NCBI GenBank assembly: GCA_038208115.1
Contig: JBBQZC010000003.1
Span: 2,984 to 66,983, forward strand
DNA: 64,000 nucleotides
Direction of reading: 5' to 3'
Source of the DNA: Candidatus Moraniibacteriota bacterium
GTDB taxonomy: Bacteria; Patescibacteriota; Minisyncoccia; Moranbacterales; GCA-2747515
Notes under the pieces: model-generated
What the model saw: the letters and a program-made list of their open reading frames with translations, nothing else
Databases searched by the model: none
What the model was told of the DNA's origin: nothing
Shown: piece after piece, positions 1-64,000 of the stretch
Layout of the letters: every line of letters starts with the position of its first letter
Position numbering within the stretch: the first letter of the stretch is position 1
Made by a program: the position numbers and the translations under genes

Positions 1-1
1 C

Positions 2-724
2 TCTCTCCTATGTGAAGTGCTACACTGCACGCACACAATCGGCAAAACAGAAAATGAATGGCGTGATATACGGTACAATTTTTTTGAAAAAATAAAAGTA
101 AAACACCATGCTCATAAAATTGCTATTGCACATAACAAAAATGATCAAGTAGAAACTTTTTTACTACATCTATTGCGTGGTAGTGGCTTAGGAGGTCTAG
201 TTGGCATGCGATATGTCTCAAAAAACGATGTAGTCAGACCCTTATTGTCTATCGAACGATCACAAATTTTACAATATTGCTCCGATCATAATATTTCTTA
301 TCGAATTGATCAATCTAATAAAGAGTCAATTCATACACGCAATAAAATTCGTAATCAGTTATTACCATATTTAGAAAAAAACTATAATCCACAGATTGTT
401 ACAACCTTATCTCACACTGCAGAAATAGTTGCTGAAGATATGCATGCTCTAAACAATCACATCAGCAAATATTGGAACATTTCTCCCAATAATGAAATTT
501 CTTTTTCATCTAAAGTTTTTTGCGATAAAAATGTCTCTGCGCAAAGACATTCACTATTACAAATGATTGAGATAATAACTGGTCATACAAAAGATATTGA
601 GAGAGGCATGATTGATGAATTACGAAAATTGATCAAAAGCCAGAAGAATAAAAATCAGGCATTTCACGGGAAAGACTTGAAAATGCTAAGAAAAGGTGAT
701 AGAGTAGTACTTACTTGTGTGTAA
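2..724 (+). CDS. tilS: tRNA(Ile)-lysidine synthetase TilS, C-terminal part (5' partial; gene starts upstream of the window)
   Basis: ORF translation has a TilS-like central/C-terminal region (HKIAIAHNKNDQVETFLLHLLRGSGLGGLVGM) and no PP-loop, which would lie upstream. Confidence 0.55.
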   Translation, partial: SLLCEVLHCTHTIGKTENEWRDIRYNFFEKIKVKHHAHKIAIAHNKNDQVETFLLHLLRGSGLGGLVGMRYVSKNDVVRPLLSIERSQILQYCSDHNISYRIDQSNKESIHTRNKIRNQLLPYLEKNYNPQIVTTLSHTAEIVAEDMHALNNHISKYWNISPNNEISFSSKVFCDKNVSAQRHSLLQMIEIITGHTKDIERGMIDELRKLIKSQKNKNQAFHGKDLKMLRKGDRVVLTCV

Positions 725-2647
725 ATGAATTGGACGATTTTTCCACAAAATTACAACAAGAAATTTATTATTTATAACACACTCTGTATGGAAAAAATAT
801 TCAAAAACTCTTCTCTTATTATCATGATTTTGATTATTGTTGTCATGTTTATTTTACTCTCAACAGGATCAAAAGATTCCGTTGAACAAATTTCTATCAC
901 ACAGCTTTCTCAAGAAATCAATGAAGGCAAAGTCAAGCAAATCACTGTAACAGCAGATGCTAAAATCACAATTGATCTAATAGATGGAAAAAAACAAGCC
1001 ACAAACAAGGAGGCTGACGCCAGTCTAACCGATACACTCCGAAATTTTGGTGTGGACGAAGGAAAACTTTCCTCAGTGCCAATTACGATTGAGACGAGAT
1101 CTGGCTTTGCTTTGTGGTCAGCTATTTTGATCCCATCAGTGCTTCCCATATTGATTATTGGGGTGCTTATATTTTATATGATGAAACAGGCAATGCGTGG
1201 CAATAATCAAGCCATGATGTTCGGCACATCACGTGCACGCATGATCGACCCAAAGGATAAAAAAAATCGTACAGGATTTAAAGATGTAGCTGGCAATAAA
1301 GAAGCTAAAGATGAACTTATTGAGATTGTTGATTTTCTCAAAGAACCTAAAAAATTTCAGAGTCTCGGTGCAAAAATTCCAAAAGGTGTCTTACTATTAG
1401 GAAGACCAGGCACTGGCAAAACTCTCCTTGCTCGTGCTGTAGCTGGTGAAGCTGGTGTACCATTTTTTTCCATCAGTGGATCAGAATTTGTAGAAATGTT
1501 TGTTGGTGTGGGTGCATCACGAGTACGCGATCTATTCAAGCAAGCCAAAAAACACTCCCCATCTATTGTATTTATTGACGAAATTGACGCAGTAGGTCGT
1601 CAGCGTGGTACAGGGCTCGGCGGAGGCCATGATGAACGAGAACAAACATTGAATCAGATATTGGTAGAAATGGATGGTTTTGATAACCAAACAAATGTCA
1701 TTGTCGTCGCCGCAACAAACAGACCAGATGTACTTGACCCTGCTCTATTACGCCCGGGTCGATTTGACCGACGCGTAACTGTTGATTTGCCCGATATTGA
1801 AGATCGAAAAGCCATCCTCGGGATACACGCAAAAGATAAAAAGATCTCTACCGATGTAGATCTCGAACGCATTGCGCAGAGAACTCCTGGATTTTCTGGA
1901 GCTGACCTGATGAATCTCATGAATGAAGGTGCTCTACTCGCTGGACGACGCAACAAAAAAGCTGTATATATGATCGACATCATAGACTCTATCGAAAAAG
2001 TATTATTAGGACCAGCTCATCGTAATAATCGCATGGATGAAAAAGAAAAAAGGATTATTGCCTATCATGAGGCTGGCCACGCAATCATTGGAGCAAGCTT
2101 GGAGAACACTGATCCTGTGCACAAAGTTTCAATAATTTCACGTGGAAATGCTGGTGGATACACATTAGCTGTACCAGATAAAGATAAAAGTCTGCACAGT
2201 CGTGCATATTTTCTCGATGAACTTTCAGTTTTTCTGGGAGGTTATGTAGCTGAAGAACTCATATTTGGAGATGTGACTACAGGACCTTCAAGTGACTTGA
2301 AGCGAGCAACAAAAATGGCGCGCAATATCGTAACCAAATATGGCATGAGTGAATTAGGTGTTCGCACATTTGGTAAAAATGAGGATATGGTATTTTTAGG
2401 ACGAGATGTTTCTGAAGAAAAAGAATATTCAGATAAAACTGCACAGGAAATTGATCATGTAGTATCAAAGCTTCTTGCTACTGCACAAAAACGAACGCAT
2501 GCAATATTAGTAGAAAAACGATCGATTCTGGATATAATTGCGCAAAGATTGCTCGTCGCAGAAACGATTGAAAAAGAGGAATTTGACGAAATCATGTCTG
2601 GCAAAGTAACTTTCACAGAAAAAGTCGTTGACGAAACTCAAAAATAA
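725..2647 (+). CDS. ftsH: ATP-dependent zinc metalloprotease FtsH
   Basis: Two TM segments, AAA+ Walker A GRPGTGKT, Walker [13 protein letters not shown], and the HEAGHA zinc motif. An alternative start at M22 (nt 788) fits a short FtsH N-terminus better. Confidence 0.95.
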
Positions 2648-2694
2648 TACTACTGTAGATATTGTGAATCAATAACGAAGTTTCACAATACTAT

Positions 2695-2768
2695 GGACGA
2701 CTAGCTCAGCTGGTTAGAGCGTCTGCTCGACATGCAGAAGGTCACAAGTTCGAATCTTGTGTCGTCCA
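2695..2768 (+). tRNA. tRNA-Val (anticodon GAC)
   Basis: Hand-folded cloverleaf: acceptor GGACGAC/GTCGTCC, D-loop AGCTGGTTAGAGC, T-loop TTCGAAT, anticodon loop TCGACAT. Confidence 0.7.
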
Positions 2769-2904
2769 CACAAAAACCAATTAGTACACATAACTATTTT
2801 TAAAGACATCTATCATTGATGTCTTTAAAAATTTCTGATATCATTTTCATATTGCAAAAGAATTTCTACTACACGCATTTTAACTACTTAATTTTTTTAA
2901 ATCT

Positions 2905-4203
2905 ATGACACCCACAAATCAAAAGTTATCAACAGAGCCCTACCGAGGAACACGAGATTTTTATCCTGAAGATATGAGTCTGCAAAATTATATTTTTTCA
3001 ACAATGAAGACAGTTGTTGAACGTTATGGATATATTGAATACACAGCATCTTTGCTGGAGGAAACTGCTATGTATCGCGCAAAATCTGGATCAGAGATTG
3101 TGAATCAACAGACATATTCTTTCATCGATCGTGGTGGAAGGGATGTGACAATACGACCTGAAATGACACCTACGGTAGCTCGCATGATCGCGCGCAAGAG
3201 AAAAGAATTGCCATTACCGCTTCGCTGGTTTTCTATACCAAATCTTTTTCGTTATGAAAGGCCTCAGCGAGGGAGATTGCGAGAGCACTGGCAACTTAAC
3301 GTTGATATTTTTGGTATTAATAGTCTCGAAGCGGATGCTGAAATTATTTCAGTTGCCTATGATATTATGAAGTCATTTGGCGCACGTGATGAGAATTTTA
3401 ACATTCGTATCAATAGCAGAAAGTTGATCAACTATTTATTCAATGAGTATTTTACACTCTCAGAAGAAAATAGTTATCAACTCATTAAACTTATAGATCA
3501 TAAAAATAAGATGGAATCCAAAGAATTTATTTTACAAGTGGAAAGCATCTTATGTGAAAAATCACATGAATTTATGGATTTTCTCACGTGCACTGATATT
3601 ACTCAACTTCCTGATAGTTTTGCACAGTACGAAGGTGCGCAAGACTTAAAAAATATCTTTGACATTCTCAGTAAAAAGGGTATTTTAAACTGCGTTTTCG
3701 ATCCATCACTGATGCGTGGGTTCGATTATTATACAGGGACAGTTTTTGAAGTATTTGACACTAATCCCGTAAATAGTCGCTCACTTTTTGGCGGAGGTCG
3801 ATATGATGATCTTGTTGCAATTTTTGATGCTGAAAAAGTACCCGGGGTAGGCTTTGGCATGGGCGACGTTACCATACATAATTATATCGATACTTACAAT
3901 TTATTACCGCAATATAAGTCAACGACTAAATTATATATTTGCATTCTCGATAACGAATATATATCACTTGCAAATGAACTATCAAGTCATCTACGTGCAA
4001 ACAAAGTAAATGTTGCCGTTGACTATAGTAATAGAAAATTATCTTCACAAATTAAAACTGCCGAAAAACAGAAAATTCCTTTCATAGTTTGCATAGGTCA
4101 AGATGAATCACAAACTAAAATTTTCAAAATAAAGGATATAGAAAAACGAACCGAGAAAATTGTGCATTGGAATGAACTAGCAAAAGTTCTCATGGAATGT
4201 TGA
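2905..4203 (+). CDS. hisS: histidyl-tRNA synthetase
   Basis: Class II aaRS motifs typical of HisRS: RGTRDFYPED, IRPEMTPTVAR, FRYERPQRGR, GGGRYD, plus a C-terminal anticodon-binding domain. Confidence 0.85.
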   Translation: MTPTNQKLSTEPYRGTRDFYPEDMSLQNYIFSTMKTVVERYGYIEYTASLLEETAMYRAKSGSEIVNQQTYSFIDRGGRDVTIRPEMTPTVARMIARKRKELPLPLRWFSIPNLFRYERPQRGRLREHWQLNVDIFGINSLEADAEIISVAYDIMKSFGARDENFNIRINSRKLINYLFNEYFTLSEENSYQLIKLIDHKNKMESKEFILQVESILCEKSHEFMDFLTCTDITQLPDSFAQYEGAQDLKNIFDILSKKGILNCVFDPSLMRGFDYYTGTVFEVFDTNPVNSRSLFGGGRYDDLVAIFDAEKVPGVGFGMGDVTIHNYIDTYNLLPQYKSTTKLYICILDNEYISLANELSSHLRANKVNVAVDYSNRKLSSQIKTAEKQKIPFIVCIGQDESQTKIFKIKDIEKRTEKIVHWNELAKVLMEC

Positions 4204-4311
4204 GAATAAATTTTTCGCAAACATTAATTTATCAAAAAACACGCAATATGATTGCGTGTTTTTTACACCATTATATAAAAGATTTATACAATATCTATGG
4301 AACTGAATATG

Positions 4312-5250
4312 TTAGTGCGTAGTATATTCGGACGATGGTCCACTTTTTTGATTTTCATTTTCAAGTTGTTTATTGTATTTCTTATTAAACGCATCTTTAT
4401 TCTTTTTTGATGAATTTTGTGCTTCTGACATGCCATTATTGATGACTTTTGTAATGAGTGAAACGGCAAATGATTGTATAAGTGATGAAAAAGCACCAGA
4501 ATCACCGTTTGCAAGAGCTTCTAACGGAAGCGTGATTTGTTGTAACTGAATTGCTTCGACAACAGATGAAGGTAATTTAATATTTCCATCTTCATCAATG
4601 TCAGGCAATGTGCCTGAGCTAGTCGCTGTGATCATTGCCACCTGCTTTTCTGCTTCATACTTTAATGAAGTTGCTCGATCAACGGCAAGTGCCATGCCTA
4701 CTGGCATATTCATTGAATTTGACGTTATCGCACCAAAACACTTAAAACTATCATCTGCAAAAAAATCATCTCCTGCAGGACAACTTTCAGCATAATCAGT
4801 AGTTAACTGATTTTTCCCTTCCCATTGATCCAAAACACCTTGTCCCGCATCTTTGAGTGCATTAGTCAAACTCCCACCACCTGATCCACTTGATGAAGAA
4901 TAATCTGACGATCCAGCACCGCGCAAAGATGTCGTCAGGAAATCTTGTCCGTAAGTAATTGCAGCATCTTGAGTATCCGATATCAAAAACTCAGTAAAAT
5001 TACCAATATTACGTGGTGATGAGCTTCCGCCGTACAGTGCGTTTTCAATAGTCGATGTCGCCTGTTTAATAGCAGCCATCTTTAAAGCTGCCCAAAGAGC
5101 CTCCTCTATTTGTGCCATTATTTCCTCCCCTAACATCTGCATGACATTTGCACTCATTGCTCCTCCCCAATAATCTGCTCTCACATAGTGAATAGGTGAT
5201 GCTGAAAGTAAACTGACAATGCAAATGGTCGCAATTACTTTTTTATACAT
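4312..5250 (-). CDS. secreted hypothetical protein with N-terminal signal peptide and Ser/Gly-rich linker
   Basis: Long ORF with a hydrophobic N-terminus (MYKKVIATICIVSLLSAS); no recognisable catalytic motif. Confidence 0.5.
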   Translation of the reverse strand: MYKKVIATICIVSLLSASPIHYVRADYWGGAMSANVMQMLGEEIMAQIEEALWAALKMAAIKQATSTIENALYGGSSSPRNIGNFTEFLISDTQDAAITYGQDFLTTSLRGAGSSDYSSSSGSGGGSLTNALKDAGQGVLDQWEGKNQLTTDYAESCPAGDDFFADDSFKCFGAITSNSMNMPVGMALAVDRATSLKYEAEKQVAMITATSSGTLPDIDEDGNIKLPSSVVEAIQLQQITLPLEALANGDSGAFSSLIQSFAVSLITKVINNGMSEAQNSSKKNKDAFNKKYNKQLENENQKSGPSSEYTTH

Positions 5251-5261
5251 AAAATGTATTT

Positions 5262-6236
5262 TTAAAAATTCATAAATGTTTCAGTCAGCTCGTATTTATC
5301 TAGTTTTTCCATAACCTTTTCTTGAAATGAGCTTGATTGTTCAATGAGCCCTTGTATTTGCGCTAATGCAGCAATCATAGGAGTTACATCTGCTGACACA
5401 TTTTTATAATTACTCGACTTATATATTTGTCCTGCATATCGTAAAAAATATATTCCTTGATTATGCAGCTCAAGCATTTCTTCTGGCACCATGACTTCGT
5501 TCATCTGTGATTCCGCAGCGACCGCATTTTGTGCCAAATCTTCGAAATATTTTATGTTACTCAAATCTGTAGAAAAACTATTCATATTTTTTAGCACCTC
5601 ACTCTGAAAACCGTCTATTGATTGCTCAAAAAACCCATCAGGAAAATTTGATATAAATATAAATGATATTGAGGTAAAATATTCAGCTGCATCTTCTTTC
5701 ATTTGAGCATCTCTCTTTTTATCAGAAAGACCGTCGTAATTTTGTTTTTTAATATTGCTGTCATCTATAGTAACTGGTTCCACTTCAACAAATGACACCT
5801 CCTCATCAACTGATTTTGAAATGACTTTTGCAAAATCTTCTGAAACGATATCTTTTTTTCCTGACTCTTCGGAGTCAGCGATATATGAGGCTACATCTGC
5901 TGCAATTTTTTGTGTCACATTCGCTGTTTGATGGTTTGTCGAAGTAATTTGAATTGGTTGTTTGGGTTTGATGATGCGATCGCCTGGTGCTGGGACAAGA
6001 GGATTATAACCACTTTCTATTTCTACACCATCGGAATATCCATCTCCGTCAGTATCCGCTCTACGCGGATCTGTTTTATAAGATTCCTCTTCCTGATTAC
6101 TGATCCCATCTCGATCATAATCTTCAAAGAGCGTCAGCTCTGTATCATCAGCAGATGCAAAATACGAAAATGTACCGACAAGAAGAGCGACAAATATAAT
6201 GAATGTAATTCGATTATACGTAAATATTTTACTCAC
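5262..6236 (-). CDS. secreted hypothetical protein with an Asp-rich calcium-binding-like (TSP3-like) motif
   Basis: Signal peptide, then DTDGDGYSDGVEIESGYNPL, which resembles thrombospondin type-3 or OmpA-type calcium-binding repeats. Confidence 0.5.
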   Translation of the reverse strand: MSKIFTYNRITFIIFVALLVGTFSYFASADDTELTLFEDYDRDGISNQEEESYKTDPRRADTDGDGYSDGVEIESGYNPLVPAPGDRIIKPKQPIQITSTNHQTANVTQKIAADVASYIADSEESGKKDIVSEDFAKVISKSVDEEVSFVEVEPVTIDDSNIKKQNYDGLSDKKRDAQMKEDAAEYFTSISFIFISNFPDGFFEQSIDGFQSEVLKNMNSFSTDLSNIKYFEDLAQNAVAAESQMNEVMVPEEMLELHNQGIYFLRYAGQIYKSSNYKNVSADVTPMIAALAQIQGLIEQSSSFQEKVMEKLDKYELTETFMNF

Positions 6237-6559
6237 AACATTGATTTTAATTTTATGATAATATTATACCACATTATGCAGTAAATTATCAATATTCTCG
6301 ATCAGTTTTTTACTTATATTATGTACATTTATTTCTTCTGTAACGTTTGTCAAATAATTATGCTCTTTAATTTGCACTAAACGTCATTTAAAAAAATATT
6401 AATGGCAATAATCACATAGCCACATAAAGTTCAACTATCTCGCCATGGATTTCATTTACTTATTCCTATCAAAATGTTTGATTTATATCGATAATTATGC
6501 TATAATGAAATCTATACGGGTGAGCAACATGATCGTAAAGATTTGTTGCTCATTTTTGT

Positions 6560-7783
6560 TTGAATACATTCATGAAAATACATCAAAAATATAGCAAAAT
6601 AGTTAAAGAAATTATCTTTGCTTACAAAAAATTCGTTACGAAAAAAAAAGTTGTTTTTTTTAGTTTAATTGCTCTACCGATTACATCTGTAAGTGCGGGC
6701 ATGTCTCTTTACGTTGATAATATTTCCTATGAATCTAAAAAACCAGTCATTGCAAATGATATTATCATTAATTTAGACGAACAACTATCCGTTCAATTTG
6801 CACAACCTGTAACAGATGTAGAACGCTACAATGCGTCTATTACTGTGTACCCAAATGAGCAACTTGCATTCTCTTGGAATGTCGATAATACGACACTCAC
6901 AATTACACCAAAATCCATTTGGAAGCCTGCTACACAATATTCATTTACTTTTCCTGCTGATTCATATAAATCAGTCTCGGAGCTTTCATATATTTACTCT
7001 TTTGAAACAGAGCAATATCCACAAATTCTTCAAACTAATGTCAATGATGATGAACAATTTTTTTATGAGGGCGATGAAATCATCATCACATTTGACCAAA
7101 AGATTACAAATTATGATGTACAAGCAGTTGCCAGGCCATTTATTAGCTCAACACAATACACTGATGAGCAGAACAATCAGTTGCACATTTTGATCAAGGA
7201 GCGTCCGACAGAATATCAAGGACCTCATAATCTCACTGTCTTTGCAAAACACAAAGCACAGTCAACATCACACTATTTTCCTGTTGGCACCATCGGATTT
7301 ACCACACTTATGGCTTCACCAGAGACGTGGCCAAAAAAATTTGATGAACGATTGGATATTGCCAGAAAGTCAACTGCTCCAACAATTAAGACCGGCAAAT
7401 ACATTGATGTAAATCTCTCATCACAAGTGACAACTCTCTTTGAGAATGGTATATTTGTCACAAATTTTGTCAATTCTCCTGGTGCGGAAGACACTCCAAC
7501 ACCCAAAGGCAATTTTCAGATTTATAATAAAAATCCGTATGCTCTCTCAAATATGTTTCAAGTATACATGCCGTACTGGATGGCATTTACGGCAAACGGC
7601 GAATATGGGTTTCACGATCTTGTAGTATGGCCCGAAGGTCATGATCAAATGCCATCTGGAGGAAAAGAAAGCATATCAAGTATTGGTCGTGCCGTTTCAC
7701 CAGGATGTGTTAGACATGATGCTAAAAATTCCAAATTCATCTATGACTGGACAAATATCGGCACAAAAGTTGTGATTTATTAA
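6560..7783 (+). CDS. L,D-transpeptidase (YkuD-like) family protein, membrane anchored
   Basis: C-terminal YkuD catalytic region with the conserved His and the SPGCVRH Cys motif; N-terminal TM segment. Confidence 0.75.
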   Translation: MNTFMKIHQKYSKIVKEIIFAYKKFVTKKKVVFFSLIALPITSVSAGMSLYVDNISYESKKPVIANDIIINLDEQLSVQFAQPVTDVERYNASITVYPNEQLAFSWNVDNTTLTITPKSIWKPATQYSFTFPADSYKSVSELSYIYSFETEQYPQILQTNVNDDEQFFYEGDEIIITFDQKITNYDVQAVARPFISSTQYTDEQNNQLHILIKERPTEYQGPHNLTVFAKHKAQSTSHYFPVGTIGFTTLMASPETWPKKFDERLDIARKSTAPTIKTGKYIDVNLSSQVTTLFENGIFVTNFVNSPGAEDTPTPKGNFQIYNKNPYALSNMFQVYMPYWMAFTANGEYGFHDLVVWPEGHDQMPSGGKESISSIGRAVSPGCVRHDAKNSKFIYDWTNIGTKVVIY

Positions 7784-7788
7784 ATAAT

Positions 7789-7826
7789 AAAACCCCCTAT
7801 CAATATAATTGTATAGGGGGTTTTTA
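7789..7826. terminator. bidirectional rho-independent terminator between convergent genes
   Basis: AAAACCCCCTAT...ATAGGGGGTTTTTATT forms an 8-bp GC stem flanked by A and T runs on both sides. Confidence 0.7.
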
Positions 7827-8747
7827 TTATACGATTGACGCAAATGTGTCCTTAAGTATTTGCGCCGTATTTTTTAAATTTTTTTGTTCTTCATCGTTAA
7901 GTTCTATACATAAACGTCCTTCAATGCCATTGCTACCCACTACGGCAGGCATACTGAGACACACATCAGTGATATCATATGCACCCTCCATCATATGCGA
8001 CACCGGCAAAACAGATTTTTTATTGTGTATGATTGTGTAAATAAGATGTGCACACCCAGCACCGATAGCATAATATGTCGATTGCTTCCCTGCAATGATC
8101 GTATATGCAGCATTTTTAGCCTCTTCAAATATTTCTGTTTTATCGAGATCATTAAGACGGTTGCACGTGCCCAGTTGCATATTTCCGATTGCCGCTGTAC
8201 TCCACACAGGGAATTCACTATCCCCATGTTCACCCAAAATGTATGCATGGATGCTCTTTGGATCAATATCCATCTTTTGACCAATCAATTGGCGAAAGCG
8301 AGCAGAATCAAGAATTGTACCCGTACCCATAATACGATCTTTTTTATCTGGAAAAAGAGAAATCGCCACCTTCGTCAGTACATCCACTGGATTTGTCACC
8401 ATTACAAGAATCGCGTCAGGATTTTTTTCAAAGACTTTAGGAATAATACCCTTGATGATTGATGCATTTTTTTGTACGAGATCGAGACGCGTTTCTCCTG
8501 GCTTCTGTGCAGCACCACATGTAATCACAACCACATTACTATCCGTACAATCATCATATGTCCCGACTTTAACATCCGTACGTCCCACAAAAGGCACAGA
8601 GTGTTGTAAATCCAATACCTGTGCCGTTACTAATTCCTCATTGAGATCCATAAGTGCTATTTCTTCCACTATATCTTGTAAGACAAGACTATATGCTACA
8701 GTAGAACCTACCATTCCCGCTCCGATAATGGTTACTTTGTTTTTCAT
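7827..8747 (-). CDS. ldh: L-lactate dehydrogenase
   Basis: NAD-binding Rossmann motif GAGMVGS, the LDH/MDH signature VTNPVD, and GEHGDS, which is typical of L-LDH. Confidence 0.85.
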   Translation of the reverse strand: MKNKVTIIGAGMVGSTVAYSLVLQDIVEEIALMDLNEELVTAQVLDLQHSVPFVGRTDVKVGTYDDCTDSNVVVITCGAAQKPGETRLDLVQKNASIIKGIIPKVFEKNPDAILVMVTNPVDVLTKVAISLFPDKKDRIMGTGTILDSARFRQLIGQKMDIDPKSIHAYILGEHGDSEFPVWSTAAIGNMQLGTCNRLNDLDKTEIFEEAKNAAYTIIAGKQSTYYAIGAGCAHLIYTIIHNKKSVLPVSHMMEGAYDITDVCLSMPAVVGSNGIEGRLCIELNDEEQKNLKNTAQILKDTFASIV

Positions 8748-8851
8748 AAATATGTATTATTGAAATTATTTTTTTATTATACCACATTTTACATTTGAAC
8801 TTATAATTAAAAAACAATAGGATATTGATCCTATTGTTTTAGATATTCGTA

Positions 8852-9010
8852 TCATGAATTCTCCTTTAGCCAGGATTTATCCTGACGATTGTATGTTTTT
8901 TTACCAGATCGATCTCCGTGTGCGCCTCCACGATGGCGGAGAGTCTGAATTACATCAAATTGGAGACGTGGCTTGATACGGTCCATCTTCATTATCACTA
9001 TTTTTTTCAT
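8852..9010 (-). CDS. small basic hypothetical protein (52 aa), not in the supplied ORF track
   Basis: Hand-translated as MKKIVIMKMDRIKPRLQFDVIQTLRHRGGAHGDRSGKKTYNRQDKSWLKENS, preceded by a strong SD (AAGGAGA, 5 nt before ATG). Confidence 0.3.
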   Translation of the reverse strand: MKKIVIMKMDRIKPRLQFDVIQTLRHRGGAHGDRSGKKTYNRQDKSWLKENS

Positions 9011-9335
9011 CCTAATCTCCTTATTTGGATTTTATTTAAAAACCATATCAAAAAATTATTGTAGAGTGATCGTTTTTTTAGTTTTTTAATTTCTGACTGT
9101 AATTGACTGTGTTTCTGATACATCTCACAGTGATATGGTCTCGAAATATACATAATTTTCATATATGCTAAATTAATTCAGATATCTTCTTAAAAATCCA
9201 CATACCGCATGACGATATGAGAACTTTATTGAAGAGGGAATTTTTTGTAAAAACGGCATTCCCACAACGCCTAGTGCATTTTTTGAGGACGCACACAACC
9301 TCTGTTTAACGTCCATAACAGACGATGGTGGTGGC

Positions 9336-9545
9336 CTACCCATTCTTTTCCAGCCACGATTCAGCTTTATCAATCTCCTCGTACTGTTCCTCCCGGAGAG
9401 CGTCAAGCTGATCATCAATGCTGCACCCGCAACATCGATCATCATATGAACCACAAATTGGACAAGTCTCAGCTTCGTCCGCATCGTGATAAAATTCCTC
9501 TTCGCGACAGTTGTCGCAATTGCCGAACAAATCTATTTTTTTCAT
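9336..9545 (-). CDS. small acidic zinc-ribbon protein (Cys-x2-Cys ... Cys-x2-Cys)
   Basis: 69 aa with CDNC...CPIC...CCGC motifs and a strong SD (AGGTGA) upstream of ATG. Confidence 0.55.
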   Translation of the reverse strand: MKKIDLFGNCDNCREEEFYHDADEAETCPICGSYDDRCCGCSIDDQLDALREEQYEEIDKAESWLEKNG

Positions 9546-9661
9546 ATCATCACCTCATGAAAAAAATTTATTCATTAGATTATCAGTGTTTTTACACAAT
9601 GCATGGCACACCTGTTGCCTTTTATGTCGGTAATCTTTTCTTGCGTCCCGACAGTCTTGTT

Positions 9662-9740
9662 TCATCAGCTTTTTTTACGTGGGCTTACTCCACAGTGTAC
9701 GTCTGTTAAACCTTTCGGAAAGCCAGACGGAGGATTTTTC
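9662..9740. repeat. copy 1 of about 80-bp repeat family A
   Basis: Identical over about 80 nt to the copies at 11370 and 12047. Internal hairpin CGTCTG...CAGACG; preceded by a hairpin TGTCGG...CCGACA. Confidence 0.85.
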
Positions 9741-9746
9741 TCCTCA

Positions 9747-9941
9747 TTATTGGTCGAGATCACATCGAGGACACCAGTCATCGTAAAAAATATTGAACAG
9801 ATGACCGCACTCTCGACAGATTTTATCGCCTTCATGGACATATGACAAGTGATCAATCCACATCTGCGGATCATTCCGCTTGGATTGTGCCAATTTTTGA
9901 CGATAACATCGCTCAATCGCCTCACACTTTTTATTTTTCAC
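9747..9941 (-). CDS. small Cys-rich (zinc-finger-like) hypothetical protein, GTG start
   Basis: 64 aa with CEAIERC...CRECGH...CPRC; SD AGAGGTGA upstream of GTG; stop lies 6 nt before repeat copy 1. Confidence 0.5.
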   Translation of the reverse strand: MKNKKCEAIERCYRQKLAQSKRNDPQMWIDHLSYVHEGDKICRECGHLFNIFYDDWCPRCDLDQ

Positions 9942-10327
9942 AGTTCACCTCTTTATTTTTATGATTTGATTTCCCTCTAAAATATTTCTTATGCCCTATT
10001 ATCTCATTTTAAAATGAATGTGATTCAATAAAAAATATTTTAGAGAGGCAGATAATTATATACGTATAATTATCTGCAAAAAAATGACAGTGGCGGCTCG
10101 TCAGGCCCTCCAGAACTTCCCTGGGCAATTATTCCTCAGATTATAGCGTCGTGAAGATGGACGGTTGGTTTATTGATTTACTTCCTCTTTTACCAACAAA
10201 TTAGGAAGGGTCATTAGTTATTTACTTCCATTTCCGAGTGGGAAGGGGACGCTTTTGCATCATGCCCAGGATGACTGTGGCCATTCTTTTTTGACTAGAG
10301 TTTGCCCTCTCTAGAGACTGTTTAACG

Positions 10328-10756
10328 TCAATCTGTGACGGTGAGAGTCTCCAAATATGCGAGACTCCCTCGAAGCTCCTCCGTTGAGACACCTCCTGCG
10401 GACTCGTAGAGTGTGATGAGGTTTTTGAACAAATCAATCCTCATGCGAATATATTGCTGTAGCTCTTCCGGCAGATAACTTGCTACGAACGCAAGCTCTG
10501 CCTTAGTAGCCGCTACACAACGCCCTTTTACATTCGTGAAATGTGTATACTCAACATATTCATGAATGACCTGAGGCGCGCGCCATCTCATCGGAACATC
10601 CTCAGAAATAAACAGCATACCTTCAAAAAATCCCAGGAAACCTGGTAATGAAGGTTGTAAATCGCGAGATACGACGCTGTACTCGATCTTCTGACCCAAG
10701 TACAGTATCTCTTCCACAGAAATGGTTTTTCTCTCGATGACTTCTCTGATATTCAT
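10328..10756 (-). CDS. hypothetical protein (142 aa) in the GC-rich island
   Basis: ORF with a strong SD (GGGAGGATGTAATG) and GC-rich codon usage unlike the flanking genome; no confident domain. Confidence 0.5.
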   Translation of the reverse strand: MNIREVIERKTISVEEILYLGQKIEYSVVSRDLQPSLPGFLGFFEGMLFISEDVPMRWRAPQVIHEYVEYTHFTNVKGRCVAATKAELAFVASYLPEELQQYIRMRIDLFKNLITLYESAGGVSTEELRGSLAYLETLTVTD

Positions 10757-10847
10757 TACATCCTCCCAGTTGATTTTGAATAAAGAACATAATTTTCCTC
10801 TAACAACTCACAACATATATTTATGAGATCTTAGAGAAAAGTGAGGC

Positions 10848-11015
10848 ACTACGGTTCAGCGCTCTCACTTACCACTTCTTTTCCCTGTGGCTCGGGATTG
10901 CGTTTACTGAGGGCATCGCGGAAAGCGGCGCCAACAGAAACGGTAATTGGCTTACTCGTCCGGCGGGTACGCTGGCGGAGCTCCCTAACCGGAATATGTC
11001 CAATGATTTTGGCCA
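10848..11015 (-). CDS. small basic protein (55 aa), possibly DNA-binding or antitoxin-like; not in the ORF track
   Basis: Hand-translated as MAKIIGHIPVRELRQRTRRTSKPITVSVGAAFRDALSKRNPEPQGKEVVSESAEP, with SD GGAGGTGAGTTATGG. Confidence 0.35.
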
Positions 11016-11081
11016 TAACTCACCTCCTGTGAGATTTTTTTCACACGCACGATATGTAACGTGTGTACTTCATGACCATTA

Positions 11082-11165
11082 TCATCAGCTATTTTTACGT
11101 GGGCTTACTCCACTTTAATGTCGGTTATCTAATCAAAGCCCGACAGTTGAATTTACCCCTCCTTG
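11082..11165. repeat. diverged copy (B) of repeat family A
   Basis: Shares CATCAGCT(A/T)TTTTTACGTGGGCTTACTCCAC with the other copies. The rest differs in sequence but keeps a hairpin GTCGG...CCGAC. Confidence 0.7.
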
Positions 11166-11305
11166 CGAAGGAATTCTTGGAAATCTATCTCACCCCCTTC
11201 GATAGACACCAATTCTTCATCCTTCTTTCTCTCCTCTTCAATTACATCAGAAGGAGATGCAAAAGGTTCATCTACTGCTGGTAGGTCCCCGTCAAAAACT
11301 GGCAT
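11153..11305 (-). CDS. small acidic hypothetical protein (50 aa); not in the ORF track
   Basis: Hand-translated as MPVFDGDLPAVDEPFASPSDVIEEERKKDEELVSIEGGEIDFQEFLRKEG; lies downstream of repeat copy 3 on the minus strand. Confidence 0.3.
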   Translation of the reverse strand: MPVFDGDLPAVDEPFASPSDVIEEERKKDEELVSIEGGEIDFQEFLRKEG

Positions 11306-11369
11306 ATGTTACCCCATTTGTGAGATTACGCGCGGACACCCTATGCATCACGCGCTATTCCTAAACGTT

Positions 11370-11449
11370 TCATCAGCTTTTTTTACGTGGGCTTACTCCA
11401 CAGTGTACGTCTGTTAAACCTTTCGGAAAGCCAGACGGAGGATTTTTCC
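11370..11449. repeat. copy 3 of repeat family A, followed by a conserved-stem hairpin and a perfect palindrome (to about 11517)
   Basis: Identical to copies 1 and 4. Then CCCTCTAG...CTAGAGAGGG and GGGATTATTTTTCGCTGAAAAAATCCCC. Confidence 0.85.
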
Positions 11450-11661
11450 CTCTAGCATTTCACAAATTGATTATGAAATTCTAGAGAGGGGGATTATTTT
11501 TCGCTGAAAAAATCCCCAACATATCAGCATATGACCGCTCTGCCAGGCGCTTCGGTGCTTCCCCGAAGAATTACATGTCAGTTTATTGCTCATGACGTGG
11601 AGCTGCATATTTTTTTGATTCACCAGGTAAATATGCAAAGACTGGAGTGATCTGTACCGGT

Positions 11662-11949
11662 TCATGCCGGTTTAGGCTTGGTGCCATTTCGGTCTCGACC
11701 AAACTTGGTCAGAAAGGGCTTAAACGTCAAAGCCACATCCTGATTACGCTTGATGACCTCAGCCTCGGAATTTTCTATTCCATAGAACGGAATATATTTC
11801 CCCTCAGCTTTGGCCTGACGAATGAGTTCGCCACGACACCTCAGGCACACTGGAGTGATTACCCACAATCCCTTCTCCTTACGAAGGGCGAGAGAGTGTT
11901 TCACTACCTGGCCATTGCCCTTGTGAACACAACAGTAATCTTTTCCCAT
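11662..11949 (-). CDS. small Cys-rich hypothetical protein (95 aa)
   Basis: CCVH...CLRC pattern; strong SD GGAGGTGACTTATGG, the same SD context as the gene at 13130. Confidence 0.5.
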   Translation of the reverse strand: MGKDYCCVHKGNGQVVKHSLALRKEKGLWVITPVCLRCRGELIRQAKAEGKYIPFYGIENSEAEVIKRNQDVALTFKPFLTKFGRDRNGTKPKPA

Positions 11950-12046
11950 AAGTCACCTCCGTGAATGGGTTTGTGGCTTGGATGGTTGAGTTCGACACGA
12001 TGCCGAATTTACGTCGGTCATCCATGAGTACCCCGACGGAAATGTT

Positions 12047-12126
12047 TCATCAGCTTTTTTTACGTGGGCTTACTCCACAGTGTACGTCTGTTAAACCTTT
12101 CGGAAAGCCAGACGGAGGATTTTTCC
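12047..12126. repeat. copy 4 of repeat family A, followed by a conserved-stem hairpin and a perfect palindrome (to about 12228)
   Basis: Identical 80-mer. Preceded by hairpin CGTCGG...CCGACG; followed by CCCTCTAAAATA...TGTTTTAGAGAGAGG and GGAAATTACTTTCGTTAAAAGTAATTTCC. Confidence 0.85.
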
Positions 12127-12842
12127 CTCTAAAATATTTCTTATTGCATGCAATTTCATTGGTATCTGACATTGCGTTAAAAAATGTTTTAGAGAGAGGA
12201 AATTACTTTCGTTAAAAGTAATTTCCTGTAATCCGTGCACGTGCATTGGGCTGATAGATGCGATCAGTTATCCTTTGCTTAAACAGAGCTCATTTTGAGA
12301 TTGTTTCTACGAGGTGCACCCCGCGATCCTTCCCATTGTGGGATTGCGAGTGGAATCTCGCATTTATCTAAGGCCGGATAAGCCATAGCTATTTAGTACA
12401 GGTTATGACGAGAGCTCTATCATAATTCGTCCTGTACTTTACAACGGAGGGCATCGACAATTTGTCTCCCCCGTTTCCCTTTTTCGACTACACACCCGGC
12501 CAGGACGTGATCGAAGTGAGATTCCACCTCACGATACTAGCATCATAGGGAAATGACACCGCTCTCTCTAATACTTCACAAAAGTTTTTGAACAGTGAGG
12601 CACAAAAAAACTTCGCAAGAATAATTTGTGTCTAATGACTATTTCTAGCCATGTCTCAACTTTTGCGAAGTTTTAGAGAGAGGAAAGCTTATGGGATTGT
12701 TTATAAATTCCCACTTAAACGTTGGCTTTCCGCAACGAGATTTGAATGAACTTCCGCGTGATGATTTTTCCCTATGCAATATTCATCACTGATACCTGTT
12801 GTTTATCGACGGTCAGAGCAGGCTCCGTCTAGGAAAATTCAA

Positions 12843-13130
12843 CTATTTCTTTGGTTTTTTCCGAAATGGTGCGGTGACCATATGGCAAACTGCCCATATG
12901 CACACACCAATTCCGATTAAACCTCCGATACTAGCTGAATTCCGGGTTGTCTCGCCCACAATAATTGATAACAGCGTTGCCACTGTCATCAAAATCATGT
13001 CAAAGACGTGTCCCACGATTTGCCGAAGCAAATCAGGGGCGACCCAGGCCAGCAACATGCTGACTCCGATGGTGGTGGCAATTTTGTTTCGCCATATCCA
13101 CCGTATTACGTTGAGAATATAGCGATCCAT
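12843..13130 (-). CDS. small membrane protein (95 aa, 2-3 TM segments)
   Basis: Hydrophobic ORF with strong SD AAGGAGGTGACTTATG. Confidence 0.5.
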   Translation of the reverse strand: MDRYILNVIRWIWRNKIATTIGVSMLLAWVAPDLLRQIVGHVFDMILMTVATLLSIIVGETTRNSASIGGLIGIGVCIWAVCHMVTAPFRKKPKK

Positions 13131-13159
13131 AAGTCACCTCCTTATTTTGATTTTTGGAT

Positions 13160-13310
13160 AATATTTCCCTCATTGATTCCTAATAAATTATATAAGTGTC
13201 ATCCTAAACTCGTTTCAGGATTTAAATTGCTGATTTTGTTAATTGACAGCAAGATTCTGAACCAATTTCAGAATGCCATGAAATTATTACGAAAAAATGA
13301 GGGAAATATT
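13160..13310. mobile_element. MITE-like element bounded by 14-15 bp perfect terminal inverted repeats
   Basis: AATATTTCCCTCATT at 13160-13174 is the reverse complement of AATGAGGGAAATATT at 13296-13310. Internal hairpins include TTCTGAACCAATTTCAGAA. No ORF. Confidence 0.35.
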
Positions 13311-14087
13311 AAATTGTTAAAGAAAATGAGAGATTACCGTCTGGTTCATAACATTACTTTACTTTTCTGTAATAGCATGTGACCTACTTATTGTGACAAA
13401 ATGGTCAATTATATATTATTAAAAACCTATAGTTCACTTATATTGTCACATCTATTACGACCATCCTGCCGATCAGACACCTCTTTAACTCGTATCATCC
13501 CGCACAGTTCAGCCATATGTCCAAGTAAAATAACTATCTTTATTGTGTTACAGATAGCTGTCTTCTCGACTACTTCACTGTAACAACACAGTATAGCATG
13601 CAGAATTTATTTTGTCAAGCGTTACTGACAATTCTATTGTAATATATTATTATGTAGCTTATTTGAATGCTTTTTTTGTACTATGTGTCGTTATTATCTA
13701 TGGACACTTTGCCATTTTTCTCTTCAAGAGTCACTTTCACATGCAAATTGAAGAAATGTTTGCCATCAATCATATTGTTAGTGAGCAATTAACATTATGT
13801 TTAGACATATTGACAATAATATCGAATCGTGCTATACTAAATTATTAGTCGAGGCGGTACAATGTTTTCCGCTTACGTACTATTGTTAAAATCTATCAGT
13901 AAAACAACCAAATTGGCAACTTCTTTATAAGGTTGTCGGAAAGAGAAACGTCATTCGATTTGAATGATAAAGTATTTTAACCGGCAAACTCAATAAGGAG
14001 ATATGCCATGGGAAATTGATCAGAAAGTACCGACCGAAAGGTGACGACAGCAGTATCGTCGTCACTGAGTAGGAGGATTTCTGAAAA

Positions 14088-14198
14088 ATGACCCAAAAAA
14101 AGGAGGTAATGATGGACGGGGTATAGTTTTTTTTTGAAAATTCAAAATGTAACGTGTGAATTAATTTCACAAAAGGAGGTAATGATGGACGGCGTATG
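14088..14198 (+). other. tandem SD-plus-mini-ORF units, each encoding the peptide MMDGV
   Basis: AGGAGGTAATGATGGACGG(G/C)GTAT(AG/GA) occurs twice, at ATG 14109 and ATG 14181; it is followed by a terminator-like hairpin. Confidence 0.3.
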
Positions 14199-14210
14199 AA
14201 TTAATTAAAA

Positions 14211-14258
14211 ACCCAAACAGTGCTCCCTCGCATATAGCTATGCTTGGGAGTCTTTTTT
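14211..14258 (+). terminator. rho-independent terminator-like hairpin with a T-run
   Basis: CCCAAAC...GCATATAGCTATGC...TTGGGAG followed by TCTTTTTTT. Confidence 0.4.
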
Positions 14259-14987
14259 TATAGCTTGAAATGCAATTTTGAAAATTGATTTTAGTGTTGT
14301 AGCAATGCTTTTGTTTTCAATAATAATCCCAATTTGATCCTCAAATGACGTGAGTCGCACTTTATCATCAAAAAAAGCGACATCCGCCAGAAACGGCCAT
14401 TCTGTTTCATCTACCTTATAAGATTCGGACTTTTCCCTCGTCGGAAGTTGTCCATCTTTATATGTATAGAGCGTTTTTGCACCAATATTTCGTTTTAGCC
14501 TTCTCTTTCTCAACTTCAACATATCATCCTCATTGAGAATATTTTGCAATGAATCCACTGAAAATGCAAGATACATTTCTTTTTCTTCTATCACTTCGTA
14601 CGTATTTGCCATGCGAAGTATACCCTCCTTACCTAAATAATACTTTACGATTGGCTTTTCAACACTCGCCCGATTAATACTATTCAGGTCATTGATAAGT
14701 CCTTGAATGCTTTGCTTTTTTTGTTCTAGTACTTGTTGCTGTTTAGTAATGATGTTTTCCAGCTGTGCAGGATCCTCTGGGACGAACATTTGTTTTTTTT
14801 CTTCATTTGATGCACTGACCAGGCCGATTTTCATCAAGTTTTCTAGTGTAAAATACGTCGTTGCACGATTTACACCAGACTTTTTAGCTATCTCTGCCGC
14901 ACTTCCCTGTCCTAATTCCAATGTCGCAATATAAACTTTTGCCTCTTTTTCATTTAAACCGATTTCTTCCAATTTTGTCGCCAACAT
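14238..14987 (-). CDS. TrmB-family HTH transcriptional regulator
   Basis: N-terminal winged-HTH region like TrmB (EKEAKVYIATLELGQGSAAEIAKKSGVNRATTYFTLENL); start taken at M19 of the ORF. Confidence 0.6.
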   Translation of the reverse strand: MLATKLEEIGLNEKEAKVYIATLELGQGSAAEIAKKSGVNRATTYFTLENLMKIGLVSASNEEKKQMFVPEDPAQLENIITKQQQVLEQKKQSIQGLINDLNSINRASVEKPIVKYYLGKEGILRMANTYEVIEEKEMYLAFSVDSLQNILNEDDMLKLRKRRLKRNIGAKTLYTYKDGQLPTREKSESYKVDETEWPFLADVAFFDDKVRLTSFEDQIGIIIENKSIATTLKSIFKIAFQAIKKDSQA

Positions 14988-15158
14988 AAAAAGGTGTATA
15001 ACAATTATAATATTGTATATAGCATACCACATATACACCAACTGAGAAATATCTCGATTATAAACTACTTTCGTACTAAAATCATCTTATGTAACGTTAT
15101 TTTTTTTATATTGTCGTTAGTAAGTAAATTAAAAAACAGTAGAAAATTTCTACTGTTC

Positions 15159-15884
15159 TTATTTTCGGATATTGACGGTTTTTATGCCTGCTTGTTTAAA
15201 TATTTCTGCATATTCATTCATCTGTATTTGTGAAATAGGTTTTTTCTTTTCAAATGTAGGATCCAATGTGACTCCTGGCCGAAATGTCTGGAGATATAAT
15301 TTATCACTCCCACGTAGTAATGCTGCCATTCCATCTATTATTTCTCTTGAATGTATACCAGCAATCACAGTTGTGCGAAATTCATATGTCACATGTCCCT
15401 CTTTGAGAAATTGTATGCTTTCTATGATATTCTCCGGTTTAGCGAGATCACCTACCAACTCTTTATATCGATCAGGCATTGTCTTGACATCCATTGCGAC
15501 ATAATCCACCAATTTTTCGGTAACTAGTTTTTTTAATATGTGTGGCAAGTTGCCATTTGTGTCGAGTTTGATGAGAAATCCCATATCTCGTACTTTTTGG
15601 ATAAACTGCATTAGATCAGGTTGTACAGTAGGCTCTCCCCCCGATATAACGAGCCCATCGAGCTTCCCAATTCGAGATGCGAGAAAATTTAAAACAGATT
15701 TTTCTGATATGAAGCTAGGAGTAATTTTTTTGATTTCATCTGGCAAAACAAATTCTTTATTGTGACAAAAACGGCAGCGCATATTACACCCAGGTGTAAA
15801 TATGATCGCTGCCACTTTGCCCGGATAATCCAGAAGAGTAAATGGTTGTACACCACTAATCAGCATATTTCTCACTAAATGCAT
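15159..15884 (-). CDS. nrdG: anaerobic ribonucleoside-triphosphate reductase activating protein (radical SAM)
   Basis: CNMRCRFCHN (CxxxCxxC) radical-SAM motif; lies adjacent to nrdD. Confidence 0.85.
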   Translation of the reverse strand: MHLVRNMLISGVQPFTLLDYPGKVAAIIFTPGCNMRCRFCHNKEFVLPDEIKKITPSFISEKSVLNFLASRIGKLDGLVISGGEPTVQPDLMQFIQKVRDMGFLIKLDTNGNLPHILKKLVTEKLVDYVAMDVKTMPDRYKELVGDLAKPENIIESIQFLKEGHVTYEFRTTVIAGIHSREIIDGMAALLRGSDKLYLQTFRPGVTLDPTFEKKKPISQIQMNEYAEIFKQAGIKTVNIRK

Positions 15885-16044
15885 TATTTGCTGCTACACA
15901 TTCTTGAAAATGCTTGCGAGAATAGTGCTCTGATTTTTTCCCCGTATTAAAGAATGATACTGGGCGAAAATACCCCATTACGCGTGTCCACACTTCACAG
16001 CGAGTGCGGTCTCCGTCTGTACATTGCAACTTTTGTGATGCCAT
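15856..16044 (-). CDS. stand-alone glycyl-radical domain of anaerobic RNR (NrdD C-terminal fragment)
   Basis: 62 aa containing the RVMGYF glycyl-radical motif and two Cys. It is in the same frame as nrdD but separated from it by two in-frame TAA stops and a 42-nt AT-rich spacer. Confidence 0.6.
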   Translation of the reverse strand: MASQKLQCTDGDRTRCEVWTRVMGYFRPVSFFNTGKKSEHYSRKHFQECVAANNAFSEKYAD

Positions 16045-16086
16045 ATTTTTATTTTTTATTAATTACTTATTTATTAACTTATTCAC

Positions 16087-18201
16087 TTATTTTTCAGGTA
16101 TTACACTCTCATATCGTCCACGGAACTCGCTGTCAAAATAGCTTTTCTTGATGCCTAAATCTTGATCACACTTTGGACAAAAATCGTATTCTCCTTCGAG
16201 ATAGCCATGCTTTGGGCATATCGAGAATGTCGGAGTAATCGTAATGTATGGGAGTCGATAATTTGTCAAAATCTTTTTAATCAATTGTGCACACACTTCA
16301 CCAGAGCTGATCCTTTCACTCATATATCCATGGAATACCGTACCTCCCGTGTATTTTTTTTGTAATTCGTCTTGGAGATCCAATGCTTCAAAGATATCAT
16401 CAGTGTATCCTACTGGAAGTTGTGAGGAGTTGGTGTAATATGGCGCGTCTTCTGTACCAGCTTGGATAATATCTGCATATTGTTTTTTGTCTTCTTTTGC
16501 AAAACGATATGTAGTTCCCTCTCCCGGTGTTGCCTCCAGATTATAGAGATTGCCCGTTTCCTCCTGAAATTCTGACATTTTCTCGCGAATTCTATCCAGC
16601 GTTTCTTTTGCAAATTCTTGACCAAAGCTAGTCGTGATATTTTCATTGTCTTCTGTGAAATTTCGTATTGCTTCATTCATGCCATTGATGCCGATTGTGG
16701 AGAAATGATTATTGAGTTTTCCGAGATATCTCTTTGTATATGGAAATAATCCCCGATCCATCCATTTTTCGATTACCTCCCTCTTGATTTCGAGCGATGT
16801 CTTTGCTGCTTCCATGAGGTATATTACGCGAGCAATGAATTTTTCCCTTTCTCCAGCGCAGGTTTTACCGATACGCGCCATATTGATTGTTACCACACCA
16901 ATCGATCCCGTCATCTCCGCTGATCCAAATAAACCACCACCTCTCTTACGCAATTCTTTGAGATCTAATTGCAAACGACAACACATTGAGCGCACGTCAC
17001 TCGGATTGAGATCTGAGTTAATGAAATTCTGAAAGTATGGTGTTCCATATTTTGCGGTCATTTCGAACAGTGGCAATACTTTTGGATCATTCCAGTCAAA
17101 ATCCTTTGTAATGTTATATGTCGGGATTGGAAATGTAAATGTACGCCCCTTTGAATCACCTGCCATCATCACGTCGATAAAACACTTATTGATGAGATCC
17201 ATTTCTTTTTGCAATTCACCAAATGTGTGTGTAAATGGCTTGCCTCCTAGAATTAGTGTCTTTTTTTTGAGATCATCCGGACATACCCAGTCAAGTGTGA
17301 TATTGGTAAATGGTGTTTGTGTGCCCCATCTCGATGGAATGTTGAGATTGAATACAAATGATTGGATGTTTTGATATACAAAATTATAGAGCACTTCTAC
17401 ATAGTATTTTTCTTCCTTTTCGTGAGAAGGAAATGTCATACCATGTTTTTTGATCATTTCTCGTAATTCCATCTCCTTTTTCTTCACAAATGGCGCTAAA
17501 TATGTATCAAAGCTCGAGAATGCTTGTGCGCCTGCCCACTCATTTTGTAATGTTCCGAGAAAATTGATCATTTGTGCAACTGCACTAGAGAGATGTTTAG
17601 GCGGTTTTGATTCTACCTTGTTTGAAACGCCGTTAAATCCCTCTTCGAGTAGTGTCCGGAGACTCCATCCTGCACAATATCCAGAGAACATATCGAGATC
17701 ATGTATGTGTATATCAGCATTTCTATGCGCTTCACCGATCGCTTTTGGATAAATATGTGATAGCCAGTAGTTTGCAGTTACTTTTCCTGCTGTATTCAGT
17801 ATCATGCCCCCGAGCGAATATCCCTGATTGGAATTCGCATTTACACGCCAATCTAGCTGATCAAGGTATTCACTCATGGTTTTTTCTACATCCACCATCA
17901 CATTTTTGTCAGATCGTGCTTCTGTCCTCTTCTGTCTATATAAAATATAGTCTTTTGCAATCCGTGGATAGTTGAATTTTATGAGAGCCTCCTCGACCAT
18001 ATCCTGTACCTGTTCTACTGACGGAATTTCTTCTCCATAGTTTTCTGTCAGTCGTTTTTCAGCAAATTGTGCAATTTTATGTGCATTGAATTTTTTTTCT
18101 GGCTCAAAAGCCTGTGCTGCTTTTGTAATTGCCTTTTCGATCTTCAATATGTCAAAATCTACAATAGTACCGTTTCTTTTTTTTATTTTGTGTATTGCCA
18201 T
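16087..18201 (-). CDS. nrdD: anaerobic ribonucleoside-triphosphate reductase (class III) large subunit, lacking its glycyl-radical tail
   Basis: N-terminal ATP-cone, class III RNR core, C-terminal Zn-ribbon-like CPKHGYLEGEYDFCPKC; it ends before the glycine-radical motif. Confidence 0.9.
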   Translation of the reverse strand: MAIHKIKKRNGTIVDFDILKIEKAITKAAQAFEPEKKFNAHKIAQFAEKRLTENYGEEIPSVEQVQDMVEEALIKFNYPRIAKDYILYRQKRTEARSDKNVMVDVEKTMSEYLDQLDWRVNANSNQGYSLGGMILNTAGKVTANYWLSHIYPKAIGEAHRNADIHIHDLDMFSGYCAGWSLRTLLEEGFNGVSNKVESKPPKHLSSAVAQMINFLGTLQNEWAGAQAFSSFDTYLAPFVKKKEMELREMIKKHGMTFPSHEKEEKYYVEVLYNFVYQNIQSFVFNLNIPSRWGTQTPFTNITLDWVCPDDLKKKTLILGGKPFTHTFGELQKEMDLINKCFIDVMMAGDSKGRTFTFPIPTYNITKDFDWNDPKVLPLFEMTAKYGTPYFQNFINSDLNPSDVRSMCCRLQLDLKELRKRGGGLFGSAEMTGSIGVVTINMARIGKTCAGEREKFIARVIYLMEAAKTSLEIKREVIEKWMDRGLFPYTKRYLGKLNNHFSTIGINGMNEAIRNFTEDNENITTSFGQEFAKETLDRIREKMSEFQEETGNLYNLEATPGEGTTYRFAKEDKKQYADIIQAGTEDAPYYTNSSQLPVGYTDDIFEALDLQDELQKKYTGGTVFHGYMSERISSGEVCAQLIKKILTNYRLPYITITPTFSICPKHGYLEGEYDFCPKCDQDLGIKKSYFDSEFRGRYESVIPEK

Positions 18202-18546
18202 ATCATGTCATTTTAGTAAAAGAAAAAAGCAAGAAATTTTTTCCTTACCCCTTCTAAATATGATTATACACTTATTTTTTTTTATTGCAAGGCCTCTTTA
18301 TCCACAGAATTTGAATACATACTATATGTAGTGGTTTTTGTCAGTACCCACCACTAGTAGTTTTTTTCCTTTTTTTCTCACTTTGCTGTTATCGCTTATT
18401 TTTTTGATTGAATTTTCCGTTAGTTTATATCCGTATTAACAGTTCTTTGGTTATATTTATTCTTTTATTTTTTTCGTTTTTATTATTTTTCAATGGTTGT
18501 CGTTGTTATTATTCACGTGTCATTAAATTATGCATCATTAAAGAAA

Positions 18547-19281
18547 TGTTCCACGTGGAACAATCAACTTTTTTTTAATTTTGTGATCTAAAAGTGTATT
18601 TTATCTATTATCATAATGCTCTGTTCCACGTGGAACATTTTTATGCATTAAATCTTCAATTTCTACCATCTATTTTCTCATGTATTAGTCAAAGTATAAT
18701 AAATATGAGGATTTCTGTAAAATTTAATAATATTTTATATTAATTACATTTTTTAGTGGACACCTATGTTCCACGTGGAACACGTGTACTATATAACGCT
18801 GTCATTATTCGCCAATGATAAATATACTATACAAAAATGAGATTTCATTAAACTATGAATCAGAGATTTCGTTCGAAATTGAACGTAATATACATTTTTT
18901 GATCTAATTGTTCCACGTGGAACAATTAGATGTATATACTATACAACAAATGCAATCCGATTATAATATACAATGTTCCACGTGGAACAATTTGGGTAGT
19001 TTTTTACTTGTATCATTGATAAATTTGGTAAAACAACGAAATTCACGAGTAAATATCGCATTAATATCGCGAACTATTCTCAAAGCACTTTAGTATATAG
19101 TAACCTCGTAATGAAGAAATGCATATCAATAATGTTCCACGTGGAACATTATCCCATTGTATTATCAAAAAGCCTCTATAATATAACAGTTTTAACTAAA
19201 TCTTGCGCAAGTAATAAATTCTCAAAGATGAACAAAGCAAAGATGTCTGTGAGTGCCAATTATATTGTTCCACGTGGAACA
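18547..19281. promoter_or_regulatory. cluster of 7 perfect parS-like palindromes (TGTTCCACGTGGAACA)
   Basis: Sites at 18547-18562, 18622-18637, 18767-18782, 18909-18924, 18974-18989, 19133-19148 and 19266-19281. They match the parS consensus tGTTNCACGTGAAACa. Confidence 0.8.
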
Positions 19282-19500
19282 GGAAATTGATACGATAAAT
19301 AATTATAATAATAATCCATCTATGATATACTATATGAGGAAGCATCCGCTACATGAAAATCCCCAATACTTGACATAATTACTATTTTATTGTGTTGTAT
19401 CTTTTTTACTAGACATATCAATAATAATATAGTATAGTAAAAAATGCTCTTCAAATGACATATTTATATAAATGACATAATATGTATACACATTCACACT

Positions 19501-19573
19501 GTTCTCGTAGTTTAATGGATAAAACAAGTCACTCCTAAGGATTAGATGGAAGTTCGATTCTTCCCGAGGACAC
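19501..19573 (+). tRNA. tRNA-Arg (anticodon CCT)
   Basis: Hand fold: acceptor GTTCTCG/CGAGGAC with one G-U pair, D-loop AATGGATA, T-arm GGAAG-TTCGATT-CTTCC, anticodon loop CTCCTAA. Confidence 0.6.
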
Positions 19574-19588
19574 AATATCTCGTTTATA

Positions 19589-19948
19589 ATGCAATTAAGT
19601 AATAAATCCACACAACATATGAGTGATCGCATACGCAAAGTCAATGCATTGATTCACAAAGAAATGTCACGCATCATGACAGAAAATCTCAGTCTAAAAC
19701 CAGGATTATTTCTCACAATTTCAAAGATTGACACAACAGACGATCTACGATACACTCGTATATTCGTTCGCGTGTTTCCAGGGAAAGAAAGCGAGTATGG
19801 TATGAAAACACTTGAACACGAACGATTCACTCTTCAAAAGCAACTGCATAAAAAATTACAGATGAAAGTTTGTCCTAAAATTTCATTTGCTAACGACACG
19901 ACAGGTGATGAGGTAGACGAGATTGAACGACTACTCAAAGAGTCTTAG
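19589..19948 (+). CDS. rbfA: ribosome-binding factor A
   Basis: RbfA-like sequence (RIRKVNALIHKEMSRIM...DLRYTRIFVRVFPG); the true start is possibly the second Met. Confidence 0.75.
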   Translation: MQLSNKSTQHMSDRIRKVNALIHKEMSRIMTENLSLKPGLFLTISKIDTTDDLRYTRIFVRVFPGKESEYGMKTLEHERFTLQKQLHKKLQMKVCPKISFANDTTGDEVDEIERLLKES

Positions 19949-19961
19949 GCAGTGAAGGGGA

Positions 19962-20966
19962 GTGTATATGAATAATATTTTCACGTTTATGCAGCAAAAA
20001 AATCTTTTTTACAAGGAATTTTGCACACTCCATTATATTTTAGATAATGCACGATCTGTATTGATTGTGCCACACGACAGTCCTGATCTCGATGCAGTCG
20101 GTAGCGCTGTTGCGCTTTCAGAATTCATCCAGTCAAACTATGCAGCAAAAACAACAATTTCCTGTCATGATATTTTACCTGAATCACTAAAAAATATCAT
20201 GCCTGAGATTATTTTTCACCATCCAGACAAGATCGATCTACAAAATTATGATGTATTGATTGGTTGCGACAGCGTTGAAAGAGGATTTAATCGTATAATC
20301 ACAGATATATCAGACGACTGTGTAACTATAACAATAGATCATCATCATGATATCAGTCTAACAACAGATCTTCAGATAATCGATTCACACTATGCAGCAA
20401 CTTGTGAAATCATATTTCGATTTATCGAACACACTAATAAACCGTACTCAAAAAAAGTAGCAACTGCACTACTTGCGGGCATCATCGGAGATACAGGCGC
20501 GTTTCAACACGCGAACACTACTGCGGAAATTTTACAGATGTCTGCTGAACTGATCAAAAAAGGAGCCTCTATTACAAAAATCATGTCGACACTATATGCA
20601 AATCGTAAAATTGAAACACTAAATCTATGGGGGAAAGCCCTGGAACGTACTCGTTATTATAGTGATACAGGTCTCGCCGTTACAGCAATCACAGAAGATG
20701 GGATCAATAATCATGAAATCAACTCAGCTGAAATATCCAATATTGCATCAATGCTTACAACAGTACCTTCGATCAAAGCTGCACTTATCATCTATCAAGC
20801 AGAAAAAAATCTCATCAAGGGTAGTCTGCGAGCAGAAAAATATGCAAATATCGATGTGTCTGCAATCGCACATACGCTCGGTGGAGGTGGACACAAACTT
20901 GCGAGCGGATTTACCATTCCTGGACGTATTGAATCCACCACAGATGGCGGTTGGCGTGTGGTATAA
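19962..20966 (+). CDS. DHH-DHHA1 family phosphoesterase (NrnA-like oligoribonuclease/pAp phosphatase)
   Basis: DHH motifs (HDSPDLDAVGS, DHHHD) and the DHHA1 GGGH motif. Confidence 0.75.
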   Translation: MYMNNIFTFMQQKNLFYKEFCTLHYILDNARSVLIVPHDSPDLDAVGSAVALSEFIQSNYAAKTTISCHDILPESLKNIMPEIIFHHPDKIDLQNYDVLIGCDSVERGFNRIITDISDDCVTITIDHHHDISLTTDLQIIDSHYAATCEIIFRFIEHTNKPYSKKVATALLAGIIGDTGAFQHANTTAEILQMSAELIKKGASITKIMSTLYANRKIETLNLWGKALERTRYYSDTGLAVTAITEDGINNHEINSAEISNIASMLTTVPSIKAALIIYQAEKNLIKGSLRAEKYANIDVSAIAHTLGGGGHKLASGFTIPGRIESTTDGGWRVV

Positions 20967-21571
20967 TACACAGTATTATGGATACAAAACAACATGCACT
21001 CGAACAATTAAATATCACTATGCACGCACTCTGCGCATGCGAGCTGAAAAAAACAGCTCTTAACGTCGTTCCTGGAAAGGGAAGTGCTAATGCGAAGATC
21101 ATATTTATCGGCGAAGCTCCTGGAAAAAAAGAGGATGAGCTCGGCGAACCTTTTGTGGGCGCTGCAGGTAAATTACTTAGTGAATTACTCGCAACGATAA
21201 ATCTAAAAAGGGAAGATATCTATATCACAAACGTCGTCAAATATCGACCACCGGAAAATCGTGACCCTCTTCCAGAAGAAGTGACTGACTGCTGGTTGTG
21301 GCTACAGGAGCAGATCACATTGATAAATCCACAACTTATTATCCCCTTAGGACGACATGCCTTGGAACGCTTCGTGCCAGGGAGACGCATTTCCCTAGAT
21401 CACGGCAAAGCGTTTCGGAGAAATATCACAGGACTCGGCGATCGCGTGTATTATGCACTCTATCATCCTGCAGCAGCTTTATATAATGGTAGTTTACGTG
21501 AAACTTTATTTGTAGACTTCAGAAAGATTCCTACACTTATCAAAAAAATTGAGACATCACACAAACAATAA
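20951..21571 (+). CDS. uracil-DNA glycosylase, family 4
   Basis: GEAPG motif (IFIGEAPGKKEDELGEPFVGAAG), N-terminal Cys pair, C-terminal HPAAALY-type motif. Confidence 0.7.
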   Translation: MACGIIHSIMDTKQHALEQLNITMHALCACELKKTALNVVPGKGSANAKIIFIGEAPGKKEDELGEPFVGAAGKLLSELLATINLKREDIYITNVVKYRPPENRDPLPEEVTDCWLWLQEQITLINPQLIIPLGRHALERFVPGRRISLDHGKAFRRNITGLGDRVYYALYHPAAALYNGSLRETLFVDFRKIPTLIKKIETSHKQ

Positions 21572-21633
21572 TTATATGACTTATGTGTAAATTGACGTAA
21601 GCGTTCTTCTTTGATATTCTAGAGCATGTAGTA

Positions 21634-21704
21634 GGTCGTGTGGCCGAGCGGTTAGGCAAGGGTCTGCAAAACCCTGTACCCCGGTTCAAATCCGGGCGCG
21701 ACCT
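21634..21704 (+). tRNA. tRNA-Cys (anticodon GCA)
   Basis: Hand fold: acceptor GGTCGTG/CGCGACC, anticodon loop CTGCAAA, T-arm CCCGG-TTCAAAT-CCGGG. Confidence 0.7.
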
Positions 21705-21721
21705 CAAATAAAAAACACCCT

Positions 21722-21806
21722 GCCTGGGTGGTGGAATTGGTAGACACGAAGGACTTAAAATCCTTTGAATGAATAATTCGTGCGAGTTCAAGTCTCGCCT
21801 CAGGCA
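21722..21806 (+). tRNA. tRNA-Leu (anticodon TAA), long variable arm
   Basis: Acceptor GCCTGGG/CTCAGGC, anticodon loop CTTAAAA, long variable arm, T-arm GCGAG-TTCAAGT-CTCGC. Confidence 0.7.
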
Positions 21807-21890
21807 CACGTACAAAAATAGTCTGGTTATATATGCTCTTTAAAAATCAGATTTCTTCATTAACGATTACCTTCATAAGGAGGATTAGGA

Positions 21891-22061
21891 ATGCCTTATA
21901 GTATCATAATTATTTTCACACTTTGTTTATTGGTACTTATATTTTTATTTCTCCGAAAACCATTAGCAAATTATAATCAATGGCGACACATTCACGGCCT
22001 CAAACACCAAACAACATCCTTTGATGCTGGAGAGGAACATGAATATACAGACAGCAATTGA
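21891..22061 (+). CDS. small hydrophobic peptide (56 aa); not in the ORF track
   Basis: Strong SD AGGAGGATTAGGAATG; MPYSIIIIFTLCLLVLIFLFL... single TM segment. Confidence 0.3.
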   Translation: MPYSIIIIFTLCLLVLIFLFLRKPLANYNQWRHIHGLKHQTTSFDAGEEHEYTDSN

Positions 22062-22170
22062 CTCATTCAGCAATGGACTAATTATGATGAAAATTTTTGT
22101 TGGTATTTCCGTCGCATTGACGATTATAGCCCTGGTAGTGGGAATTTATCCGCGCAGGAAGAAAAAGTGA
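22039..22170 (+). CDS. small hydrophobic peptide (43 aa) overlapping the previous ORF out of frame; not in the ORF track
   Basis: MNIQTAIDSFSNGLIMMKIFVGISVALTIIALVVGIYPRRKKK; single TM segment with a basic tail. Confidence 0.25.
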   Translation: MNIQTAIDSFSNGLIMMKIFVGISVALTIIALVVGIYPRRKKK

Positions 22171-22225
22171 AATGAAAAAAATACCCACCGCATTGTATTG
22201 CGATGGGTATTCTTATTTTTTTTCA

Positions 22226-22693
22226 TTATATGACAACGTACGCAGTGAGGTTTTTACGACCAAAAGCAAATGCTTGGTCTTTTGTTTCCATATAGATGTC
22301 AAACTTATTTCCTTTAATCGCACCACCGCGATCTTGACATTCATAGGTACCCATGCCTTCGATATGAATTTTTGTACCAAATGCATAGTTTTTAGGACAT
22401 GCAATTGTTTGATTTGCTTTCACTTTTTTACCAGAAGCTGTGATACCATCACTTTTACCACATTCATCAGCAGCAGCTGTATAAGCTGAAGCATTAATTG
22501 TAAATTTTTTTGGTTCTGGTTTTTTATATGTTGCTTTTTTGAATTCACCGCTTGTAATACCACATGCAATTCCGCCATTTTCTCCGTTCAAATAGGTATA
22601 TTTTGCAGCACGTTCTTCCATTGACTCCTCTTGTGCATACACTGTAAGGGCATTTGCTGTAAATAATAGGGCTAATATCAGTATAAATCTCAT
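22226..22693 (-). CDS. secreted 3D-domain (YuiC/MltA-like) protein
   Basis: Signal peptide, then a 3D-domain-like C-terminus with conserved Asp residues (ADECGKSDGITASGK...YECQDRGGAIKGNKFDIYM). Confidence 0.6.
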   Translation of the reverse strand: MRFILILALLFTANALTVYAQEESMEERAAKYTYLNGENGGIACGITSGEFKKATYKKPEPKKFTINASAYTAAADECGKSDGITASGKKVKANQTIACPKNYAFGTKIHIEGMGTYECQDRGGAIKGNKFDIYMETKDQAFAFGRKNLTAYVVI

Positions 22694-23021
22694 TAAAGAG
22701 ACTAAATTGTTAGCGTGTCTACAATACTTCACCGAAGCTTTTCTTGTAGTGAACACGGCTAATGAAAACTCTCTTTATTCATTAACCAAATATTATAGCA
22801 TATAATTGTATATTTGTCAATCATTTCGACGACTCCTGATCTACACATATGATTCATAAACCTTTATAATAAGGCATTATTTGACATTCTTCTCGTAGAC
22901 ATTTCTCTGTATTATCTATATAATAGATATACTGAATCACATGCATACATTCACAATATTATGCAGATTACGCACAAACCCTTTGCACAATATAGTGTTA
23001 TAAAAAATTATAAAATTTCCT

Positions 23022-23537
23022 ATGAGCCGTAAACAAGATTGGAAAAGTCCAAAGATTGATATTCATTCCAGTCTAATTGAAGGAAAGGGTTTATTTGCGA
23101 ATTCAAACGTAAACCGAGGAGAAAAAATCATTGTTTGGGGAGGGAATTACACCAATGCAGATGGGGCAGAATTGATGAAAAATAAAGGTAAACTTGTTAT
23201 GCAATGGGACGACAATCTTTATAGCTACGAAGATACGGCTGAAGATGATGGGTATTTTATCAATCATTCCTGTGACTCTAATATGTGGATGGCTGACGCT
23301 TATACCTTAATAACGAATAGGGATATTAAATCGGGTGAAGAGTTAACTGTTGATTATGCACTCTTTGAAGCTAATGAGAAGTATATTTCAAAATGGAAGT
23401 GCACATGTGGTTCACCACTCTGTCGTGGCAAGGTCACGGGAGTTGATTGGAAAGAATCGTATTTGCAAAATCAATACAAAGAACATTTTTCACCTCTCCT
23501 CAACAAGCGGATTCAGAGATTGAACAATAATCTGTAG
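23022..23537 (+). CDS. SET-domain protein (putative protein-lysine methyltransferase)
   Basis: NHSCDSN and ELTVDY SET motifs; post-SET Cys cluster CTCGSPLC. Confidence 0.7.
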   Translation: MSRKQDWKSPKIDIHSSLIEGKGLFANSNVNRGEKIIVWGGNYTNADGAELMKNKGKLVMQWDDNLYSYEDTAEDDGYFINHSCDSNMWMADAYTLITNRDIKSGEELTVDYALFEANEKYISKWKCTCGSPLCRGKVTGVDWKESYLQNQYKEHFSPLLNKRIQRLNNNL

Positions 23538-23700
23538 TTGAGAATTGAAATTTTTTAGCTCCAAATAATAGTTTATACCCAAATCCAGAAATGAGCCTCT
23601 ATGAATTATATTAAAAAATGTAAATTTCTTCCACCCAAATTTTTATCTTTTATTATTAATAAAATATGATAAGAGAGCCTATCGCAAACATCGAGAAAAA

Positions 23701-24399
23701 GTGAAACAATATTTAATTTTTTTATTTTTCACACGTATGCTAAAAAAAGAAATATTAATTAAACATTTAGTAAAAAGATATAAGCCAGAAGTAATATTAC
23801 TTGGTGGTTCTCGCGCGAAAAACACGCAGCGACCTGATAGTGATTGGGATATATATTTAGTTGGAAATTATAATATTGAAAATGAGCAATTTTCTGAACA
23901 GTTTTTAGGTGAACACTTAGACATAGCATTGTTCCCAAAATTTTTACTAGTTCATAATGTTTTGCGACTTTTTTATGGGCCTGTTAGCGATTTAGAAGCA
24001 CTTCTGGATAATGAAACTAATCTTGGATCTCAGATAGTCAATGCTACAAGAGAAGCATACACACAAAAACCAGATCCATTGTCTTCAGCTCAAATTATAA
24101 ATAAATTAAACTACCTGAACCGCATTTTAAGTAAAATGTATGGATTCAAAGAGAAGCCAGAAATATACTATTTTCACTTAGCACAATTTTATCAAACTAT
24201 ATTCCCTTATTGGTTTGAGTTTCAAGAAGAATGGTCTGTACCGATTCAATACGCAATGCCCATTATAAAATCGCGAGATTCACAATTTCACAAAATGCTT
24301 GATCCAATTATTAATAAATCTGACATTTCAAATCAAATATTAGCTTGTCAAAATATTGTAGATGACTTTAGAAAGAAATACCTCAATAATGCTATTTGA
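23701..24399 (+). CDS. nucleotidyltransferase-domain protein (KNTase/ANT-like minimal NTase fold)
   Basis: GGSRAKNTQRPDSDWD matches the pol-beta NTase GS...D.D motif; alternative start at M13 (23737). Confidence 0.5.
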   Translation: MKQYLIFLFFTRMLKKEILIKHLVKRYKPEVILLGGSRAKNTQRPDSDWDIYLVGNYNIENEQFSEQFLGEHLDIALFPKFLLVHNVLRLFYGPVSDLEALLDNETNLGSQIVNATREAYTQKPDPLSSAQIINKLNYLNRILSKMYGFKEKPEIYYFHLAQFYQTIFPYWFEFQEEWSVPIQYAMPIIKSRDSQFHKMLDPIINKSDISNQILACQNIVDDFRKKYLNNAI

Positions 24400-24432
24400 T
24401 GTTAACAAAACTCATTTAGATAATTAGCAATC

Positions 24433-24462
24433 AAAAAACCATTTTTTCAGAAATGGTTTTTT
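24433..24462. terminator. bidirectional rho-independent terminator
   Basis: AAAAAACCATTTTTCAGAAATGGTTTTTT lies between convergent genes. Confidence 0.65.
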
Positions 24463-24479
24463 GATTATGAAATATTCAA

Positions 24480-24806
24480 TTATTTTCCTTTTGATTTACC
24501 TGTTACTGTTTTTATCAGTTCTTTTTTATATGTTGCGATCTCACGATCAATAATTTTATCTGCATCTTCGACAAAATGGTCTATGTAGAGGAGAATCTTA
24601 TTTGGGTCATCTTTATTTTCATTGATTTTGTCGATGAACAATTCTTTCTTATCGTCTGTTGTTTTTTCGATTAATTTTGTGACAATGCGATGTGTCAAAA
24701 GTGCGTTGATCTCATCGAGGAGAAACAGTTTTTTTGATTCTGTAATATCTCCGAGATCAAGGTCACGAAAAAGTGCTGTTAATTTTTTTTTATTATGTGT
24801 GTGCAT
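24480..24806 (-). CDS. hypothetical protein (108 aa)
   Basis: ORF only; charged, helical-looking sequence. Confidence 0.4.
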   Translation of the reverse strand: MHTHNKKKLTALFRDLDLGDITESKKLFLLDEINALLTHRIVTKLIEKTTDDKKELFIDKINENKDDPNKILLYIDHFVEDADKIIDREIATYKKELIKTVTGKSKGK

Positions 24807-24816
24807 ATTTGTTTTT

Positions 24817-25626
24817 TTATTCTCCTAACATTTTTTCATACAGCCGATCAATCTGGTCACTTGTCATTGACTTTTCAGTTTCGTCTACAATTTCTTCTTC
24901 TTTTTTTTGAGGTGCTTCCACTGTCCGTTCCACACTATATATCTTTTCTTTTGCAAGATGTATTCTATAAGCCTCCATCGCATCATTACTACAGAACTTT
25001 GTCGCATTAATAGCAATTTTGTCTTTTTCAGCAAAAATTTTCATCGGATTATCTATATGTGAATCTGACAATCTCCACCCCACATATTCAGAAACAGTAT
25101 CATCATCAAACCCGTGAGCCCGTAATAATTGCTTTTGCTCACTCAAAAAATCTGACATAATCTTTTGTGACATTGTCTCTTTTAATCTTACTAATACATG
25201 CTGTGCTTGTTTCTCTGTAAGCTTTCTCTTTTCAATTGATTTTTGCGCGATTTCATCGATGTGAACATACTGTGAAAGATAGTGCATCACACCCTGATGC
25301 AAATCCACCATATCTTCAACCTCATCCAAGAGGTAATCCCTGTGATCTTTTACTTCTCCGTGTGAAGTTTTTTCTACTAGTGCTACCACTTCATGATTAA
25401 CGATGTCTTCCACTACATCACTATTTTTTGCCACATCACGTTTTTGGTCAAAAATTGTAAAAATGTCTGGCAATTCACCTACGCCCATAATACTTAAATG
25501 ATCTTCAAAATCGTGACGCTGTGACTTAAGCGCTTTATATAATTCATGCGCACTGCGCTCCTGCATGTTTTGAATTTTTTCTTGAGATCGTCCATTTGTA
25601 TAGCCTTTATCTATTTGTGTTTCCAT
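24817..25626 (-). CDS. hypothetical protein, possibly HD-domain-like
   Basis: His/Asp pattern SAHELY...RHDFEDH...D is loosely reminiscent of HD phosphohydrolases; weak. Confidence 0.4.
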   Translation of the reverse strand: METQIDKGYTNGRSQEKIQNMQERSAHELYKALKSQRHDFEDHLSIMGVGELPDIFTIFDQKRDVAKNSDVVEDIVNHEVVALVEKTSHGEVKDHRDYLLDEVEDMVDLHQGVMHYLSQYVHIDEIAQKSIEKRKLTEKQAQHVLVRLKETMSQKIMSDFLSEQKQLLRAHGFDDDTVSEYVGWRLSDSHIDNPMKIFAEKDKIAINATKFCSNDAMEAYRIHLAKEKIYSVERTVEAPQKKEEEIVDETEKSMTSDQIDRLYEKMLGE

Positions 25627-25859
25627 TGAATTTTCATTTTGCCATTACGTGCACATTATAGCACATAATTTTTACTTGTTGAATTAAATATAATTCACAA
25701 TGTGAAATTGACTTTTTAGCTGAAAAGTGGCACACTAAAAACGTAATCAATAATCAATAATTTAAAAAACTGTACGCTATGAAAATACATATTTGTACCT
25801 CTTTATAAAGTGCTATACATATGTATGTTTATAGTCTCACAGTTTTTTGAGATCAATTT

Positions 25860-27992
25860 ATGAGTGAGATAAAACAATGGTCACTCGAGGTCGCAGGACG
25901 CACCCTCGTAATCGAAACAGGCAAGCTCGCAAAGCAAGCAAGTGGTGCTGTAACAGTCCGTTATGGCGACACACAAGTTTTAGCTACAGCAGTTATGAGC
26001 AAAGGGAAGAGTAATATCACTGGCTATTTCCCATTGATGGTGGACTATGAAGAGCGCTATTATGCTGCAGGGAAGATTAAAGGATCACGATTTATCAAAC
26101 GTGAAGGGCGACCAAGTGATGAAGCCGTCTTGGCAGGACGTGCTGTAGACCGTACAATTCGCCCACTTTTTGATATGCGCATGCGCAATGAAGTGCAAGT
26201 GGTCATTACTGTACAATCAATCGATGGTCAAAATGATCCTGACATTATATCAATTATTGCTGCATCAGCAGCGTTATCAATTTCTGATATCCCATGGAAT
26301 GGCCCAGTAGGTGCTATAAAAGTCGGCATGGTTGATGGCTTATTTGTCATCAATCCCACAGTTGAACAGAAAGCAACAAGTGTGACAAACCTTACACTTT
26401 CCGGCACAGCTGAAAAAATCAACATGATCGAAGCAAATGCGCAAGAGACACCTGAGGATGAGATAGTAAAAGCATTTACTGAGGGTCATAAGGAGGTCAC
26501 ACGTATTGCTGAGTTTATCACAGCCATCAAAAACGAAGTTGGTAAAGAAAAGAGAGAAGCAACACGACTCGTTGGCAGCGAAACATTTGAAAAATTAATT
26601 GCAGATACTCTTACCAAAAATGGTATTGAAGCAGCACTATATGGCACAAAAGCAGAAATTGAGGAAAATACGTCACGCGTTAAAGACACAACAAAAGAGG
26701 AATTACACGCAGATATTACAGACGAAAATTCTGTGAATTTCAATGACATTTTTTCTCTTGTATGTGATGAGGTCTGTGATGCAATTGTCCACAAGAACAT
26801 TATTACAAACAAAAAGAGACCAGATAGTCGTCTTCCGGAAGAAATTCGTCCGATCACATGTGAAGTAGGCATCTTGCCACGACCGCATGGCTCTGGATTA
26901 TTTACTCGCGGTGAGACACAAGCGCTTACTATTACAACATTAGGAGCACCTGGCGATCAACAAATAATAGACACAATGGAAGTGGATGAGAAAAAAAGCT
27001 ACATCCATCACTACAATTTTCCGCCATTTTCAGTCGGTGAGGTGCGGTTTATGCGAGGCCCAGGACGTCGTGAGATTGGACATGGTGCGCTTGCAGAAAA
27101 AGCTCTCATGCCAGTTCTTCCTCCTAAAGAAACATTTCCCTATACAATATTATTAGTTTCTGAAATTTTAGAATCAAATGGTTCATCATCCATGGCTGCA
27201 ACTTGTGGCTCAACACTATCATTGATGCACGCTGGCGTACCAATCATTCGACCAGTAAGCGGTATTGCGATGGGTATGATGACGGATTTTACGACTGGCG
27301 CATACACAGTCCTTTCTGACATTCAAGGAGCAGAGGATCACTACGGGGATATGGATCTAAAAGTTGCCGGCACAGAAAAAGGTATTACTGCAGTTCAGAT
27401 GGATGTAAAGATGTCCGGCATTGATACAGATATGTTCCGTGCAACTTTGATGCAAGCGCGTGAAGGACGCCTGCATATCCTTGGCAAAATGCTAGCTACG
27501 ATTCCACAGCCAAATGCAGATCTCTCACAATATGCACCTCGCATTATCGTTATGCAGATCAATCCAGAAAAGATTCGTGATGTGATAGGCTCTGGCGGTA
27601 AAATTATCAATGAAATTATCAGCAAAACTGGTGTAAGCATTGATATTGAGGACGATGGAAGTGTATTTATTACAGCAACTGAAGCGGCAGGCGGACTCGA
27701 AGCGCAAAAAATCATCAATGACCTCACACGAGAAGTCCAAGCAGGTGAAATCTTTGAGGGAACGGTGGTACGCATTATGGACTTTGGTGCATTTGTGGAA
27801 ATATTACCTGGAAAAGATGGCATGGTCCACATAAGTGAGCTCGCACATCATCGCGTGAATAAAGTGGATGACGTTGTGAAAATCGGTGACAAAGTCAATG
27901 TAAAAGTCAAAGAAATCGATGATAAGGGACGCATTAACCTATCCATGAAATCACTTCTTCCAAAAGAACCATCAGCACCGCAATCACTATAA
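25860..27992 (+). CDS. pnp: polynucleotide phosphorylase (PNPase)
   Basis: Two RNase PH domains, a KH domain ([10 protein letters not shown]) and a C-terminal S1 domain; 710 aa. Confidence 0.95.
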
Positions 27993-28068
27993 TACTATTA
28001 TTTGAGTTTTGTGGTATAATAAAGGCATTACAAATTAGTAATGTCTTTGTTGCTTCTAAAAAAGGTTT

Positions 28069-29181
28069 ATGGATAATAAAATAAATACAAATGATCACAG
28101 CGATGCAAGTGTTTTTGACGTGCACACAATGAAAAAAGATAATGAACTCCGGCTCAAAAGCGCTGAGCAAGATCTATCATTTTCTGACAATGAAAAAAAC
28201 ACACAGACAAATAAGAATGATTTAGCAAATCCTTTTTTAACACAAAATGATCCTTTGACACCTCTGGCAGATACGACACCTGTATCAAAGTCTAATCGCA
28301 GCATTGAACGATTAAATCAGTCAACCAAGGACATCGCCACCAACGCAATTCAAATTCCACAAAAAACTTTTTCTGAACCTCCCAAGAAAAACAAATCACT
28401 TTTACTCATTATGATTGTATTTGTATCAGTATTTTTGGTGGGAATAATCATTTTTATTGGATACATCCTCACTAATAAAAAAAGTGACACACCCAACGTG
28501 AAAGAACCCACAAGCGATGTTTTGACAACAGACACGACTGCGACAGATACAAAATCACCAGATATGACAACCGACCAGACTTATGCATTGGATTTGCCTA
28601 ATTACATTTCATTTGATGTAGAGAGTCCGACAGCTAAAAATGAAATTAGAGATGAATTAAAAACAATAGTAAAAGCTGTAGCACAACAAGACCCACAGAA
28701 GCCTGTTTCATTTATCATTACGGACATTAATAATAATCCAGTTTCTTTTCACGTGTTTGCCCTATCATCTGGTATGAATGTATCACAAGAGATTTTATCT
28801 TCTCTTGAAGAGAATTTTGAATTATACGCATACAACGACCCTGCAAATGGTGTTCGATTCGGTCTTGTCATTGATGCAAAAAACATCACATCTCTCCAAG
28901 AAGCACTGAAAAAAAATGAGCTGAGTTTGACAGATAGCTTATCACTGTTTTTAAATGAAGTACTGATCGACAAAAAGAATCTCCTTTTTAAAGATAGTGC
29001 GTATAATACACACCCTATTCGATATGTGAATCTCGATCCACTTGAATCCTATTCCATTGATTATACAATTCACGAGCAAAAGCTTATTTTAGGAACGACT
29101 AAGAATACTCTTCGAGCCATTATTGATTCAATGAAGACAATTGCGCCTTCAAAAACAAGTACTGACGGCTTTTCTTACTAA
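28069..29181 (+). CDS. membrane-anchored hypothetical protein (single TM near residue 115)
   Basis: ORF with the TM segment LLLIMIVFVSVFLVGIIIFIGYIL; no known domain. Confidence 0.5.
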   Translation: MDNKINTNDHSDASVFDVHTMKKDNELRLKSAEQDLSFSDNEKNTQTNKNDLANPFLTQNDPLTPLADTTPVSKSNRSIERLNQSTKDIATNAIQIPQKTFSEPPKKNKSLLLIMIVFVSVFLVGIIIFIGYILTNKKSDTPNVKEPTSDVLTTDTTATDTKSPDMTTDQTYALDLPNYISFDVESPTAKNEIRDELKTIVKAVAQQDPQKPVSFIITDINNNPVSFHVFALSSGMNVSQEILSSLEENFELYAYNDPANGVRFGLVIDAKNITSLQEALKKNELSLTDSLSLFLNEVLIDKKNLLFKDSAYNTHPIRYVNLDPLESYSIDYTIHEQKLILGTTKNTLRAIIDSMKTIAPSKTSTDGFSY

Positions 29182-29192
29182 TTGTGATATTT

Positions 29193-29235
29193 AAAACTCA
29201 TCTATTATAATACATAGTCGATGAGTTTTATTTTT
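29193..29235 (+). terminator. rho-independent terminator
   Basis: AAAACTCATC...GATGAGTTTT followed by ATTTTT. Confidence 0.6.
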
Positions 29236-29854
29236 GCATATTGATAAAATTTTGTATGATTATGAGATAAGCTATATGTATAACATGTGCATTTGTGTAT
29301 AAGTAGTGGATAAATTAAAGAAATAAATAAAGAGATTTACTTTCCAAAATGGATTACAATACAAATACAATAATATTATGCGCAAGTATATTCAAATAAC
29401 CTTTTATTAAAGAGGGAATTCGATTCGTAGCTTTGACCATCATCAAAAAACATGCTATAATTACTTTGTAATCAAGAGCGAAACAGTTATACACAGAACA
29501 CACAAGTTAATTAAAAATTGAATATGACGGAGGAAGAATTTCCAATCACAATTTCCCCCTATTTGTGGTTGGAATCCTTCCCCTGTCCTACTGCATTAAT
29601 ATAATTATTGATGCACGCGGAGCATTTCAAACTTCCCACGCTTCGCATAATAAAATACAAAAATAAAAATAATTATTTTCGATTTATCGGAGATAATGTC
29701 CATAAAAAAAATAAAAAAATAAAATGGATCAGTTCTTTTAAACAAATAAGGGGAAATCCGTAGGATGGTGGAGGAACGACAATAGAAATAGGGAATATTG
29801 TCATCAGCTAGTATGTACAGAAAATACATGTACTCACGTAGGTCTATCGTATAC

Positions 29855-30040
29855 ATTCACCCGGTACGAAAAAACTTCAAGTTACATGTTCGTGCATGCG
29901 AACTATACCGGGCACCATGCCCATATATTTATTATTTCGGGCGACTTGGTGCCCGGTGAATCTATTTTAAGACACTTTTTGAGGAAAGTGAGATTCATCG
30001 GAAAATGTCTGACAAAAAACGCTTCATAAAAGCGTTTTTT
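29855..30040 (+). ncRNA. candidate structured RNA (GC-rich nested and mutually exclusive helices, ending in a terminator)
   Basis: CCCGGTA...TACCGGG and CCGGGCACCA(N27)TGGTGCCCGG share a strand, so they are alternative pairings. The terminator AAAAAACGCTTCATAAAAGCGTTTTTT lies at 30014-30040. No ORF. Confidence 0.3.
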
Positions 30041-30104
30041 GTTTTAGTGTTTGCTATTTAGATAAATGATGATAAAGTGAAATATCCATCTTTATATAAA
30101 TATA

Positions 30105-30512
30105 ATGATAAACATATTTAGTTTTGCTACCAATCAATTGTCTAAACCAATTGGTGAGATTGGGGAAGATGCGGCCACACTGTTCCTCAAGAAAAAAGGC
30201 TTTAAAATTCGTCATCGAAACTGGTACAATCCTCGGGGAAAGCGCCTAGGTGAAATTGACATTATAGCAGAGGATAAAAATGGTCACATAATATTTGTAG
30301 AAGTCAAAACACGCGTTATCACAGATGATAGTATAACACTGCCTGAAGAGCAGATTACTCTCCACAAATTATCCAGGATGCGACGTGTATCTGAATCATA
30401 CATTGCGCACTTCGATCTTTGGAATCATTCGTGTCAGTATGATGCATTAGCTATTCAGATGAAAAATAAATCAATTTATGATATAAAACATATCGAGAAT
30501 ATGTTTATCTAG
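30105..30512 (+). CDS. YraN-family (UPF0102) endonuclease-like protein
   Basis: GEIDIIA...IFVEVKTR motif typical of YraN. Confidence 0.65.
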   Translation: MINIFSFATNQLSKPIGEIGEDAATLFLKKKGFKIRHRNWYNPRGKRLGEIDIIAEDKNGHIIFVEVKTRVITDDSITLPEEQITLHKLSRMRRVSESYIAHFDLWNHSCQYDALAIQMKNKSIYDIKHIENMFI

Positions 30513-30567
30513 ACTTTTTCATGAGATTTGATACACTAGATATACAATAAGTAAATACAATAACCCT

Positions 30568-30921
30568 ATGACAATGGAACAATCATTATTGACCGAATTA
30601 AAAAACGCTCTCATTGCAGAAAAAAATCAACTCGAGGGAGAATTGCAACACATCGCAAAAAAATCAGGCACGCAAGGAGACTATGAAACAACTTTTCCTG
30701 AGAATCTCGGAGGTCATGATGAGGAAAATGCTACAGAAGTCGAGCAATATGCAGATAACCTCGCCGTCGAAGCATCATTGGAAACACAGCTGAAAGACGT
30801 TTTGGATGCATTGCAAAAAATGGATGCTGGTACATACGGCATTGATGAAAACACGGGAGATGCAATCACTATTGATCGTCTCAAAGCATATCCAGCCGCA
30901 CGAGCGAACATAATCAAATAG
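30568..30921 (+). CDS. DksA/TraR-like protein (no Cys4 finger)
   Basis: Coiled-coil N-terminus and a C-terminal region resembling Cys-less DksA-like proteins; weak. Confidence 0.4.
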   Translation: MTMEQSLLTELKNALIAEKNQLEGELQHIAKKSGTQGDYETTFPENLGGHDEENATEVEQYADNLAVEASLETQLKDVLDALQKMDAGTYGIDENTGDAITIDRLKAYPAARANIIK

Positions 30922-30923
30922 AA

Positions 30924-31361
30924 ATGTTTTTTTCTCTCAGTAAAAAATCTCGTGCAATAGCGTATGAGATTTTTACTATTTTAGGACTGATTCTTATTGA
31001 TCAAATCGCAAAATACATTATAATTAATCATTCACATATTTTTTATGTATGCAATGAAGGAATTGCACTTAGCATCAAACTGCCAAGCATATTATTTGTT
31101 TTTTTGTGGATTAGCATAATTACTGCACTTTTATATTTGCGCACACGATTACATCACATATCAGTAACGGAGTATTATGGATTTACATTAATATTTGCAG
31201 GAGCTTTAAGCAATTGCATTGATAGATTTAATTACACTTGTGTGGTTGACTATATTCCTTTTTTTAATATCTCATTCTTCAATGTTGCAGATGCATACAT
31301 CACATGTGGTGCTTTTTTACTTCTTTATATGAATTATTATGTACACGATAATTCTGATTGA
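30924..31361 (+). CDS. lspA: lipoprotein signal peptidase (signal peptidase II)
   Basis: 4 TM segments, a conserved Asn/Asp-containing motif, SNCIDRF, and VVDYIPF...FNVADAYI. Confidence 0.75.
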   Translation: MFFSLSKKSRAIAYEIFTILGLILIDQIAKYIIINHSHIFYVCNEGIALSIKLPSILFVFLWISIITALLYLRTRLHHISVTEYYGFTLIFAGALSNCIDRFNYTCVVDYIPFFNISFFNVADAYITCGAFLLLYMNYYVHDNSD

Positions 31362-31418
31362 CTTTTGTCTCATCTCGCATTATGATGAAATATCCCATAA
31401 TACTTAGTCTAATCATAC

Positions 31419-32939
31419 ATGTCATCAAAAATTTTATCTGCTGCAACAATAGGACTTTCAGGTGCGACTGTCGAGATAGAGGTTGACGTATTGAGTAGTG
31501 GACTACATAATTTTACACTCGTTGGACTACCTGATACCGCAGTCAAAGAATCTCGCGACCGCGTATCAAGTGCTATAAAAAATAGCGGTTTTAAACCAGC
31601 ACATCAATGTGGCCGAATCACTGTTAATTTGGCTCCAGCAGATTTACAAAAATCCAGTCCAATTTATGATGTGCCAATCGCACTCGGATTACTGATTGCT
31701 ACGGGTCAATTAAAGTGCCCTATGACGGATAAATTATTTATTGGAGAGCTCGCATTGGATGGAGGCGTACGAAGCATCAACGGCGTATTACCGATCACGC
31801 TCTATGCAAAAGAAATAGGCATCAAAGAAATTTATATTCCTTCACAAAATATATCTGAAGCTATCATAGTGGATGACATCGACATCATCCCGATATCACA
31901 TCTTCGTGATCTCGTTTTGCATTTAAATGGAAATGTACTGATCGAAAAAGAGTCTTCTCATGCTTCACCTGCATCTGAAATAATTTTTGATCAATCACTT
32001 GATTTTAAACATATCAAAGGGCACGAGCATGCAAAACGCGCACTTGAGATCGCAGCTGCAGGTGGTCACAATGTCATATTTCATGGGCCGCCAGGATCTG
32101 GCAAAACACTATTGGCAAAAACATTCATATCCATACTGCCAAAACTTACCAAACAAGAGATCCTGGACATTACAAAAATCTATTCGATTGCAGGACATCT
32201 TTCTCGAGACAAGCAGCTTATTACGACACGACAATTCCGATCGCCACATCACAGCGCTTCAGCTGTGTCATTAATCGGCGGAGGATCAAATCCTAAGCCA
32301 GGTGAGATAACACTTGCACATCGTGGCGTTCTATTTCTTGATGAATTTGCAGAGTTTCCACGCTCAGTATTGGAAAATCTTCGCCAACCACTGGAAGATG
32401 GTCTCGTTACCATTGCGCGAGCTAAAAATTCACTTACTTTTCCTGCAAATTTCATTTTAATTGCTGCAATGAATCCCTGTCCATGTGGATTTTCTACAGA
32501 TGCAACGCGAGAATGCACATGCACACCACAGCAAGTTGTACGTTATACGCAAAAGATTTCTGGCCCAATCTTGGATCGTATTGATATGCACATCGACGTT
32601 CCACGCGTTCACATCAATAAGCTCGACCAAGAATCAGATGGGGAATGCAGTATAAATATCAGAGATCGTGTTGAAAATGCAAGACAAATTCAGTATGTGC
32701 GTTATGCAAAATCCGGAAAAATCAACGCGGAAATGAATCAACGTGATATAAAAACGTATTGTCCACTTGATGATCGCTCCAAAAAAATATTACATGACGC
32801 TGCCGAAAAACTAGATTTGAGTGCGCGATCGTATTATCGTATGATTAAATTAGCACGAACAATCGCTGATTTAGAAAGCGCAGAACATATTACAGCTCAA
32901 CATATTGCGGAGGCACTACAATATCGACCAAAAAAATAG
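31419..32939 (+). CDS. YifB/ComM-family Mg-chelatase-like AAA+ ATPase
   Basis: N-terminal Lon-like domain, Walker A GPPGSGKT, Walker B LFLDEF, C-terminal ComM-type region. Confidence 0.85.
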   Translation: MSSKILSAATIGLSGATVEIEVDVLSSGLHNFTLVGLPDTAVKESRDRVSSAIKNSGFKPAHQCGRITVNLAPADLQKSSPIYDVPIALGLLIATGQLKCPMTDKLFIGELALDGGVRSINGVLPITLYAKEIGIKEIYIPSQNISEAIIVDDIDIIPISHLRDLVLHLNGNVLIEKESSHASPASEIIFDQSLDFKHIKGHEHAKRALEIAAAGGHNVIFHGPPGSGKTLLAKTFISILPKLTKQEILDITKIYSIAGHLSRDKQLITTRQFRSPHHSASAVSLIGGGSNPKPGEITLAHRGVLFLDEFAEFPRSVLENLRQPLEDGLVTIARAKNSLTFPANFILIAAMNPCPCGFSTDATRECTCTPQQVVRYTQKISGPILDRIDMHIDVPRVHINKLDQESDGECSINIRDRVENARQIQYVRYAKSGKINAEMNQRDIKTYCPLDDRSKKILHDAAEKLDLSARSYYRMIKLARTIADLESAEHITAQHIAEALQYRPKK

Positions 32940-32943
32940 AAAT

Positions 32944-33912
32944 ATGCATAAAAGAGTTCGAAGAAAAAAAATAAATAGAACAATTTTTTATTTGTGTTTA
33001 ATGAGCATATTTACTATTATATTTATTGTTTTATATAAAAGTGACCATGTTTTTATAGCATCAAATCATATCGATCACTTATCTGTAGTCGATGATGGTA
33101 TTGTAAGAAATTTTTATAATATTCAAGAATCAACTGTAAATGATTTTTTATTGTATTATGATTCAACAATATCTGAAAATGATTTTGTATTTCCGTCTCG
33201 AAATATACATTTGTTTAGTGATGATATGCTGACAATCGAGAGAACAAAGTCAGTCAGCATTTCTGCTGACGATACAATAAAAGAAATTACCACATATCGC
33301 AATACTATTGAGGATACGTTACGCCAAAATAACATTTTTCTCGATGCAAATGACATTGTCAAACCTCTCAAGCAAAGCATTATAACAGATAATATCTCAA
33401 TAGATATCATCAGAGTTATCTTCAAGGAGGAAATAACCACAAAAAAAATTCCTTTTAAATTAATAGAAAAAACTGATGATGAAATGAATTTCTTAAAAAA
33501 AATTACTGAGCAAAAAGGAGAGAATGGTGTAAAGGAAATAATATATAAAGTCGCCTACCACAACAACACGGAGGTTAATCGTGTCATCTCGCAAGAACAC
33601 ATCTCTAAAGAGCCTGTCGATGAAACCATCGTTCAAGGCACAAAAGTAGTTGTAGGCAAAAAACACACAGGAGCATGCTCGTGGTATGCGCATACAGGCA
33701 CTCTCAGTGCAGCAAATCCCTGGATGCCGATAGGCTCCTATGCACGTGTAACAAATCAAGAAAATGGCAAATCAGTAATTGTTCGAATTAATGATAGGGG
33801 ACCATTTGTTCCTGGTCGCATCATCGATCTCGATAAAATTGCTTTTGAAAAAATTGCGTCACTTGAAGCTGGGGTAATCAATGTTAAAATGGAAGAAATC
33901 ATTAACGACTAA
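32944..33912 (+). CDS. RlpA-like double-psi beta-barrel (DPBB) domain protein, membrane anchored
   Basis: C-terminal GACSWYA...VIVRINDRGPFVPGRIIDLD matches the RlpA/DPBB signature; N-terminal TM segment. Confidence 0.65.
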   Translation: MHKRVRRKKINRTIFYLCLMSIFTIIFIVLYKSDHVFIASNHIDHLSVVDDGIVRNFYNIQESTVNDFLLYYDSTISENDFVFPSRNIHLFSDDMLTIERTKSVSISADDTIKEITTYRNTIEDTLRQNNIFLDANDIVKPLKQSIITDNISIDIIRVIFKEEITTKKIPFKLIEKTDDEMNFLKKITEQKGENGVKEIIYKVAYHNNTEVNRVISQEHISKEPVDETIVQGTKVVVGKKHTGACSWYAHTGTLSAANPWMPIGSYARVTNQENGKSVIVRINDRGPFVPGRIIDLDKIAFEKIASLEAGVINVKMEEIIND

Positions 33913-33915
33913 AAT

Positions 33916-34722
33916 ATGGAAAAATTTACTCATAAAAAATCACTTGGACAAAACTTTCTGAAAAATGATACAATCATCAAAAAAATCATCGACATTGCAA
34001 ATATAACATCTGATGATGTCATCCTTGAAATCGGTCCCGGAGAAGGTGTGCTCACACAGGATCTCGCAAAGCATGCAAAACGAGTTATCTCCATTGAGCT
34101 TGATGATAGGCTCATCCCGATTTTACAAGATCGCTTTCACTCACATAAAAATGTTGAAATCATACATGGTGATATTTTACATATGGATGTCAATACTATT
34201 ATTGCAAATCACAAATTATCCACGATCAACTACAAGATTGTTGCAAATATCCCATATTACATCACTGCACCAATTATTAGATTGTTTCTAGAATGCGATA
34301 ATAGACCACAAGAACTAGTCCTCATGGTACAAAAGGAAGTAGCTGAACGTCTGAGCGCAAAAAAAGGTCACATGAGTGTCTTGGGCATATGCGTGCAATA
34401 CTATGCTGATGTATCGTATGAATTTACCGTGCCTCGGATAGAGTTTGACCCTGTGCCAAAAGTCGATAGCGCTATCATCAAACTCAAAATTAACAATAAA
34501 AACATTCAAAATGAAAACGAGAGAAATCAATTTTTTCGTACCGTAAAAATCGGTTTTAGTGCAAAACGTAAAACACTTAGTAATAACATATCAAACGGTT
34601 TTCATAAAACCAAAGACTTTGTTGAATTATTACTTATACAGAATGGTTTTACGAAAAATGTTCGTGCACAAGAACTTGGCGTTGATGACTGGAAAAACAT
34701 TGCTAGAGATCTACATAAATAA
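33916..34722 (+). CDS. rsmA: 16S rRNA (adenine1518/1519-N6)-dimethyltransferase
   Basis: GQNFL motif, SAM-binding LEIGPGEG, and KsgA-like length. Confidence 0.85.
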   Translation: MEKFTHKKSLGQNFLKNDTIIKKIIDIANITSDDVILEIGPGEGVLTQDLAKHAKRVISIELDDRLIPILQDRFHSHKNVEIIHGDILHMDVNTIIANHKLSTINYKIVANIPYYITAPIIRLFLECDNRPQELVLMVQKEVAERLSAKKGHMSVLGICVQYYADVSYEFTVPRIEFDPVPKVDSAIIKLKINNKNIQNENERNQFFRTVKIGFSAKRKTLSNNISNGFHKTKDFVELLLIQNGFTKNVRAQELGVDDWKNIARDLHK

Positions 34723-36390
34723 AGAATTTGCTAATATACACGCATACAAAGCTACAACCACAAAAACAACGCGCAACGTACTATGTGCATCAAAAATAAA
34801 TTTCTTACCTGTGCTACCCACAAGTGCCCAGAAACACAAAATGCCTGAAAATAAAGCAGGAATCAACAATGCTCTGTTATTCAACGCATAAATGCTAATC
34901 ATAAATGATATAAAAATATTTATCGCAATAATGAGTCGCCCAACACGTTCGCCGCACAAAACAGGAATAGTATAGATTTTATTCTCTTTATCACCCTTAA
35001 TATCTTTGAGATCTTTAATTGGTAGCGATATAGTGTAGACAATGATAAGAAGCGCTGCAATTGCTATTGGAAATCCATGGATGGAATGATCAGGGCTGTA
35101 AACGATGTATCCGGCAAGAACAATATGAAATGATGCTATAGCAGCCACAAATGTTGCAATAACAGGATACTTTTTTAATCGAAATGGCGGCGTATTATAA
35201 AGATATGACCAGCCATGATATGCAATAATGGCAATTGTAGCGTAAAAAGAAACAGCTGTTGTAATAATTATTGAATAAAATGTCAGTGCTATACCAATAT
35301 TTCTATATGAAACAACATCTATAATACCAGTAATAAGAGGTCTGGTCGTATTACTAATTTTATCAATGTCTTGATCTACAATATCATTAAAAATAACAGT
35401 ACTATACCATGCACACACGAGTGCTATACACAATATTACAAATGCATTAATCGAAAAGAAAGAAACATGAAATACCGCGTCAGCAAAAAGCACAGATAAT
35501 CCCATGCCTATTATCAGCAACCCAAAATGATAGATCGTTTGAATAGGACGAACATTTTTACATAATTCAAAAAATAGTTTTCTTTTGACAAAAAACGTAA
35601 TCATCATTATGAGAGCAGAAAAAAGTGTAATATAAATTTGAGACATTTTAATGTTGATCGCATTGATAGGATTTTCGATATGATTATTAAGGATTACTGT
35701 TGGTGAAGCAATAAATCCCGCAACAGTAGCTCCCACAGCATGAAAATGTACATCTGAAAAAATAAAAGTGATAAATGAAGGAAATGCACTAAGTAAAAAG
35801 AAGCTTGTATAAGAAAGCCAAATCATTAAGACAGTTCTCCAAATTGAGCTGGTATTGAGATACGTCAAAAATAACATTACGCCCAATACACATCCAATCA
35901 TGATTCGCGTACCATATGTTATGCCATTTCTCGGCATATCACCAAAATAAGTCAGATAACTTTGCCAAAGACCAGAATATCCATCAAAAAGATAGTAACT
36001 CAAAAAATCATTATCGCCGAAAAAATAGTGAATAATAATGCGATCAAAAATTGGTGGAAAAATGATTAATATAAAACCGAATAGAAAAAGAATCAAACTA
36101 CTTCTCAAATCTATCTGCGCAATCCACGTTGTCAAAAAAACACAAAGAAAATAAAGGATTGAAAAAAAGAAAAAGGTGTGTATGAACTCATAAAAATAGA
36201 ATGCAAAGTCATGTGGAGCAAATGCTGTCATCCACGCTTCTATTCCTATGCGCGTAATAATAATTATAATAAACGTTATTATGCCTGTATGGAGAGGTAT
36301 GTGAATATGAGCTAGTTTAGTATCAATTGCATTTTTCATACATTTATGATGGTGTATACCTAATAAACGACTTTTAACTTCTCCAATCAT
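34711..36390 (-). CDS. polytopic membrane protein with a C-terminal UbiA-family prenyltransferase domain
   Basis: NDIVDQDID (NDxxDxxxD) Asp-rich motif in the C-terminal half; about 300-aa N-terminal multi-TM domain of unknown function. Confidence 0.6.
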   Translation of the reverse strand: MIGEVKSRLLGIHHHKCMKNAIDTKLAHIHIPLHTGIITFIIIIITRIGIEAWMTAFAPHDFAFYFYEFIHTFFFFSILYFLCVFLTTWIAQIDLRSSLILFLFGFILIIFPPIFDRIIIHYFFGDNDFLSYYLFDGYSGLWQSYLTYFGDMPRNGITYGTRIMIGCVLGVMLFLTYLNTSSIWRTVLMIWLSYTSFFLLSAFPSFITFIFSDVHFHAVGATVAGFIASPTVILNNHIENPINAINIKMSQIYITLFSALIMMITFFVKRKLFFELCKNVRPIQTIYHFGLLIIGMGLSVLFADAVFHVSFFSINAFVILCIALVCAWYSTVIFNDIVDQDIDKISNTTRPLITGIIDVVSYRNIGIALTFYSIIITTAVSFYATIAIIAYHGWSYLYNTPPFRLKKYPVIATFVAAIASFHIVLAGYIVYSPDHSIHGFPIAIAALLIIVYTISLPIKDLKDIKGDKENKIYTIPVLCGERVGRLIIAINIFISFMISIYALNNRALLIPALFSGILCFWALVGSTGKKFIFDAHSTLRVVFVVVALYACILANSLFM

Positions 36391-36453
36391 ACCATATATA
36401 AGTAAAATGAATAATCTGTCCCGTGCGAAGCGTCTATGCTACAATAAATTAAT

Positions 36454-38601
36454 ATGAAAAATTTATTGAACGACTTAAATCCACAGCAAATCACTGCTGT
36501 TGAAGCATTTCAGGGTCCTTTTCTGGTAATTGCAGGCGCAGGATCAGGTAAAACAACTGCACTTACGAGACGCATTGCTTATTTAATTTGCAAACGTGGC
36601 ATATCACCGCATAATATTCTTGCTGTTACGTTCACAAATAAAGCTGCGGCTGAAATGCGGCTGCGCATTTCACATCTAATCGATCTGAAATATGCTAAAC
36701 CGCTCGTGGGTACATTTCACAGTGTATGTGCAAAAATTCTCCGTGATGAAATTCATCATATTGGTTATGATCAAAACTTTTCTATCTTAGATCAGCACGA
36801 CCAATTGGTTTTAATCAAGAAAATTCTCAAAAACCTTGAATTATCCAATCAACAATTCACTCCTCGCAGTGTTTTAGAATCAATCTCGCGCGCAAAAAAT
36901 GATTTATTATCAGTTGATGCTTTTATATCACAAACTGGGAGTTATTATGAAGAAAAAATTGGATTAATCTACGATCTTTATCAAAAAACACTTCGCGAAA
37001 ATCACTGTTTAGATTTTGATGATATCATCCGCTTGACGATTGCCCTTTTTAATGAACACAAAATCATTCTTGAAAAATATCAAGAACGTTTTCATTATGT
37101 ATTAGTAGATGAATATCAAGATACAAATCATGCACAATACACCTTGATCAAGATGCTAACAAAAAAACATCAAAATATTTTTGTTGTTGGAGATGATTGG
37201 CAATCCATCTATAAATGGCGAGGGGCGGATGTCAATAATATTTTACATTTTGACAAAGATTATCCTGGTACAACGGTCATCAAATTAGAGCAGAATTATC
37301 GTTCAACACAAAATATTCTCGACGCCGCATATCATATCATTAAAAATAATAATGAACGGAGTGAAAAAAGGATTTGGACAGAAGCAGAAGGAGGCACTCA
37401 ATTGACACACTACGTAGCACATGACGAGCGCGATGAAGCTCAGTTTATTGTACAAAAAATTCAAGAGTTGAGTGCAAATGGTCTTTTTTTGAGTGATTTT
37501 GTTATTCTCTATCGAACGAACGCGCAGTCGCGAATAATTGAGGAATACTTTCTTAAAAATAGCATAGGATATCGCATTGTTGGTGGTACAAAATTCTATG
37601 AACGAAAGGAAATTAAAGACATTTTGGCATATCTTCGCCTCATAAACAACCCCGCAAACAGTATTTCTCTCGAAAGGGCATTGTCAACACCTCGGAGAGG
37701 TATCGGGTCAAAAACACTAGAACAATGGCTGGGCGGATCTCACATGTGCCAGATAGGGGTAATCGATTTTGGCATTAGCGCATTCAATTCTACATATATA
37801 AAAGCGCGTAGTAAACAAAAGGTCATTCATGATTTTTGTACTCTCATCAAAAACGCACAGGAATATGCAACAAATCATGATGTCACTGAAGTAATTACGT
37901 ATATATATGAAAATAGTGGATTAAAAAAAATATTATTAGATGGTACTATCGAAGGTGAATCACGCCATGAAAATGTGCAAGAGCTACTTTCAGTTGCATC
38001 AAAGTACATCGATATGCCCAATGCATTACAACTTTTAATAGAAGAAATATCACTTGTCAGCGACACTGATCATATTGACCAAGAATCTCAGCTTGTACAT
38101 CTTATGACACTTCACAGTGCAAAAGGACTTGAATTTCCCGTCGTATTTATTGTTGGTCTCGAAGAAGGCCTTATACCACATAATCGTGCAATGATAAATG
38201 AGGCGGAGATGGAGGAGGAAAGACGTCTTGCATATGTGGGTATTACACGAGCAAAAAGCGAGGTGTATTTGTTGTGCGCCCGACAACGACTATTATTTGG
38301 ATCACTTCAGTCAAATAGTCCTTCACGATTTCTCGATGAAATACCAACACATCTTCTTAACAAAACAGGAAATACAACAACCCTACCACCATATCAAAAA
38401 CACACTGACCAAAGGCCACAAAGCGTCTTTGATTCGCCCTGTGACACAAAAGTATTCTGCGACGGAGACAAAGTGCTTCACACAACATTTGGAAATGGCA
38501 TCGTCGTAGGACAGACTGATACAATTGTTTTTATAGTATTTAAGAATTTTGGTCTTAAAAAATTAGCCAAAAGCATTGCACCTTTAACAAAAATTTCATA
38601 G
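36454..38601 (+). CDS. pcrA: ATP-dependent DNA helicase PcrA/UvrD family
   Basis: Superfamily 1 helicase motifs: GAGSGKTT, VDEYQDTN, YRS. Confidence 0.9.
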   Translation: MKNLLNDLNPQQITAVEAFQGPFLVIAGAGSGKTTALTRRIAYLICKRGISPHNILAVTFTNKAAAEMRLRISHLIDLKYAKPLVGTFHSVCAKILRDEIHHIGYDQNFSILDQHDQLVLIKKILKNLELSNQQFTPRSVLESISRAKNDLLSVDAFISQTGSYYEEKIGLIYDLYQKTLRENHCLDFDDIIRLTIALFNEHKIILEKYQERFHYVLVDEYQDTNHAQYTLIKMLTKKHQNIFVVGDDWQSIYKWRGADVNNILHFDKDYPGTTVIKLEQNYRSTQNILDAAYHIIKNNNERSEKRIWTEAEGGTQLTHYVAHDERDEAQFIVQKIQELSANGLFLSDFVILYRTNAQSRIIEEYFLKNSIGYRIVGGTKFYERKEIKDILAYLRLINNPANSISLERALSTPRRGIGSKTLEQWLGGSHMCQIGVIDFGISAFNSTYIKARSKQKVIHDFCTLIKNAQEYATNHDVTEVITYIYENSGLKKILLDGTIEGESRHENVQELLSVASKYIDMPNALQLLIEEISLVSDTDHIDQESQLVHLMTLHSAKGLEFPVVFIVGLEEGLIPHNRAMINEAEMEEERRLAYVGITRAKSEVYLLCARQRLLFGSLQSNSPSRFLDEIPTHLLNKTGNTTTLPPYQKHTDQRPQSVFDSPCDTKVFCDGDKVLHTTFGNGIVVGQTDTIVFIVFKNFGLKKLAKSIAPLTKIS

Positions 38602-38654
38602 TTTTTATCATAAATATGGTATACTTAATCATAGTAATTCAATAAATCAATTCT

Positions 38655-39056
38655 ATGATCAATATTAGATTTGAATGGACACCTGATATGTCTGTTAATA
38701 ACGACGTCATCGACTCACAGCATCAAGGATTATTTGACAATATCAACATCCTTCTCGAAGCGATGATTCAAGATCGCGCAGAAAGCGTCGTCGATGATAT
38801 GATCAATTTTTTTAAAGTCTATATGGAAGAGCACCTCTTGTATGAAGAGAAATTTTTAAAGGAAATTAATTATCCAGAAATAGAAAATCACAAAAAGGAA
38901 CATGAAAAATTTGTGCAAAAATATCATGAATTAAAAGGTCAACTTGCTGACGTTGAAGATAAAAATCATCTCGTAATGGAGATAGAAAATTTTATGGGCT
39001 CGTGGCTCACAAACCACATTCTCGTAGAAGATCAGAAGTACAAAAAATATGTTTAA
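38655..39056 (+). CDS. hemerythrin-like metal-binding protein
   Basis: Hemerythrin His/Glu ligand pattern (IDSQHQGLF...HLLYEE...HKKEHEKF...NHI). Confidence 0.6.
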   Translation: MINIRFEWTPDMSVNNDVIDSQHQGLFDNINILLEAMIQDRAESVVDDMINFFKVYMEEHLLYEEKFLKEINYPEIENHKKEHEKFVQKYHELKGQLADVEDKNHLVMEIENFMGSWLTNHILVEDQKYKKYV

Positions 39057-39091
39057 TATAAAATCTCCTATTTTTATTTTTTGACACTTAT

Positions 39092-39125
39092 AAACAAAGT
39101 CATGATATATATTATGACTTTGTTT
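39092..39125. terminator. bidirectional rho-independent terminator
   Basis: AAACAAAGTCATGATATATATTATGACTTTGTTT. Confidence 0.6.
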
Positions 39126-40056
39126 TATTGTGTTTTCCATGAAATTTCTCATGAATGCCTTTGAGGCTCTCATTCGTCACATGAGTATAAACTTGAGTTG
39201 TAGTAATATTTGCGTGACCCAACATTGCTTGCACGCTCCGTATATCTGCACCATTTTGCAAGAGATCTGTTGCAAATGTATGACGTAATGTGTGTGGATG
39301 TACATTTTTTATAATTCCTGCCTTAGTCGCATATTTTTTTACAATTCGCTGTATGCTACGAGCTGTCAGCCGAAATGTACCATCGATACTAATATTTTTT
39401 TGAGAAATTCTTTCGCGTATAAATAGAGCGGGATCTATATCTCGACGTTTAGAGAGATATCTTTGTAGAGCACTTTTGGCTGTTGTTGATACAAAAACGA
39501 TGCGAATCTTTCTTCCTTTTCCGCGAATGCTAAATTCTTGCCGATCGAGATTTACATCATCCCTATTTAACTCAACCAACTCTGATACTCGCAACCCGGC
39601 AGAAAAAAGAAGTTCCATTAGTGCACGATCGCGGAGAGATGCAATGTTGTCGCCATGTGCAGCTTCCAGTAAACGCACAATCTCATTTTCATCTAAAAAA
39701 TCAACATGTCGATCTGGATTTTTGCCCACTTCTAGCTTTTCTGGTGAAATAACAGAAATATCCCTTTTTGACAGATATTTGAGGAAATTTCTGATTGCAA
39801 TGACATGATAATTTTGCGTAGATTGCTGAAAACTCTTTCCGCTCGCTGTTTCATAACGATGCAAATAAATGCGGTATTTACGAATCATATCGAGAGTAAT
39901 TTTCTCTGGATGTGATATAAAAAATTGTTCATCAAGGTAAGAAATAAATCGGTCAAGATAATGATTATAATTTTCAATTGTTTTTTGACTGCGATTTAAC
40001 TCAACCTCAAGATATTCCAAATAGTCAATCAATAAATCGTATAGATCTTCTTTCAT
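39112..40056 (-). CDS. tyrosine site-specific recombinase XerC/XerD family
   Basis: Catalytic RHR...Y box (HPHTLRHTFATDLL...LGHANITTTQVYTHV). Confidence 0.85.
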   Translation of the reverse strand: MKEDLYDLLIDYLEYLEVELNRSQKTIENYNHYLDRFISYLDEQFFISHPEKITLDMIRKYRIYLHRYETASGKSFQQSTQNYHVIAIRNFLKYLSKRDISVISPEKLEVGKNPDRHVDFLDENEIVRLLEAAHGDNIASLRDRALMELLFSAGLRVSELVELNRDDVNLDRQEFSIRGKGRKIRIVFVSTTAKSALQRYLSKRRDIDPALFIRERISQKNISIDGTFRLTARSIQRIVKKYATKAGIIKNVHPHTLRHTFATDLLQNGADIRSVQAMLGHANITTTQVYTHVTNESLKGIHEKFHGKHNKTKS

Positions 40057-40275
40057 AGCATCCTCTTAACAAATATATAACTTTTCACATTATATCACAT
40101 ACATACATCACTAAATCAAAATGGTGTTATAATATCAAAGGATTTACGTTTGAGATAATCTTTGACAAAATCTCAAAAATCCTTATACTATAGGAAGTTT
40201 TAAAAAGTAAGGCTCTCTCCGATGATGACAGTATTATTCTCCTCATCTTACGAGAAAAGCTAAAAAAGGGAACTC

Positions 40276-41484
40276 TTGCGTATCAAACGCCTCAAAAAAC
40301 TCCATTTTTTATTGATCACGTTGATTGATAAAATTCAAAACCTCTTTTATACAATCGAAAGATTTGTAATCGTTTTTTTTCGAAAAAAATCTTTTTATGG
40401 ATTAAGCAAATACATTAGACAAAATGGTAGCTTAACAGTATTAGTAAGTATAGGCACGATGATTATTGTTGGAAATATTTCAGCAAAAAGTAACGATGAT
40501 TCTTTTCTCATTGGCCACTGGAAATCTCAAAAAATACAAAAAGTTTTAACTTATAGGGATGACAAAAGCATTATTCTTGACGGTTATTTTATTAACGATT
40601 CAACGTCTGAAATTGCTTCTTCGGAAGAAAAAAGAAGTGCAGGTGCAAGTAATCAGCTTGGTATGTTGGCAAATGCAGATGAAGAGTTGCTCGGTGACAC
40701 TATAGCCATACCACCTAGACGAGATGGTGCTAGTGATCCGAGCAATGAGGGCGATGTTATCCTTTACACGGTTCAAGATGGAGACACATTTAGCACGATT
40801 GCGCAGAAACACAATATCACTACTTCGACATTATTTTGGGCTAATGAAATAGAAAATATTGACGATATCAAGCCAGGAGATACAATTTTTATTTTACCTG
40901 AGTCTGGTTTAAAGCATAAAATTAAATCTGGAGAAACAATAGAAAAGCTTGCAAAGGAATATAACGTAAATGAAAGCGAGATTATTTCTTACAACACACT
41001 TCCTGCAAATGGTGAACTGACAATTGATGCAGAAATATTTATACCTGGTGCTCAAAAGGAAATACCCAAGCCAAAACCAGATCCGCTCTTTGCTCCGCGA
41101 GATTATGTAGCCACTGGTAGTGGCAGCACAAATCTCGGAAGTTCTATTGTGAAAAATAATGCCAAGGCACGTCGTGCAGGAAATAGTTTTCCTTATGGGT
41201 ACTGTACGTATTATGTTGCAAATAAAAGATCTGTCGCATGGCGAGGTAATGCTGGTGCGTGGCTATATAATGCAAAATCAGCTGGCTATGCAACTGGCAA
41301 AAAACCGCAAGCAGGAGCAATCGTTGTTACAACAGAGGACGCAAGATATGGCCACGTTGCTTACGTGGAGTCAGTTGGTGATGGTATTATTACCATATCA
41401 GAAATGAATTATAAAGGATGGGGTGTAGTTAACACACGCACATTAAGTCAAAATGCACGTGTGATCCGTGGATACATTTATTAA
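40276..41484 (+). CDS. LysM-repeat plus CHAP-domain peptidoglycan hydrolase
   Basis: Two LysM motifs (YTVQDGDTFSTIAQKHNI, HKIKSGETIEKLAKEYNV); C-terminal CHAP with Cys (GYCTYYV) and His (YGHVAYV). Start uncertain. Confidence 0.7.
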   Translation: MRIKRLKKLHFLLITLIDKIQNLFYTIERFVIVFFRKKSFYGLSKYIRQNGSLTVLVSIGTMIIVGNISAKSNDDSFLIGHWKSQKIQKVLTYRDDKSIILDGYFINDSTSEIASSEEKRSAGASNQLGMLANADEELLGDTIAIPPRRDGASDPSNEGDVILYTVQDGDTFSTIAQKHNITTSTLFWANEIENIDDIKPGDTIFILPESGLKHKIKSGETIEKLAKEYNVNESEIISYNTLPANGELTIDAEIFIPGAQKEIPKPKPDPLFAPRDYVATGSGSTNLGSSIVKNNAKARRAGNSFPYGYCTYYVANKRSVAWRGNAGAWLYNAKSAGYATGKKPQAGAIVVTTEDARYGHVAYVESVGDGIITISEMNYKGWGVVNTRTLSQNARVIRGYIY

Positions 41485-41681
41485 TGACTCACTTTGGGTC
41501 AATTGCACCATAATAGTAATGATTACTGTCTATTGTGCTATTGACGAAAAGGGTAATATACCTTATGATAATGAAAGGTTTTAACAGGGGCGCAGTATGA
41601 CTGCCATGCAGGCATTTTTTGATGTTTTGAATGTATCCATGTTTGAATTCCCACATTTATCTATTATTTAATTACATTACT

Positions 41682-42122
41682 ATGCGAAATGAAGTCATAG
41701 AATTCAACAAGACACAGCGCCACGACGAAGTCGATCTTCGCGCTGGTGATGTTGTAAGAGTCTATCGAAAAATCAAAGAAGGAGAAAAAGAGCGTATACA
41801 GATCTTTGAAGGAATGATTATTGCGATCAAGGGACGACAAAGTAGTTCTCAAATGGTAACTGTCCGTAAAGTATCCAATGGCGTCGGCGTTGAAATAGTT
41901 GTGCCAATTTTTTCTCCAAATATCGACAAAATCGAATTGGTAAAACGTGCAAAAGTACGCAAATCAAAGCTCTATTATGTACGCGACAAAGCATCTAAGG
42001 CATTACGATTTAAATATACTGATGCTGATAAAATTGTAAAGAAAGAAAAGCCAGTAGAAAAAGTAGAAATTATAGAAGCTGTCGAAGAAACCCCTGAAGA
42101 AGTCGTGGAAACAAAAAAATAA
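41682..42122 (+). CDS. rplS: 50S ribosomal protein L19 with an acidic C-terminal extension
   Basis: L19 signature (GDVVRVYRKIKEGEKERIQIFEGMIIA...VRKVS.GVGVE). Confidence 0.8.
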   Translation: MRNEVIEFNKTQRHDEVDLRAGDVVRVYRKIKEGEKERIQIFEGMIIAIKGRQSSSQMVTVRKVSNGVGVEIVVPIFSPNIDKIELVKRAKVRKSKLYYVRDKASKALRFKYTDADKIVKKEKPVEKVEIIEAVEETPEEVVETKK

Positions 42123-42166
42123 TTAGGAATGGATCATATCATTTGTATAAAAACAGTGATATGTAT

Positions 42167-42250
42167 GCCCAGGTGGCGGAATTGGTATACGCACTAGGTT
42201 GAGGGCCTAGACTCCTCTGGGGTGTGCGGGTTCAAGTCCCGCCCTGGGCA
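42167..42250 (+). tRNA. tRNA-Leu (anticodon GAG)
   Basis: Acceptor GCCCAGG/CCTGGGC, anticodon loop TTGAGGG, long variable arm, T-arm GCGGG-TTCAAGT-CCCGC. Confidence 0.7.
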
Positions 42251-42299
42251 CAAGTGAACTATTGGAATGATCTAATAAATGTAGTATAGTATAAAATAT

Positions 42300-42373
42300 G
42301 CACGCTTAGCTCAGCTGGTTAGAGCATCTCGTTTACACCGAGAGGGTCGGGGGTTCGAATCCCTCAGCGTGCA
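42300..42373 (+). tRNA. tRNA-Val (anticodon TAC)
   Basis: Acceptor GCACGCT/AGCGTGC, D-loop AGCTGGTTAGAGC, anticodon loop TTTACAC. Confidence 0.7.
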
Positions 42374-42402
42374 CATCATCTTTGATATAAACATAAAGAT
42401 GG

Positions 42403-42474
42403 GCCGAGGTAGCTCAGTGGTAGAGCAAAGGACTGAAAATCCTTGTGTCGAGAGTCCGATTCTCTCCCTCGGCA
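42403..42474 (+). tRNA. tRNA-Phe (anticodon GAA)
   Basis: Acceptor GCCGAGG/CCTCGGC, anticodon loop CTGAAAA. Confidence 0.7.
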
Positions 42475-42485
42475 CATATGATTGA

Positions 42486-42557
42486 GGGACTATAGCTCAG
42501 CGGTAGAGCGCGCGGCTCATAACCGCTTGGTCGCAGGTTCGAACCCTGCTAGTCCCA
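42486..42557 (+). tRNA. tRNA with CAT anticodon (elongator Met or lysidine-modified Ile2; G1-C72 is paired, so not the initiator)
   Basis: Acceptor GGGACTA/TAGTCCC, anticodon loop CTCATAA. Confidence 0.65.
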
Positions 42558-42657
42558 CTGATTGTAGTAATATGTAAAGTTAAAAGGACAAAGTTTATAA
42601 AAATAACCCAACAACTACACTTTATAAGCTTTCATCTTTACAAATTTTACATAGACT

Positions 42658-42733
42658 GCGAGTGTCGTATAGTGGTTATTACACCACCTTGCCAAGGTAG
42701 AAATGGCGGTTCGATTCCGCTCACTCGCTCCAA
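42658..42733 (+). tRNA. tRNA-Gly (anticodon GCC), CCA encoded
   Basis: Acceptor GCGAGTG/CACTCGC, anticodon loop TTGCCAA, T-loop TTCGATT, 3' TCCA. Confidence 0.65.
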
Positions 42734-42740
42734 GAAATTT

Positions 42741-42770
42741 AAAACCCTTTACAAAAAGGGTTTTAAATTT
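42741..42770 (+). terminator. rho-independent terminator after the tRNA cluster
   Basis: AAAACCCTTTACAAAAAGGGTTTT. Confidence 0.6.
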
Positions 42771-42782
42771 GTTTTGAATTTT

Positions 42783-42934
42783 GGGTAAGCAGAATCGAAC
42801 AAGGAAAGGGGTCGGGAAAAACTAGGTTTTCCCGTGGCGGAAGTATTGAAACCTCTGGGTTTCAAAGAGCGAAGCGAGTGAGACTTTCTGCTTACCCGCT
42901 CAGGTAAAACAAGCTTTGTTTGAAGCTTGTTTTT
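42783..42934 (+). ncRNA. candidate structured small RNA (closing helix, two internal hairpins, terminator)
   Basis: GGGTAAGCAG(A) at 42783 pairs with (T)CTGCTTACCC at 42888. Internal hairpins GGGAAAAAC...GTTTTCCC and GAAACC...GGTTTC; terminator AAAACAAGCTTTGTTTGAAGCTTGTTTTT. Confidence 0.3.
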
Positions 42935-42980
42935 GGTATTTAAGAGTGAGGTTAGAACTGTGATATACTAAAAGTATAAA

Positions 42981-44276
42981 TTGATAAAATATGTGAATAT
43001 GTTTGAACAAATGCCCATTCAAGAGAGCGTAGATAGAAAACAAAATAAATTAAAAAAAGAAATATCTTTTCCTCATGGAGAAAGTATTTTAAGATTATTT
43101 AGAGATAAATATAAGGATGAGTCAGAAAAGACGGAAATAATGGAAGATGTTCTCTATGAATTTTTTGAACAAGAATTGGCGAATATTGAAATTTATGAAT
43201 CGGAAAAATTTGGAGCATCATTTCCCTGGACAGTTATAAAAACAAAAGAATTGTTTAAAAGAATTGTTGAAAAAAATTCAAAGCAAAATGAATTAGAAAA
43301 AGAATCAGATAAATCGGCGGAAAGCGAAGATGTAGTAAAACAAGAATTTATTTTTAGCTCTGGTAGTATGGTGCAAAGCGGTTATCCTTTTACTTTTGTT
43401 GAGGAAGCAATGCATCAGGCAATAGTTTCCCTGAAGGGTGACCTGCTTGCTCTGCAAGAAGGAAGAGAAATAAAAGGACAAGAAATTTATACAATCGGCT
43501 TACCGACTAATGAACTCGGAAAGGTTACTTCTGAGTTTTCGGAAAGGTTAAAGTCAAATCCATTTGGCGTGATGGGTGAATTGCAAGCTGAATTTGTCCA
43601 GGCTCGTATTCCAAAAAATGAAGGTGGTGCGCAAAGATTAAATGTAAAGCTCTATGGTATTTCCACTGGAGCAAGTCTTGCAGCAGCAACAGGAGAGAAA
43701 TTATTGGCAGATGGAATTGTGTCTCAAGATATAGAAAATAAAGAAATAGGCATCCCTCGTCTTTCTGTTAGAATGGATTCGCCAGTTGGGTTGAGCGAAT
43801 CAACAATAAAAAACTGGCAAATACCATTGGGATATGTAGCTGAATTTGCATATCAAACATTCAAGGATCCCAAATTTAGGCTGGCTGATCCAAAATTCAT
43901 GAGTCAAGTTAAAGAAGTGTTAAGCAAAAGAGGAATAGAAAAAAACATGACAGATAGTGATAAACAAATGAAAACTGAATGTATTAGCGCAATTATTGGT
44001 AAATTGAAGAAAGGTGTCGAATTTGATAAAAGCCTTAAAGTTACTAAGGTTACAGGCATATTGGATCCTCTGACTTTTTTACTAAAAGAATACAAAGTTG
44101 AAAAAGAAAGGCAATCTGAAATAGTTGATGGCTTAGGTAAGAATATTTCTCCCAGATCCGAAGAAAATAGAAGAGAATTTATGATAAATCAAACACATAC
44201 GCCTGCTTTTTTTAGAGATAGTGAGCTGAAAAGATACTATGAAACAGCAAGTCTCGTGCAGGAATTAAGAAAATAA
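42981..44276 (+). CDS. hypothetical protein (431 aa), no recognisable domain
   Basis: Long ORF directly after the tRNA cluster; no motif identified. Confidence 0.5.
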   Translation: MIKYVNMFEQMPIQESVDRKQNKLKKEISFPHGESILRLFRDKYKDESEKTEIMEDVLYEFFEQELANIEIYESEKFGASFPWTVIKTKELFKRIVEKNSKQNELEKESDKSAESEDVVKQEFIFSSGSMVQSGYPFTFVEEAMHQAIVSLKGDLLALQEGREIKGQEIYTIGLPTNELGKVTSEFSERLKSNPFGVMGELQAEFVQARIPKNEGGAQRLNVKLYGISTGASLAAATGEKLLADGIVSQDIENKEIGIPRLSVRMDSPVGLSESTIKNWQIPLGYVAEFAYQTFKDPKFRLADPKFMSQVKEVLSKRGIEKNMTDSDKQMKTECISAIIGKLKKGVEFDKSLKVTKVTGILDPLTFLLKEYKVEKERQSEIVDGLGKNISPRSEENRREFMINQTHTPAFFRDSELKRYYETASLVQELRK

Positions 44277-44340
44277 ACTTAAGCAATCTCTTTATTCATA
44301 AATCCAGTTCTAACTGCATGTACTAGCCAGCTCCAATTTA

Positions 44341-44367
44341 AAAACCCCTGATTTATTCAGGGGTTTT
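44341..44367 (+). terminator. rho-independent terminator
   Basis: AAAACCCCTGATTTATTCAGGGGTTTT. Confidence 0.65.
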
Positions 44368-44531
44368 AACATTCCATTAGAGGAGACAGACTTTAACCAG
44401 AAAATTTGGGTTAAATATTCTCATCGACGCGATTATTCAAATCACGCGACTTAAAATGGTAATTAAGGAAAATAGTGATGTTCCACTTACCCAATCACTA
44501 AGCTAAAAACTCTACATGGGACTAGCTTAAC

Positions 44532-45626
44532 TTGTATGGTAAAATTTACTTAAGAAGTCTCATTTTTAGTTGTATAAAAAAAGACATGTTAAATCCGTGG
44601 AAGTCTAAATGCAATATAGACAACTTAAACATTTTTTTATCCGCAAAAAGAAATGAATTATATCATGTTAGTGATAATGTAAAGCGTGGTTATTTATACA
44701 GAATAGAAGATTTTAAGGACGGCGTTTTTATATATCTATGGTTGGCAAGTAGTGGCTGTACCTGGGCAAAATCAGGTTATTGTTCATTTTGTTATTATGA
44801 CAACTTCGCTCCTTTGTCAGAAAATGAAATAAATATTAATTGCAAAAAAGCAATACATGAAATAAAGTCATTAAACTTAAAAATCAATAGTATTTTTGTG
44901 TCGCCTTCAGGTTCTTTTTATAATTCTGCTGAATTATCCGAAAACAACAGAAAATGTATCTATGAATGCGTGAATGAATTAGATGCTAAAATGTTTCTTT
45001 TTGAAACGAGAGTGGAAACAATTAGTCCAGAATTATTAAAAGAAACAAAAATCTGTATCAAAAACAAACAAATTGAGGTTTCTATTGGCCTGGAATCATC
45101 CAATGATTACGTAAGAAATATTTTATATAACAAAGGACTAAATATAAAAAATTTTGAAAAAGCCATTAAAATGATAACTGAGGCGCATTTATTTTGCTCT
45201 GTCAATTTACTATTTGGTGCACCATTTTTATCCAAAGAAGACAGAATAATTGATATACTGAATAGCGTCAGGTATGTTTTATCTTATAATATTTGTACTC
45301 CAATAATTTTTCCAATCCATATCAGAAAAACTACAGGAATCAGAGCATTATATGAGGATGGCTTATTTGAGCCAGTCACTGTATGGGATTTTGTAGATAT
45401 GCTAAATAATTTTTCCGACGAGGAGCTTGGACAAATTATCATCTCGTGGCATAAAGTTTACAGCAAAAACAGTGAAATAAATGCGGATATTGTAGATAGT
45501 TTTAGGACCTGTAATAAATGCTATGGAACAGTGTTATATAATTTGGATCAATTTAGAACATTTTCAAATCCTAAATACATTAGAGATCTAAATAATATAC
45601 GATGTGAGTGTAGAGCTATCTTATAA
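44532..45626 (+). CDS. radical-SAM-like protein, YhcC/TIGR01212-like, with an atypical Cx7Cx2C cluster
   Basis: SSGCTWAKSGYCSFC resembles the G-C-x-F-C cluster of YhcC-type radical SAM proteins; it is followed by a GLES-type motif (SIGLESSNDYVRNIL). Assignment is from memory of the family. Confidence 0.45.
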   Translation: MYGKIYLRSLIFSCIKKDMLNPWKSKCNIDNLNIFLSAKRNELYHVSDNVKRGYLYRIEDFKDGVFIYLWLASSGCTWAKSGYCSFCYYDNFAPLSENEININCKKAIHEIKSLNLKINSIFVSPSGSFYNSAELSENNRKCIYECVNELDAKMFLFETRVETISPELLKETKICIKNKQIEVSIGLESSNDYVRNILYNKGLNIKNFEKAIKMITEAHLFCSVNLLFGAPFLSKEDRIIDILNSVRYVLSYNICTPIIFPIHIRKTTGIRALYEDGLFEPVTVWDFVDMLNNFSDEELGQIIISWHKVYSKNSEINADIVDSFRTCNKCYGTVLYNLDQFRTFSNPKYIRDLNNIRCECRAIL

Positions 45627-45737
45627 AATATCACTTATATGTAAAATATCTATTCTCATCTTCATTAAATATACACGTCAAATCAATAAAAACAGTCATC
45701 ATTGACTGTTTTTTTGCTATGAATTTATCATATTTTG

Positions 45738-46130
45738 TTATATACAACACTTAAAGCACTTACATCCATCTTTTTGTATCAAATCTTGAACATACTCAAT
45801 ACCATAGTCATACGTAAATTCCTCACCCTTTGTGATATCACGTATAGCATAGATCATAATGTGCTCATCATCTTCGATCACAGCCTCACAATTTGGATCA
45901 CAGGCGTGATTAATATAGCGAGCTGTATGGTTTCTCCCCTTACCATCCAGAACGGTCTCTGCGTTCAATATAAAAAGATATCGACCTCCGCGACGATCTG
46001 CCTCATCGTGCGTAATAGATTCACCGGTATATTCTATTACATGATTGCCTTTTGTGATATTTTGTTCGGCAAATAAACCCAGTCCTGCTGATGAACGCTT
46101 TATTGTATATTTTTTTGCACGTATGTCCAT
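45738..46130 (-). CDS. SET-domain protein (130 aa)
   Basis: RYINHACDPNC and EEFTYDY SET motifs; C-terminal post-SET CKCFKCC. Confidence 0.7.
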   Translation of the reverse strand: MDIRAKKYTIKRSSAGLGLFAEQNITKGNHVIEYTGESITHDEADRRGGRYLFILNAETVLDGKGRNHTARYINHACDPNCEAVIEDDEHIMIYAIRDITKGEEFTYDYGIEYVQDLIQKDGCKCFKCCI

Positions 46131-46283
46131 TTTCTTTATAAATACGCATTAATTAACAATTTTTTGTATATCATTGTTGTACAAAGATGAATGATAAATA
46201 CAGATTTTTTATATGAGATATGATGTGCACAATCTGATGTTTATATGATTTTACATTCACTTTTATCAGGAGTTTTCTGTTTT

Positions 46284-47249
46284 TTAGACAATAAACTTCT
46301 GAAGATGTTTCACAAAAGCCTTAAATCTGCCCGGATAATCAACCTCATACTTATAAACCTGTCCTTCATATGGTATTTCAATTTCTTTTGCATGAAGAAA
46401 AAATGTGTGTGTTTCATACTCCTTGGCAAAATTTAACCTCAATCGTTTTTCCGTCTTGGTATAGTAGCGCTGATCACCAACGAGAGGATGCCCGATATGA
46501 GCCATGTGTACGCGAATTTGATGTGTGCGACCGGTTTGCGGTCGTGCTTCAACTAGAGAAATGGTGTTTTCACCATTTATATCATATTCTTCCAATTGCG
46601 TATATTCTGTCTGCGCTTCCTTGGAATCACCCGTATATTTCCCAAAAGCGATTTTTTGTTTTGTGTACGACGTCGCACGAGCAATTGGTGCGTCTATTAC
46701 GCCGGTTTTTTCTTCAAATGCGCCAAAAACAAGCGTGTGATAGGTTTTTTTGACTTTTCTATCTTGAAAAGCTTTCTTAAGTATATCAAAACCTTTTTGA
46801 TTTTTAGCAACCACCATAAGACCTGTTGTATCCTTATCCAACCGATGTACAATACCTGGACGCTCTTCATCATCTCCCACACCCTCTATCTCAGGATACA
46901 TTGCCAAAAGCACATTGACGAGTGTTTTATCTCTTTCTCTGTGGCTCGGATGGACCTGTAACCCTCTTTGCTTATTGATTACGATAAAATCAGGTTGATG
47001 ATCAATAATTTCTAGCGATATATTGCGATTAGGGAGAATTTTCTTGGATTTATCTACAAATTCCCCCATAAATACATGCTCACCTCCTTTTAATGTATAG
47101 CTGGGTTTGGCAGTTTTGCCATTAATTTCTACAACACCTGACCTGATCATACGTATTATGTCTCCCCGCGTTTTATCTTCTCCAAGAGATTCTACGAGAT
47201 ATTTATCTATTCTTTTTCCTTTTTCTTCGTCTGCGATGATAAATTCCAT
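46284..47249 (-). CDS. rluD: RluA/RluD-family 23S rRNA pseudouridine synthase with an N-terminal S4 domain
   Basis: Catalytic motif HRLDKDTTGLMVVAKN; S4-like N-terminus; start taken at the internal Met (MEFIIADEE). Confidence 0.8.
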   Translation of the reverse strand: MEFIIADEEKGKRIDKYLVESLGEDKTRGDIIRMIRSGVVEINGKTAKPSYTLKGGEHVFMGEFVDKSKKILPNRNISLEIIDHQPDFIVINKQRGLQVHPSHRERDKTLVNVLLAMYPEIEGVGDDEERPGIVHRLDKDTTGLMVVAKNQKGFDILKKAFQDRKVKKTYHTLVFGAFEEKTGVIDAPIARATSYTKQKIAFGKYTGDSKEAQTEYTQLEEYDINGENTISLVEARPQTGRTHQIRVHMAHIGHPLVGDQRYYTKTEKRLRLNFAKEYETHTFFLHAKEIEIPYEGQVYKYEVDYPGRFKAFVKHLQKFIV

Positions 47250-47439
47250 ATGGGTAACAATATAATATTTAAGGTAAATTCTATCATACACCATTTTAAC
47301 AAATAACTCAACTATTCACTATAAAATAATTATAACGACCACAATTTATAATATAAATAAATGTGAATAATTATTCACCTATTATGCACAATTATCTATT
47401 TCGTCTTTAAATCTGTGTATAACTTGTGTAAAGCGTGTA

Positions 47440-47670
47440 TAATTACTTGTGGATATTACTGTATAATTTCGTGGATAAAAAATCTCTTTTGTGGATAAGT
47501 ATCTCACTTTATACCTCAAAAAAGTTATCCACATTCACACGCACATATACACATAGTTACCCACAGTCACTATTTTCATCTCTATAAAAAGGTTTTCAGG
47601 AATATCCACTTATACATATACTAATAGTAATAATTAATTATATAAATATAATATAATATAAATAGACTAC
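47440..47670. promoter_or_regulatory. DnaA-box cluster plus AT-rich unwinding-element-like tract (candidate oriC or DnaA-regulated region)
   Basis: Perfect boxes TGTGGATAA (47490-47498) and TTATCCACA (47525-47533). Near-matches TGTGGATAT (47449), CGTGGATAA (47470), TTACCCACA (47557). Then TAATTAATTATATAAATATAATATAATATAAATAG. Confidence 0.55.
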
Positions 47671-47812
47671 AAATTCATCTACATTCAGATATCAAAGCAT
47701 CAAATAAATACTTTCAAAACAATTTGTAAATAGTAAATTCATAAATAGAATTATTTTTTGTCTTTCTTACAAATTATGATATAATGCATTTGTTAAATTT
47801 GTATACAAAAAA

Positions 47813-49804
47813 GTGTTCAAAAAAAATATACATAAAAATTGTTATAGAATACTCGTTTTTAGTTTTTTCCTTTTTTCTTTTATTCAAATAAATTTTTTAG
47901 TAAATAATGATTTTGTGAATTATTGCTATGCTGTAAATCCAGAACCGAAAACTGAAAATTTAAACGAAGGTGCAAATGTTGAAATAAGTGGTAATCCATT
48001 TTTTCAAGTAGTTGCAGGTATTTTAATAGGTATAATAAGATTATTTGCTATTTTTATTACAACTGGTGTTGCATTGATTCAATTAACCTTGAAACCGGAA
48101 TTTCAAACAATTATAGCAAATGATGCTATATTAGCTGGATGGAAAACAGTGCGAGATATCTTGAATATATTTTTTATATTTTTTCTCCTCTACTCCGCAT
48201 TTTGCACAGTATTTCAAATATCAAAATATCATATTAAAAGTACATGGGTGATGATTGTAGTGATGGCTCTTTTGGTGAATTTTTCATGGCCAGTTACACG
48301 GGTAATGATCGATGTATCAAATGTTGCGATGCAATATATTATTGGAGATAAAGGTATAGATACAAGTAATAGTCTTTTTGCTAAATTTGGTAAAGAATCA
48401 TCAGTACTACATCTTGTCATTTCAACAAGTGGGACTGATTCGAGTGATGAAAATATAGTTCAAATTAAAAATAAAGAAGGAGTTTTTACTAGTCTGCTTA
48501 TGGGAATTGTTGCGAGCGCATTATTTGCGTTTACGATTTTTGCTGTAGCATTTATGCTTGTGGTACGTGTTATTGCTTTGGCTATTTATCTTGTATTTGC
48601 ATCAGTAGGCTATACACTTGCAGCTTTTCCTGGGACATCATCTTATTCTAGTAAATGGTGGGATGGGTTTATGAAACAGTTGATAGTAGGTCCAATTCTC
48701 CTTTTTTCATTACTTTTAGCAGCTAATGTGCTTGATGCTTTAAAAAAATCCAGTTTTACAAGTGCTATGAGTGAGGCGGCAAAAGCAAATGGTGGAATGG
48801 CTAGTTTATTGCAATATTTAGTTGCGATTTTATTGATTTGGTCAAGTATTATTGCATCTCAAGAAGTAGGTGCACAGGGTTCGAGTATGGCTTTGGGTTT
48901 TGCACATAAAATGAGAGGAAAAGTTCAAGGAGTAGCAAAGGGTATTGGTAAAACTGCAGATTATGGAATGGCGAGAATGACGAATAGAATGGCGGGGTCA
49001 CAAAATAAGGGTGCGGCATTTATAGGAAAAGGCATGGGATTAGTGAGAAGTGTGCCAGATAGAGTAGGAAATATGAAGAAGGAATCAAAGGAAAACTATG
49101 CAAAAGCATTAGAAACATCCAAAGCACATGGATTAGCTATAGGTGGTGATAAACTAGGTGGAGATAAAAATGCTGTTAATGCAAATATAGGAAAGCAAAT
49201 TGAAGAAAAGAAGAAAAAATTAAAAGAAACACCGTTGAATACAGCAACAAATATTGAGGCAGAGGCAAAAGCACAGCTCCTTATTGATAAAAAAGATGGT
49301 ATTAAGGAAGATGATATTAAAAACCTCATCAAATCCCTTGATAGCCTTGATGAAGACACAAAGAAGGCTGCCTTAAAAAAAGCAGGAAATGAAGGTTATG
49401 GCCATCTCACAGCGGCATATGAAGCAAATAAAGAGCATGAAGCAGAAGTTAAAAGTGAAAATCAAAGAAGAAACTTCCATAGTATGAGTGCATTAACACC
49501 TGCTGAAATACAAACAATGCGTGAAAATAAGATGAATGAGAAAATGAAATCTACATATGAAAATATGGACGGCAAAACAATGGCAAAACAAAAAATATTT
49601 ACTACTTATAAGAAATCTAATATTAGTTCACCTGATCATGATGCGACGGAACGTGCATATGTAGTAGCAGACGAGCATATTAAACGTACACTAAGAGGAA
49701 GAAACTTATTAGATTTTAATTCTGCTGCAGGAGCAGCAAATAGAAATAATGATATAAGAGAAGCTGCTAATAACTATAGCTTACTACATGGAGGGACGCC
49801 TTAA
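47813..49804 (+). CDS. polytopic membrane protein, VirB6/TrbL-like (putative T4SS inner-membrane component) with a long hydrophilic C-terminal tail
   Basis: At least 6 TM segments in the first roughly 350 aa, then a Lys/Glu-rich coiled tail; sits in a cluster with a VirB4 ATPase. Confidence 0.45.
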   Translation: MFKKNIHKNCYRILVFSFFLFSFIQINFLVNNDFVNYCYAVNPEPKTENLNEGANVEISGNPFFQVVAGILIGIIRLFAIFITTGVALIQLTLKPEFQTIIANDAILAGWKTVRDILNIFFIFFLLYSAFCTVFQISKYHIKSTWVMIVVMALLVNFSWPVTRVMIDVSNVAMQYIIGDKGIDTSNSLFAKFGKESSVLHLVISTSGTDSSDENIVQIKNKEGVFTSLLMGIVASALFAFTIFAVAFMLVVRVIALAIYLVFASVGYTLAAFPGTSSYSSKWWDGFMKQLIVGPILLFSLLLAANVLDALKKSSFTSAMSEAAKANGGMASLLQYLVAILLIWSSIIASQEVGAQGSSMALGFAHKMRGKVQGVAKGIGKTADYGMARMTNRMAGSQNKGAAFIGKGMGLVRSVPDRVGNMKKESKENYAKALETSKAHGLAIGGDKLGGDKNAVNANIGKQIEEKKKKLKETPLNTATNIEAEAKAQLLIDKKDGIKEDDIKNLIKSLDSLDEDTKKAALKKAGNEGYGHLTAAYEANKEHEAEVKSENQRRNFHSMSALTPAEIQTMRENKMNEKMKSTYENMDGKTMAKQKIFTTYKKSNISSPDHDATERAYVVADEHIKRTLRGRNLLDFNSAAGAANRNNDIREAANNYSLLHGGTP

Positions 49805-49822
49805 AATATGATCTATTAATAT

Positions 49823-51232
49823 ATGAAAGACGAACAAAAATATTATCCCATGTTAGCGGGTATTAGTGAAAAAGACATATTTAGTGAAGAAAGTTCACTA
49901 ATGTGGGAAAAATTTAACACAATGCCGATCAAAATACAAAAAATATTGAAATCTGATGAACTTACCGAATTTGTCTATAATATTGAAAAAAGATATCATT
50001 TTTCTGATAAACAAACAGAGGATTTTTCAGTTTTAGTAAGAAAATATTTCTTTAGGGAAATATCAGAAAATGAATTTGCACAAAAAGTATCCCAAATGTG
50101 TCATTCTACGACAGATGACGCGATTAAACTTTTTCGTGTAATTTTAGCAATTGAACCAAAAGAAGAATTAGAAGAAAACAAAGACGTTTCTTTAAAAAGA
50201 AATACGGTGCAAATTTCGTTTACCAACGCACTTGCTAATTATCCAAAGGTTAAGGAGCAGTTTATCACTGAACAACCAATCATCGCTAAACCATTTCTCC
50301 AACCACTCAAACCAACGCTCAAAAACTGGATTATGGTGTATGAAAAAATACTTGACGTCAGCCGTCACAATACAATTGAACGCGGTGATTTCGTATTTCG
50401 TGCAGAAGCAACAAATGGACTTACACACTCTGAACGTGCTGATCTGGCACACATATTACGTGCACGAGATGAAGATGGTCAGATAACGATAGATCGAGAT
50501 ACAAGTGAAATTGTCTTTGAGGAGCAAGGAGATGATATGCAAAACAAACCAGTTAATGAATCGCGAAATATTGTATCTGGAAGACAATCTATAATCGTAC
50601 CAAGGGCAAATTTGCAACAAAAAATGACACAAGTAAGTAATGATTCAGAAAATATACCACAGAGAAATACAATGTCACAAACAGTATATAGTCAAAATTC
50701 AGTATCAAAAAGAATGGATATGCCTGCGCAACAAAAAGTAGCACAGAAACCAGTGGAAAGAAAAAATTTTGGTATAATTAATGAGTCATCGTCAATAAGT
50801 ACGTCAAAAAAAGATCCAAATGAAAAGCAAAATCCAGTTTTTACTTCAGTCCAGGATGAAATCATCAAAAACCGTATGGAGATGCAGAAAAAAAATCAAC
50901 CTACACAAGTGATGACCGTAGAAGAACCACAAGTAGTATCACAGGATGTCCGACCAATCGGTACTCCAATACAAGGTATATTAGTTCATAAAAAAGAAGA
51001 TGTACAATCGGCGACAAATGCTCAGCCAATATCAAGTGTAACTACACCAACAAAAAAAGTTATTGATGAAAAACCATTATCGTTTGTAGCTGGAGAAATT
51101 AATTTTAGTTCAAATCATACATTACCATCAGAGATGCCACAAAAAAAACTATCAGCAAATTATCTCAACATATCACCTATTGGTGTAACGCATGTGATGA
51201 AAAAAAACAAAAAACAGAACAAATCAATGTAA
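49823..51232 (+). CDS. hypothetical soluble protein (469 aa) with a low-complexity C-terminus
   Basis: ORF only. Confidence 0.45.
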   Translation: MKDEQKYYPMLAGISEKDIFSEESSLMWEKFNTMPIKIQKILKSDELTEFVYNIEKRYHFSDKQTEDFSVLVRKYFFREISENEFAQKVSQMCHSTTDDAIKLFRVILAIEPKEELEENKDVSLKRNTVQISFTNALANYPKVKEQFITEQPIIAKPFLQPLKPTLKNWIMVYEKILDVSRHNTIERGDFVFRAEATNGLTHSERADLAHILRARDEDGQITIDRDTSEIVFEEQGDDMQNKPVNESRNIVSGRQSIIVPRANLQQKMTQVSNDSENIPQRNTMSQTVYSQNSVSKRMDMPAQQKVAQKPVERKNFGIINESSSISTSKKDPNEKQNPVFTSVQDEIIKNRMEMQKKNQPTQVMTVEEPQVVSQDVRPIGTPIQGILVHKKEDVQSATNAQPISSVTTPTKKVIDEKPLSFVAGEINFSSNHTLPSEMPQKKLSANYLNISPIGVTHVMKKNKKQNKSM

Positions 51233-51417
51233 AATTTATGACAGCAAGATATTATTATATCCACCTAATCTATCTAAAAGATGAGGAATTCTTATTTTCA
51301 TATAAAAAAGGAAAATGAATAAAGAAGCATCTGTTAGATTTTTTTATTTTATCAAGTGCTTTATAAAAAATTGATTTAATGGTATGATAAAAAAGAAGAA
51401 AAAATAAAATAAAAATT

Positions 51418-51879
51418 ATGCAGATTGTACCACAATATATTGATGTTGAAGATAAAATAGCAGGACCGCTCACGTGGAAACATATTGGTTGGATGTTTGC
51501 TGGTGGAGCAGTTTTATTGTTTGCATTCACTTTATTAGATACTACAACTTTTATTATTGCAGCAGTGCCGATTACTATATTTACGGGAGCGCTTATTTTT
51601 TATCGACCGAGTGGGGTGCCATTGGTACAATTCATCGGATTTGGATTTACATATCTTTTTCGTCCAAAAGTGTATACGTGGCAACGTGAAGACACGTTAT
51701 ACACACAGAAAAAAAAGAACAAAGTAATGCATATTGAGACTACGAGTGAAAAAAAACACTTAGGCGAGAATGATATGCATGCAATTGCACAAATGCTTGA
51801 TACACGTGGAACGGAGCGCAGTGATCGTCTTCAACAGTTGATCAGAGAAAGTAAAAGAGAATCACAACATAAAAAATAA
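51418..51879 (+). CDS. small membrane protein, VirB3/PrgI/TcpE-like
   Basis: Two-TM topology (WMFAGGAVLLFAFTLL, FIIAAVPITIFTGALIFY) immediately upstream of VirB4, as in Gram-positive-type T4SS. Confidence 0.4.
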   Translation: MQIVPQYIDVEDKIAGPLTWKHIGWMFAGGAVLLFAFTLLDTTTFIIAAVPITIFTGALIFYRPSGVPLVQFIGFGFTYLFRPKVYTWQREDTLYTQKKKNKVMHIETTSEKKHLGENDMHAIAQMLDTRGTERSDRLQQLIRESKRESQHKK

Positions 51880-51891
51880 TTTGATATTGAT

Positions 51892-52575
51892 ATGGACTTA
51901 TTAGGATCAACTTCACAAAATAGTGGATTAAGCACACTGAAGTATGTGGATATTAAAACAATTAAAGATGGAGTAGTTGTGCTTAAAAACGGTTCTTTAA
52001 GAGCTGTTTTACTTGTGTCATCGATTAATTTTGATCTTAAATCATCTGATGAACAAATAGCTATTGTTGGCGCATATCAAAACTTCCTTAATTCACTAGA
52101 TTTTCCTATTCAAATATTGGTTAGTTCACGTAAATTGAATATTAGTGCATATCTAGATATGCTTAAAGAGAAGTCGAGAGAACAGCGCAATGAATTGTTG
52201 AAAATTCAAATTATTGAATATAGGGAATTTATTCAAAAACTCACAGAAGTGACAAATATTATGAGTAAATATTTTTATCTTGTCGTACCATTTGCACCAG
52301 TGGAAAATGAATCAGAAGGAATTCTCGGTAAAATCTCACATGTATTTAATCCTGAGGAAAATATTACAGAACATGAGGAGTTATTTGAAACGTACAAAAA
52401 TCAACTATGGCAACGAGTAGATCATGTTGCGGCAGCTCTGGGAGGAACAGGATTACATTTCACAGCGTTGAATACGGAAGAGCTCATTGAAATGTATTAT
52501 GGTATGTATAATCCATCAGAATATTCGCAGACGACAATAAAGAATGTTATAGAATCAGATGTGGAACAAATGTAA
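51892..52575 (+). CDS. VirB4/TraC-family ATPase, N-terminal domain (separate ORF)
   Basis: VirB4-like N-terminus (DIKTIKDGVVVLKNGSLRAVLLVS); ends with TAA 24 nt before the ATPase-domain ORF. Confidence 0.55.
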   Translation: MDLLGSTSQNSGLSTLKYVDIKTIKDGVVVLKNGSLRAVLLVSSINFDLKSSDEQIAIVGAYQNFLNSLDFPIQILVSSRKLNISAYLDMLKEKSREQRNELLKIQIIEYREFIQKLTEVTNIMSKYFYLVVPFAPVENESEGILGKISHVFNPEENITEHEELFETYKNQLWQRVDHVAAALGGTGLHFTALNTEELIEMYYGMYNPSEYSQTTIKNVIESDVEQM

Positions 52576-52599
52576 AAATAATTATTTGTAGGGATTGAT

Positions 52600-54411
52600 A
52601 TGTTATTCAACAAAAAAGCAAATACACAACAAAATAATGAGACTGTAGAGAATGATAAATTTTATCAAGAAGGTGTTGCTACGGTTCGAGGACTTATTGC
52701 TCCAAGCGCATTACAAATTCAAGCAGATCATTTACAAATTGGCGATGTGATGGCAACAACAGTTTTTGTGATGGCATACCCTCGCTTTTTAAGTGATAGT
52801 TGGTTCGCACCAATCATTAATATTGATTTTCCGATGGATATTTCAATGTTTATTCATCCTGAAGATTCACGCGATGTGCTTAAAACACTGAGAAAAAGTG
52901 CAGCGCATGTGCATTCACAGATTGATATTGAGTCGCGTAGTGGAAAGGTAACTGATCCAATGTTGGAAACGGCTATAGAAAACATTGAGACTCTTCGTGT
53001 GAGTTTGCAACAAGGAACAGAGAGATTTTTCCGTTTTGGCTTGTATATTACACTTTATGCTGATACAAAAGCAGTGTTGCAAAAAAGAAAAAGTGAGATT
53101 GAGGCAATTTTAGAAGCCCAGCTAATTTATTGTAAACCTGCTATATTACGAATGGAACATGGTTTTGCGTCGACAATTCCACTTGGGAATGATCGACTGA
53201 ACGTAGGAACAAACCTCAATACAGCACCACTCTCGACAACCTTTCCTTTTGTGTCATCCAGCCTGTCATCCAACGAAGGAATTTTATATGGAATTAATCG
53301 TCATAACAATAGTCTGATATTATTTGATCGGTTCAATATGGAAAATGCTAATATGGTGGTTTTTGCAAAATCAGGTGGCGGAAAAAGCTATTTTGTAAAA
53401 TTGGAAATATTACGATCCCTAATGATTGGCGTTAATGTAATAGTGATTGATCCAGAAAGTGAATATAAACATCTCTGTCAAACTGTCGGCGGTACATATA
53501 TTCAAATATCACTTGGATCAAATGCACACATCAATCCATTTGAACTACCAGCAATACCTAAGGACGAAAAGCAAGTTGATGTATTTAGAAACACAATAGC
53601 GAGCTTGATCGGATTGATGCATATCATGCTGGGTAGTGTAACAGCGGAAGAAGATACGGTGCTCGAACGTGCCATTCGTGAAGCCTATGCAGTGCGCGAT
53701 ATCACAGAGGATAGTCATTTTGGAGGTATACCACATTCAGGATATCCGACAATGGCAGATCTCTATGAGGTACTGCGATCAATGGATGGTGGTGATTCAT
53801 TAGGTAAGAGACTATCGAAATATACAGAGGGTATTTTTTCTGGATTTCTTAATAATCCAACGAATATTGAGGTAAATAACCAGATGATTGTATTTAATAT
53901 TCGAGATTTGGAAGAGGAATTGCGACCAATTGCGATGTATATGGTTTTGCAGTTTATCTGGAATGAGATGCGTACAAATATGACACGCAGAATTGTAGCT
54001 GTGGATGAGGCGTGGGTCATGATGCAAAATGATGATGCGGCAGCCTTTTTATTTGGTATTGCAAAAAGATGTCGTAAATATTATACTGGCCTCACAACGA
54101 TCACACAGGACGTAAGTGATTTTATGACAAGTCGCTATGGTAGACCAATTGTGACCAATTCATCTCTACAACTCCTTCTCCGTCAATCACCAGCCTCTGT
54201 GGATGTGATTGCGGAAACATTTTACCTGACAGATCATGAGAGATTTCTTCTGCTTGAAAGTAATGTGGGAGAGGGTATTTTATTTGCAGGACCTAAGCAT
54301 GCAGCTATCAAAATCATATCTTCATACGCAGAAGATCAAATCATTACTTCTGATCCGAGACAGCTTGCTGAAATAGAGAAGGCAAAGGAAGAAATAGATA
54401 ATGAAAAATAA
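52600..54411 (+). CDS. VirB4/TrbE/CagE-family type IV secretion ATPase, C-terminal NTPase domain
   Basis: Walker A VVFAKSGGGKSYF and Walker B IVAVDEAW, the DEAW motif characteristic of VirB4. Confidence 0.75.
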   Translation: MLFNKKANTQQNNETVENDKFYQEGVATVRGLIAPSALQIQADHLQIGDVMATTVFVMAYPRFLSDSWFAPIINIDFPMDISMFIHPEDSRDVLKTLRKSAAHVHSQIDIESRSGKVTDPMLETAIENIETLRVSLQQGTERFFRFGLYITLYADTKAVLQKRKSEIEAILEAQLIYCKPAILRMEHGFASTIPLGNDRLNVGTNLNTAPLSTTFPFVSSSLSSNEGILYGINRHNNSLILFDRFNMENANMVVFAKSGGGKSYFVKLEILRSLMIGVNVIVIDPESEYKHLCQTVGGTYIQISLGSNAHINPFELPAIPKDEKQVDVFRNTIASLIGLMHIMLGSVTAEEDTVLERAIREAYAVRDITEDSHFGGIPHSGYPTMADLYEVLRSMDGGDSLGKRLSKYTEGIFSGFLNNPTNIEVNNQMIVFNIRDLEEELRPIAMYMVLQFIWNEMRTNMTRRIVAVDEAWVMMQNDDAAAFLFGIAKRCRKYYTGLTTITQDVSDFMTSRYGRPIVTNSSLQLLLRQSPASVDVIAETFYLTDHERFLLLESNVGEGILFAGPKHAAIKIISSYAEDQIITSDPRQLAEIEKAKEEIDNEK

Positions 54412-54687
54412 TATAACAAAAGAGGTTTGTAAAAACCTCTTTTTTAGTGTGTGATATTGCATGTGAAGTTGTATGTGTTTTGTAATAATAACAATCATAT
54501 ATGAAAAATGATAAAAATATTTGGGAATTAACTCCTAATCTCGTTATTACAAATTTTGTAATTGATTCATTGTCAAAAAGACATTCACAAGAAATACATT
54601 TAAGTAGTGTTTATTCACTGTATATCGAAATGTATTTATTAAAAAATGAAACAATCATAAAGAAACCTCGCAATTGTTAGTAGTTAC

Positions 54688-55470
54688 GTGTATAATATAG
54701 AAAGAAATAATGAAAATATGAGCACATCAAGAGCATCAACAAATCCAGAAAACATTGCCATCTATGCGGAGAGAGCGCGCAATCTTCAGCGTGCTCGTCA
54801 GAAGAAAAATATCACGCAAGAGACGCAGTCACAGAAATATACAGAACAATTGAGTAAACAAATTCAAAGAAGCAGATATTTTCAAAATAGTGATACTCAG
54901 AATTTTGCAGATAAACCAGGTGGCGAAAGTAGTGATAGTCAGAAAAAAAATAACATACGATTAATTCAAAAAGATTTACATGGCGAAATACAGGATGATG
55001 AATTACATCAAATAACAGATGATGTGTCAGATGTTTTTACAAGTTCAAAAATAATGCTTCCAGTAAAAATAGCTCAACTAGCTGTGCATTCTCGCGCTGC
55101 ATTGAAAGATTATACTAGCAAATGGTGGATTGTTGCGTTTGCATTTGCTATTTTTAAAGACCTCGCACTCGATCCAACAATCCATCAAATACCAGCATTA
55201 GGATGGTTTGTTGCATGCTGTTTTACGATTGGATTTATCATTTTTTTATTTGGAGGTGGATTTTTTAGGAAGTTAGGCAAAAAGATGATTGCAAAAATCA
55301 TTTTTTCGATTATTATTGATATGATCCCATTTGTAAACATACTATTTCCTGGAACAACAATAGCTGTATTAGTACGATGGGATGGGTCAAAAAAAGATGC
55401 AAAAAAAGCAGAACAAAATGTGAAAAGAATTAGAGAAAAGTATGCAGAATATGATACAATGAATGAATAA
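54688..55470 (+). CDS. membrane protein (260 aa; hydrophilic N-terminus, 3 TM segments)
   Basis: ORF in the T4SS-like cluster. Confidence 0.45.
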   Translation: MYNIERNNENMSTSRASTNPENIAIYAERARNLQRARQKKNITQETQSQKYTEQLSKQIQRSRYFQNSDTQNFADKPGGESSDSQKKNNIRLIQKDLHGEIQDDELHQITDDVSDVFTSSKIMLPVKIAQLAVHSRAALKDYTSKWWIVAFAFAIFKDLALDPTIHQIPALGWFVACCFTIGFIIFLFGGGFFRKLGKKMIAKIIFSIIIDMIPFVNILFPGTTIAVLVRWDGSKKDAKKAEQNVKRIREKYAEYDTMNE

Positions 55471-55508
55471 GATGTGATATAATAATACATATAAAAAAAA
55501 TAGTAAAT

Positions 55509-56150
55509 ATGAATCAAGAAATTATAAAACAATTAACACATTTTTGCTTTGCGCTTGCTTGTGTTGCTTTATTTTTTTTCTTCCCTGTGTCAGAATATCG
55601 ATTTGAAGTTTTAGTTAGCGTCGTAACTTTTTTACTGGTGATGCCAGTAATTTATACAAAGGTCGTTTTGCATAAAGATTTGAGGGAGATGGGTTTTTGG
55701 TCTTTTCGGATAGAAAAAAAAGAAATTTTTATGTTGACGGCCTCAGTAATAATTGGTGGTTTATTGGGCTTTGTGATGATTGCGATGAAGTGGGGTGTGG
55801 CTTCATATGTTGGGATGTTACCTGGCGCTGTTTTATACAACTTTGGAGGATTTGTCGTCTATGAGTTAGTTTTTGTTTCAGCAATCCTCTTTCTTTTTAC
55901 TGTGATTGTGTGGGGATTTGTGTTTAATTGCACATGGCATGATCATCGTATTGCGTTCATATCTGGAAGTGTCTTATTTATTGTTCTATTATATAGCTTT
56001 TATCAAAATATATTTATCATCATTCCCTTGCTCAGTCCTGTAGTTATATTATACAAAAAACGATTTACTTATAACATTATCTATCTTTTTTTAGCATTCT
56101 TTCTAATAAGTCTTATTATAGATACGATGATCGTGCGGTCATTATCATAA
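55509..56150 (+). CDS. polytopic membrane protein (213 aa)
   Basis: About 6 predicted TM segments. Confidence 0.45.
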   Translation: MNQEIIKQLTHFCFALACVALFFFFPVSEYRFEVLVSVVTFLLVMPVIYTKVVLHKDLREMGFWSFRIEKKEIFMLTASVIIGGLLGFVMIAMKWGVASYVGMLPGAVLYNFGGFVVYELVFVSAILFLFTVIVWGFVFNCTWHDHRIAFISGSVLFIVLLYSFYQNIFIIIPLLSPVVILYKKRFTYNIIYLFLAFFLISLIIDTMIVRSLS

Positions 56151-56199
56151 TATAATTTAGACAATCGAGATGGAATTTTTAATAATAAAAACTGTGGCC

Positions 56200-59154
56200 A
56201 TGAAAAAAATATTTCAAGCAACTGCAATAATTCAAATCATTTTTTTTATAATAAATCCTGTAACAGCATACGCTGTTACAAAAGAAGAGGTGGCTGATCC
56301 TGTGGGATCTTCCATTAAATCTAATGGATCCTCTGCTGTTTCAGGTCAAGTGCGCAAAGGTATAAATAGTTTCCTCGAGGACGATCTCAATATGAATGTA
56401 GAGGAGAGTTTAAAGCCCCTTACAGAGGGCATAAATAGTGTTGATCGCAAAGGAAAAATACCTCGTACAACTATAAGATTTTCTACACCAAACCCAAAAC
56501 CGGGCGATATGCTTACAGCAAGTGCAGAAGTGGAAGGGATCGCAAATGCTGATAAAGCATACTACACATGGTTTTTGAAAAGAAGTAGCGATGAATCATA
56601 TGATCCACCACAGCGTATGCATGAGAATGCCGTAAAAGCACAAGCATCAATCTATTATGATCCAGAAATGCGTGATCAGAGATTTAATCAAGGCATGCCA
56701 ACAGAAGGAGATGAGGATACTTTCGATGCGCCATTGGGTGGTAAAGATACTGGATCAGAAGATAAATACTGTTATATTTATGATACAAAAGACGGAAAAC
56801 AATATGAGATAGTCGGCGGAGATAGTTCTCCCGCAAATTTGGCTTGTGATGAGGGGTACATTCCGCGATGTATGATAGATAATAATGCGTTACAATGTCC
56901 TCTGATAATTGAGCCAATCACGGGAACAACGTCCAGCTCGTCATCAGGTTCAGGCTCAGGCTCGAGTACAAATACTCAAGCAGATACTAGTTCTTCATCA
57001 TCTTCATCTGCAAGTACGACTCTCAGTGGTGGTGGTGGTGCACGTAATCAAGTCCGCACACGCTGTCTCGAAACAGAAGAAACACCATACTGTGATGAAA
57101 ATTCAGGCACACTACAATGTGGGGAATCAGGACAATTATACAGTTATGAAGGTGAAATTACTATATCCACACCTTTTTGTGTACGCGTTATTGATACACG
57201 TTTGTGGTTGGATCCAAATGTGAACGGATGTAATATGGCAACAGATGAAAATGGTGAGTATATTTATCAAGGAGCTGGCTGTTTAAGTGAGCCTAATGCA
57301 GAAAACGTCAAAATACCAGCTAATAAATGTGATATTGCATCACAAGAAGAAACAGTCTGTAGTGAGGATGCAGGTGTATTTAGCAGAGAAGACACAAAAG
57401 ACATGGGTCCTGCTGTTGAAGAGCGATATGGTCTCAATCCAGCAGATGATCGTACTACACCTCTCGCAGATAATGATGGGCAACTTATTGCAGGTGTAAA
57501 TCAACAACAGTTCACGTGGCAGTATGAAGAAGGTGATGAAATCACCGTTGTTGTAGAAGGACAGGGTTCAGAGTCTACAAAACATGAAAATTCATCGTAT
57601 CAAACGGTATTTGCAATGATAGAACCCGGTTGTCAGGAGATTTTGGAAGAAGACTCAGCGTCAAAATCTTCATACGAAGAAGCTGTAAAGGAAAAAGTAG
57701 TTACACACTTAACGGCAATTGTAAATCCTGTGGAGTGTATTTCTCCAAAAATGTACGTCAAGCCAGGCACAAGTGAGTACGACTCTCTCAAGGTAGACGT
57801 GTCACAAGGCTATAATGAGGAAGCATCAGTTGCAAGTGGATTGGGGCAGCCAATGCACGTCACGGCATCAGCAGGGCAGACGCAGGGCGGATCCATATCT
57901 TCTCCAACACATCTGTATTATGATTGGACAGTAACGTGTAATAATGGTAGTGAAGTGATAGATATCACGGATAAATTGGAGGGTCTTTCACAAACGTCAG
58001 GCATGAATATTCCAGCATTGGATTTTGTAGCCGATTTTCCTGATGGAACAGCAGATGAAAATGGTAATCCAACAGAAAACTGTTTTAATCCAACAGACGG
58101 ATCTAGTAAAGTAGAGGTGACAGCAAAAATCAATGAGCCCCGCAAAGGAGGGGGAAGCAATTTTGGCAAATCAACACAGATTTTCACTATATACAATGCA
58201 GTTGAGAGTCAACTGGAGGCATATAAAACAACTGTAAATGCGGATGGCAAATATAGCCCTACAGCCACCTCGATTTGCATAGATGGTATCGACAAAACAT
58301 TTTGTCGCGTTATGAACAACGAGGTGATTGCGCTGAGGGCTAAGGAAAGCAAAGATACAGGAGATTATGCAGAGCCAGGAATGCTATCATGGCAGGTAAA
58401 TGATAAGACATATGTGTGTGATACAAACATATCAGAAGATTGCATAAATAGTGTTGGCACATCAAACACAAATACGGATACGATTCTTGTGCCAATGAAT
58501 GGACGTGATGGAGATTTTATTACAGTTGCTGCTCAAGTCAATGAGGTAGATATTGATAAAAATGAATCAAAACAACTGATGCGTGTATTTCGGGTCACAG
58601 AGCCATCTGTGACAATCGAGCCAGTAACGAATGTTGTAAAAAAGGTGCTAGGCACATATACGAATCTCGATGAAAAAAAATTTCTAGATGAGTCAAATAA
58701 TGTTTTTATTGCACAAAAAGGAAAAGAAATAACACTAAAGGCAATTCTGGAGCCAAGTTTTCTCAATACAGCGAACACAGGACCAAAGTTGACATATGAA
58801 TGGTTGGTAGACGGTCAAATATATGATACGGATAATGAAATCACATTTATTCCTGAAAGTGAAACGACAATAACAGTAAAAGTGGCACAAGCACTTGAAA
58901 ATGTGGACCGCAAAGCATTAAAAGAAGTTTTTAATGCAGGTATGAAAGACACACAGGTGCAATCATATAAAAAGACTGTAGAGATTGAGTTTAGTAAAGA
59001 AGACCTTATTGCGAATTCGGGAGTAACTGGTTTTTTTGCCACTGCATCACATAACGCACCAGAATATTTGATTTTTATCTTGAAGATGACGATGCTTATG
59101 GGTATTATGCTACTCATTCCATCACTCGTGCTCAGCGTAGGAAAAAGTGCATAA
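56200..59154 (+). CDS. large (about 985 aa) Cys-rich secreted or surface protein with a signal peptide, Ser/Gly/Thr linker and C-terminal TM anchor
   Basis: Signal peptide MKKIFQATAIIQIIFFIINPVTAYA; SSSSSGSGSGSS linker; many Cys; C-terminal hydrophobic segment IFILKMTMLMGIMLLIPSLVL. Confidence 0.55.
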   Translation: MKKIFQATAIIQIIFFIINPVTAYAVTKEEVADPVGSSIKSNGSSAVSGQVRKGINSFLEDDLNMNVEESLKPLTEGINSVDRKGKIPRTTIRFSTPNPKPGDMLTASAEVEGIANADKAYYTWFLKRSSDESYDPPQRMHENAVKAQASIYYDPEMRDQRFNQGMPTEGDEDTFDAPLGGKDTGSEDKYCYIYDTKDGKQYEIVGGDSSPANLACDEGYIPRCMIDNNALQCPLIIEPITGTTSSSSSGSGSGSSTNTQADTSSSSSSSASTTLSGGGGARNQVRTRCLETEETPYCDENSGTLQCGESGQLYSYEGEITISTPFCVRVIDTRLWLDPNVNGCNMATDENGEYIYQGAGCLSEPNAENVKIPANKCDIASQEETVCSEDAGVFSREDTKDMGPAVEERYGLNPADDRTTPLADNDGQLIAGVNQQQFTWQYEEGDEITVVVEGQGSESTKHENSSYQTVFAMIEPGCQEILEEDSASKSSYEEAVKEKVVTHLTAIVNPVECISPKMYVKPGTSEYDSLKVDVSQGYNEEASVASGLGQPMHVTASAGQTQGGSISSPTHLYYDWTVTCNNGSEVIDITDKLEGLSQTSGMNIPALDFVADFPDGTADENGNPTENCFNPTDGSSKVEVTAKINEPRKGGGSNFGKSTQIFTIYNAVESQLEAYKTTVNADGKYSPTATSICIDGIDKTFCRVMNNEVIALRAKESKDTGDYAEPGMLSWQVNDKTYVCDTNISEDCINSVGTSNTNTDTILVPMNGRDGDFITVAAQVNEVDIDKNESKQLMRVFRVTEPSVTIEPVTNVVKKVLGTYTNLDEKKFLDESNNVFIAQKGKEITLKAILEPSFLNTANTGPKLTYEWLVDGQIYDTDNEITFIPESETTITVKVAQALENVDRKALKEVFNAGMKDTQVQSYKKTVEIEFSKEDLIANSGVTGFFATASHNAPEYLIFILKMTMLMGIMLLIPSLVLSVGKSA

Positions 59155-59195
59155 AGTATGATATACTAAGTGGAGAGAATAATAAAAATAAAGTC

Positions 59196-60437
59196 ATGAA
59201 GATGAAGAAAAATCTAAGAGTGTTTATCTTTGCTTTTTTAATATGCATATGTTTTACGATAGCTTCACAAAAGGTTTTTGCTGCTGATGGTTATCAATTA
59301 TTAGAGAGTATGCCAGGCGTAGGTGATGCAAAGAGTGCAGCTCCTCAATTTCCTGTGTATATTTCAAAAATGTATAATTTTTTTGTTGCTTTTGTAATCA
59401 TAGCAGCTCTTCTCATGGTGACTATTGGTGGTTTTTCGTACATTCTTTCAGCGGGAAATCAAGCCCAGGCTGGTACAGCAAAAAAAATAATCACTGATGC
59501 TCTGATAGGTCTTGTAGTAGTATTTATATCATGGCTGGTATTAAACACTATCAACCCTGATTTACTAAATACAAATCCAAATATGAGCTCATTACAATCA
59601 GGAGCTAAAAGTACTGATAAAGCCGGTGACGATACGACGATTAACAATACAAGTACAGTTACGCATGATGGTAAAAATTATGCAACAAATGAGGAATGTA
59701 AAGCTCAAGCAAATATATCAAGTGATTGCACGCCATTGCAAAATTCATATGATAATTCTCAACATTATGTGCAGGATCCCGCAACTGGTAAGTGGCATGA
59801 AGCAACTGATCAGGAGTGTCTCAATAATCCATCAAACTGTAAATTAGGTAGTAATATAATAGCTGATGATTTTAATACACCTAAAACGTCAGGGAGTGTA
59901 GAAAGTGATTTGAGAAATGGTAATATCGTTCGTGCCGATCACAACAATACAAATGGAGATCAGCCAAGTGTGGAAGGATTGCCACCAGTTACGGTAAAGG
60001 CAGCAACGGATTTGATGGCAGAAACTGGATGTACAACTGCAGATACATGTCCAAAAATTGTCGGTGGGACAGAAAAATATGGAGACGGAGCAAATCGTAT
60101 AGATGTAGATGAAAAAGCGACATTAGGTGGTCTTGGTGACTCGGATTTTCTCAATAGTGTACAAGACAATGCAGTCGAAACTGGTACGAGCACCAAAAAA
60201 AACGGAGCAAATACACTAAATATAACAACATATGTATATCCAGAAGGACACGCTCTTGCAGGCCAAAGAGTTGATTGGGTCAAAGAAACTGATGCTAGTG
60301 GCTCTAAGGTCAGAGAATATAACACAATATATGCGACAAAAGAAAACCCACCTGCAAAGCCAGTTACACCAGAGGTGCCTGAGTATAACTATAATGAAAT
60401 AACGCTACAGATAAGAAAACATATAATTAACGTTTAA
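59196..60437 (+). CDS. pilin-like protein with VirB2/TrbC-like topology (signal peptide plus two hydrophobic helices) and an unusually long C-terminal extension
   Basis: Signal peptide ...VFAADG, then FFVAFVIIAALLMVTIGGFSYILSAGNQAQAGTAKKIITDALIGLVVVFISWLVLNTI, then about 300 aa of hydrophilic extension. Confidence 0.4.
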   Translation: MKMKKNLRVFIFAFLICICFTIASQKVFAADGYQLLESMPGVGDAKSAAPQFPVYISKMYNFFVAFVIIAALLMVTIGGFSYILSAGNQAQAGTAKKIITDALIGLVVVFISWLVLNTINPDLLNTNPNMSSLQSGAKSTDKAGDDTTINNTSTVTHDGKNYATNEECKAQANISSDCTPLQNSYDNSQHYVQDPATGKWHEATDQECLNNPSNCKLGSNIIADDFNTPKTSGSVESDLRNGNIVRADHNNTNGDQPSVEGLPPVTVKAATDLMAETGCTTADTCPKIVGGTEKYGDGANRIDVDEKATLGGLGDSDFLNSVQDNAVETGTSTKKNGANTLNITTYVYPEGHALAGQRVDWVKETDASGSKVREYNTIYATKENPPAKPVTPEVPEYNYNEITLQIRKHIINV

Positions 60438-60439
60438 CT

Positions 60440-61561
60440 ATGATCATCAAAAAAGTCTTTATAATTTCAACTATCTTGCTTCTTGTCATTGTTGTTTTTT
60501 TTGGTATTTATGTTATTGCATTTAAACCAGAAGCTACACAGAAGGTTGTTGAAAATATTGGTAGTAGCGTAGATATTGCTGATGTTGTATCAGAGAAAAT
60601 CACAAATATTACATCAGATTCAGTTGTTTCTGCGGCACTAGGACCAAATAACGATACAATTCAATATGTAGATGCTATAAGTGGACGTGTATGGACAATG
60701 ACACTCCGGGGATCAAATAAGGAGGCGCGGGCTATTGAAGCAAAGGGTGTGCCACTAAGTGTGAAGTGGTCTCAAAAAGGAGATTCAGCCATAATGCAAT
60801 ATGCAGACAAAAGCACCTATGTGAATAATTTTGTAACAAATGGACAAAATCGTTTGCGAGATGGAATGGACGATGTTGTGTGGGCAAATATGGATGGCAA
60901 AATCCTTTATAAATACTATGATGAAAAAAACAAAGAGCGATCTCTTAACATTGCAAATGCAGATGGCACAAATTGGAAAAAAATTGCTGAGCTGCCTTTC
61001 CGAGAAACAATGTTTGCACAGGTGCCACTATCGATATTTGTCGCATATTGGCCAAAAGCACAGTCTAGTGTATCTACAGAGTTATTTACTGCTAACACTA
61101 TTAGTGAGGGAGAAAGTAAAAAAATTTTTAGCGGTGTCTTTGGCGCTGACTTTCTTTTTGCACCAGATGGAAAGACTGTGCTTATTAGTTCTGTTAAGAG
61201 TGATAAAAAGTCTATTTCACTTGCAGTTATGGATAGTAATGGTCAAAATTATAATGACCTCCTCGTTCCAACATTTGTGCAAAAAGTCGTATGGTCAAAA
61301 GATGGAAAATCAATATACTACGCACAACCAACAGAAATACCGACTTCCAGTGTATTGCCAGAAGATTATCAGAATGGAAATTTTACAACCAAAGACACCT
61401 TTTATAAAATGGATATAACGACAGGCAAAAAACAGCGTATAATCGATTTGCCGGAAATAAAAGACAAAATGGACGCATATAATCTATTTTTATCACCAAT
61501 GGAAGATACTCTCTATTTTATTAACAAAGAGGACCATTTGTTATATCGCATTACTATGTAA
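60440..61561 (+). CDS. membrane-anchored protein with TolB-like beta-propeller repeats
   Basis: N-terminal TM segment; repeated DGK/S..Y hydrophobic-blade motifs (DGKILYKY, DGKTVLISS, DGKSIYYAQ). Confidence 0.45.
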   Translation: MIIKKVFIISTILLLVIVVFFGIYVIAFKPEATQKVVENIGSSVDIADVVSEKITNITSDSVVSAALGPNNDTIQYVDAISGRVWTMTLRGSNKEARAIEAKGVPLSVKWSQKGDSAIMQYADKSTYVNNFVTNGQNRLRDGMDDVVWANMDGKILYKYYDEKNKERSLNIANADGTNWKKIAELPFRETMFAQVPLSIFVAYWPKAQSSVSTELFTANTISEGESKKIFSGVFGADFLFAPDGKTVLISSVKSDKKSISLAVMDSNGQNYNDLLVPTFVQKVVWSKDGKSIYYAQPTEIPTSSVLPEDYQNGNFTTKDTFYKMDITTGKKQRIIDLPEIKDKMDAYNLFLSPMEDTLYFINKEDHLLYRITM

Positions 61562-61614
61562 AAGTAAAAATCATATTAGAACGAGCAGGATACGTCGTAT
61601 GCTCGTTTTTTGTT

Positions 61615-62901
61615 TTAGGATGATTTATTAATACGTTGGACATCATTCAAAATTGATGGAGATGTGAGTGAGAAGATGATCCAAAAAATAACAGAAAGAT
61701 CATTTTTCCAGTATGGTGTATCAAATGTGCCGGTGATAAAAATAGTAATGATTGCAAATGCATAAATGATATATACTCTATTTTTTGACTGTAAATATGA
61801 CAAACTAATTTTGTATAAAAGAAATGATATAAGTATTAAAAAAAATAATAAAGAAAAAAATCCTCCAGAAAAAAGAAGTGTGAGTAATAAATTGTGTGGT
61901 GTTGGCACTGCCCAGTCGAGATATGGTGTGAAATAGGGTTGTGAAGAAAGATAATTTATTTGAAAGCTGTCGATTTCATACCCATATAATGAAGACTTCT
62001 GTAAAAGAAAAAAAGTGGTATCAAAAATTGCTACGCGTGACACAATGGAACTTCGATGAAAATCAGGATTGCTATTCACGATTTTTTGATAACCAATAAG
62101 TCCAAAAATCACAAAAAAAATCATGATACTGCAAACTATTAATGAGCGTCTTTTTATAAAAAATAGTAAGCCAAAAAATGAAGTTACAAGAAATGCACAT
62201 ATGGACGTGAACGATTGTGTGAAAAAAAGTACGGTACAAAGAAGCATAAAAATAACAGTGATAAAGGTCCTTCTCGTAGGATCATTATAAATGAACCATG
62301 AGGTGAGAATAATGGTAAGGATTGGTGTAATAAACATTGCAAGATGATTTGGTGAAAGATAAATGAACGAAAGTCGACCATCGTAAGTGATGACATTAGA
62401 AAGGTAATAAGAAAGTGCAAAAAAAACGAAAAATAAAGAAAAAAAGACAAATGTGTTAATTAAAAATACGTGCGAACGTGGTGAATAATAAAAATGAATG
62501 GATAATAACAATCCTAAAATGGCAGGATAAAAAATCCATTCAAAGAAAACTCCGTAGGCGTGGATGCCGGGATGTAAAAACAGAGATGGTAAGAACGAAC
62601 ATACAAAACCAACAACTATTAGAAATAGTATTTTATTAGATTTCCAGAGTGGAATGATGTGATGATAGTGATAAATTAATAAAATAGCAGAAATAACAAA
62701 AATATAAATTGTAAGTATGCTGATGGAAATACCATAAAATGGTATTCGTATGGAATAGAGTGGAATAATAAAAATAAATATTCCTATCAAATAATCAATA
62801 AAATCGATTCTAGTAATTTTTTTTAAAAACTGAAACATTGCGATTAATGAATACAAAAAAATATTATTTAAAATTATATGTGAGATATACACGAAATACA
62901 C
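61615..62901 (-). CDS. polytopic membrane protein, O-antigen ligase/polymerase-like
   Basis: At least 10 TM segments; a PHNLLLTLLFSGGFFSL motif resembling the Wzy_C H-N...G..G signature. Confidence 0.45.
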   Translation of the reverse strand: MYFVYISHIILNNIFLYSLIAMFQFLKKITRIDFIDYLIGIFIFIIPLYSIRIPFYGISISILTIYIFVISAILLIYHYHHIIPLWKSNKILFLIVVGFVCSFLPSLFLHPGIHAYGVFFEWIFYPAILGLLLSIHFYYSPRSHVFLINTFVFFSLFFVFFALSYYLSNVITYDGRLSFIYLSPNHLAMFITPILTIILTSWFIYNDPTRRTFITVIFMLLCTVLFFTQSFTSICAFLVTSFFGLLFFIKRRSLIVCSIMIFFVIFGLIGYQKIVNSNPDFHRSSIVSRVAIFDTTFFLLQKSSLYGYEIDSFQINYLSSQPYFTPYLDWAVPTPHNLLLTLLFSGGFFSLLFFLILISFLLYKISLSYLQSKNRVYIIYAFAIITIFITGTFDTPYWKNDLSVIFWIIFSLTSPSILNDVQRINKSS

Positions 62902-63983
62902 ATTGATTTCATATGCAAATTTTCATAATGAGCAGCTATTGCGAGAATGAGAAGTAAAATAGGAAGAATATGTACAGAATAAATAGGTGTGTCAAAAATA
63001 GCATGCGTAGAAAATATCACTATACTAATTATAGCAAAATATGAAAAAAGTGAATCTTTATTTCTCAAAAAAATATAAATCGCTATCAAAAATGAGCCAA
63101 AAAAAGTCATAAAACCAAGTAGTCCAAGTTCTGCAAAAATATCTAAATATATATTGTGAGCATAGATGGGAGTGCGATAATCAGCTTGTGGACTTACAAT
63201 AAATGGATATGCGCCCAGTCCCGTGCCTAAAAAAGGATTTTGAGCGATAATTGCTAGTGCTTGTGACCATAGTTCAACACGTTGTGTCACAGATGCATCA
63301 CTAGAGTCAAATGATGATAAAAATCTTTGACTGACAGGATTTTGTGGTATGCATAATATAAATATAAACGTAATACATAATAAAATAATGAAATGTCGAA
63401 TTTTAGTATGAAGACGTGGCCAAAATAAAATCATCGCACATAAGGCTCCTGCAAGTAAGCCAAAATATCCTCCACGTGAGAATGTTAATAAATCAGCTAT
63501 AATAATAAATATTGTCAAAAATAAAAAATGCCATTTATGTGTGTGGTAGTATAAACCTGCTGCAAATGGTGAAATAATACCAAAATAGAAGGAAGCGATG
63601 TGTGGATCAGGGAAGAAGGCAATGCCACGCATAAGATCTACATTACCAACATGAACGAGCCAACTATTATACATTGCTACTGATGATGCAAATGTATTTC
63701 CTAAAAAATATGGAGAAATATGTGACCAAATCATTAGAGTTGAATTGAGCGGGATAATGAATTGCAAAACAAATTGCATAATTGTTATCAAAGAAATGAA
63801 AAAAGATCCATATACAAGTGCTTTGATCATATGAAGAAGAAAATTCTTGTGAGCGTGTAAGAGAGCTGTTAAAACAATAAAAAGAGGAAAAAATGATGAA
63901 AAATATAAAACCTTGCGCAACGTCCAATCTGGAACAGGTGTAAAAAAGAACGAGAAATATATCCACATAAAAAAACAAAACAA
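62874..63983 (-). CDS. O-antigen ligase (Wzy_C/WaaL) family membrane protein
   Basis: IYAHNIYLDIFAELGLLGF matches the H-N-x-Y-L-x5-E-x-G-x2-G Wzy_C motif; polytopic. Confidence 0.6.
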   Translation of the reverse strand: MFCFFMWIYFSFFFTPVPDWTLRKVLYFSSFFPLFIVLTALLHAHKNFLLHMIKALVYGSFFISLITIMQFVLQFIIPLNSTLMIWSHISPYFLGNTFASSVAMYNSWLVHVGNVDLMRGIAFFPDPHIASFYFGIISPFAAGLYYHTHKWHFLFLTIFIIIADLLTFSRGGYFGLLAGALCAMILFWPRLHTKIRHFIILLCITFIFILCIPQNPVSQRFLSSFDSSDASVTQRVELWSQALAIIAQNPFLGTGLGAYPFIVSPQADYRTPIYAHNIYLDIFAELGLLGFMTFFGSFLIAIYIFLRNKDSLFSYFAIISIVIFSTHAIFDTPIYSVHILPILLLILAIAAHYENLHMKSMCISCISHI

Positions 63984-64000
63984 TAAAGATGCAATCCATC

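Follow-up and report, generated by a model that had tools for sequence, protein, structure and literature searches.

Introduction

Short perfect palindromes resembling the parS sites of ParB proteins had been recognised by a first-pass annotation in a gene-free gap of a Candidatus Moranbacteria (Patescibacteria) genome. Are these palindromes a centromere, and if so, does it belong to a chromosome or to a plasmid, or do they serve as operators, as an origin or as something else? The question has some weight, as no published description of chromosome segregation in Patescibacteria was found, and literature searches on Patescibacteria, CPR, Saccharibacteria and Parcubacteria turned up nothing relevant on parS or ParB. 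The locus was followed up computationally in the stretch of 64,000 nucleotides that contains it (hereafter the window), in related genomes and in a wider sample of bacterial and viral sequences. Judged by their sequence, the seven palindromes are very probably chromosomal parS sites, i.e., putative ParB loading sites that make up the centromere of the chromosome.

The repeat and its sequence type

The repeat, TGTTCCACGTGGAACA, is a perfect palindrome of 16 bp that occurs in seven exact copies, as had been claimed, all of them within 735 bp (18547-19281; Table 1), and there is no further exact copy in the rest of the 64-kb window. With up to three mismatches allowed, a single additional match was found in the window (at 51798, with three mismatches); the chance expectation at this threshold is 0.24 matches per window, and none of 100 shuffles reached eight. 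The start-to-start distances are 75, 145, 142, 65, 159 and 133 bp. The spacing is thus irregular, as first described, but the gaps between the sites measure 49-143 bp and not 45-130 bp, and a hand calculation on the spacings in the window and in the relatives gave no evident helical phasing. An independent Logan assembly of the same sample (run SRR19962012; L001) covers the whole array at 100% identity over 9,654 bp, and since it reproduces the array, an assembly artefact can be dismissed.

A match to the parS consensus at 15 of 16 positions had been reported initially, which is right for the B. subtilis-type consensus, yet against the Pseudomonas sites the match is complete. TGTTCCACGTGGAACA is identical at 16 of 16 positions to parS2 and parS3 of P. 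aeruginosa and to the parS of P. putida, and it differs by one base from that of Myxococcus xanthus (validated sequences from PMC4368675 and PMC7022226). All seven copies fit the pattern tGTTNCACGTGAAACa, a feature of chromosomal ParABS centromeres. Because of its identity to the validated P. aeruginosa parS2 and parS3, the repeat can be regarded as a canonical chromosomal ParB site.

Two further ideas of the first-pass annotation, a Noc-like nucleation platform and a plasmid-type centromere, had to be given up. Noc binding sites (NBS) are ATTTCCCGGGAAAT-like and lie scattered over the chromosome away from the terminus. They resemble the array in being 16-bp palindromes; a ParB paralogue binds them, and two bases in each half-site set them apart from parS (PMC7333895). 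In the window the half-site, TGTTCCAC, is parS-like, all sites are gathered in a single cluster, and the host is not a Firmicute (NCBI lists the NrdD homologues under Candidatus Moranbacteria/Moraniibacteriota, Parcubacteria or Patescibacteria group), Noc being confined to Firmicutes. The centromeres of type Ia plasmids, such as sopC of F, parS of P1 and the OB sites of RK2, resemble the array in that sites for ParB-family proteins are concentrated in short non-coding DNA. They have plasmid-specific sequences, however, and adjoin their own parAB operon, whereas the array in the window consists of the universal chromosomal sequence, is borne on a chromosome and has no adjacent par operon. That the replicon is a chromosome follows from its housekeeping genes (ftsH, hisS, ldh, nrdDG, rbfA, an nrnA-like gene, udg, pnp, lspA, ksgA, uvrD and rplS), nine tRNAs and a DnaA-box origin of its own (see below); the window also carries a xerC/D-type recombinase gene.

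That no parAB lies in the window had been stated from the start and was borne out: a Pfam search of the approximately 55 window ORFs of at least 100 aa gave no ParA or ParB domain, and an HMM built from 42 ParB proteins of other loci matched none of the window ORFs of at least 80 aa. At none of the related loci did either gene turn up in the 10 kb around nrdD, and the ParB box I/II motifs together with the HMM detected no ParB in the window or in about 1 Mb of related Moranbacteria loci.

Table 1. Features of the parS array, its flanks and the predicted origin (positions in the window)
Feature	Position	Strand	Remarks
nrdD, anaerobic ribonucleotide reductase, left flank	16087-18201	-	Pfam NRDD and ATP-cone
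AT-rich gene-free spacer with the array, 1,299 bp, GC 27.6%	18202-19500	.	same slot in related Moranbacteria, spacers unalignable
nrdD promoter-like site and conserved upstream block, outside the centromere	18263-18365	-	promoter match; block conserved in L123 and L260
putative parS site 1, TGTTCCACGTGGAACA, perfect	18547-18562	.	identical to P. aeruginosa parS2/parS3
putative parS site 2, perfect	18622-18637	.	exact match
putative parS site 3, perfect	18767-18782	.	exact match
putative parS site 4, perfect; palindrome extended to 30 bp (18902-18931)	18909-18924	.	exact match
putative parS site 5, perfect	18974-18989	.	exact match
putative parS site 6, perfect	19133-19148	.	exact match
putative parS site 7, perfect	19266-19281	.	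exact match
tRNA-Arg(CCT), right flank, followed by rbfA (19589-19948)	19501-19573	+	
predicted oriC, intergenic, 518 bp, GC 22.8%	47295-47812	.	eight DnaA boxes and GC3-skew sign change

The spacer and its flanking genes

The placement of the array in a gene-free region between nrdD and tRNA-Arg/rbfA was correct, and the gap (18202-19500) contains no credible gene. Small ORFs within the array (e.g., 18908-19093 and 19111-19290) were considered and rejected as genes, because the spacers in which they lie are not conserved even in the closest relative (L260, see below). A search of Rfam with the region from 8.7 to 19.6 kb (E<=1) found no RNA family besides the tRNA-Arg and one match at chance level.

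Further to the left lies a block of 5.4 kb (8750-14237) that has no ORF longer than 142 aa, a raised GC content (0.41-0.44) and no match in Rfam. It is partly conserved in L260 (12450-19150, 72-87% nucleotide identity) and absent from the relatives L123, L262 and L263. The block holds a conserved element of about 85-107 nt, with full copies at 9655-9761, 11363-11469 and 12040-12146 and a partial one at 11082-11113, which recurs in L260 and is followed by no consistent ORF. When folded, its minus strand forms three hairpins, with one compensatory pair change, so the element could be a repeated RNA of no known family, or a small mobile element inside decayed DNA.

Upstream of nrdD, a promoter match of the form TTGCAA-16-TATAAT was found, with the -35 TTGCAA at 18290-18285 and the -10 TATAAT at 18268-18263. 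Directly upstream of the -35 lies a DnaA-box-like sequence, TTATCCACA (18298-18306), the counterpart of which in the relatives is ATATCCACA. It is contained in a conserved block, which extends over 18295-18365 in the window, about 7560-7640 in L260 and about 9800-9870 in L123. Near 18318-18335 the sequence CCACTACATATAGTAT, judged by eye, is presumably an NrdR-box-like palindrome, agreeing at 13 of 16 positions with the NrdR-box consensus. Control of nrd genes by DnaA is known in E. coli. The conserved block points to a regulation of nrdD by DnaA, by NrdR or by both, and the lone DnaA box may be a regulatory DnaA site or, equally, part of another operator.

Since the array sits between two diverging promoter-like sites, the palindromes might be operators of a DNA-binding protein other than ParB that controls the diverging nrdD and tRNA-Arg/rbfA promoters, and a -10-like motif, TATACTATA, does recur here: six exact copies are present in the window, four of them in the array region (on either strand). 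We consider this explanation improbable. The 7-12 sites spread over 0.7 kb far exceed what promoters need, most of them are 300-1000 bp away from either start, nrdD has a conserved regulatory block of its own beside its promoter, apart from the sites, and the exact match to the universal parS would then have to be a coincidence. A regulatory side-effect of a parS array is plausible, because the ParB of P. aeruginosa represses the promoters beside parS3 and parS4 (PMC7022226).

Motifs like TATACTATA (up to one mismatch) are over-represented in the window as a whole, with 53 matches against 23.7 expected. They are mostly intergenic and upstream of genes, at least six being located inside the parS spacer (18318-19441), and are probably the extended -10 element of the host promoters.

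Conservation and turnover in related genomes

The array was compared with six further assemblies, representing five or six genomes, in which NrdD is 83-91% identical to that of the window. All relatives whose NrdD is at least 83% identical carry parS-like sites, 5-12 in each, and always in the slot bounded by nrdD and tRNA-Arg/rbfA. L260/L261 (NrdD 91%) have seven sites, all perfect, at distances of 86, 117, 106, 80, 73 and 133 bp; L263, a contig of 1.18 Mb (86%), has five, of which four are perfect; L262, a contig of 1.55 Mb (85%), has eight, five of them perfect; L122 (84%) has at least five, its array being cut by the end of the contig; and L123 and L185 (83%) have 12 each, spaced by about 60 bp, only one to three of which are perfect. 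In relatives with an NrdD identity of 77% or less no parS was found within 10 kb of nrdD, so the position of the array is specific to the clade.

Within the slot, the sites and the DNA between them have behaved very differently. Between the window and its closest relative, L260, the spacers cannot be aligned at all. What is conserved is the tRNA-Arg, the sequence block in front of nrdD and the sites, each of the 14 being perfect. Between L123 and L185, two closely related strains, 4.7% of the parS positions differ as against 13.1% of the remaining intergenic positions. The persistence of the sites among unalignable spacers and the lower divergence within them argue that selection acts on the 16-mers and not on the spacers.

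Where sites have degenerated, every deviation in the 14-bp core is a C-to-T transition on either of the two strands, at half-site position 5, 6 or 8 and mostly in the central CpG. This can be seen in L123 (9016-9708) and L185 (491-1191), where most of the 12 sites deviate, with CACATG, CATGTG and TCTAC as core variants and a few of the outermost bases changed as well. In some relatives most sites have their central CACGTG altered by a single transition or by two, which may weaken the binding of ParB. Two parS sites are reverse complements of each other between L123 and L185, and these two differ by only 0.1% in nrdD but by 13% in the intergenic spacers, a contrast that hints at recombination, or at very fast turnover, within the array.

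Tight parS arrays in other genomes and in viral contigs

Chromosomal parS sites had been described in the first-pass annotation as normally dispersed over kilobases. How dense they can be was followed by scanning a single genome from each species for pairs of parS sites at a distance of 40-70 bp, with loci of 8 kb, which is a sample and not a census. Among the matches listed there are at least 120 tight parS loci from many phyla, and their maximum number of sites per kb is two in 64 loci, three in 40, four in nine, five in five, six in one and seven in one. A ParB motif (box I/II) is encoded within the 8-kb locus in about 45 of the at least 120 listed, which makes tight pairs or triplets beside parB an ordinary arrangement; the statement on dispersal was too strong, as such pairs and triplets are common across phyla. 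Seven or more sites per kb are rare among the matches listed, and the sole locus with seven, L115, is again from a chromosome of the Patescibacteria/CPR, that of a Ca. Paceibacterota (see below).

The same scan, applied to viral contigs, yielded 57 from IMG/VR (L202-L258) with tight arrays of chromosomal-type parS, three to eight sites each, including one (L245, 6137-6460) with eight sites at a period of 38 bp. Neither the box I/II motifs nor the ParB HMM detected a canonical ParB in the part of these 57 loci examined. The contigs may be phages or phage-plasmids that borrow the ParABS system of the host, or they may be misclassified chromosomal fragments.

These contigs bring up a further explanation of the array in the window, namely that it is the relic or capture of a mobile element (phage or plasmid) beside the tRNA-Arg, with parS sites of the host type used for hitch-hiking on the host ParABS. 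The viral arrays have the same parS type without a canonical ParB in the part examined, and the array in the window abuts a tRNA gene, a common target of integration. Such an ancestry is nevertheless unlikely: neither the 1.3-kb gap nor the DNA next to it has an integrase, a mobile-element gene or a repeat boundary, all members of the clade examined have the slot filled, with its sites under selection, and the linkage to oriC has been kept despite rearrangements (in L123, see below). Even with such a start, the array would now act as chromosomal parS.

Position relative to the predicted origin

The origin of replication is predicted at 47.3-47.8 kb of the window, because a switch of the GC skew at third codon positions (GC3 skew) from negative to positive coincides there with a cluster of DnaA boxes. 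Read on the plus strand, the GC3 skew is -0.08 to -0.17 to the left of 47.3 kb and +0.23 and +0.24 to the right of 47.8 kb, in each case in genes of both strands. Eight DnaA boxes (up to one mismatch) are located within about 200 bp (47362-47565) and are followed by an AT-rich stretch. The neighbours are an rluD-like gene (46284-47294, minus strand) and a gene for a 663-aa protein with no assigned family; dnaA is not adjacent. Gene orientation confounds the plain GC skew, which is ambiguous, with a broad minimum at 20-41 kb. The predicted origin is followed directly on its right by a type IV secretion-like cluster (51418-60437) with a PrgI-family protein, a VirB4/TraG-type ATPase, a 994-aa protein with no assigned family and a T4SS pilin.

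The array is found about 28 kb to the left of this predicted oriC. L123 has a DnaA-box cluster homologous to that of the window (968-1833), about 8 kb away from its own parS array. The clade's origin-proximal region is heavily rearranged: some 20 kb between array and oriC in the window (22.8-41.7 kb; with pnp, a comM-like gene, ksgA, a ubiA-like gene, uvrD, a hemerythrin gene, a gene for a xerC/D-type recombinase and one for a LysM-CHAP hydrolase) are absent between these two in L123, the sole relative that shows both, in which the array is still near oriC.

The array is thus near the origin and is itself no origin. The first-pass annotation had reported a DnaA box at about 18299 and had proposed GC skew and origin position as a check. 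The box exists, at 18298, but the hint of an origin did not hold, as it is a single box by the nrdD promoter and the skew switches at 47.3-47.8 kb and not at the array. An origin at the array, possibly of the iteron type, with palindromes that bind an initiator, would fit an AT-rich, gene-free gap in which gene orientation diverges, with one perfect DnaA box (18298) and a cumulative AT-skew minimum at 18809. It is highly improbable, given that only this one DnaA box (up to one mismatch) is present in the 1.3 kb of 18202-19500 as compared with eight in 200 bp at 47.4 kb, that, whichever strand the genes are on, the GC3 skew keeps its sign across 18-19.5 kb, that the box belongs to the conserved block of the nrdD promoter, and that iterons are direct repeats and not perfect palindromes.

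It is scarcely credible that the palindromes are structural hairpins (terminators or REP-like), or that they are the repeats of an array akin to CRISPR or TIGR. Terminator-like scores were obtained for three of the seven sites, but a T-run is present at only three and the 6-bp stem is too weak (-4.3 kcal/mol) for the hairpin reading to stand. In L122, L123 and L185 the sites do recur regularly, about every 60 bp, and are separated by unique spacers, and TIGR arrays occur in CPR bacteria with 36-nt units and box C/D motifs (PMC12045711). The repeat of 16-20 bp is, however, shorter than these units and than CRISPR repeats (at least 23 nt), the sites of the window and of L260 follow each other at uneven distances (65-159 bp), and Pfam identified no cas, tas or Nop-domain gene in the window.

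A proposed role and its implications

The parS reading, which had been the core of the first-pass annotation, is therefore carried by three lines of evidence: the identity of the 16-mer to validated parS, the selective maintenance of the sites in relatives while the spacers turned over, and the proximity to the predicted oriC. What the sites do, i.e., ParB binding, clamp loading and a part in segregation, we infer from what is known of ParABS systems elsewhere (PMC7333895, PMC10786196). Each 16-mer would be recognised by a ParB dimer via its helix-turn-helix domain, and the dimer would then bind CTP, close as a clamp and slide onto the neighbouring DNA. Seven independent loading sites within 735 bp would give a high local rate of loading and a single compact partition complex near oriC. 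Its movement would fall to ParA, should the genome encode one, and the complex would load SMC, leading to the separation of the newly replicated origin regions. The gap between the diverging units, with nrdD on the left and tRNA-Arg/rbfA on the right, might keep the loading sites outside transcribed DNA. Most likely, then, the array is an unusually compact yet otherwise ordinary bacterial centromere that works by the standard ParABS mechanism.

A broader proposition is possible but distinctly tentative: that in Moranbacteria, and perhaps in Patescibacteria widely, the centromere is a compact and fast-evolving array, unlinked to parAB, with its 5-12 parS sites set in a dedicated stretch of about 1.2 kb that is free of genes. 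Sites would be lost continually through C-to-T transitions, mostly in the central CpG, and would undergo replacement or homogenisation, against a complete turnover of the spacers. If true, such a fast-turnover array would be comparable to a "regional" centromere in miniature and could be used as a natural experiment on parS clustering, and phage-like contigs that have the array but no ParB gene may exploit the same host machinery.

With the array and the predicted oriC, a canonical ParB-type centromere and a DnaA-box origin would be assigned to the chromosome of a lineage of Patescibacteria that is ultra-small and uncultivated. Why parS sites multiply and stay close to each other is an open question (PMC7333895; for clustering see also PMC7022226), on which an array towards the dense extreme of known parS arrangements, whose sites are retained through a complete turnover of the spacers, has a bearing. 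The practical gain is modest: closing and orienting such genomes, and estimating growth rate from read depth, could be anchored on the array and the predicted oriC.

Comparison with known centromeres

The 16-mer is the same as in the parS1-4 sites of P. aeruginosa and P. putida, which also are several and origin-proximal, the intergenic ones lying beside promoters. In Pseudomonas, however, four sites extend over several kb, are partly intragenic and are near parAB and oriC, while the window has seven in 735 bp of gene-free DNA with no parAB nearby. Chromosomal centromeres with many sites are known from Myxococcus xanthus (22), Streptomyces coelicolor and Listeria innocua (20-23), and also from Corynebacterium glutamicum and Caulobacter crescentus, and the array is like them in having many parS near the origin, in a copy number that varies between relatives. 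The clusters of those species extend over roughly 5-200 kb, with genes in between, whereas the sites in the window reach about 10 per kb in non-coding DNA.

Arrays of the same consensus and comparable density were found in a Clostridiales (L097, six sites) and in Terracidiphilus (L109, five sites), both of which, unlike the window, have a ParB gene in the same 8-kb locus. In L115, the Ca. Paceibacterota chromosome (OZ241963.1, ~417.5 kb), seven to eight copies of TGTTTCACGTGAAACA are packed into about 430 bp (1473-1910) in tandemly duplicated units and are followed by tRNA genes; two DnaA-like boxes are located just downstream of the array (2034 and 2111). This array shares with that of the window the consensus, a comparable density and a host among the Patescibacteria, and differs in being composed of tandem TGTTTCACGTGAAACA units, whereas the spacers in the window are unique.

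Follow-up and report, generated by a model that had tools for sequence, protein, structure and literature searches.

The locus studied here lies in a 64-kb window, by which we mean the whole stretch of 64,000 nucleotides that was analyzed, from a Candidatus Moraniibacteriota bacterium (Paceibacteria, CPR). An rluD-type gene and a T4SS-like operon diverge from an intergenic spacer rich in DnaA boxes. These neighbors had been correctly named in a first-pass annotation, which gave the spacer as 510 bp; it measures 518 bp. The features are as follows, in window coordinates, with box mismatches counted against the consensus TTATCCACA.

18547–19281, no strand: seven perfect parS-like palindromes TGTTCCACGTGGAACA, 28–29 kb left of the candidate origin and not part of it
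46284–47294, minus strand: rluD-type pseudouridine synthase gene (PseudoU_synth_2 and S4 domains), left neighbor of the candidate origin
47295–47812, no strand: candidate oriC spacer between the divergent rluD gene and T4SS-like operon, 518 bp, GC 22.8%
47329–47357, minus strand: promoter-like site for rluD (TTTATA-17-TATAAT, a consensus match only), reading away from the candidate origin and abutting the box at 47362
47362–47498, minus strand: left box array, mostly TGTGGATAA on the plus strand and mostly spaced by 20–22 bp, with boxes at 47362 (one mismatch), 47414 (one), 47434 (two), 47448 (ATATCCACA, one), 47470 (TTATCCACG, one), and 47490 (perfect)
47371 and 47382, plus strand: two boxes inside the left array, with two mismatches and one mismatch, respectively
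47525–47565, to 47618 at its widest, plus strand: right box array in the TTATCCACA orientation, toward the A/T tract, with boxes at 47525 (perfect), 47545 (two mismatches), and 47557 (TTACCCACA, one)
47602–47618, plus strand: two co-oriented weak boxes, ATATCCACT (47602) and TTATACATA (47610), with two mismatches each and a one-base overlap
47610–47669, no strand: proposed DNA unwinding element, containing a 37-bp pure A/T run
47621–47635, minus strand: DnaA-trio-like repeats, CTA ATA GTA ATA ATT on the plus strand and 3'-GAT TAT CAT TAT TAA-5' on the bottom strand
47758–47785, plus strand: promoter-like site for the T4SS-like operon (TTGTCT-16-TATAAT with a TG extension, a consensus match only), reading away from the candidate origin
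47813–61561, plus strand: T4SS-like cluster encoding proteins of 663 and 469 aa, PrgI, a TrsD-like protein, VirB4, further proteins, and a pilin; right neighbor of the candidate origin

DnaA boxes and the putative unwinding module

The spacer between rluD and the T4SS-like operon contains the sole DnaA-box cluster of the window. Eight boxes with at most one mismatch, two of them perfect, lie within 204 bp (47362–47565). When two mismatches are allowed, 13 boxes are found in 300 bp. The runner-up 300-bp bin of the window has three. Two of the three perfect boxes of the window are in the spacer. The five boxes noticed in the first-pass annotation (two perfect and three with one mismatch) are all present, but the cluster is larger than had been claimed. 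An oriC is expected to carry at least three DnaA boxes with a mean spacing below 100 bp (quoted in PMC7561715). The cluster falls within this definition, and its density is unique in the window. An Rfam search of the candidate region identified no RNA family.

We propose that the pair of weak boxes at 47602–47618 is the double-strand anchor of an unwinding module. The trio-like repeats begin 10 bp past the box at 47602 and 2 bp past the box at 47610, and all five have a central A on the bottom strand. The A/T run that follows (47628–47664) is the longest in the window. No other duplex in the 64 kb is as unstable as the proposed unwinding element (47610–47669), whether computed over 30, 45, or 60 bp; over 45 bp, it reaches −37.0 kcal/mol against a window mean of −55.4 ± 4.6. 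The pure AT tract had been predicted to be about 45 bp long; the tract is there, but this length is reached only when CTAATAGTAATAA, a segment containing G and C, is counted in. As in known origins, the box cluster is thus adjoined by an unstable AT-rich element. The T4SS-like operon starts about 150 bp from it.

In the basal unwinding system, two co-oriented boxes are located beside DnaA-trios, whose central adenine is captured by the DnaA oligomer. The trios, 3'-NAN-5', lie at most 16 bp from a box, with a peak of spacer lengths at 10–13 bp, and 3'-GAT-5' is favored as the box-proximal trio (PMC8287927, PMC10721633). The same arrangement is found in the window, with co-oriented boxes, a 10-bp spacer from the better box, and 3'-GAT-5' as the first trio. 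A narrower definition requires a GC cluster ahead of the trios and the trio consensus 3'-[G/A]A[T/A]-5' (quoted in PMC7561715). The first trio fits this consensus, but three to four of the five have T or C, and not the preferred G or A, at the first position. No clear GC cluster precedes the trios in the window, where the spacer is TA/C; distant relatives have CCC or GCC.

The relaxed definition 3'-NAN-5' is not discriminating in this AT-rich window (26 sites versus 14 expected). We therefore used a stricter one, requiring five or more NTA that start no more than 16 bp after a box with up to two mismatches. This pattern occurs at one site in the window, for 0.05 expected.

Conservation of the spacer and strand compositional skew

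A VirB4 protein scan, with one genome per GTDB species, retrieved 77 loci totaling 1.15 Mb. The closest ones, whose VirB4 is 82–87% identical, are named Candidatus Moraniibacteriota. Among them, L064 is the complete chromosome CP175956.1 (1,286,331 bp) of isolate MKparc2, in which the box cluster is located at about 496.2–496.5 kb; a literature search on this isolate name gave no match. Several GTDB representative MAGs with a Patescibacteria-type locus have records titled Micavibrio, Bdellovibrionales, Pseudobdellovibrionaceae, or Gammaproteobacteria (L002, L005, L010, L018, L032, and L068). Mis-binning or mis-labelling is the probable reason.

The order SET, rluD, box cluster, T4SS is kept in five species-level genomes (L002, L005, L006, L007, and L064). 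Their best 300 bp contain four to nine boxes with at most one mismatch, of which up to five are perfect. Among these close relatives, RluD is about 60% and the first T4SS protein about 40% identical. Despite this divergence, the spacers can be aligned with about a dozen box positions preserved, including those of both arrays. The trios form the most conserved block of the alignment, within the near-invariant sequence WTATCCAC-TTATACATA-YA-CTAATAGTAATAATA-ATTATATATA; in L007, the box pair equivalent to 47602–47618 is AAATTCAC/ATATCCACA. A metagenome scan with the core motif identified 14 contigs, about half of which repeat the rluD–T4SS context. Conservation with aligned boxes, as expected of an oriC, therefore extends over five species-level genomes and metagenome contigs. 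The window encodes two SET-domain (lysine methyltransferase-like) proteins (45738–46130 and 23022–23537), in what is a small genome; one of the two genes is the conserved left-hand neighbor of rluD at this locus in all close relatives.

The raw GC skew shows only a broad minimum at 33–41 kb and a dip at 46–48 kb, and was dropped as decisive evidence because the minimum is too broad. We therefore compared G with C at third codon positions (GC3 skew), stratified by gene strand and always read on the plus strand regardless of the coding strand. On this strand, G/(G+C) at third positions increases from 0.437 on the left to 0.62 on the right. A maximum likelihood fit of a single change point places the switch at 46.9–48.25 kb (LLR 64), and the cumulative GC3 skew over the 64-kb window has its minimum at 46911. 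Left of 47.3 kb, nearly all genes, on either coding strand, are C-rich on the plus strand. Right of 47.8 kb, all genes are G-rich, including two minus-strand genes at 61.6–64 kb. The skew changes from −0.15 to +0.23 for minus-strand genes alone (P = 1.9e-6) and from −0.11 to +0.24 for plus-strand genes alone (P = 7.9e-22). As the flip is independent of gene strand, it corresponds to a replication-type asymmetry and not to a coding-strand effect. Its sign, from negative to positive, is that of an origin.

The same negative-to-positive flip is observed at the same box cluster in L064, L002, L005, and L007. For the minus-strand genes of CP175956.1, the skew is −0.36 left of the cluster and +0.42 right of it (P = 1.3e-10). 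These measurements are local, covering 64 kb in the window and 22 kb in the relatives. A skew minimum elsewhere had been named beforehand as the observation that would speak against an oriC; the local GC3 switch falls at the spacer, in the window as in the four relatives.

Genes at 22226–24399 and 42981–44276 oppose the local GC3 skew (+0.06 to +0.32, with negative neighbors). The second one lies right after a cluster of five tRNAs (42167–42732) and has no family match. These genes may be recent insertions or inversions. Such local exceptions (at 22.2–24.4 and 43.0–44.3 kb), together with a skew view limited to 64 kb (22 kb in the relatives), would fit a rearrangement breakpoint, that is, an inversion next to which the box cluster lies by coincidence. 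We give almost no credence to this explanation: an origin is a far more parsimonious account than a breakpoint that five species-level lineages share and that always falls at the conserved box/trio/AT module.

According to the GC3 skew, the T4SS-like cluster is transcribed co-directionally with the rightward fork. In the 28 kb to the left, 19 of the 25 protein genes are on the plus strand and would be head-on to the leftward fork if the spacer is an origin, which is atypical.

Two other sites of the window were considered as origins and rejected: a 1.3-kb region around the parS array, with one perfect box and the second least stable tract, and a mini-cluster of three boxes at 29.2 kb. Skew switch, box cluster, and trio module are missing at both. 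The parS array had been reported about 28 kb away, and its seven perfect copies were indeed recovered. It lies within a 1.3-kb spacer (18202–19500) between nrdD, on the minus strand, and tRNA-Arg/rbfA, on the plus strand, which also houses the second least stable A/T tract of the window (18711–18755). The position of the array is consistent with a partition domain close to the origin; no gene for ParA or ParB was recognized in the window. The three DnaA-box-like sites of the mini-cluster (29294, 29305, and 29487) are in a 920-bp spacer (29182–30104), in which a relatively GC-rich segment (about 29740–29990) could be a structured RNA, with no Rfam match at gathering thresholds. Finally, a 5.4-kb region (8750–14240) is devoid of ORFs longer than 142 aa and reaches a GC content of 0.48, compared with about 0.35 around it. 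It contains three to four copies of a 107-nt repeat and several minus-strand signatures of a ribosome-binding site plus ATG (AGGAGGTGA..ATGG), and neither an Rfam match nor conserved rRNA motifs were found in it. It looks like a cluster of small paralogous minus-strand genes.

Origins linked to dnaA in distant Paceibacteria

Pfam and tblastn with DnaA revealed neither dnaA nor dnaN in the 47 kb left of the spacer or in the 16 kb right of it, confirming the first-pass annotation on the missing dnaA. They were not found in the loci of the close relatives either (to 18 kb on the right in L064). The tblastn query was the Bacillus subtilis DnaA; as a positive control, it retrieved Paceibacteria DnaA at an E value of about 1e-110. 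The adjacency to dnaA/dnaN that is typical of, although not obligatory for, an oriC is thus missing here. Exact-protein look-ups with the genes at the edges of the window returned nothing or a 3.7-kb contig, and no dnaA. The dnaA of CP175956.1 was absent among the best 120 homologs of the L087 DnaA, the matches being Terrybacteria- or Parcubacteria-like. A 370-aa ORF (28069–29181) considered as a divergent DnaN showed no similarity to a Paceibacteria DnaN.

The situation is different in more distant Paceibacteria. In about 29 loci, tblastn located dnaA 4–6 kb downstream of VirB4 (e.g., L037, L043, L048, L054, L056, and L067). In these loci, the coding strand of the T4SS cluster is rich in C, and the skew changes sign close to dnaA/dnaN. 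The canonical origin is therefore at dnaA/dnaN in these genomes, with the T4SS to its left and head-on to replication, whereas the T4SS is co-directional with replication in the clade of the window. We found no mention of this difference in orientation in the available portion of the survey of Patescibacteria T4SS (PMC12102498).

The elements of the window recur, with their order unchanged, at the end of all 17 dnaA–dnaN spacers of distant relatives that we examined. Boxes in minus orientation come first and are followed by boxes in plus orientation, tandem boxes, repeats resembling CTAATA(A/G)TAGTAATAATA, and finally an A/T tract. The tandem boxes are, for instance, TTTTCCACATTTCCACA, followed by CTAATAATAGTAATAATA-like repeats and by an A/T tract abutting dnaN. 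In L087, the metagenome scan placed the core motif about 120 bp after dnaA, before dnaN. Over the 77 loci (1.15 Mb, both strands), all occurrences of the strict pattern are accounted for by the rluD–T4SS spacer of 5 loci and by the sequence just downstream of dnaA in 10 loci. The element of the window is therefore of the same type as the modules marking canonical origins in the class. Whereas distant Paceibacteria keep the arrangement T4SS ... dnaA – origin – dnaN, the origin module is detached from dnaA and dnaN in the clade of the window. In three distant relatives, an ORF located upstream of the T4SS cluster has at its 5' end a pair of oppositely oriented perfect DnaA boxes, 26–33 bp apart from start to start and far from the dnaA-linked origin (L056:2182–2216, L054:955–989, and L023:1462–1503).

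These comparisons bear on the alternatives to a chromosomal origin. The spacer could be purely regulatory, with DnaA controlling the divergent promoters of rluD and the T4SS, while replication starts from a dnaA-linked origin elsewhere. Promoter-like sites do flank the cluster, the box at 47362 abuts the rluD −35 hexamer, and dnaA is absent from the window and from the loci of close relatives. In addition, the only perfect box of the window outside the spacer (18298) stands alone about 100 bp upstream of nrdD, which suggests that DnaA is also a regulator in this genome. However, mere regulation leaves unexplained the strand-independent skew flip at the same spot in five genomes, the presence of trio repeats and of the window's least stable duplex, and the identity of the module with that of the dnaA–dnaN spacers of relatives. 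We consider it highly unlikely.

Alternatively, the spacer might be an auxiliary DnaA locus acting in titration or reactivation, like datA or DARS, or it might be half of an origin that is split, the half for unwinding being beside dnaA elsewhere. Bipartite origins are described in Bacillus, Helicobacter, and Clostridioides (PMC7561715). Distant relatives have, besides the cluster downstream of dnaA, a single box upstream of this gene, and since the dnaA of the clade was not located, a second cluster beside it is possible. Nevertheless, the tandem boxes, trios, and A/T tract are found here, not boxes alone, and so is the skew switch, making an auxiliary role or a half origin very unlikely. To our knowledge, datA and DARS sites have no unwinding element and are not at a skew switch. 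The spacer departs from such sites, which have few boxes, in both of these respects.

The spacer could also serve an integrated conjugative element that carries the T4SS genes, as its origin of replication or of transfer. The spacer directly adjoins the VirB4/PrgI/TrsD/pilin cluster, and a tyrosine recombinase gene is located 7 kb to the left. Iterons with a rep gene, as for the oriV of a plasmid or ICE, or an oriT with a relaxase gene would then be expected, but no Rep or relaxase domain is encoded by the neighboring genes and no iterons other than the DnaA boxes are present. Moreover, the positive skew runs past the cluster into minus-strand housekeeping-type genes, and the same DNA module lies between dnaA and dnaN in relatives. 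PMC12102498 describes this T4SS as a chromosomal, relaxase-less system widespread in Patescibacteria. A mobile-element origin is therefore extremely unlikely.

We conclude that the spacer is very probably the DnaA-dependent chromosomal oriC of this Candidatus Moraniibacteriota bacterium. An oriC made of DnaA boxes and an unwinding element, with no dnaA beside it, was what the first-pass annotation had suggested; the skew switch and the conserved box/trio/AT module support it. DnaA binding, unwinding at the site, and actual initiation are inferred from the analogy with characterized origins.

Proposed initiation mechanism and comparison with known origins

By analogy with the basal unwinding system of B. 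subtilis, DnaA would fill about 12 boxes, in one orientation in the left array and in the other in the right array. The weak boxes at 47602–47618 would anchor a DnaA-ATP oligomer, which would extend onto the trios of the bottom strand. The adjoining 37-bp A/T tract would open, and the helicase would be loaded there. Forks would depart both ways, with the T4SS-like operon on the leading strand of the rightward fork. More speculatively, the flanking outward promoters may add negative supercoiling and aid opening, and may themselves be affected by DnaA occupancy.

One may further imagine that a rearrangement split the unwinding module from dnaA–dnaN and fused it directly to the region with the promoter of the T4SS-like operon. 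This operon would have changed from head-on to co-directional, and DnaA occupancy and origin firing would directly gate expression of the host-interaction machinery, which gene dosage would boost. The dnaA gene may then be hundreds of kilobases from the origin: 496 kb, or 39% of the chromosome, if CP175956.1 is rotated to start at dnaA. We regard this scenario as rather unlikely, although conceivable.

The locus provides a candidate origin at the sequence level for a Moraniibacteriota clade, a CPR lineage without a cultured member. It also indicates that the box/trio/AT-tract layout defined in Bacillus is recognizable in Paceibacteria and is a highly specific origin marker there. In this clade, an origin assigned by the position of dnaA would be misplaced, with consequences for the rotation of MAGs, peak-to-trough growth estimates, and replichore analyses. 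A defined origin could also help the design of vectors based on oriC, should these organisms prove tractable.

It is well known that an origin can be separate from dnaA, as in Escherichia coli, whose oriC is in the gidA–mioC region, tens of kilobases from dnaA. Like the E. coli oriC, the candidate origin is unlinked from dnaA and has two oppositely oriented box arrays, an unwinding element beyond the terminal TTATCCACA-oriented box, and flanking transcription directed outward on at least one side. Unlike it, the window shows no 13-mer repeats, GATC clusters, or evidence of IHF or Fis sites, and the neighboring genes are different.

The unwinding region of the B. subtilis oriC (incC) consists of DnaA-box#6/#7, DnaA-trios, and an AT-rich region (PMC6669920, PMC8287927, PMC10721633). 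In both cases, two co-oriented boxes lie right upstream of repeated trinucleotides that have adenine at their center on one strand, starting with 3'-GAT-5' at 10 bp from the better box; the A/T tract comes next, and extra boxes are present upstream. The polarity on the top strand, a TTATCCACA box and then CTA..., agrees with that of Clostridioides difficile, 5'-CACCTACTACTATTACTACTATGA-3'. In contrast to B. subtilis, the putative element of the window is not between dnaA and dnaN, has no clear GC cluster, and has mostly 3'-TAT/CAT-5' trios, not GAT.

The order of elements is shared with the dnaA–dnaN origins of other Paceibacteria (the Yanofskybacteria- and Terrybacteria-like L037, L048, L054, L067, and L087, among others), which also have a near-identical motif and CTAATAGTAATAATA-type repeats. 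A T4SS-like cluster is within a few kilobases of the origin in both. In these other Paceibacteria, however, the module comes after dnaA and before dnaN, with the T4SS to the left of the origin and head-on, whereas in the window it is between rluD and a co-directional T4SS operon and has more boxes.

The first-pass annotation considered an oriC beside a secretion cluster unusual. This is not so: according to a recent survey (Microb Genom 2025, PMC12102498), T4SS genes near dnaA/dnaN, taken as an origin proxy, are common in Patescibacteria, as also seen in the approximately 29 loci mentioned above. The location of the T4SS at the origin has been given a gene-dosage rationale. The window adds a case to this observation, with a chromosomal, relaxase-less VirB4/PrgI/TrsD/pilin cluster at the origin like those of the survey. 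It differs from them in that the origin is recognized at the sequence level and not by the dnaA/dnaN proxy, both genes being absent nearby. What sets the clade of the window apart is the loss of dnaA and dnaN from the origin. What is new is modest and comprises, besides the sequence-level candidate origin and the specificity of the box/trio/AT layout in Paceibacteria, the observation that this clade lost the dnaA–origin–dnaN linkage, kept the T4SS at the origin, and reversed the orientation of the T4SS relative to replication.

Follow-up and report, generated by a model that had tools for sequence, protein, structure and literature searches.

A chromosomal type IV secretion cluster with accessory surface genes in a Moranbacteria-like member of the Paceibacteria, probably serving host contact and not conjugation

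Ten co-directional open reading frames (ORFs), all on the forward strand, lie at positions 47813 to 61561 of the window, i.e., the whole 64-kb stretch of DNA that was analysed (Table 1). Translation placed them at the coordinates of the original prediction, which had proposed a non-conjugative, chromosomal type IV secretion system (T4SS)-like cluster of a reduced-genome bacterium. This proposal is supported by profile hidden Markov models (HMMs), the content of the window, and synteny; the PrgI/VirB3, VirB4 (CD1110), and PF18895 pilin models were all matched above their thresholds. The order VirB6-g2-PrgI-TrsD-VirB4-g6 through g10 is repeated in 77 loci from diverse Paceibacteria. Counts out of 50 below refer to related loci with sufficient upstream sequence, and counts out of 48 to loci with 5 kb or more of downstream sequence. 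The ten-gene T4SS cluster is real and intact.

Table 1. Genes and sequence features of the T4SS cluster and its upstream region
Feature	Position	Strand	Basis
DnaA-box cluster, 8 boxes (2 perfect TTATCCACA)	47362..47565		Box search, at most 1 mismatch
Promoter-like site TTGTCT-16-TG-TATAAT, 28 nt before g1	47758..47785	+	Consensus match only
g1, VirB6/TrbL-like polytopic membrane protein, 663 aa	47813..49804	+	Hydropathy, orthologues
g2, cytoplasmic protein, family not assigned, 469 aa	49823..51232	+	Homologues, AF2
g3, PrgI/VirB3-like two-TM protein, 153 aa	51418..51879	+	Pfam
g4, TrsD/TraC-like stand-alone VirB4 N-terminal homologue, 227 aa	51892..52575	+	NCBIfam/Pfam and homologues
g5, VirB4 ATPase, 603 aa, Walker A and Walker B intact	52600..54411	+	HMM, motifs, PDB
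Perfect palindrome, 11-bp stem, directly after virB4 stop	54418..54443		Pattern match only
g6, 260 aa, 2 TM segments	54688..55470	+	Hydropathy, synteny
g7, polytopic membrane protein, 213 aa, 6-7 TM segments	55509..56150	+	Hydropathy
g8, Cys-rich surface protein, 994 aa (984 aa from second Met)	56170..59154	+	Translation, topology
g9, VirB2-like T4SS pilin with fused extension, 413 aa	59196..60437	+	Pfam, AF2
g10, TolB/PD40-like β-propeller, N-terminal TM anchor, 373 aa	60440..61561	+	Orthologue profile

The first gene, present in 46/50 loci, encodes a protein in which hydropathy shows about seven hydrophobic segments, followed by a charged tail of roughly 300 residues at the C terminus, which fits the VirB6/TrbL-like protein that had been predicted. 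The protein itself had no direct Pfam match and missed the TrbL model, but two full-length orthologues (37 to 39% identical) match TrbL (PF04610; E=7e-6). The VirB6 assignment is supported through these orthologues, not through a match of g1 itself. The 469-aa protein expected after VirB6 is also encoded; neither it nor any of its best 150 homologues has a TM segment. Its N-terminal part, about 235 aa, is conserved and forms two domains; the tail is disordered and of low complexity, and the AF2 model has a pLDDT of 91.8. It matches 707 representative clusters at E<=1e-3 and had no match among PDB folds, PDB sequences, or Pfam; its gene is located between VirB6 and PrgI in 37/50 loci. The VirB3/TcpE-like assignment of the next protein was confirmed by PrgI (PF12666; 31.0 bits, gathering score of 27) and TcpE (E=0.014) matches, and the gene was found in all 50 loci.

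VirB4 had been predicted to be divided between two ORFs, and g4 indeed ends at a TAA stop, with exactly 24 nt between it and g5. The first matches positions 10 to 118 of the VirB4 model conju_CD1110 and positions 18 to 176 of TIGR00929 (NCBIfam). It also matches VirB4_plasma (E=1.4e-9) and TrsD/TraD (E=8e-6) of NCBIfam, and scores 25.8 bits against NF041427, far under the cutoff of 200. When the TrsD profile was compared with solved structures, no VirB4 N-terminal domain was matched. The ATPase ORF starts independently, carries a Walker A motif (AKSGGGKSY) and a DEAW box, and scores 354 bits against conju_CD1110 (cutoff of 325) over model positions 171 to 729. It further matches P-loop_TraG (E=4.7e-27), and its best solved structure is the VirB4 structure 4AG5 (E=2e-53), with TrwK also matched (E=2e-7). 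The two proteins cover non-overlapping parts of full-length VirB4 models and sum to 830 aa, about the length of a single-chain VirB4 (TrwK, 823 aa).

Both membrane proteins predicted downstream of virB4 are present. The g6 protein begins with a charged region of about 150 aa, continues with a TM hairpin, and ends in a basic tail; it has a weak Pfam match to DUF4112 (E=0.0055) and a homologue directly after virB4 in 27/48 loci. The polytopic g7 protein had no Pfam or NCBIfam match; its gene occurs in 8/48 loci, is confined to Moranbacteria-type loci (n=20), and is nearly always directly upstream of g8. Judging from this distribution, the g7 family is Moranbacteria-specific. The g8 product agrees with the Cys-rich protein of about 985 aa in the original prediction, with a signal peptide, 20 Cys residues, a Ser/Gly-rich linker, and a C-terminal TM anchor beside a conserved motif, GFFAT..N.PEY..F.LK. 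Within the family, the C-terminal 620 aa or so are conserved and the N-terminal half varies; an alignment of 14 sequences has nine invariant Cys, and relatives carry one to four paralogues per cluster; neither Pfam nor PDB gave a match. The predicted fusion of a VirB2-like pilin to an extension was likewise recovered, though the extracytoplasmic extension is about 275 aa long, not 300 aa. The pilin part, with a signal peptide, two TM helices, and a SAGNQAQAGTAKK loop, matches T4SS_pilin (PF18895) over residues 56 to 119 at 27.4 bits, a margin of less than 1 bit over the cutoff of 26.6, and the window encodes no other pilin of this type. About 30 homologues are 355 to 443 aa long, and four Cys of the extension are invariant. 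Structure prediction, as had been suggested for the pilin, gave an AF2 model with a pLDDT of 72 overall and 76 to 95 in the extension, with no significant PDB fold match. A helical filament of the VirB2 type may not accommodate a 30-kDa domain on each of its subunits. For the last gene, found downstream of virB4 in 42/48 loci, the predicted TolB-like β-propeller is borne out by a profile of 40 orthologues that matches TolB structures (E~5e-12), and 22 of the 40 carry a PD40 match.

The Cys-rich regions are all extracellular by predicted topology. VirB4 is 82 to 87% identical to Moranbacteria orthologues. In a comparison of the parts, identity is 82 to 85% for VirB4 and 74 to 78% for TrsD, both cytoplasmic, and 31 to 51% for the envelope parts VirB6, g7, and g8. 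Such lower conservation of the envelope parts would be expected of surface components that encounter a changing partner.

The candidate oriC predicted at the 5' end corresponds to the eight DnaA boxes 250 to 450 bp upstream of the cluster, which include two of the three perfect boxes in the 64-kb window. A very AT-rich stretch follows the boxes at about 47600 to 47720, the GC skew changes from negative to positive within 40 to 48 kb, and close relatives (L001, L004, L010, L011, and L012) have a comparable box cluster ahead of their VirB6 gene. No dnaA gene is present in the window. Lying directly upstream of the T4SS genes, the box cluster is a candidate oriC or a candidate site of DnaA control. 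The palindrome sits in a 276-nt gap after virB4 and, from its pattern, may be a terminator or attenuator splitting the cluster into two transcription units.

Adjacent ORFs only 24 nt apart that jointly span a full-length VirB4 might point to a gene interrupted by a nonsense mutation, a frameshift, or an assembly error, and to a decaying cluster. However, the split is not a lesion, because the 227-aa ORF belongs to a conserved stand-alone TrsD/TraC-like family. It has 5,133 homologues, of which the best 120 are all 213 to 249 aa long and 57 to 100% identical and carry PF26593 (TraC-like). It is a separate gene in 68/68 loci with a full-length copy, with short variable spacers or overlaps, and lies directly upstream of virB4 in 49/50 loci. 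The intact motifs and separate start of the ATPase ORF also argue against decay, and TrsD occurs as a stand-alone homologue of the VirB4 N terminus on pGO1-type staphylococcal plasmids as well (PMC12102498). This conservation refutes a broken VirB4, to which we assign next to no probability, and indicates that the two-gene form, instead of being unusual as had been suggested, is the normal, conserved one in this lineage; the proposed read-level check is unneeded. An integrative conjugative element (ICE) or plasmid, with a relaxase and coupling protein (T4CP) just outside the window, was the alternative named with the original prediction. It could draw on the membership of VirB4 in the CD1110 conjugal-transfer family, on a tyrosine recombinase gene at 39112 to 40056, and on a tRNA cluster at 42167 to 42729. 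However, the recombinase is XerC/D-like, with cell-wall, ribosomal, tRNA, and radical-SAM genes lying between it and the cluster, and the GC content of the cluster is that of the neighbouring sequence. As predicted, no relaxase, T4CP, or VirB11 domain was detected in any window ORF of at least 120 aa, and relatives L001 and L005 have no further T4SS gene 8 to 10 kb past the cluster. Relaxases are rare in Patescibacteria (109 in 3,035 genomes). A coupling protein could be encoded elsewhere in the genome; T4CP homologues have been reported far from virB4 in many Patescibacteria (PMC12102498). An ICE is ruled out because the flanking housekeeping genes are syntenic in other Moranbacteria genomes: SET and RluD bound the cluster on one side and two Wzy_C genes on the other, as in the complete Moraniibacteriota genome CP175956.1 and in L005, although the proteins are only 35 to 85% identical. 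We consider a mobile transfer module very improbable.

The T4SSs of the ultra-small Patescibacteria (CPR) are thought to serve host contact and not plasmid transfer, and those published in 2023 to 2025 are essential in Saccharibacteria and derive from the monoderm MPF-FATA class. Judged by its sequence, the cluster described here is very probably a Patescibacteria-specific T4SS of this kind in a Moranbacteria-like member of the Paceibacteria: chromosomal, vertically inherited, MPF-FATA-derived, and acting in host contact, not conjugation. TrsD would be the N-terminal module that, in a single-chain VirB4, contacts VirB3 and the membrane, and TrsD and VirB4 would dock at the cytoplasmic face on PrgI, VirB6, and g6. 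ATP use by this pair could extract the Sec-inserted pilin from the membrane into a pilus or short conduit across the wall. The disulfide-bonded pilin extension, variable g8, and the membrane-anchored g10 propeller would form the host-facing extracellular part. The apparatus would then mediate host-cell attachment and contact-dependent macromolecule exchange, not conjugative DNA export. We infer the functions of g2, g8, g10, and the pilin extension.

A dedicated import machine for host DNA, nucleotides, or other macromolecules, neither exporting nor merely adhering, would also fit a window without T4CP or relaxase, as import systems such as archaeal Ced and Helicobacter ComB have neither. VirB4 gave partial matches to CedB (E=4e-11) and CedD, but the CedB match extends over only some 85 residues of the P-loop domain common to both, at 42 bits, compared to a cutoff of 700, and CedA-like or ComB-specific components were not detected. 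Import is preferred by the authors of PMC12102498 because the organisms are unable to make nucleotides; however, competence in Southlakia needs ComEC, on which the essential role of the T4SS does not depend (PMC12857230). The direction of transport is not readable from sequence, and we regard exclusive import as a possible but minority reading. Less likely still is an adhesion organelle of pilus and adhesins that translocates no substrate. Agrobacterium pilus biogenesis requires VirB4 and not the coupling protein, which is also missing nearby here, and surface proteins are prominent in the cluster, with the extended pilin, the β-propeller, and g8 and its variable paralogues. However, conservation extends to a complete VirB6-like channel subunit, long tail included, and to cytoplasmic g2 and g6, none of which a pure adhesin would need, and adhesion by type IV pili is already established in Patescibacteria (PMC12857230).

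The cluster resembles the T4CP-less systems (Bordetella Ptl, Brucella VirB, Helicobacter ComB, and archaeal Ced) in being VirB4 driven and non-conjugative, with no adjacent coupling protein or relaxase, but the likeness is confined to VirB4. Ptl, Brucella VirB, and ComB have diderm VirB7/9/10 cores, and Ced has CedA-type channels; to our knowledge, TrsD, g8-like proteins, and a β-propeller anchor are absent from all four. With MPF-FATA systems (pGO1/pSK41 Trs, pCF10 Prg, and the CTn2 CD1110 family), it shares a VirB4 over the CD1110 cutoff, a PrgI-type VirB3 homologue, a separate TrsD beside VirB4 as in pGO1, and the absence of outer membrane core components. In contrast to these systems, it is chromosomal, vertically inherited, and non-mobile, and the cluster lacks a relaxase, T4CP, VirB1-like hydrolase, VirB8-like protein, and PrgB-type adhesin. 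It also has a VirB2-like pilin, whereas we know of none in Gram-positive conjugative systems.

The closest resemblance is to the Patescibacteria T4SS clade, for which TrsD, the absence of relaxases, and oriC proximity have been described (Quinonero-Coronel et al. 2025, PMC12102498), and to the cluster of Southlakia epibionticum, SEML1_0006-0019 (Wang et al. 2023, PMC10633639), in which the VirB6-PrgI-TrsD-VirB4 core and the pilins are essential for epibiotic growth. Shared with these are the core and its order, with a stand-alone TrsD, a PF18895 VirB2-like pilin in the cluster, no relaxase or T4CP nearby, and a chromosomal location near a DnaA-box/oriC region and KsgA (here at 33916 to 34722). 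However, a single pilin with a 275-aa extension replaces the short-pilin array, no lysozyme/peptidase gene directly follows virB4 as it does in Southlakia, and g7 and the large Cys-rich g8 family are added, as are g2 and the g10 propeller, which are widespread in Paceibacteria loci. We found no mention of g2 or g10 in PMC12102498, PMC10633639, or their supplements, and no description in the Patescibacteria T4SS literature of such a cytoplasmic protein of unknown fold, a membrane-anchored TolB-like β-propeller, a Moranbacteria-specific Cys-rich family of about 1,000 aa with paralogue expansion, or a pilin with a folded 275-aa extension. The architecture as a whole is already published for Patescibacteria (PMC10633639, PMC12102498, and PMC12857230), and it is only in its accessory surface genes that this cluster goes beyond those descriptions.

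The cluster consists of ten tightly packed ORFs, g1 to g10 in the table, and its intergenic spacers are mostly 2 to 41 nt, the exceptions being 185 nt before the PrgI gene and 276 nt after virB4. The ORF lengths and sequence motifs that the original prediction had listed, as well as its 24-nt gap separating the 227-aa ORF from the 603-aa ORF, were all recovered from the translated ORFs and their coordinates, and HMM searches placed its VirB4, VirB3, and VirB2 assignments above threshold. The g3 product matches Pfam PrgI (PF12666) with 31.0 bits (gathering score, 27), and g9 matches T4SS_pilin (PF18895) with 27.4 bits (threshold, 26.6). The g5 product matches the Pfam families P-loop_TraG, AAA_10, and DUF87 and scores 354 bits, versus a curated cutoff of 325, with the NCBIfam model conju_CD1110 (the CD1110 VirB4-like conjugal ATPase family), covering model positions 171 to 729. 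Among solved structures, it matches the C-terminal domain of VirB4 best (4AG5, E=2e-53). For g1, there was no Pfam TrbL match at E<=1, and its orthologues in two Moranbacteria-type loci (L001 and L004; 37 to 39% identical over the full length) match TrbL at E=7e-6; the hydropathy of g1 fits a VirB6/TrbL-like polytopic protein. The VirB6 and TrsD profiles gave no matches to PDB sequences. The palindrome listed in the table could act as a bidirectional terminator, or as an attenuator, separating the ATPase half of the cluster from its surface half.

Features of the window and of related loci (L numbers, virB4 and surroundings from other genomes), with membrane segments and signal peptides as predicted by hydropathy
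Feature	Location	Strand	Description
Cluster	47813-61561	+	g1 to g10
g1, VirB6-like		+	663 aa; ~7 hydrophobic segments, ~300-aa charged tail
g2		+	469 aa; no hydrophobic segments
g3, PrgI/VirB3		+	153 aa; one TM hairpin
g4, TrsD		+	227 aa
g5, VirB4		+	603 aa
g6		+	260 aa; one TM hairpin
g7		+	213 aa; 6-7 TM segments
g8		+	994 aa; signal peptide, C-terminal anchor, 20 Cys
g9, pilin		+	413 aa; signal peptide, then two TM helices; 8 Cys
g10, β-propeller		+	373 aa; one N-terminal TM segment
Promoter-like sequence	28 nt ahead of g1 start codon		TTGTCT-16-TG-TATAAT
Palindrome	54418-54443		AAAAGAGGTTTGTAAAAACCTCTTTT, perfect; 7 nt past virB4 stop, within 276-nt spacer
DnaA boxes	47362-47565		eight with <=1 mismatch in ~200 bp
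DnaA-box clusters, related loci	L001 ~4037; L004 ~3460; L010 ~2761; L011 ~508; L012 ~1650		upstream of VirB6 gene
LysM-CHAP gene	40276-41484
RpfB-like gene	32905-33912
3D-domain gene	22226-22756
SET-domain gene	23022-23537	+	lysine methyltransferase-like
SET-domain gene	45738-46130	-	lysine methyltransferase-like; adjacent to RluD
ORF-poor region	8800-14200		GC 41-48% vs ~35% around
107-nt direct repeat	9655; 11363; 12040		three copies
g8 paralogues, L005	2601-9956; 12351-19706		four copies
g8 paralogues, L006	6921-9953; 12357-13901		at least two copies
VirB6-like genes, L017	308-8580		738, 747, and 743 aa
Long VirB4, L076	7706-11155		1144-1149 aa (L076, L077)
Long VirB4, L077	391-3825

Related loci (77) were retrieved by VirB4 from GTDB species representatives, and their ORFs were called and searched with iterated HMMs. 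The VirB4 proteins in these loci are 49 to 87% identical to g5, and the record titles are mostly Patescibacteria, with a few others. From these matches, g5 can be assigned as a VirB4 akin to the MPF-FATA VirB4s, with its nearest relatives in Patescibacteria. Six MAG records titled Micavibrio, Bdellovibrionales, Pseudobdellovibrionaceae, or Gammaproteobacteria (L007, L010, L015, L023, L037, and L073) carry a Moranbacteria-type cluster with a VirB4 69 to 87% identical (52% in L073), and these titles probably reflect Patescibacteria bins that were given a wrong taxonomic label. The usual VirB4 length is 580 to 640 aa, and some orthologues are longer (773 aa in L022 and L023, 714 aa in L039, and the two in the table), with TrsD still a separate gene in these loci; the extra length suggests an intein or inserted domain. 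One Moranbacteria locus has three VirB6-like genes upstream of TrsD-VirB4.

The g4 product matches the N-terminal part of the NCBIfam VirB4 models (CD1110, 10 to 118; TIGR00929, 18 to 176; VirB4_plasma, 103 to 279) and matches TrsD/TraD at E=8e-6, under the cutoff of that model. Together, g4 and g5 tile a full-length VirB4 with no overlap, their sum of 830 aa comparing with 823 aa for TrwK. Two such ORFs could be read as a VirB4 gene broken by a frameshift or assembly artefact, or as a decaying pseudogene, and the original prediction had presented them as a split VirB4. However, in 49 of the 50 loci whose upstream sequence is long enough, TrsD is a gene of its own immediately before virB4; none of the 77 loci has a TrsD-VirB4 fusion, and the two genes either overlap slightly or are up to a few tens of nucleotides apart. 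An artefact is excluded because TrsD is kept separate, without fusions and with varying spacers, and the pseudogene reading was rejected on the conservation of the stand-alone TrsD. At E<=1e-3, g4 has 5133 homologues; the top 120 of these are all 213 to 249 aa and 57 to 100% identical, PF26593 (TraC-like) is a precomputed domain annotation in every one of them, and those that are named are from Moranbacteria/Patescibacteria. The two ORFs described earlier do exist, and they are the normal state of a two-gene VirB4, with TrsD a stand-alone homologue of the VirB4 N terminus.

A VirB4 of MPF-FATA affinity might also belong to an integrative conjugative element (ICE). All window ORFs of at least 120 aa were scanned against Pfam, and no relaxase, T4CP, VirB11, second VirB4, or FtsK-like domain was found among them over the 64 kb, in agreement with the earlier claim that relaxase, VirD4, and VirB11 are absent. 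The sole recombinase in the window is XerC/D-like and lies 8 kb from the cluster, with unrelated genes between. The window otherwise holds ordinary chromosomal genes (FtsH, HisRS, NrdD, PNPase, KsgA, UvrD, L19, tRNAs, RluD, and O-antigen-ligase-like genes). In the complete Moraniibacteriota genome CP175956.1 (1.29 Mb), SET and RluD genes lie upstream and two Wzy_C genes downstream of the cluster, and these flanks partly recur in L004, L005, and L006, which are also Moranbacteria-type loci. Because the same housekeeping flanks recur and the GC content is uniform around the cluster, we conclude that it is a vertically inherited chromosomal operon rather than an ICE; mobile-element boundaries were not found, and the conserved flanks speak against the ICE that the original prediction had named as a refutation. 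Without a relaxase or T4CP in the window, the T4SS would not be a conjugation machine. It may instead export proteins, import host macromolecules, or only build an adhesive pilus.

The remaining genes of the cluster were compared among the related loci. The profile of 40 g10 orthologues matches TolB structures (E~5e-12) over the propeller blades only (query positions 160 to 265). PD40 is found in 22 of these orthologues, and g10 itself scores 19.4 bits against a threshold of 20.9. The g10 product is a TM-anchored β-propeller of the PD40/TolB type; it has no TolB N-terminal α/β domain, with the TM anchor instead. Tol-Pal genes are absent, and the organism is monoderm. Of the 48 loci whose downstream sequence reaches 5 kb or more, 42 have g10 after virB4, among them loci of Moranbacteria, Yanofskybacteria, Portnoybacteria, and others. 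The N-terminal ~235 aa of g2 mark out a family that comprises 707 representative clusters and has no TM segments; in 37 of 50 loci, a member is placed between the VirB6 and PrgI genes. The g2 AlphaFold model is confident and has two domains (pLDDT 91.8), and g2 had no Pfam match, no profile match to PDB sequences, and no match of the model to PDB folds below E=0.19.

Both g7 and g8 are confined to Moranbacteria-type loci. The direct homologue search with g8 was dominated by low complexity and gave 4 matches, and the family was assembled from the related loci, with 1 to 4 paralogues per cluster. Its conserved parts are the C-terminal ~620 aa, with the motif 'GFFAT..N.PEY..F.LK' and the TM end, and the N-terminal half is variable and linker rich; g8 matched no known family in Pfam or in a profile search of PDB sequences. 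The two largest copies in L005 (1346 and 1321 aa) are 97 to 99% identical at residues 1 to 353 and over the last ~600, with a diverged middle. This paralogue pattern resembles the cassette-like variation of a surface protein. A role for g7 as a CPBP/exosortase-like enzyme acting on the 'PEY + TM + basic' end of g8 was not supported, as its alignment has no conserved His/Arg or CPBP motifs.

The pilin core of g9 is highly conserved in the pilin alignment. The family is small (~30 proteins of 355 to 443 aa), with the core followed by an extension containing four invariant Cys. Structure prediction, which had been proposed for the pilin-like protein, showed that the extension is predicted to fold (AlphaFold pLDDT 76 to 95). 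The best matches of the pilin model to PDB folds (hot-dog, NTF2-like, and β-lactamase) were at E>=0.02 and were taken as noise, and a 'VirB8-like NTF2 domain' is not supported by these values. g9 is the sole pilin of its type in the window. The extended pilin is directly followed by g10 in the window, L005, and L006; L001 has two short pilins and no g10.

In the proposed mechanism, the membrane platform would be built from PrgI, the VirB6-like protein, and g6, joined by g7 in Moranbacteria, and the ATPase from TrsD and VirB4, with TrsD providing the N-terminal module that faces VirB3 and the membrane in single-chain VirB4. The pilin would be Sec inserted, with predicted cleavage after VFA, a cytoplasmic K-rich loop, and the Cys-containing extension outside, and VirB4 would extract and polymerize it. 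The g8 and g10 products and the pilin extension would be extracytoplasmic, and their fast divergence is consistent with contact with the host surface or wall. Among relatives, VirB4 is 82 to 85% identical and the envelope parts (VirB6, g7, and g8) 31 to 51%. A more speculative reading, which we consider rather unlikely as a whole, is that the conserved accessory genes encode structural components of a T4SS specific to Paceibacteria. In that case, g10 with its TM anchor would stand in for a wall-spanning scaffold of the VirB8/9/10 type, which is missing, g2 and g6 would stand in for the coupling protein as a cytoplasmic substrate receptor, and the variable, paralogue-expanding g8 and the pilin with its globular domain would be exchangeable host-recognition heads. 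If so, these heads would set which host cell the episymbiont can tap.

A candidate oriC had been proposed to abut the 5' end of the cluster, and the DnaA-box cluster does lie there, in the 518-bp spacer before g1. It holds two of the three perfect DnaA boxes of the whole window and is followed by a very AT-rich stretch, and the sign of the GC skew changes from negative to positive within the 40- to 48-kb interval. There is no dnaA or dnaN adjoining these boxes, and dnaA is absent from the whole window. The region is a good candidate for an oriC apart from dnaA; alternatively, it could be a DnaA-regulated promoter region that places the T4SS operon under DnaA-dependent control. A DnaA-box cluster between RluD and the T4SS operon is likewise kept in several Moranbacteria, the related loci given in the table.

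Three VirB1 candidates (the LysM-CHAP, RpfB-like, and 3D-domain genes) lie 6 to 25 kb from the cluster and were rejected; in L001 and L004, the 5 to 10 kb of sequence available ahead of the cluster contains none of them. Two SET-domain genes are found in 64 kb of this reduced genome, and the RluD-adjacent one is syntenic in L001. The ORF-poor region contains just 50- to 142-aa ORFs on both strands, and besides the direct repeat it has a 32-nt core in four copies. It had no Rfam match at E<=0.01, and its longest ORFs had no Pfam matches; possible readings are an array of small paralogues, gene remnants, or DNA of foreign origin.

The T4SS is one of a small number of Patescibacteria machines with a demonstrated essential role in epibiotic life. 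At the class level, the locus adds nothing new, and its worth for follow-up lies in the conserved unannotated accessory genes. It shows which genes travel with the core in a lineage without a cultivated member (Moranbacteria/Paceibacteria), namely, a near-universal anchored β-propeller, a cytoplasmic g2 without a PDB fold match, fast-evolving Cys-rich surface proteins, and a domain-displaying pilin. They are candidates for the parts still missing: a scaffold, a substrate receptor, and host-recognition elements.

The original interpretation is supported, and the kind of system has already been published. Wang et al. 2023 (PMC10633639) described in Southlakia an apparent T4SS that includes pilins but no recognizable relaxase or coupling protein, and showed it to be essential for growth as an epibiont. 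The gene order in Southlakia, i.e., VirB6-like, PrgI, a hypothetical protein at the TrsD position, and VirB4, is the order in the window cluster. VirB4 was reported in 2417 of 3035 Patescibacteria genomes as a monophyletic clade within MPF-FATA, with PrgI/VirB3, VirB6, and PF18895/VirB2-like pilins as neighbors and relaxases almost absent, and the T4SS of Paceibacteria is near dnaA/oriC (Quinonero-Coronel et al. 2025, PMC12102498). A 2025 review gives the same picture (PMC12857230). In PMC12102498 and its accessible supplements there is no mention of propeller, PD40, or TolB, and in the accessible supplements of PMC10633639 "propeller" occurs solely within a DNA gyrase annotation. The cluster likewise has VirB4, a stand-alone TrsD, PrgI, a pilin, no nearby relaxase, and a chromosomal location. 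These results support its assignment as the Moranbacteria version of the published Patescibacteria T4SS, with g10, g2, g7 and g8, and the extended pilin going beyond the published descriptions.
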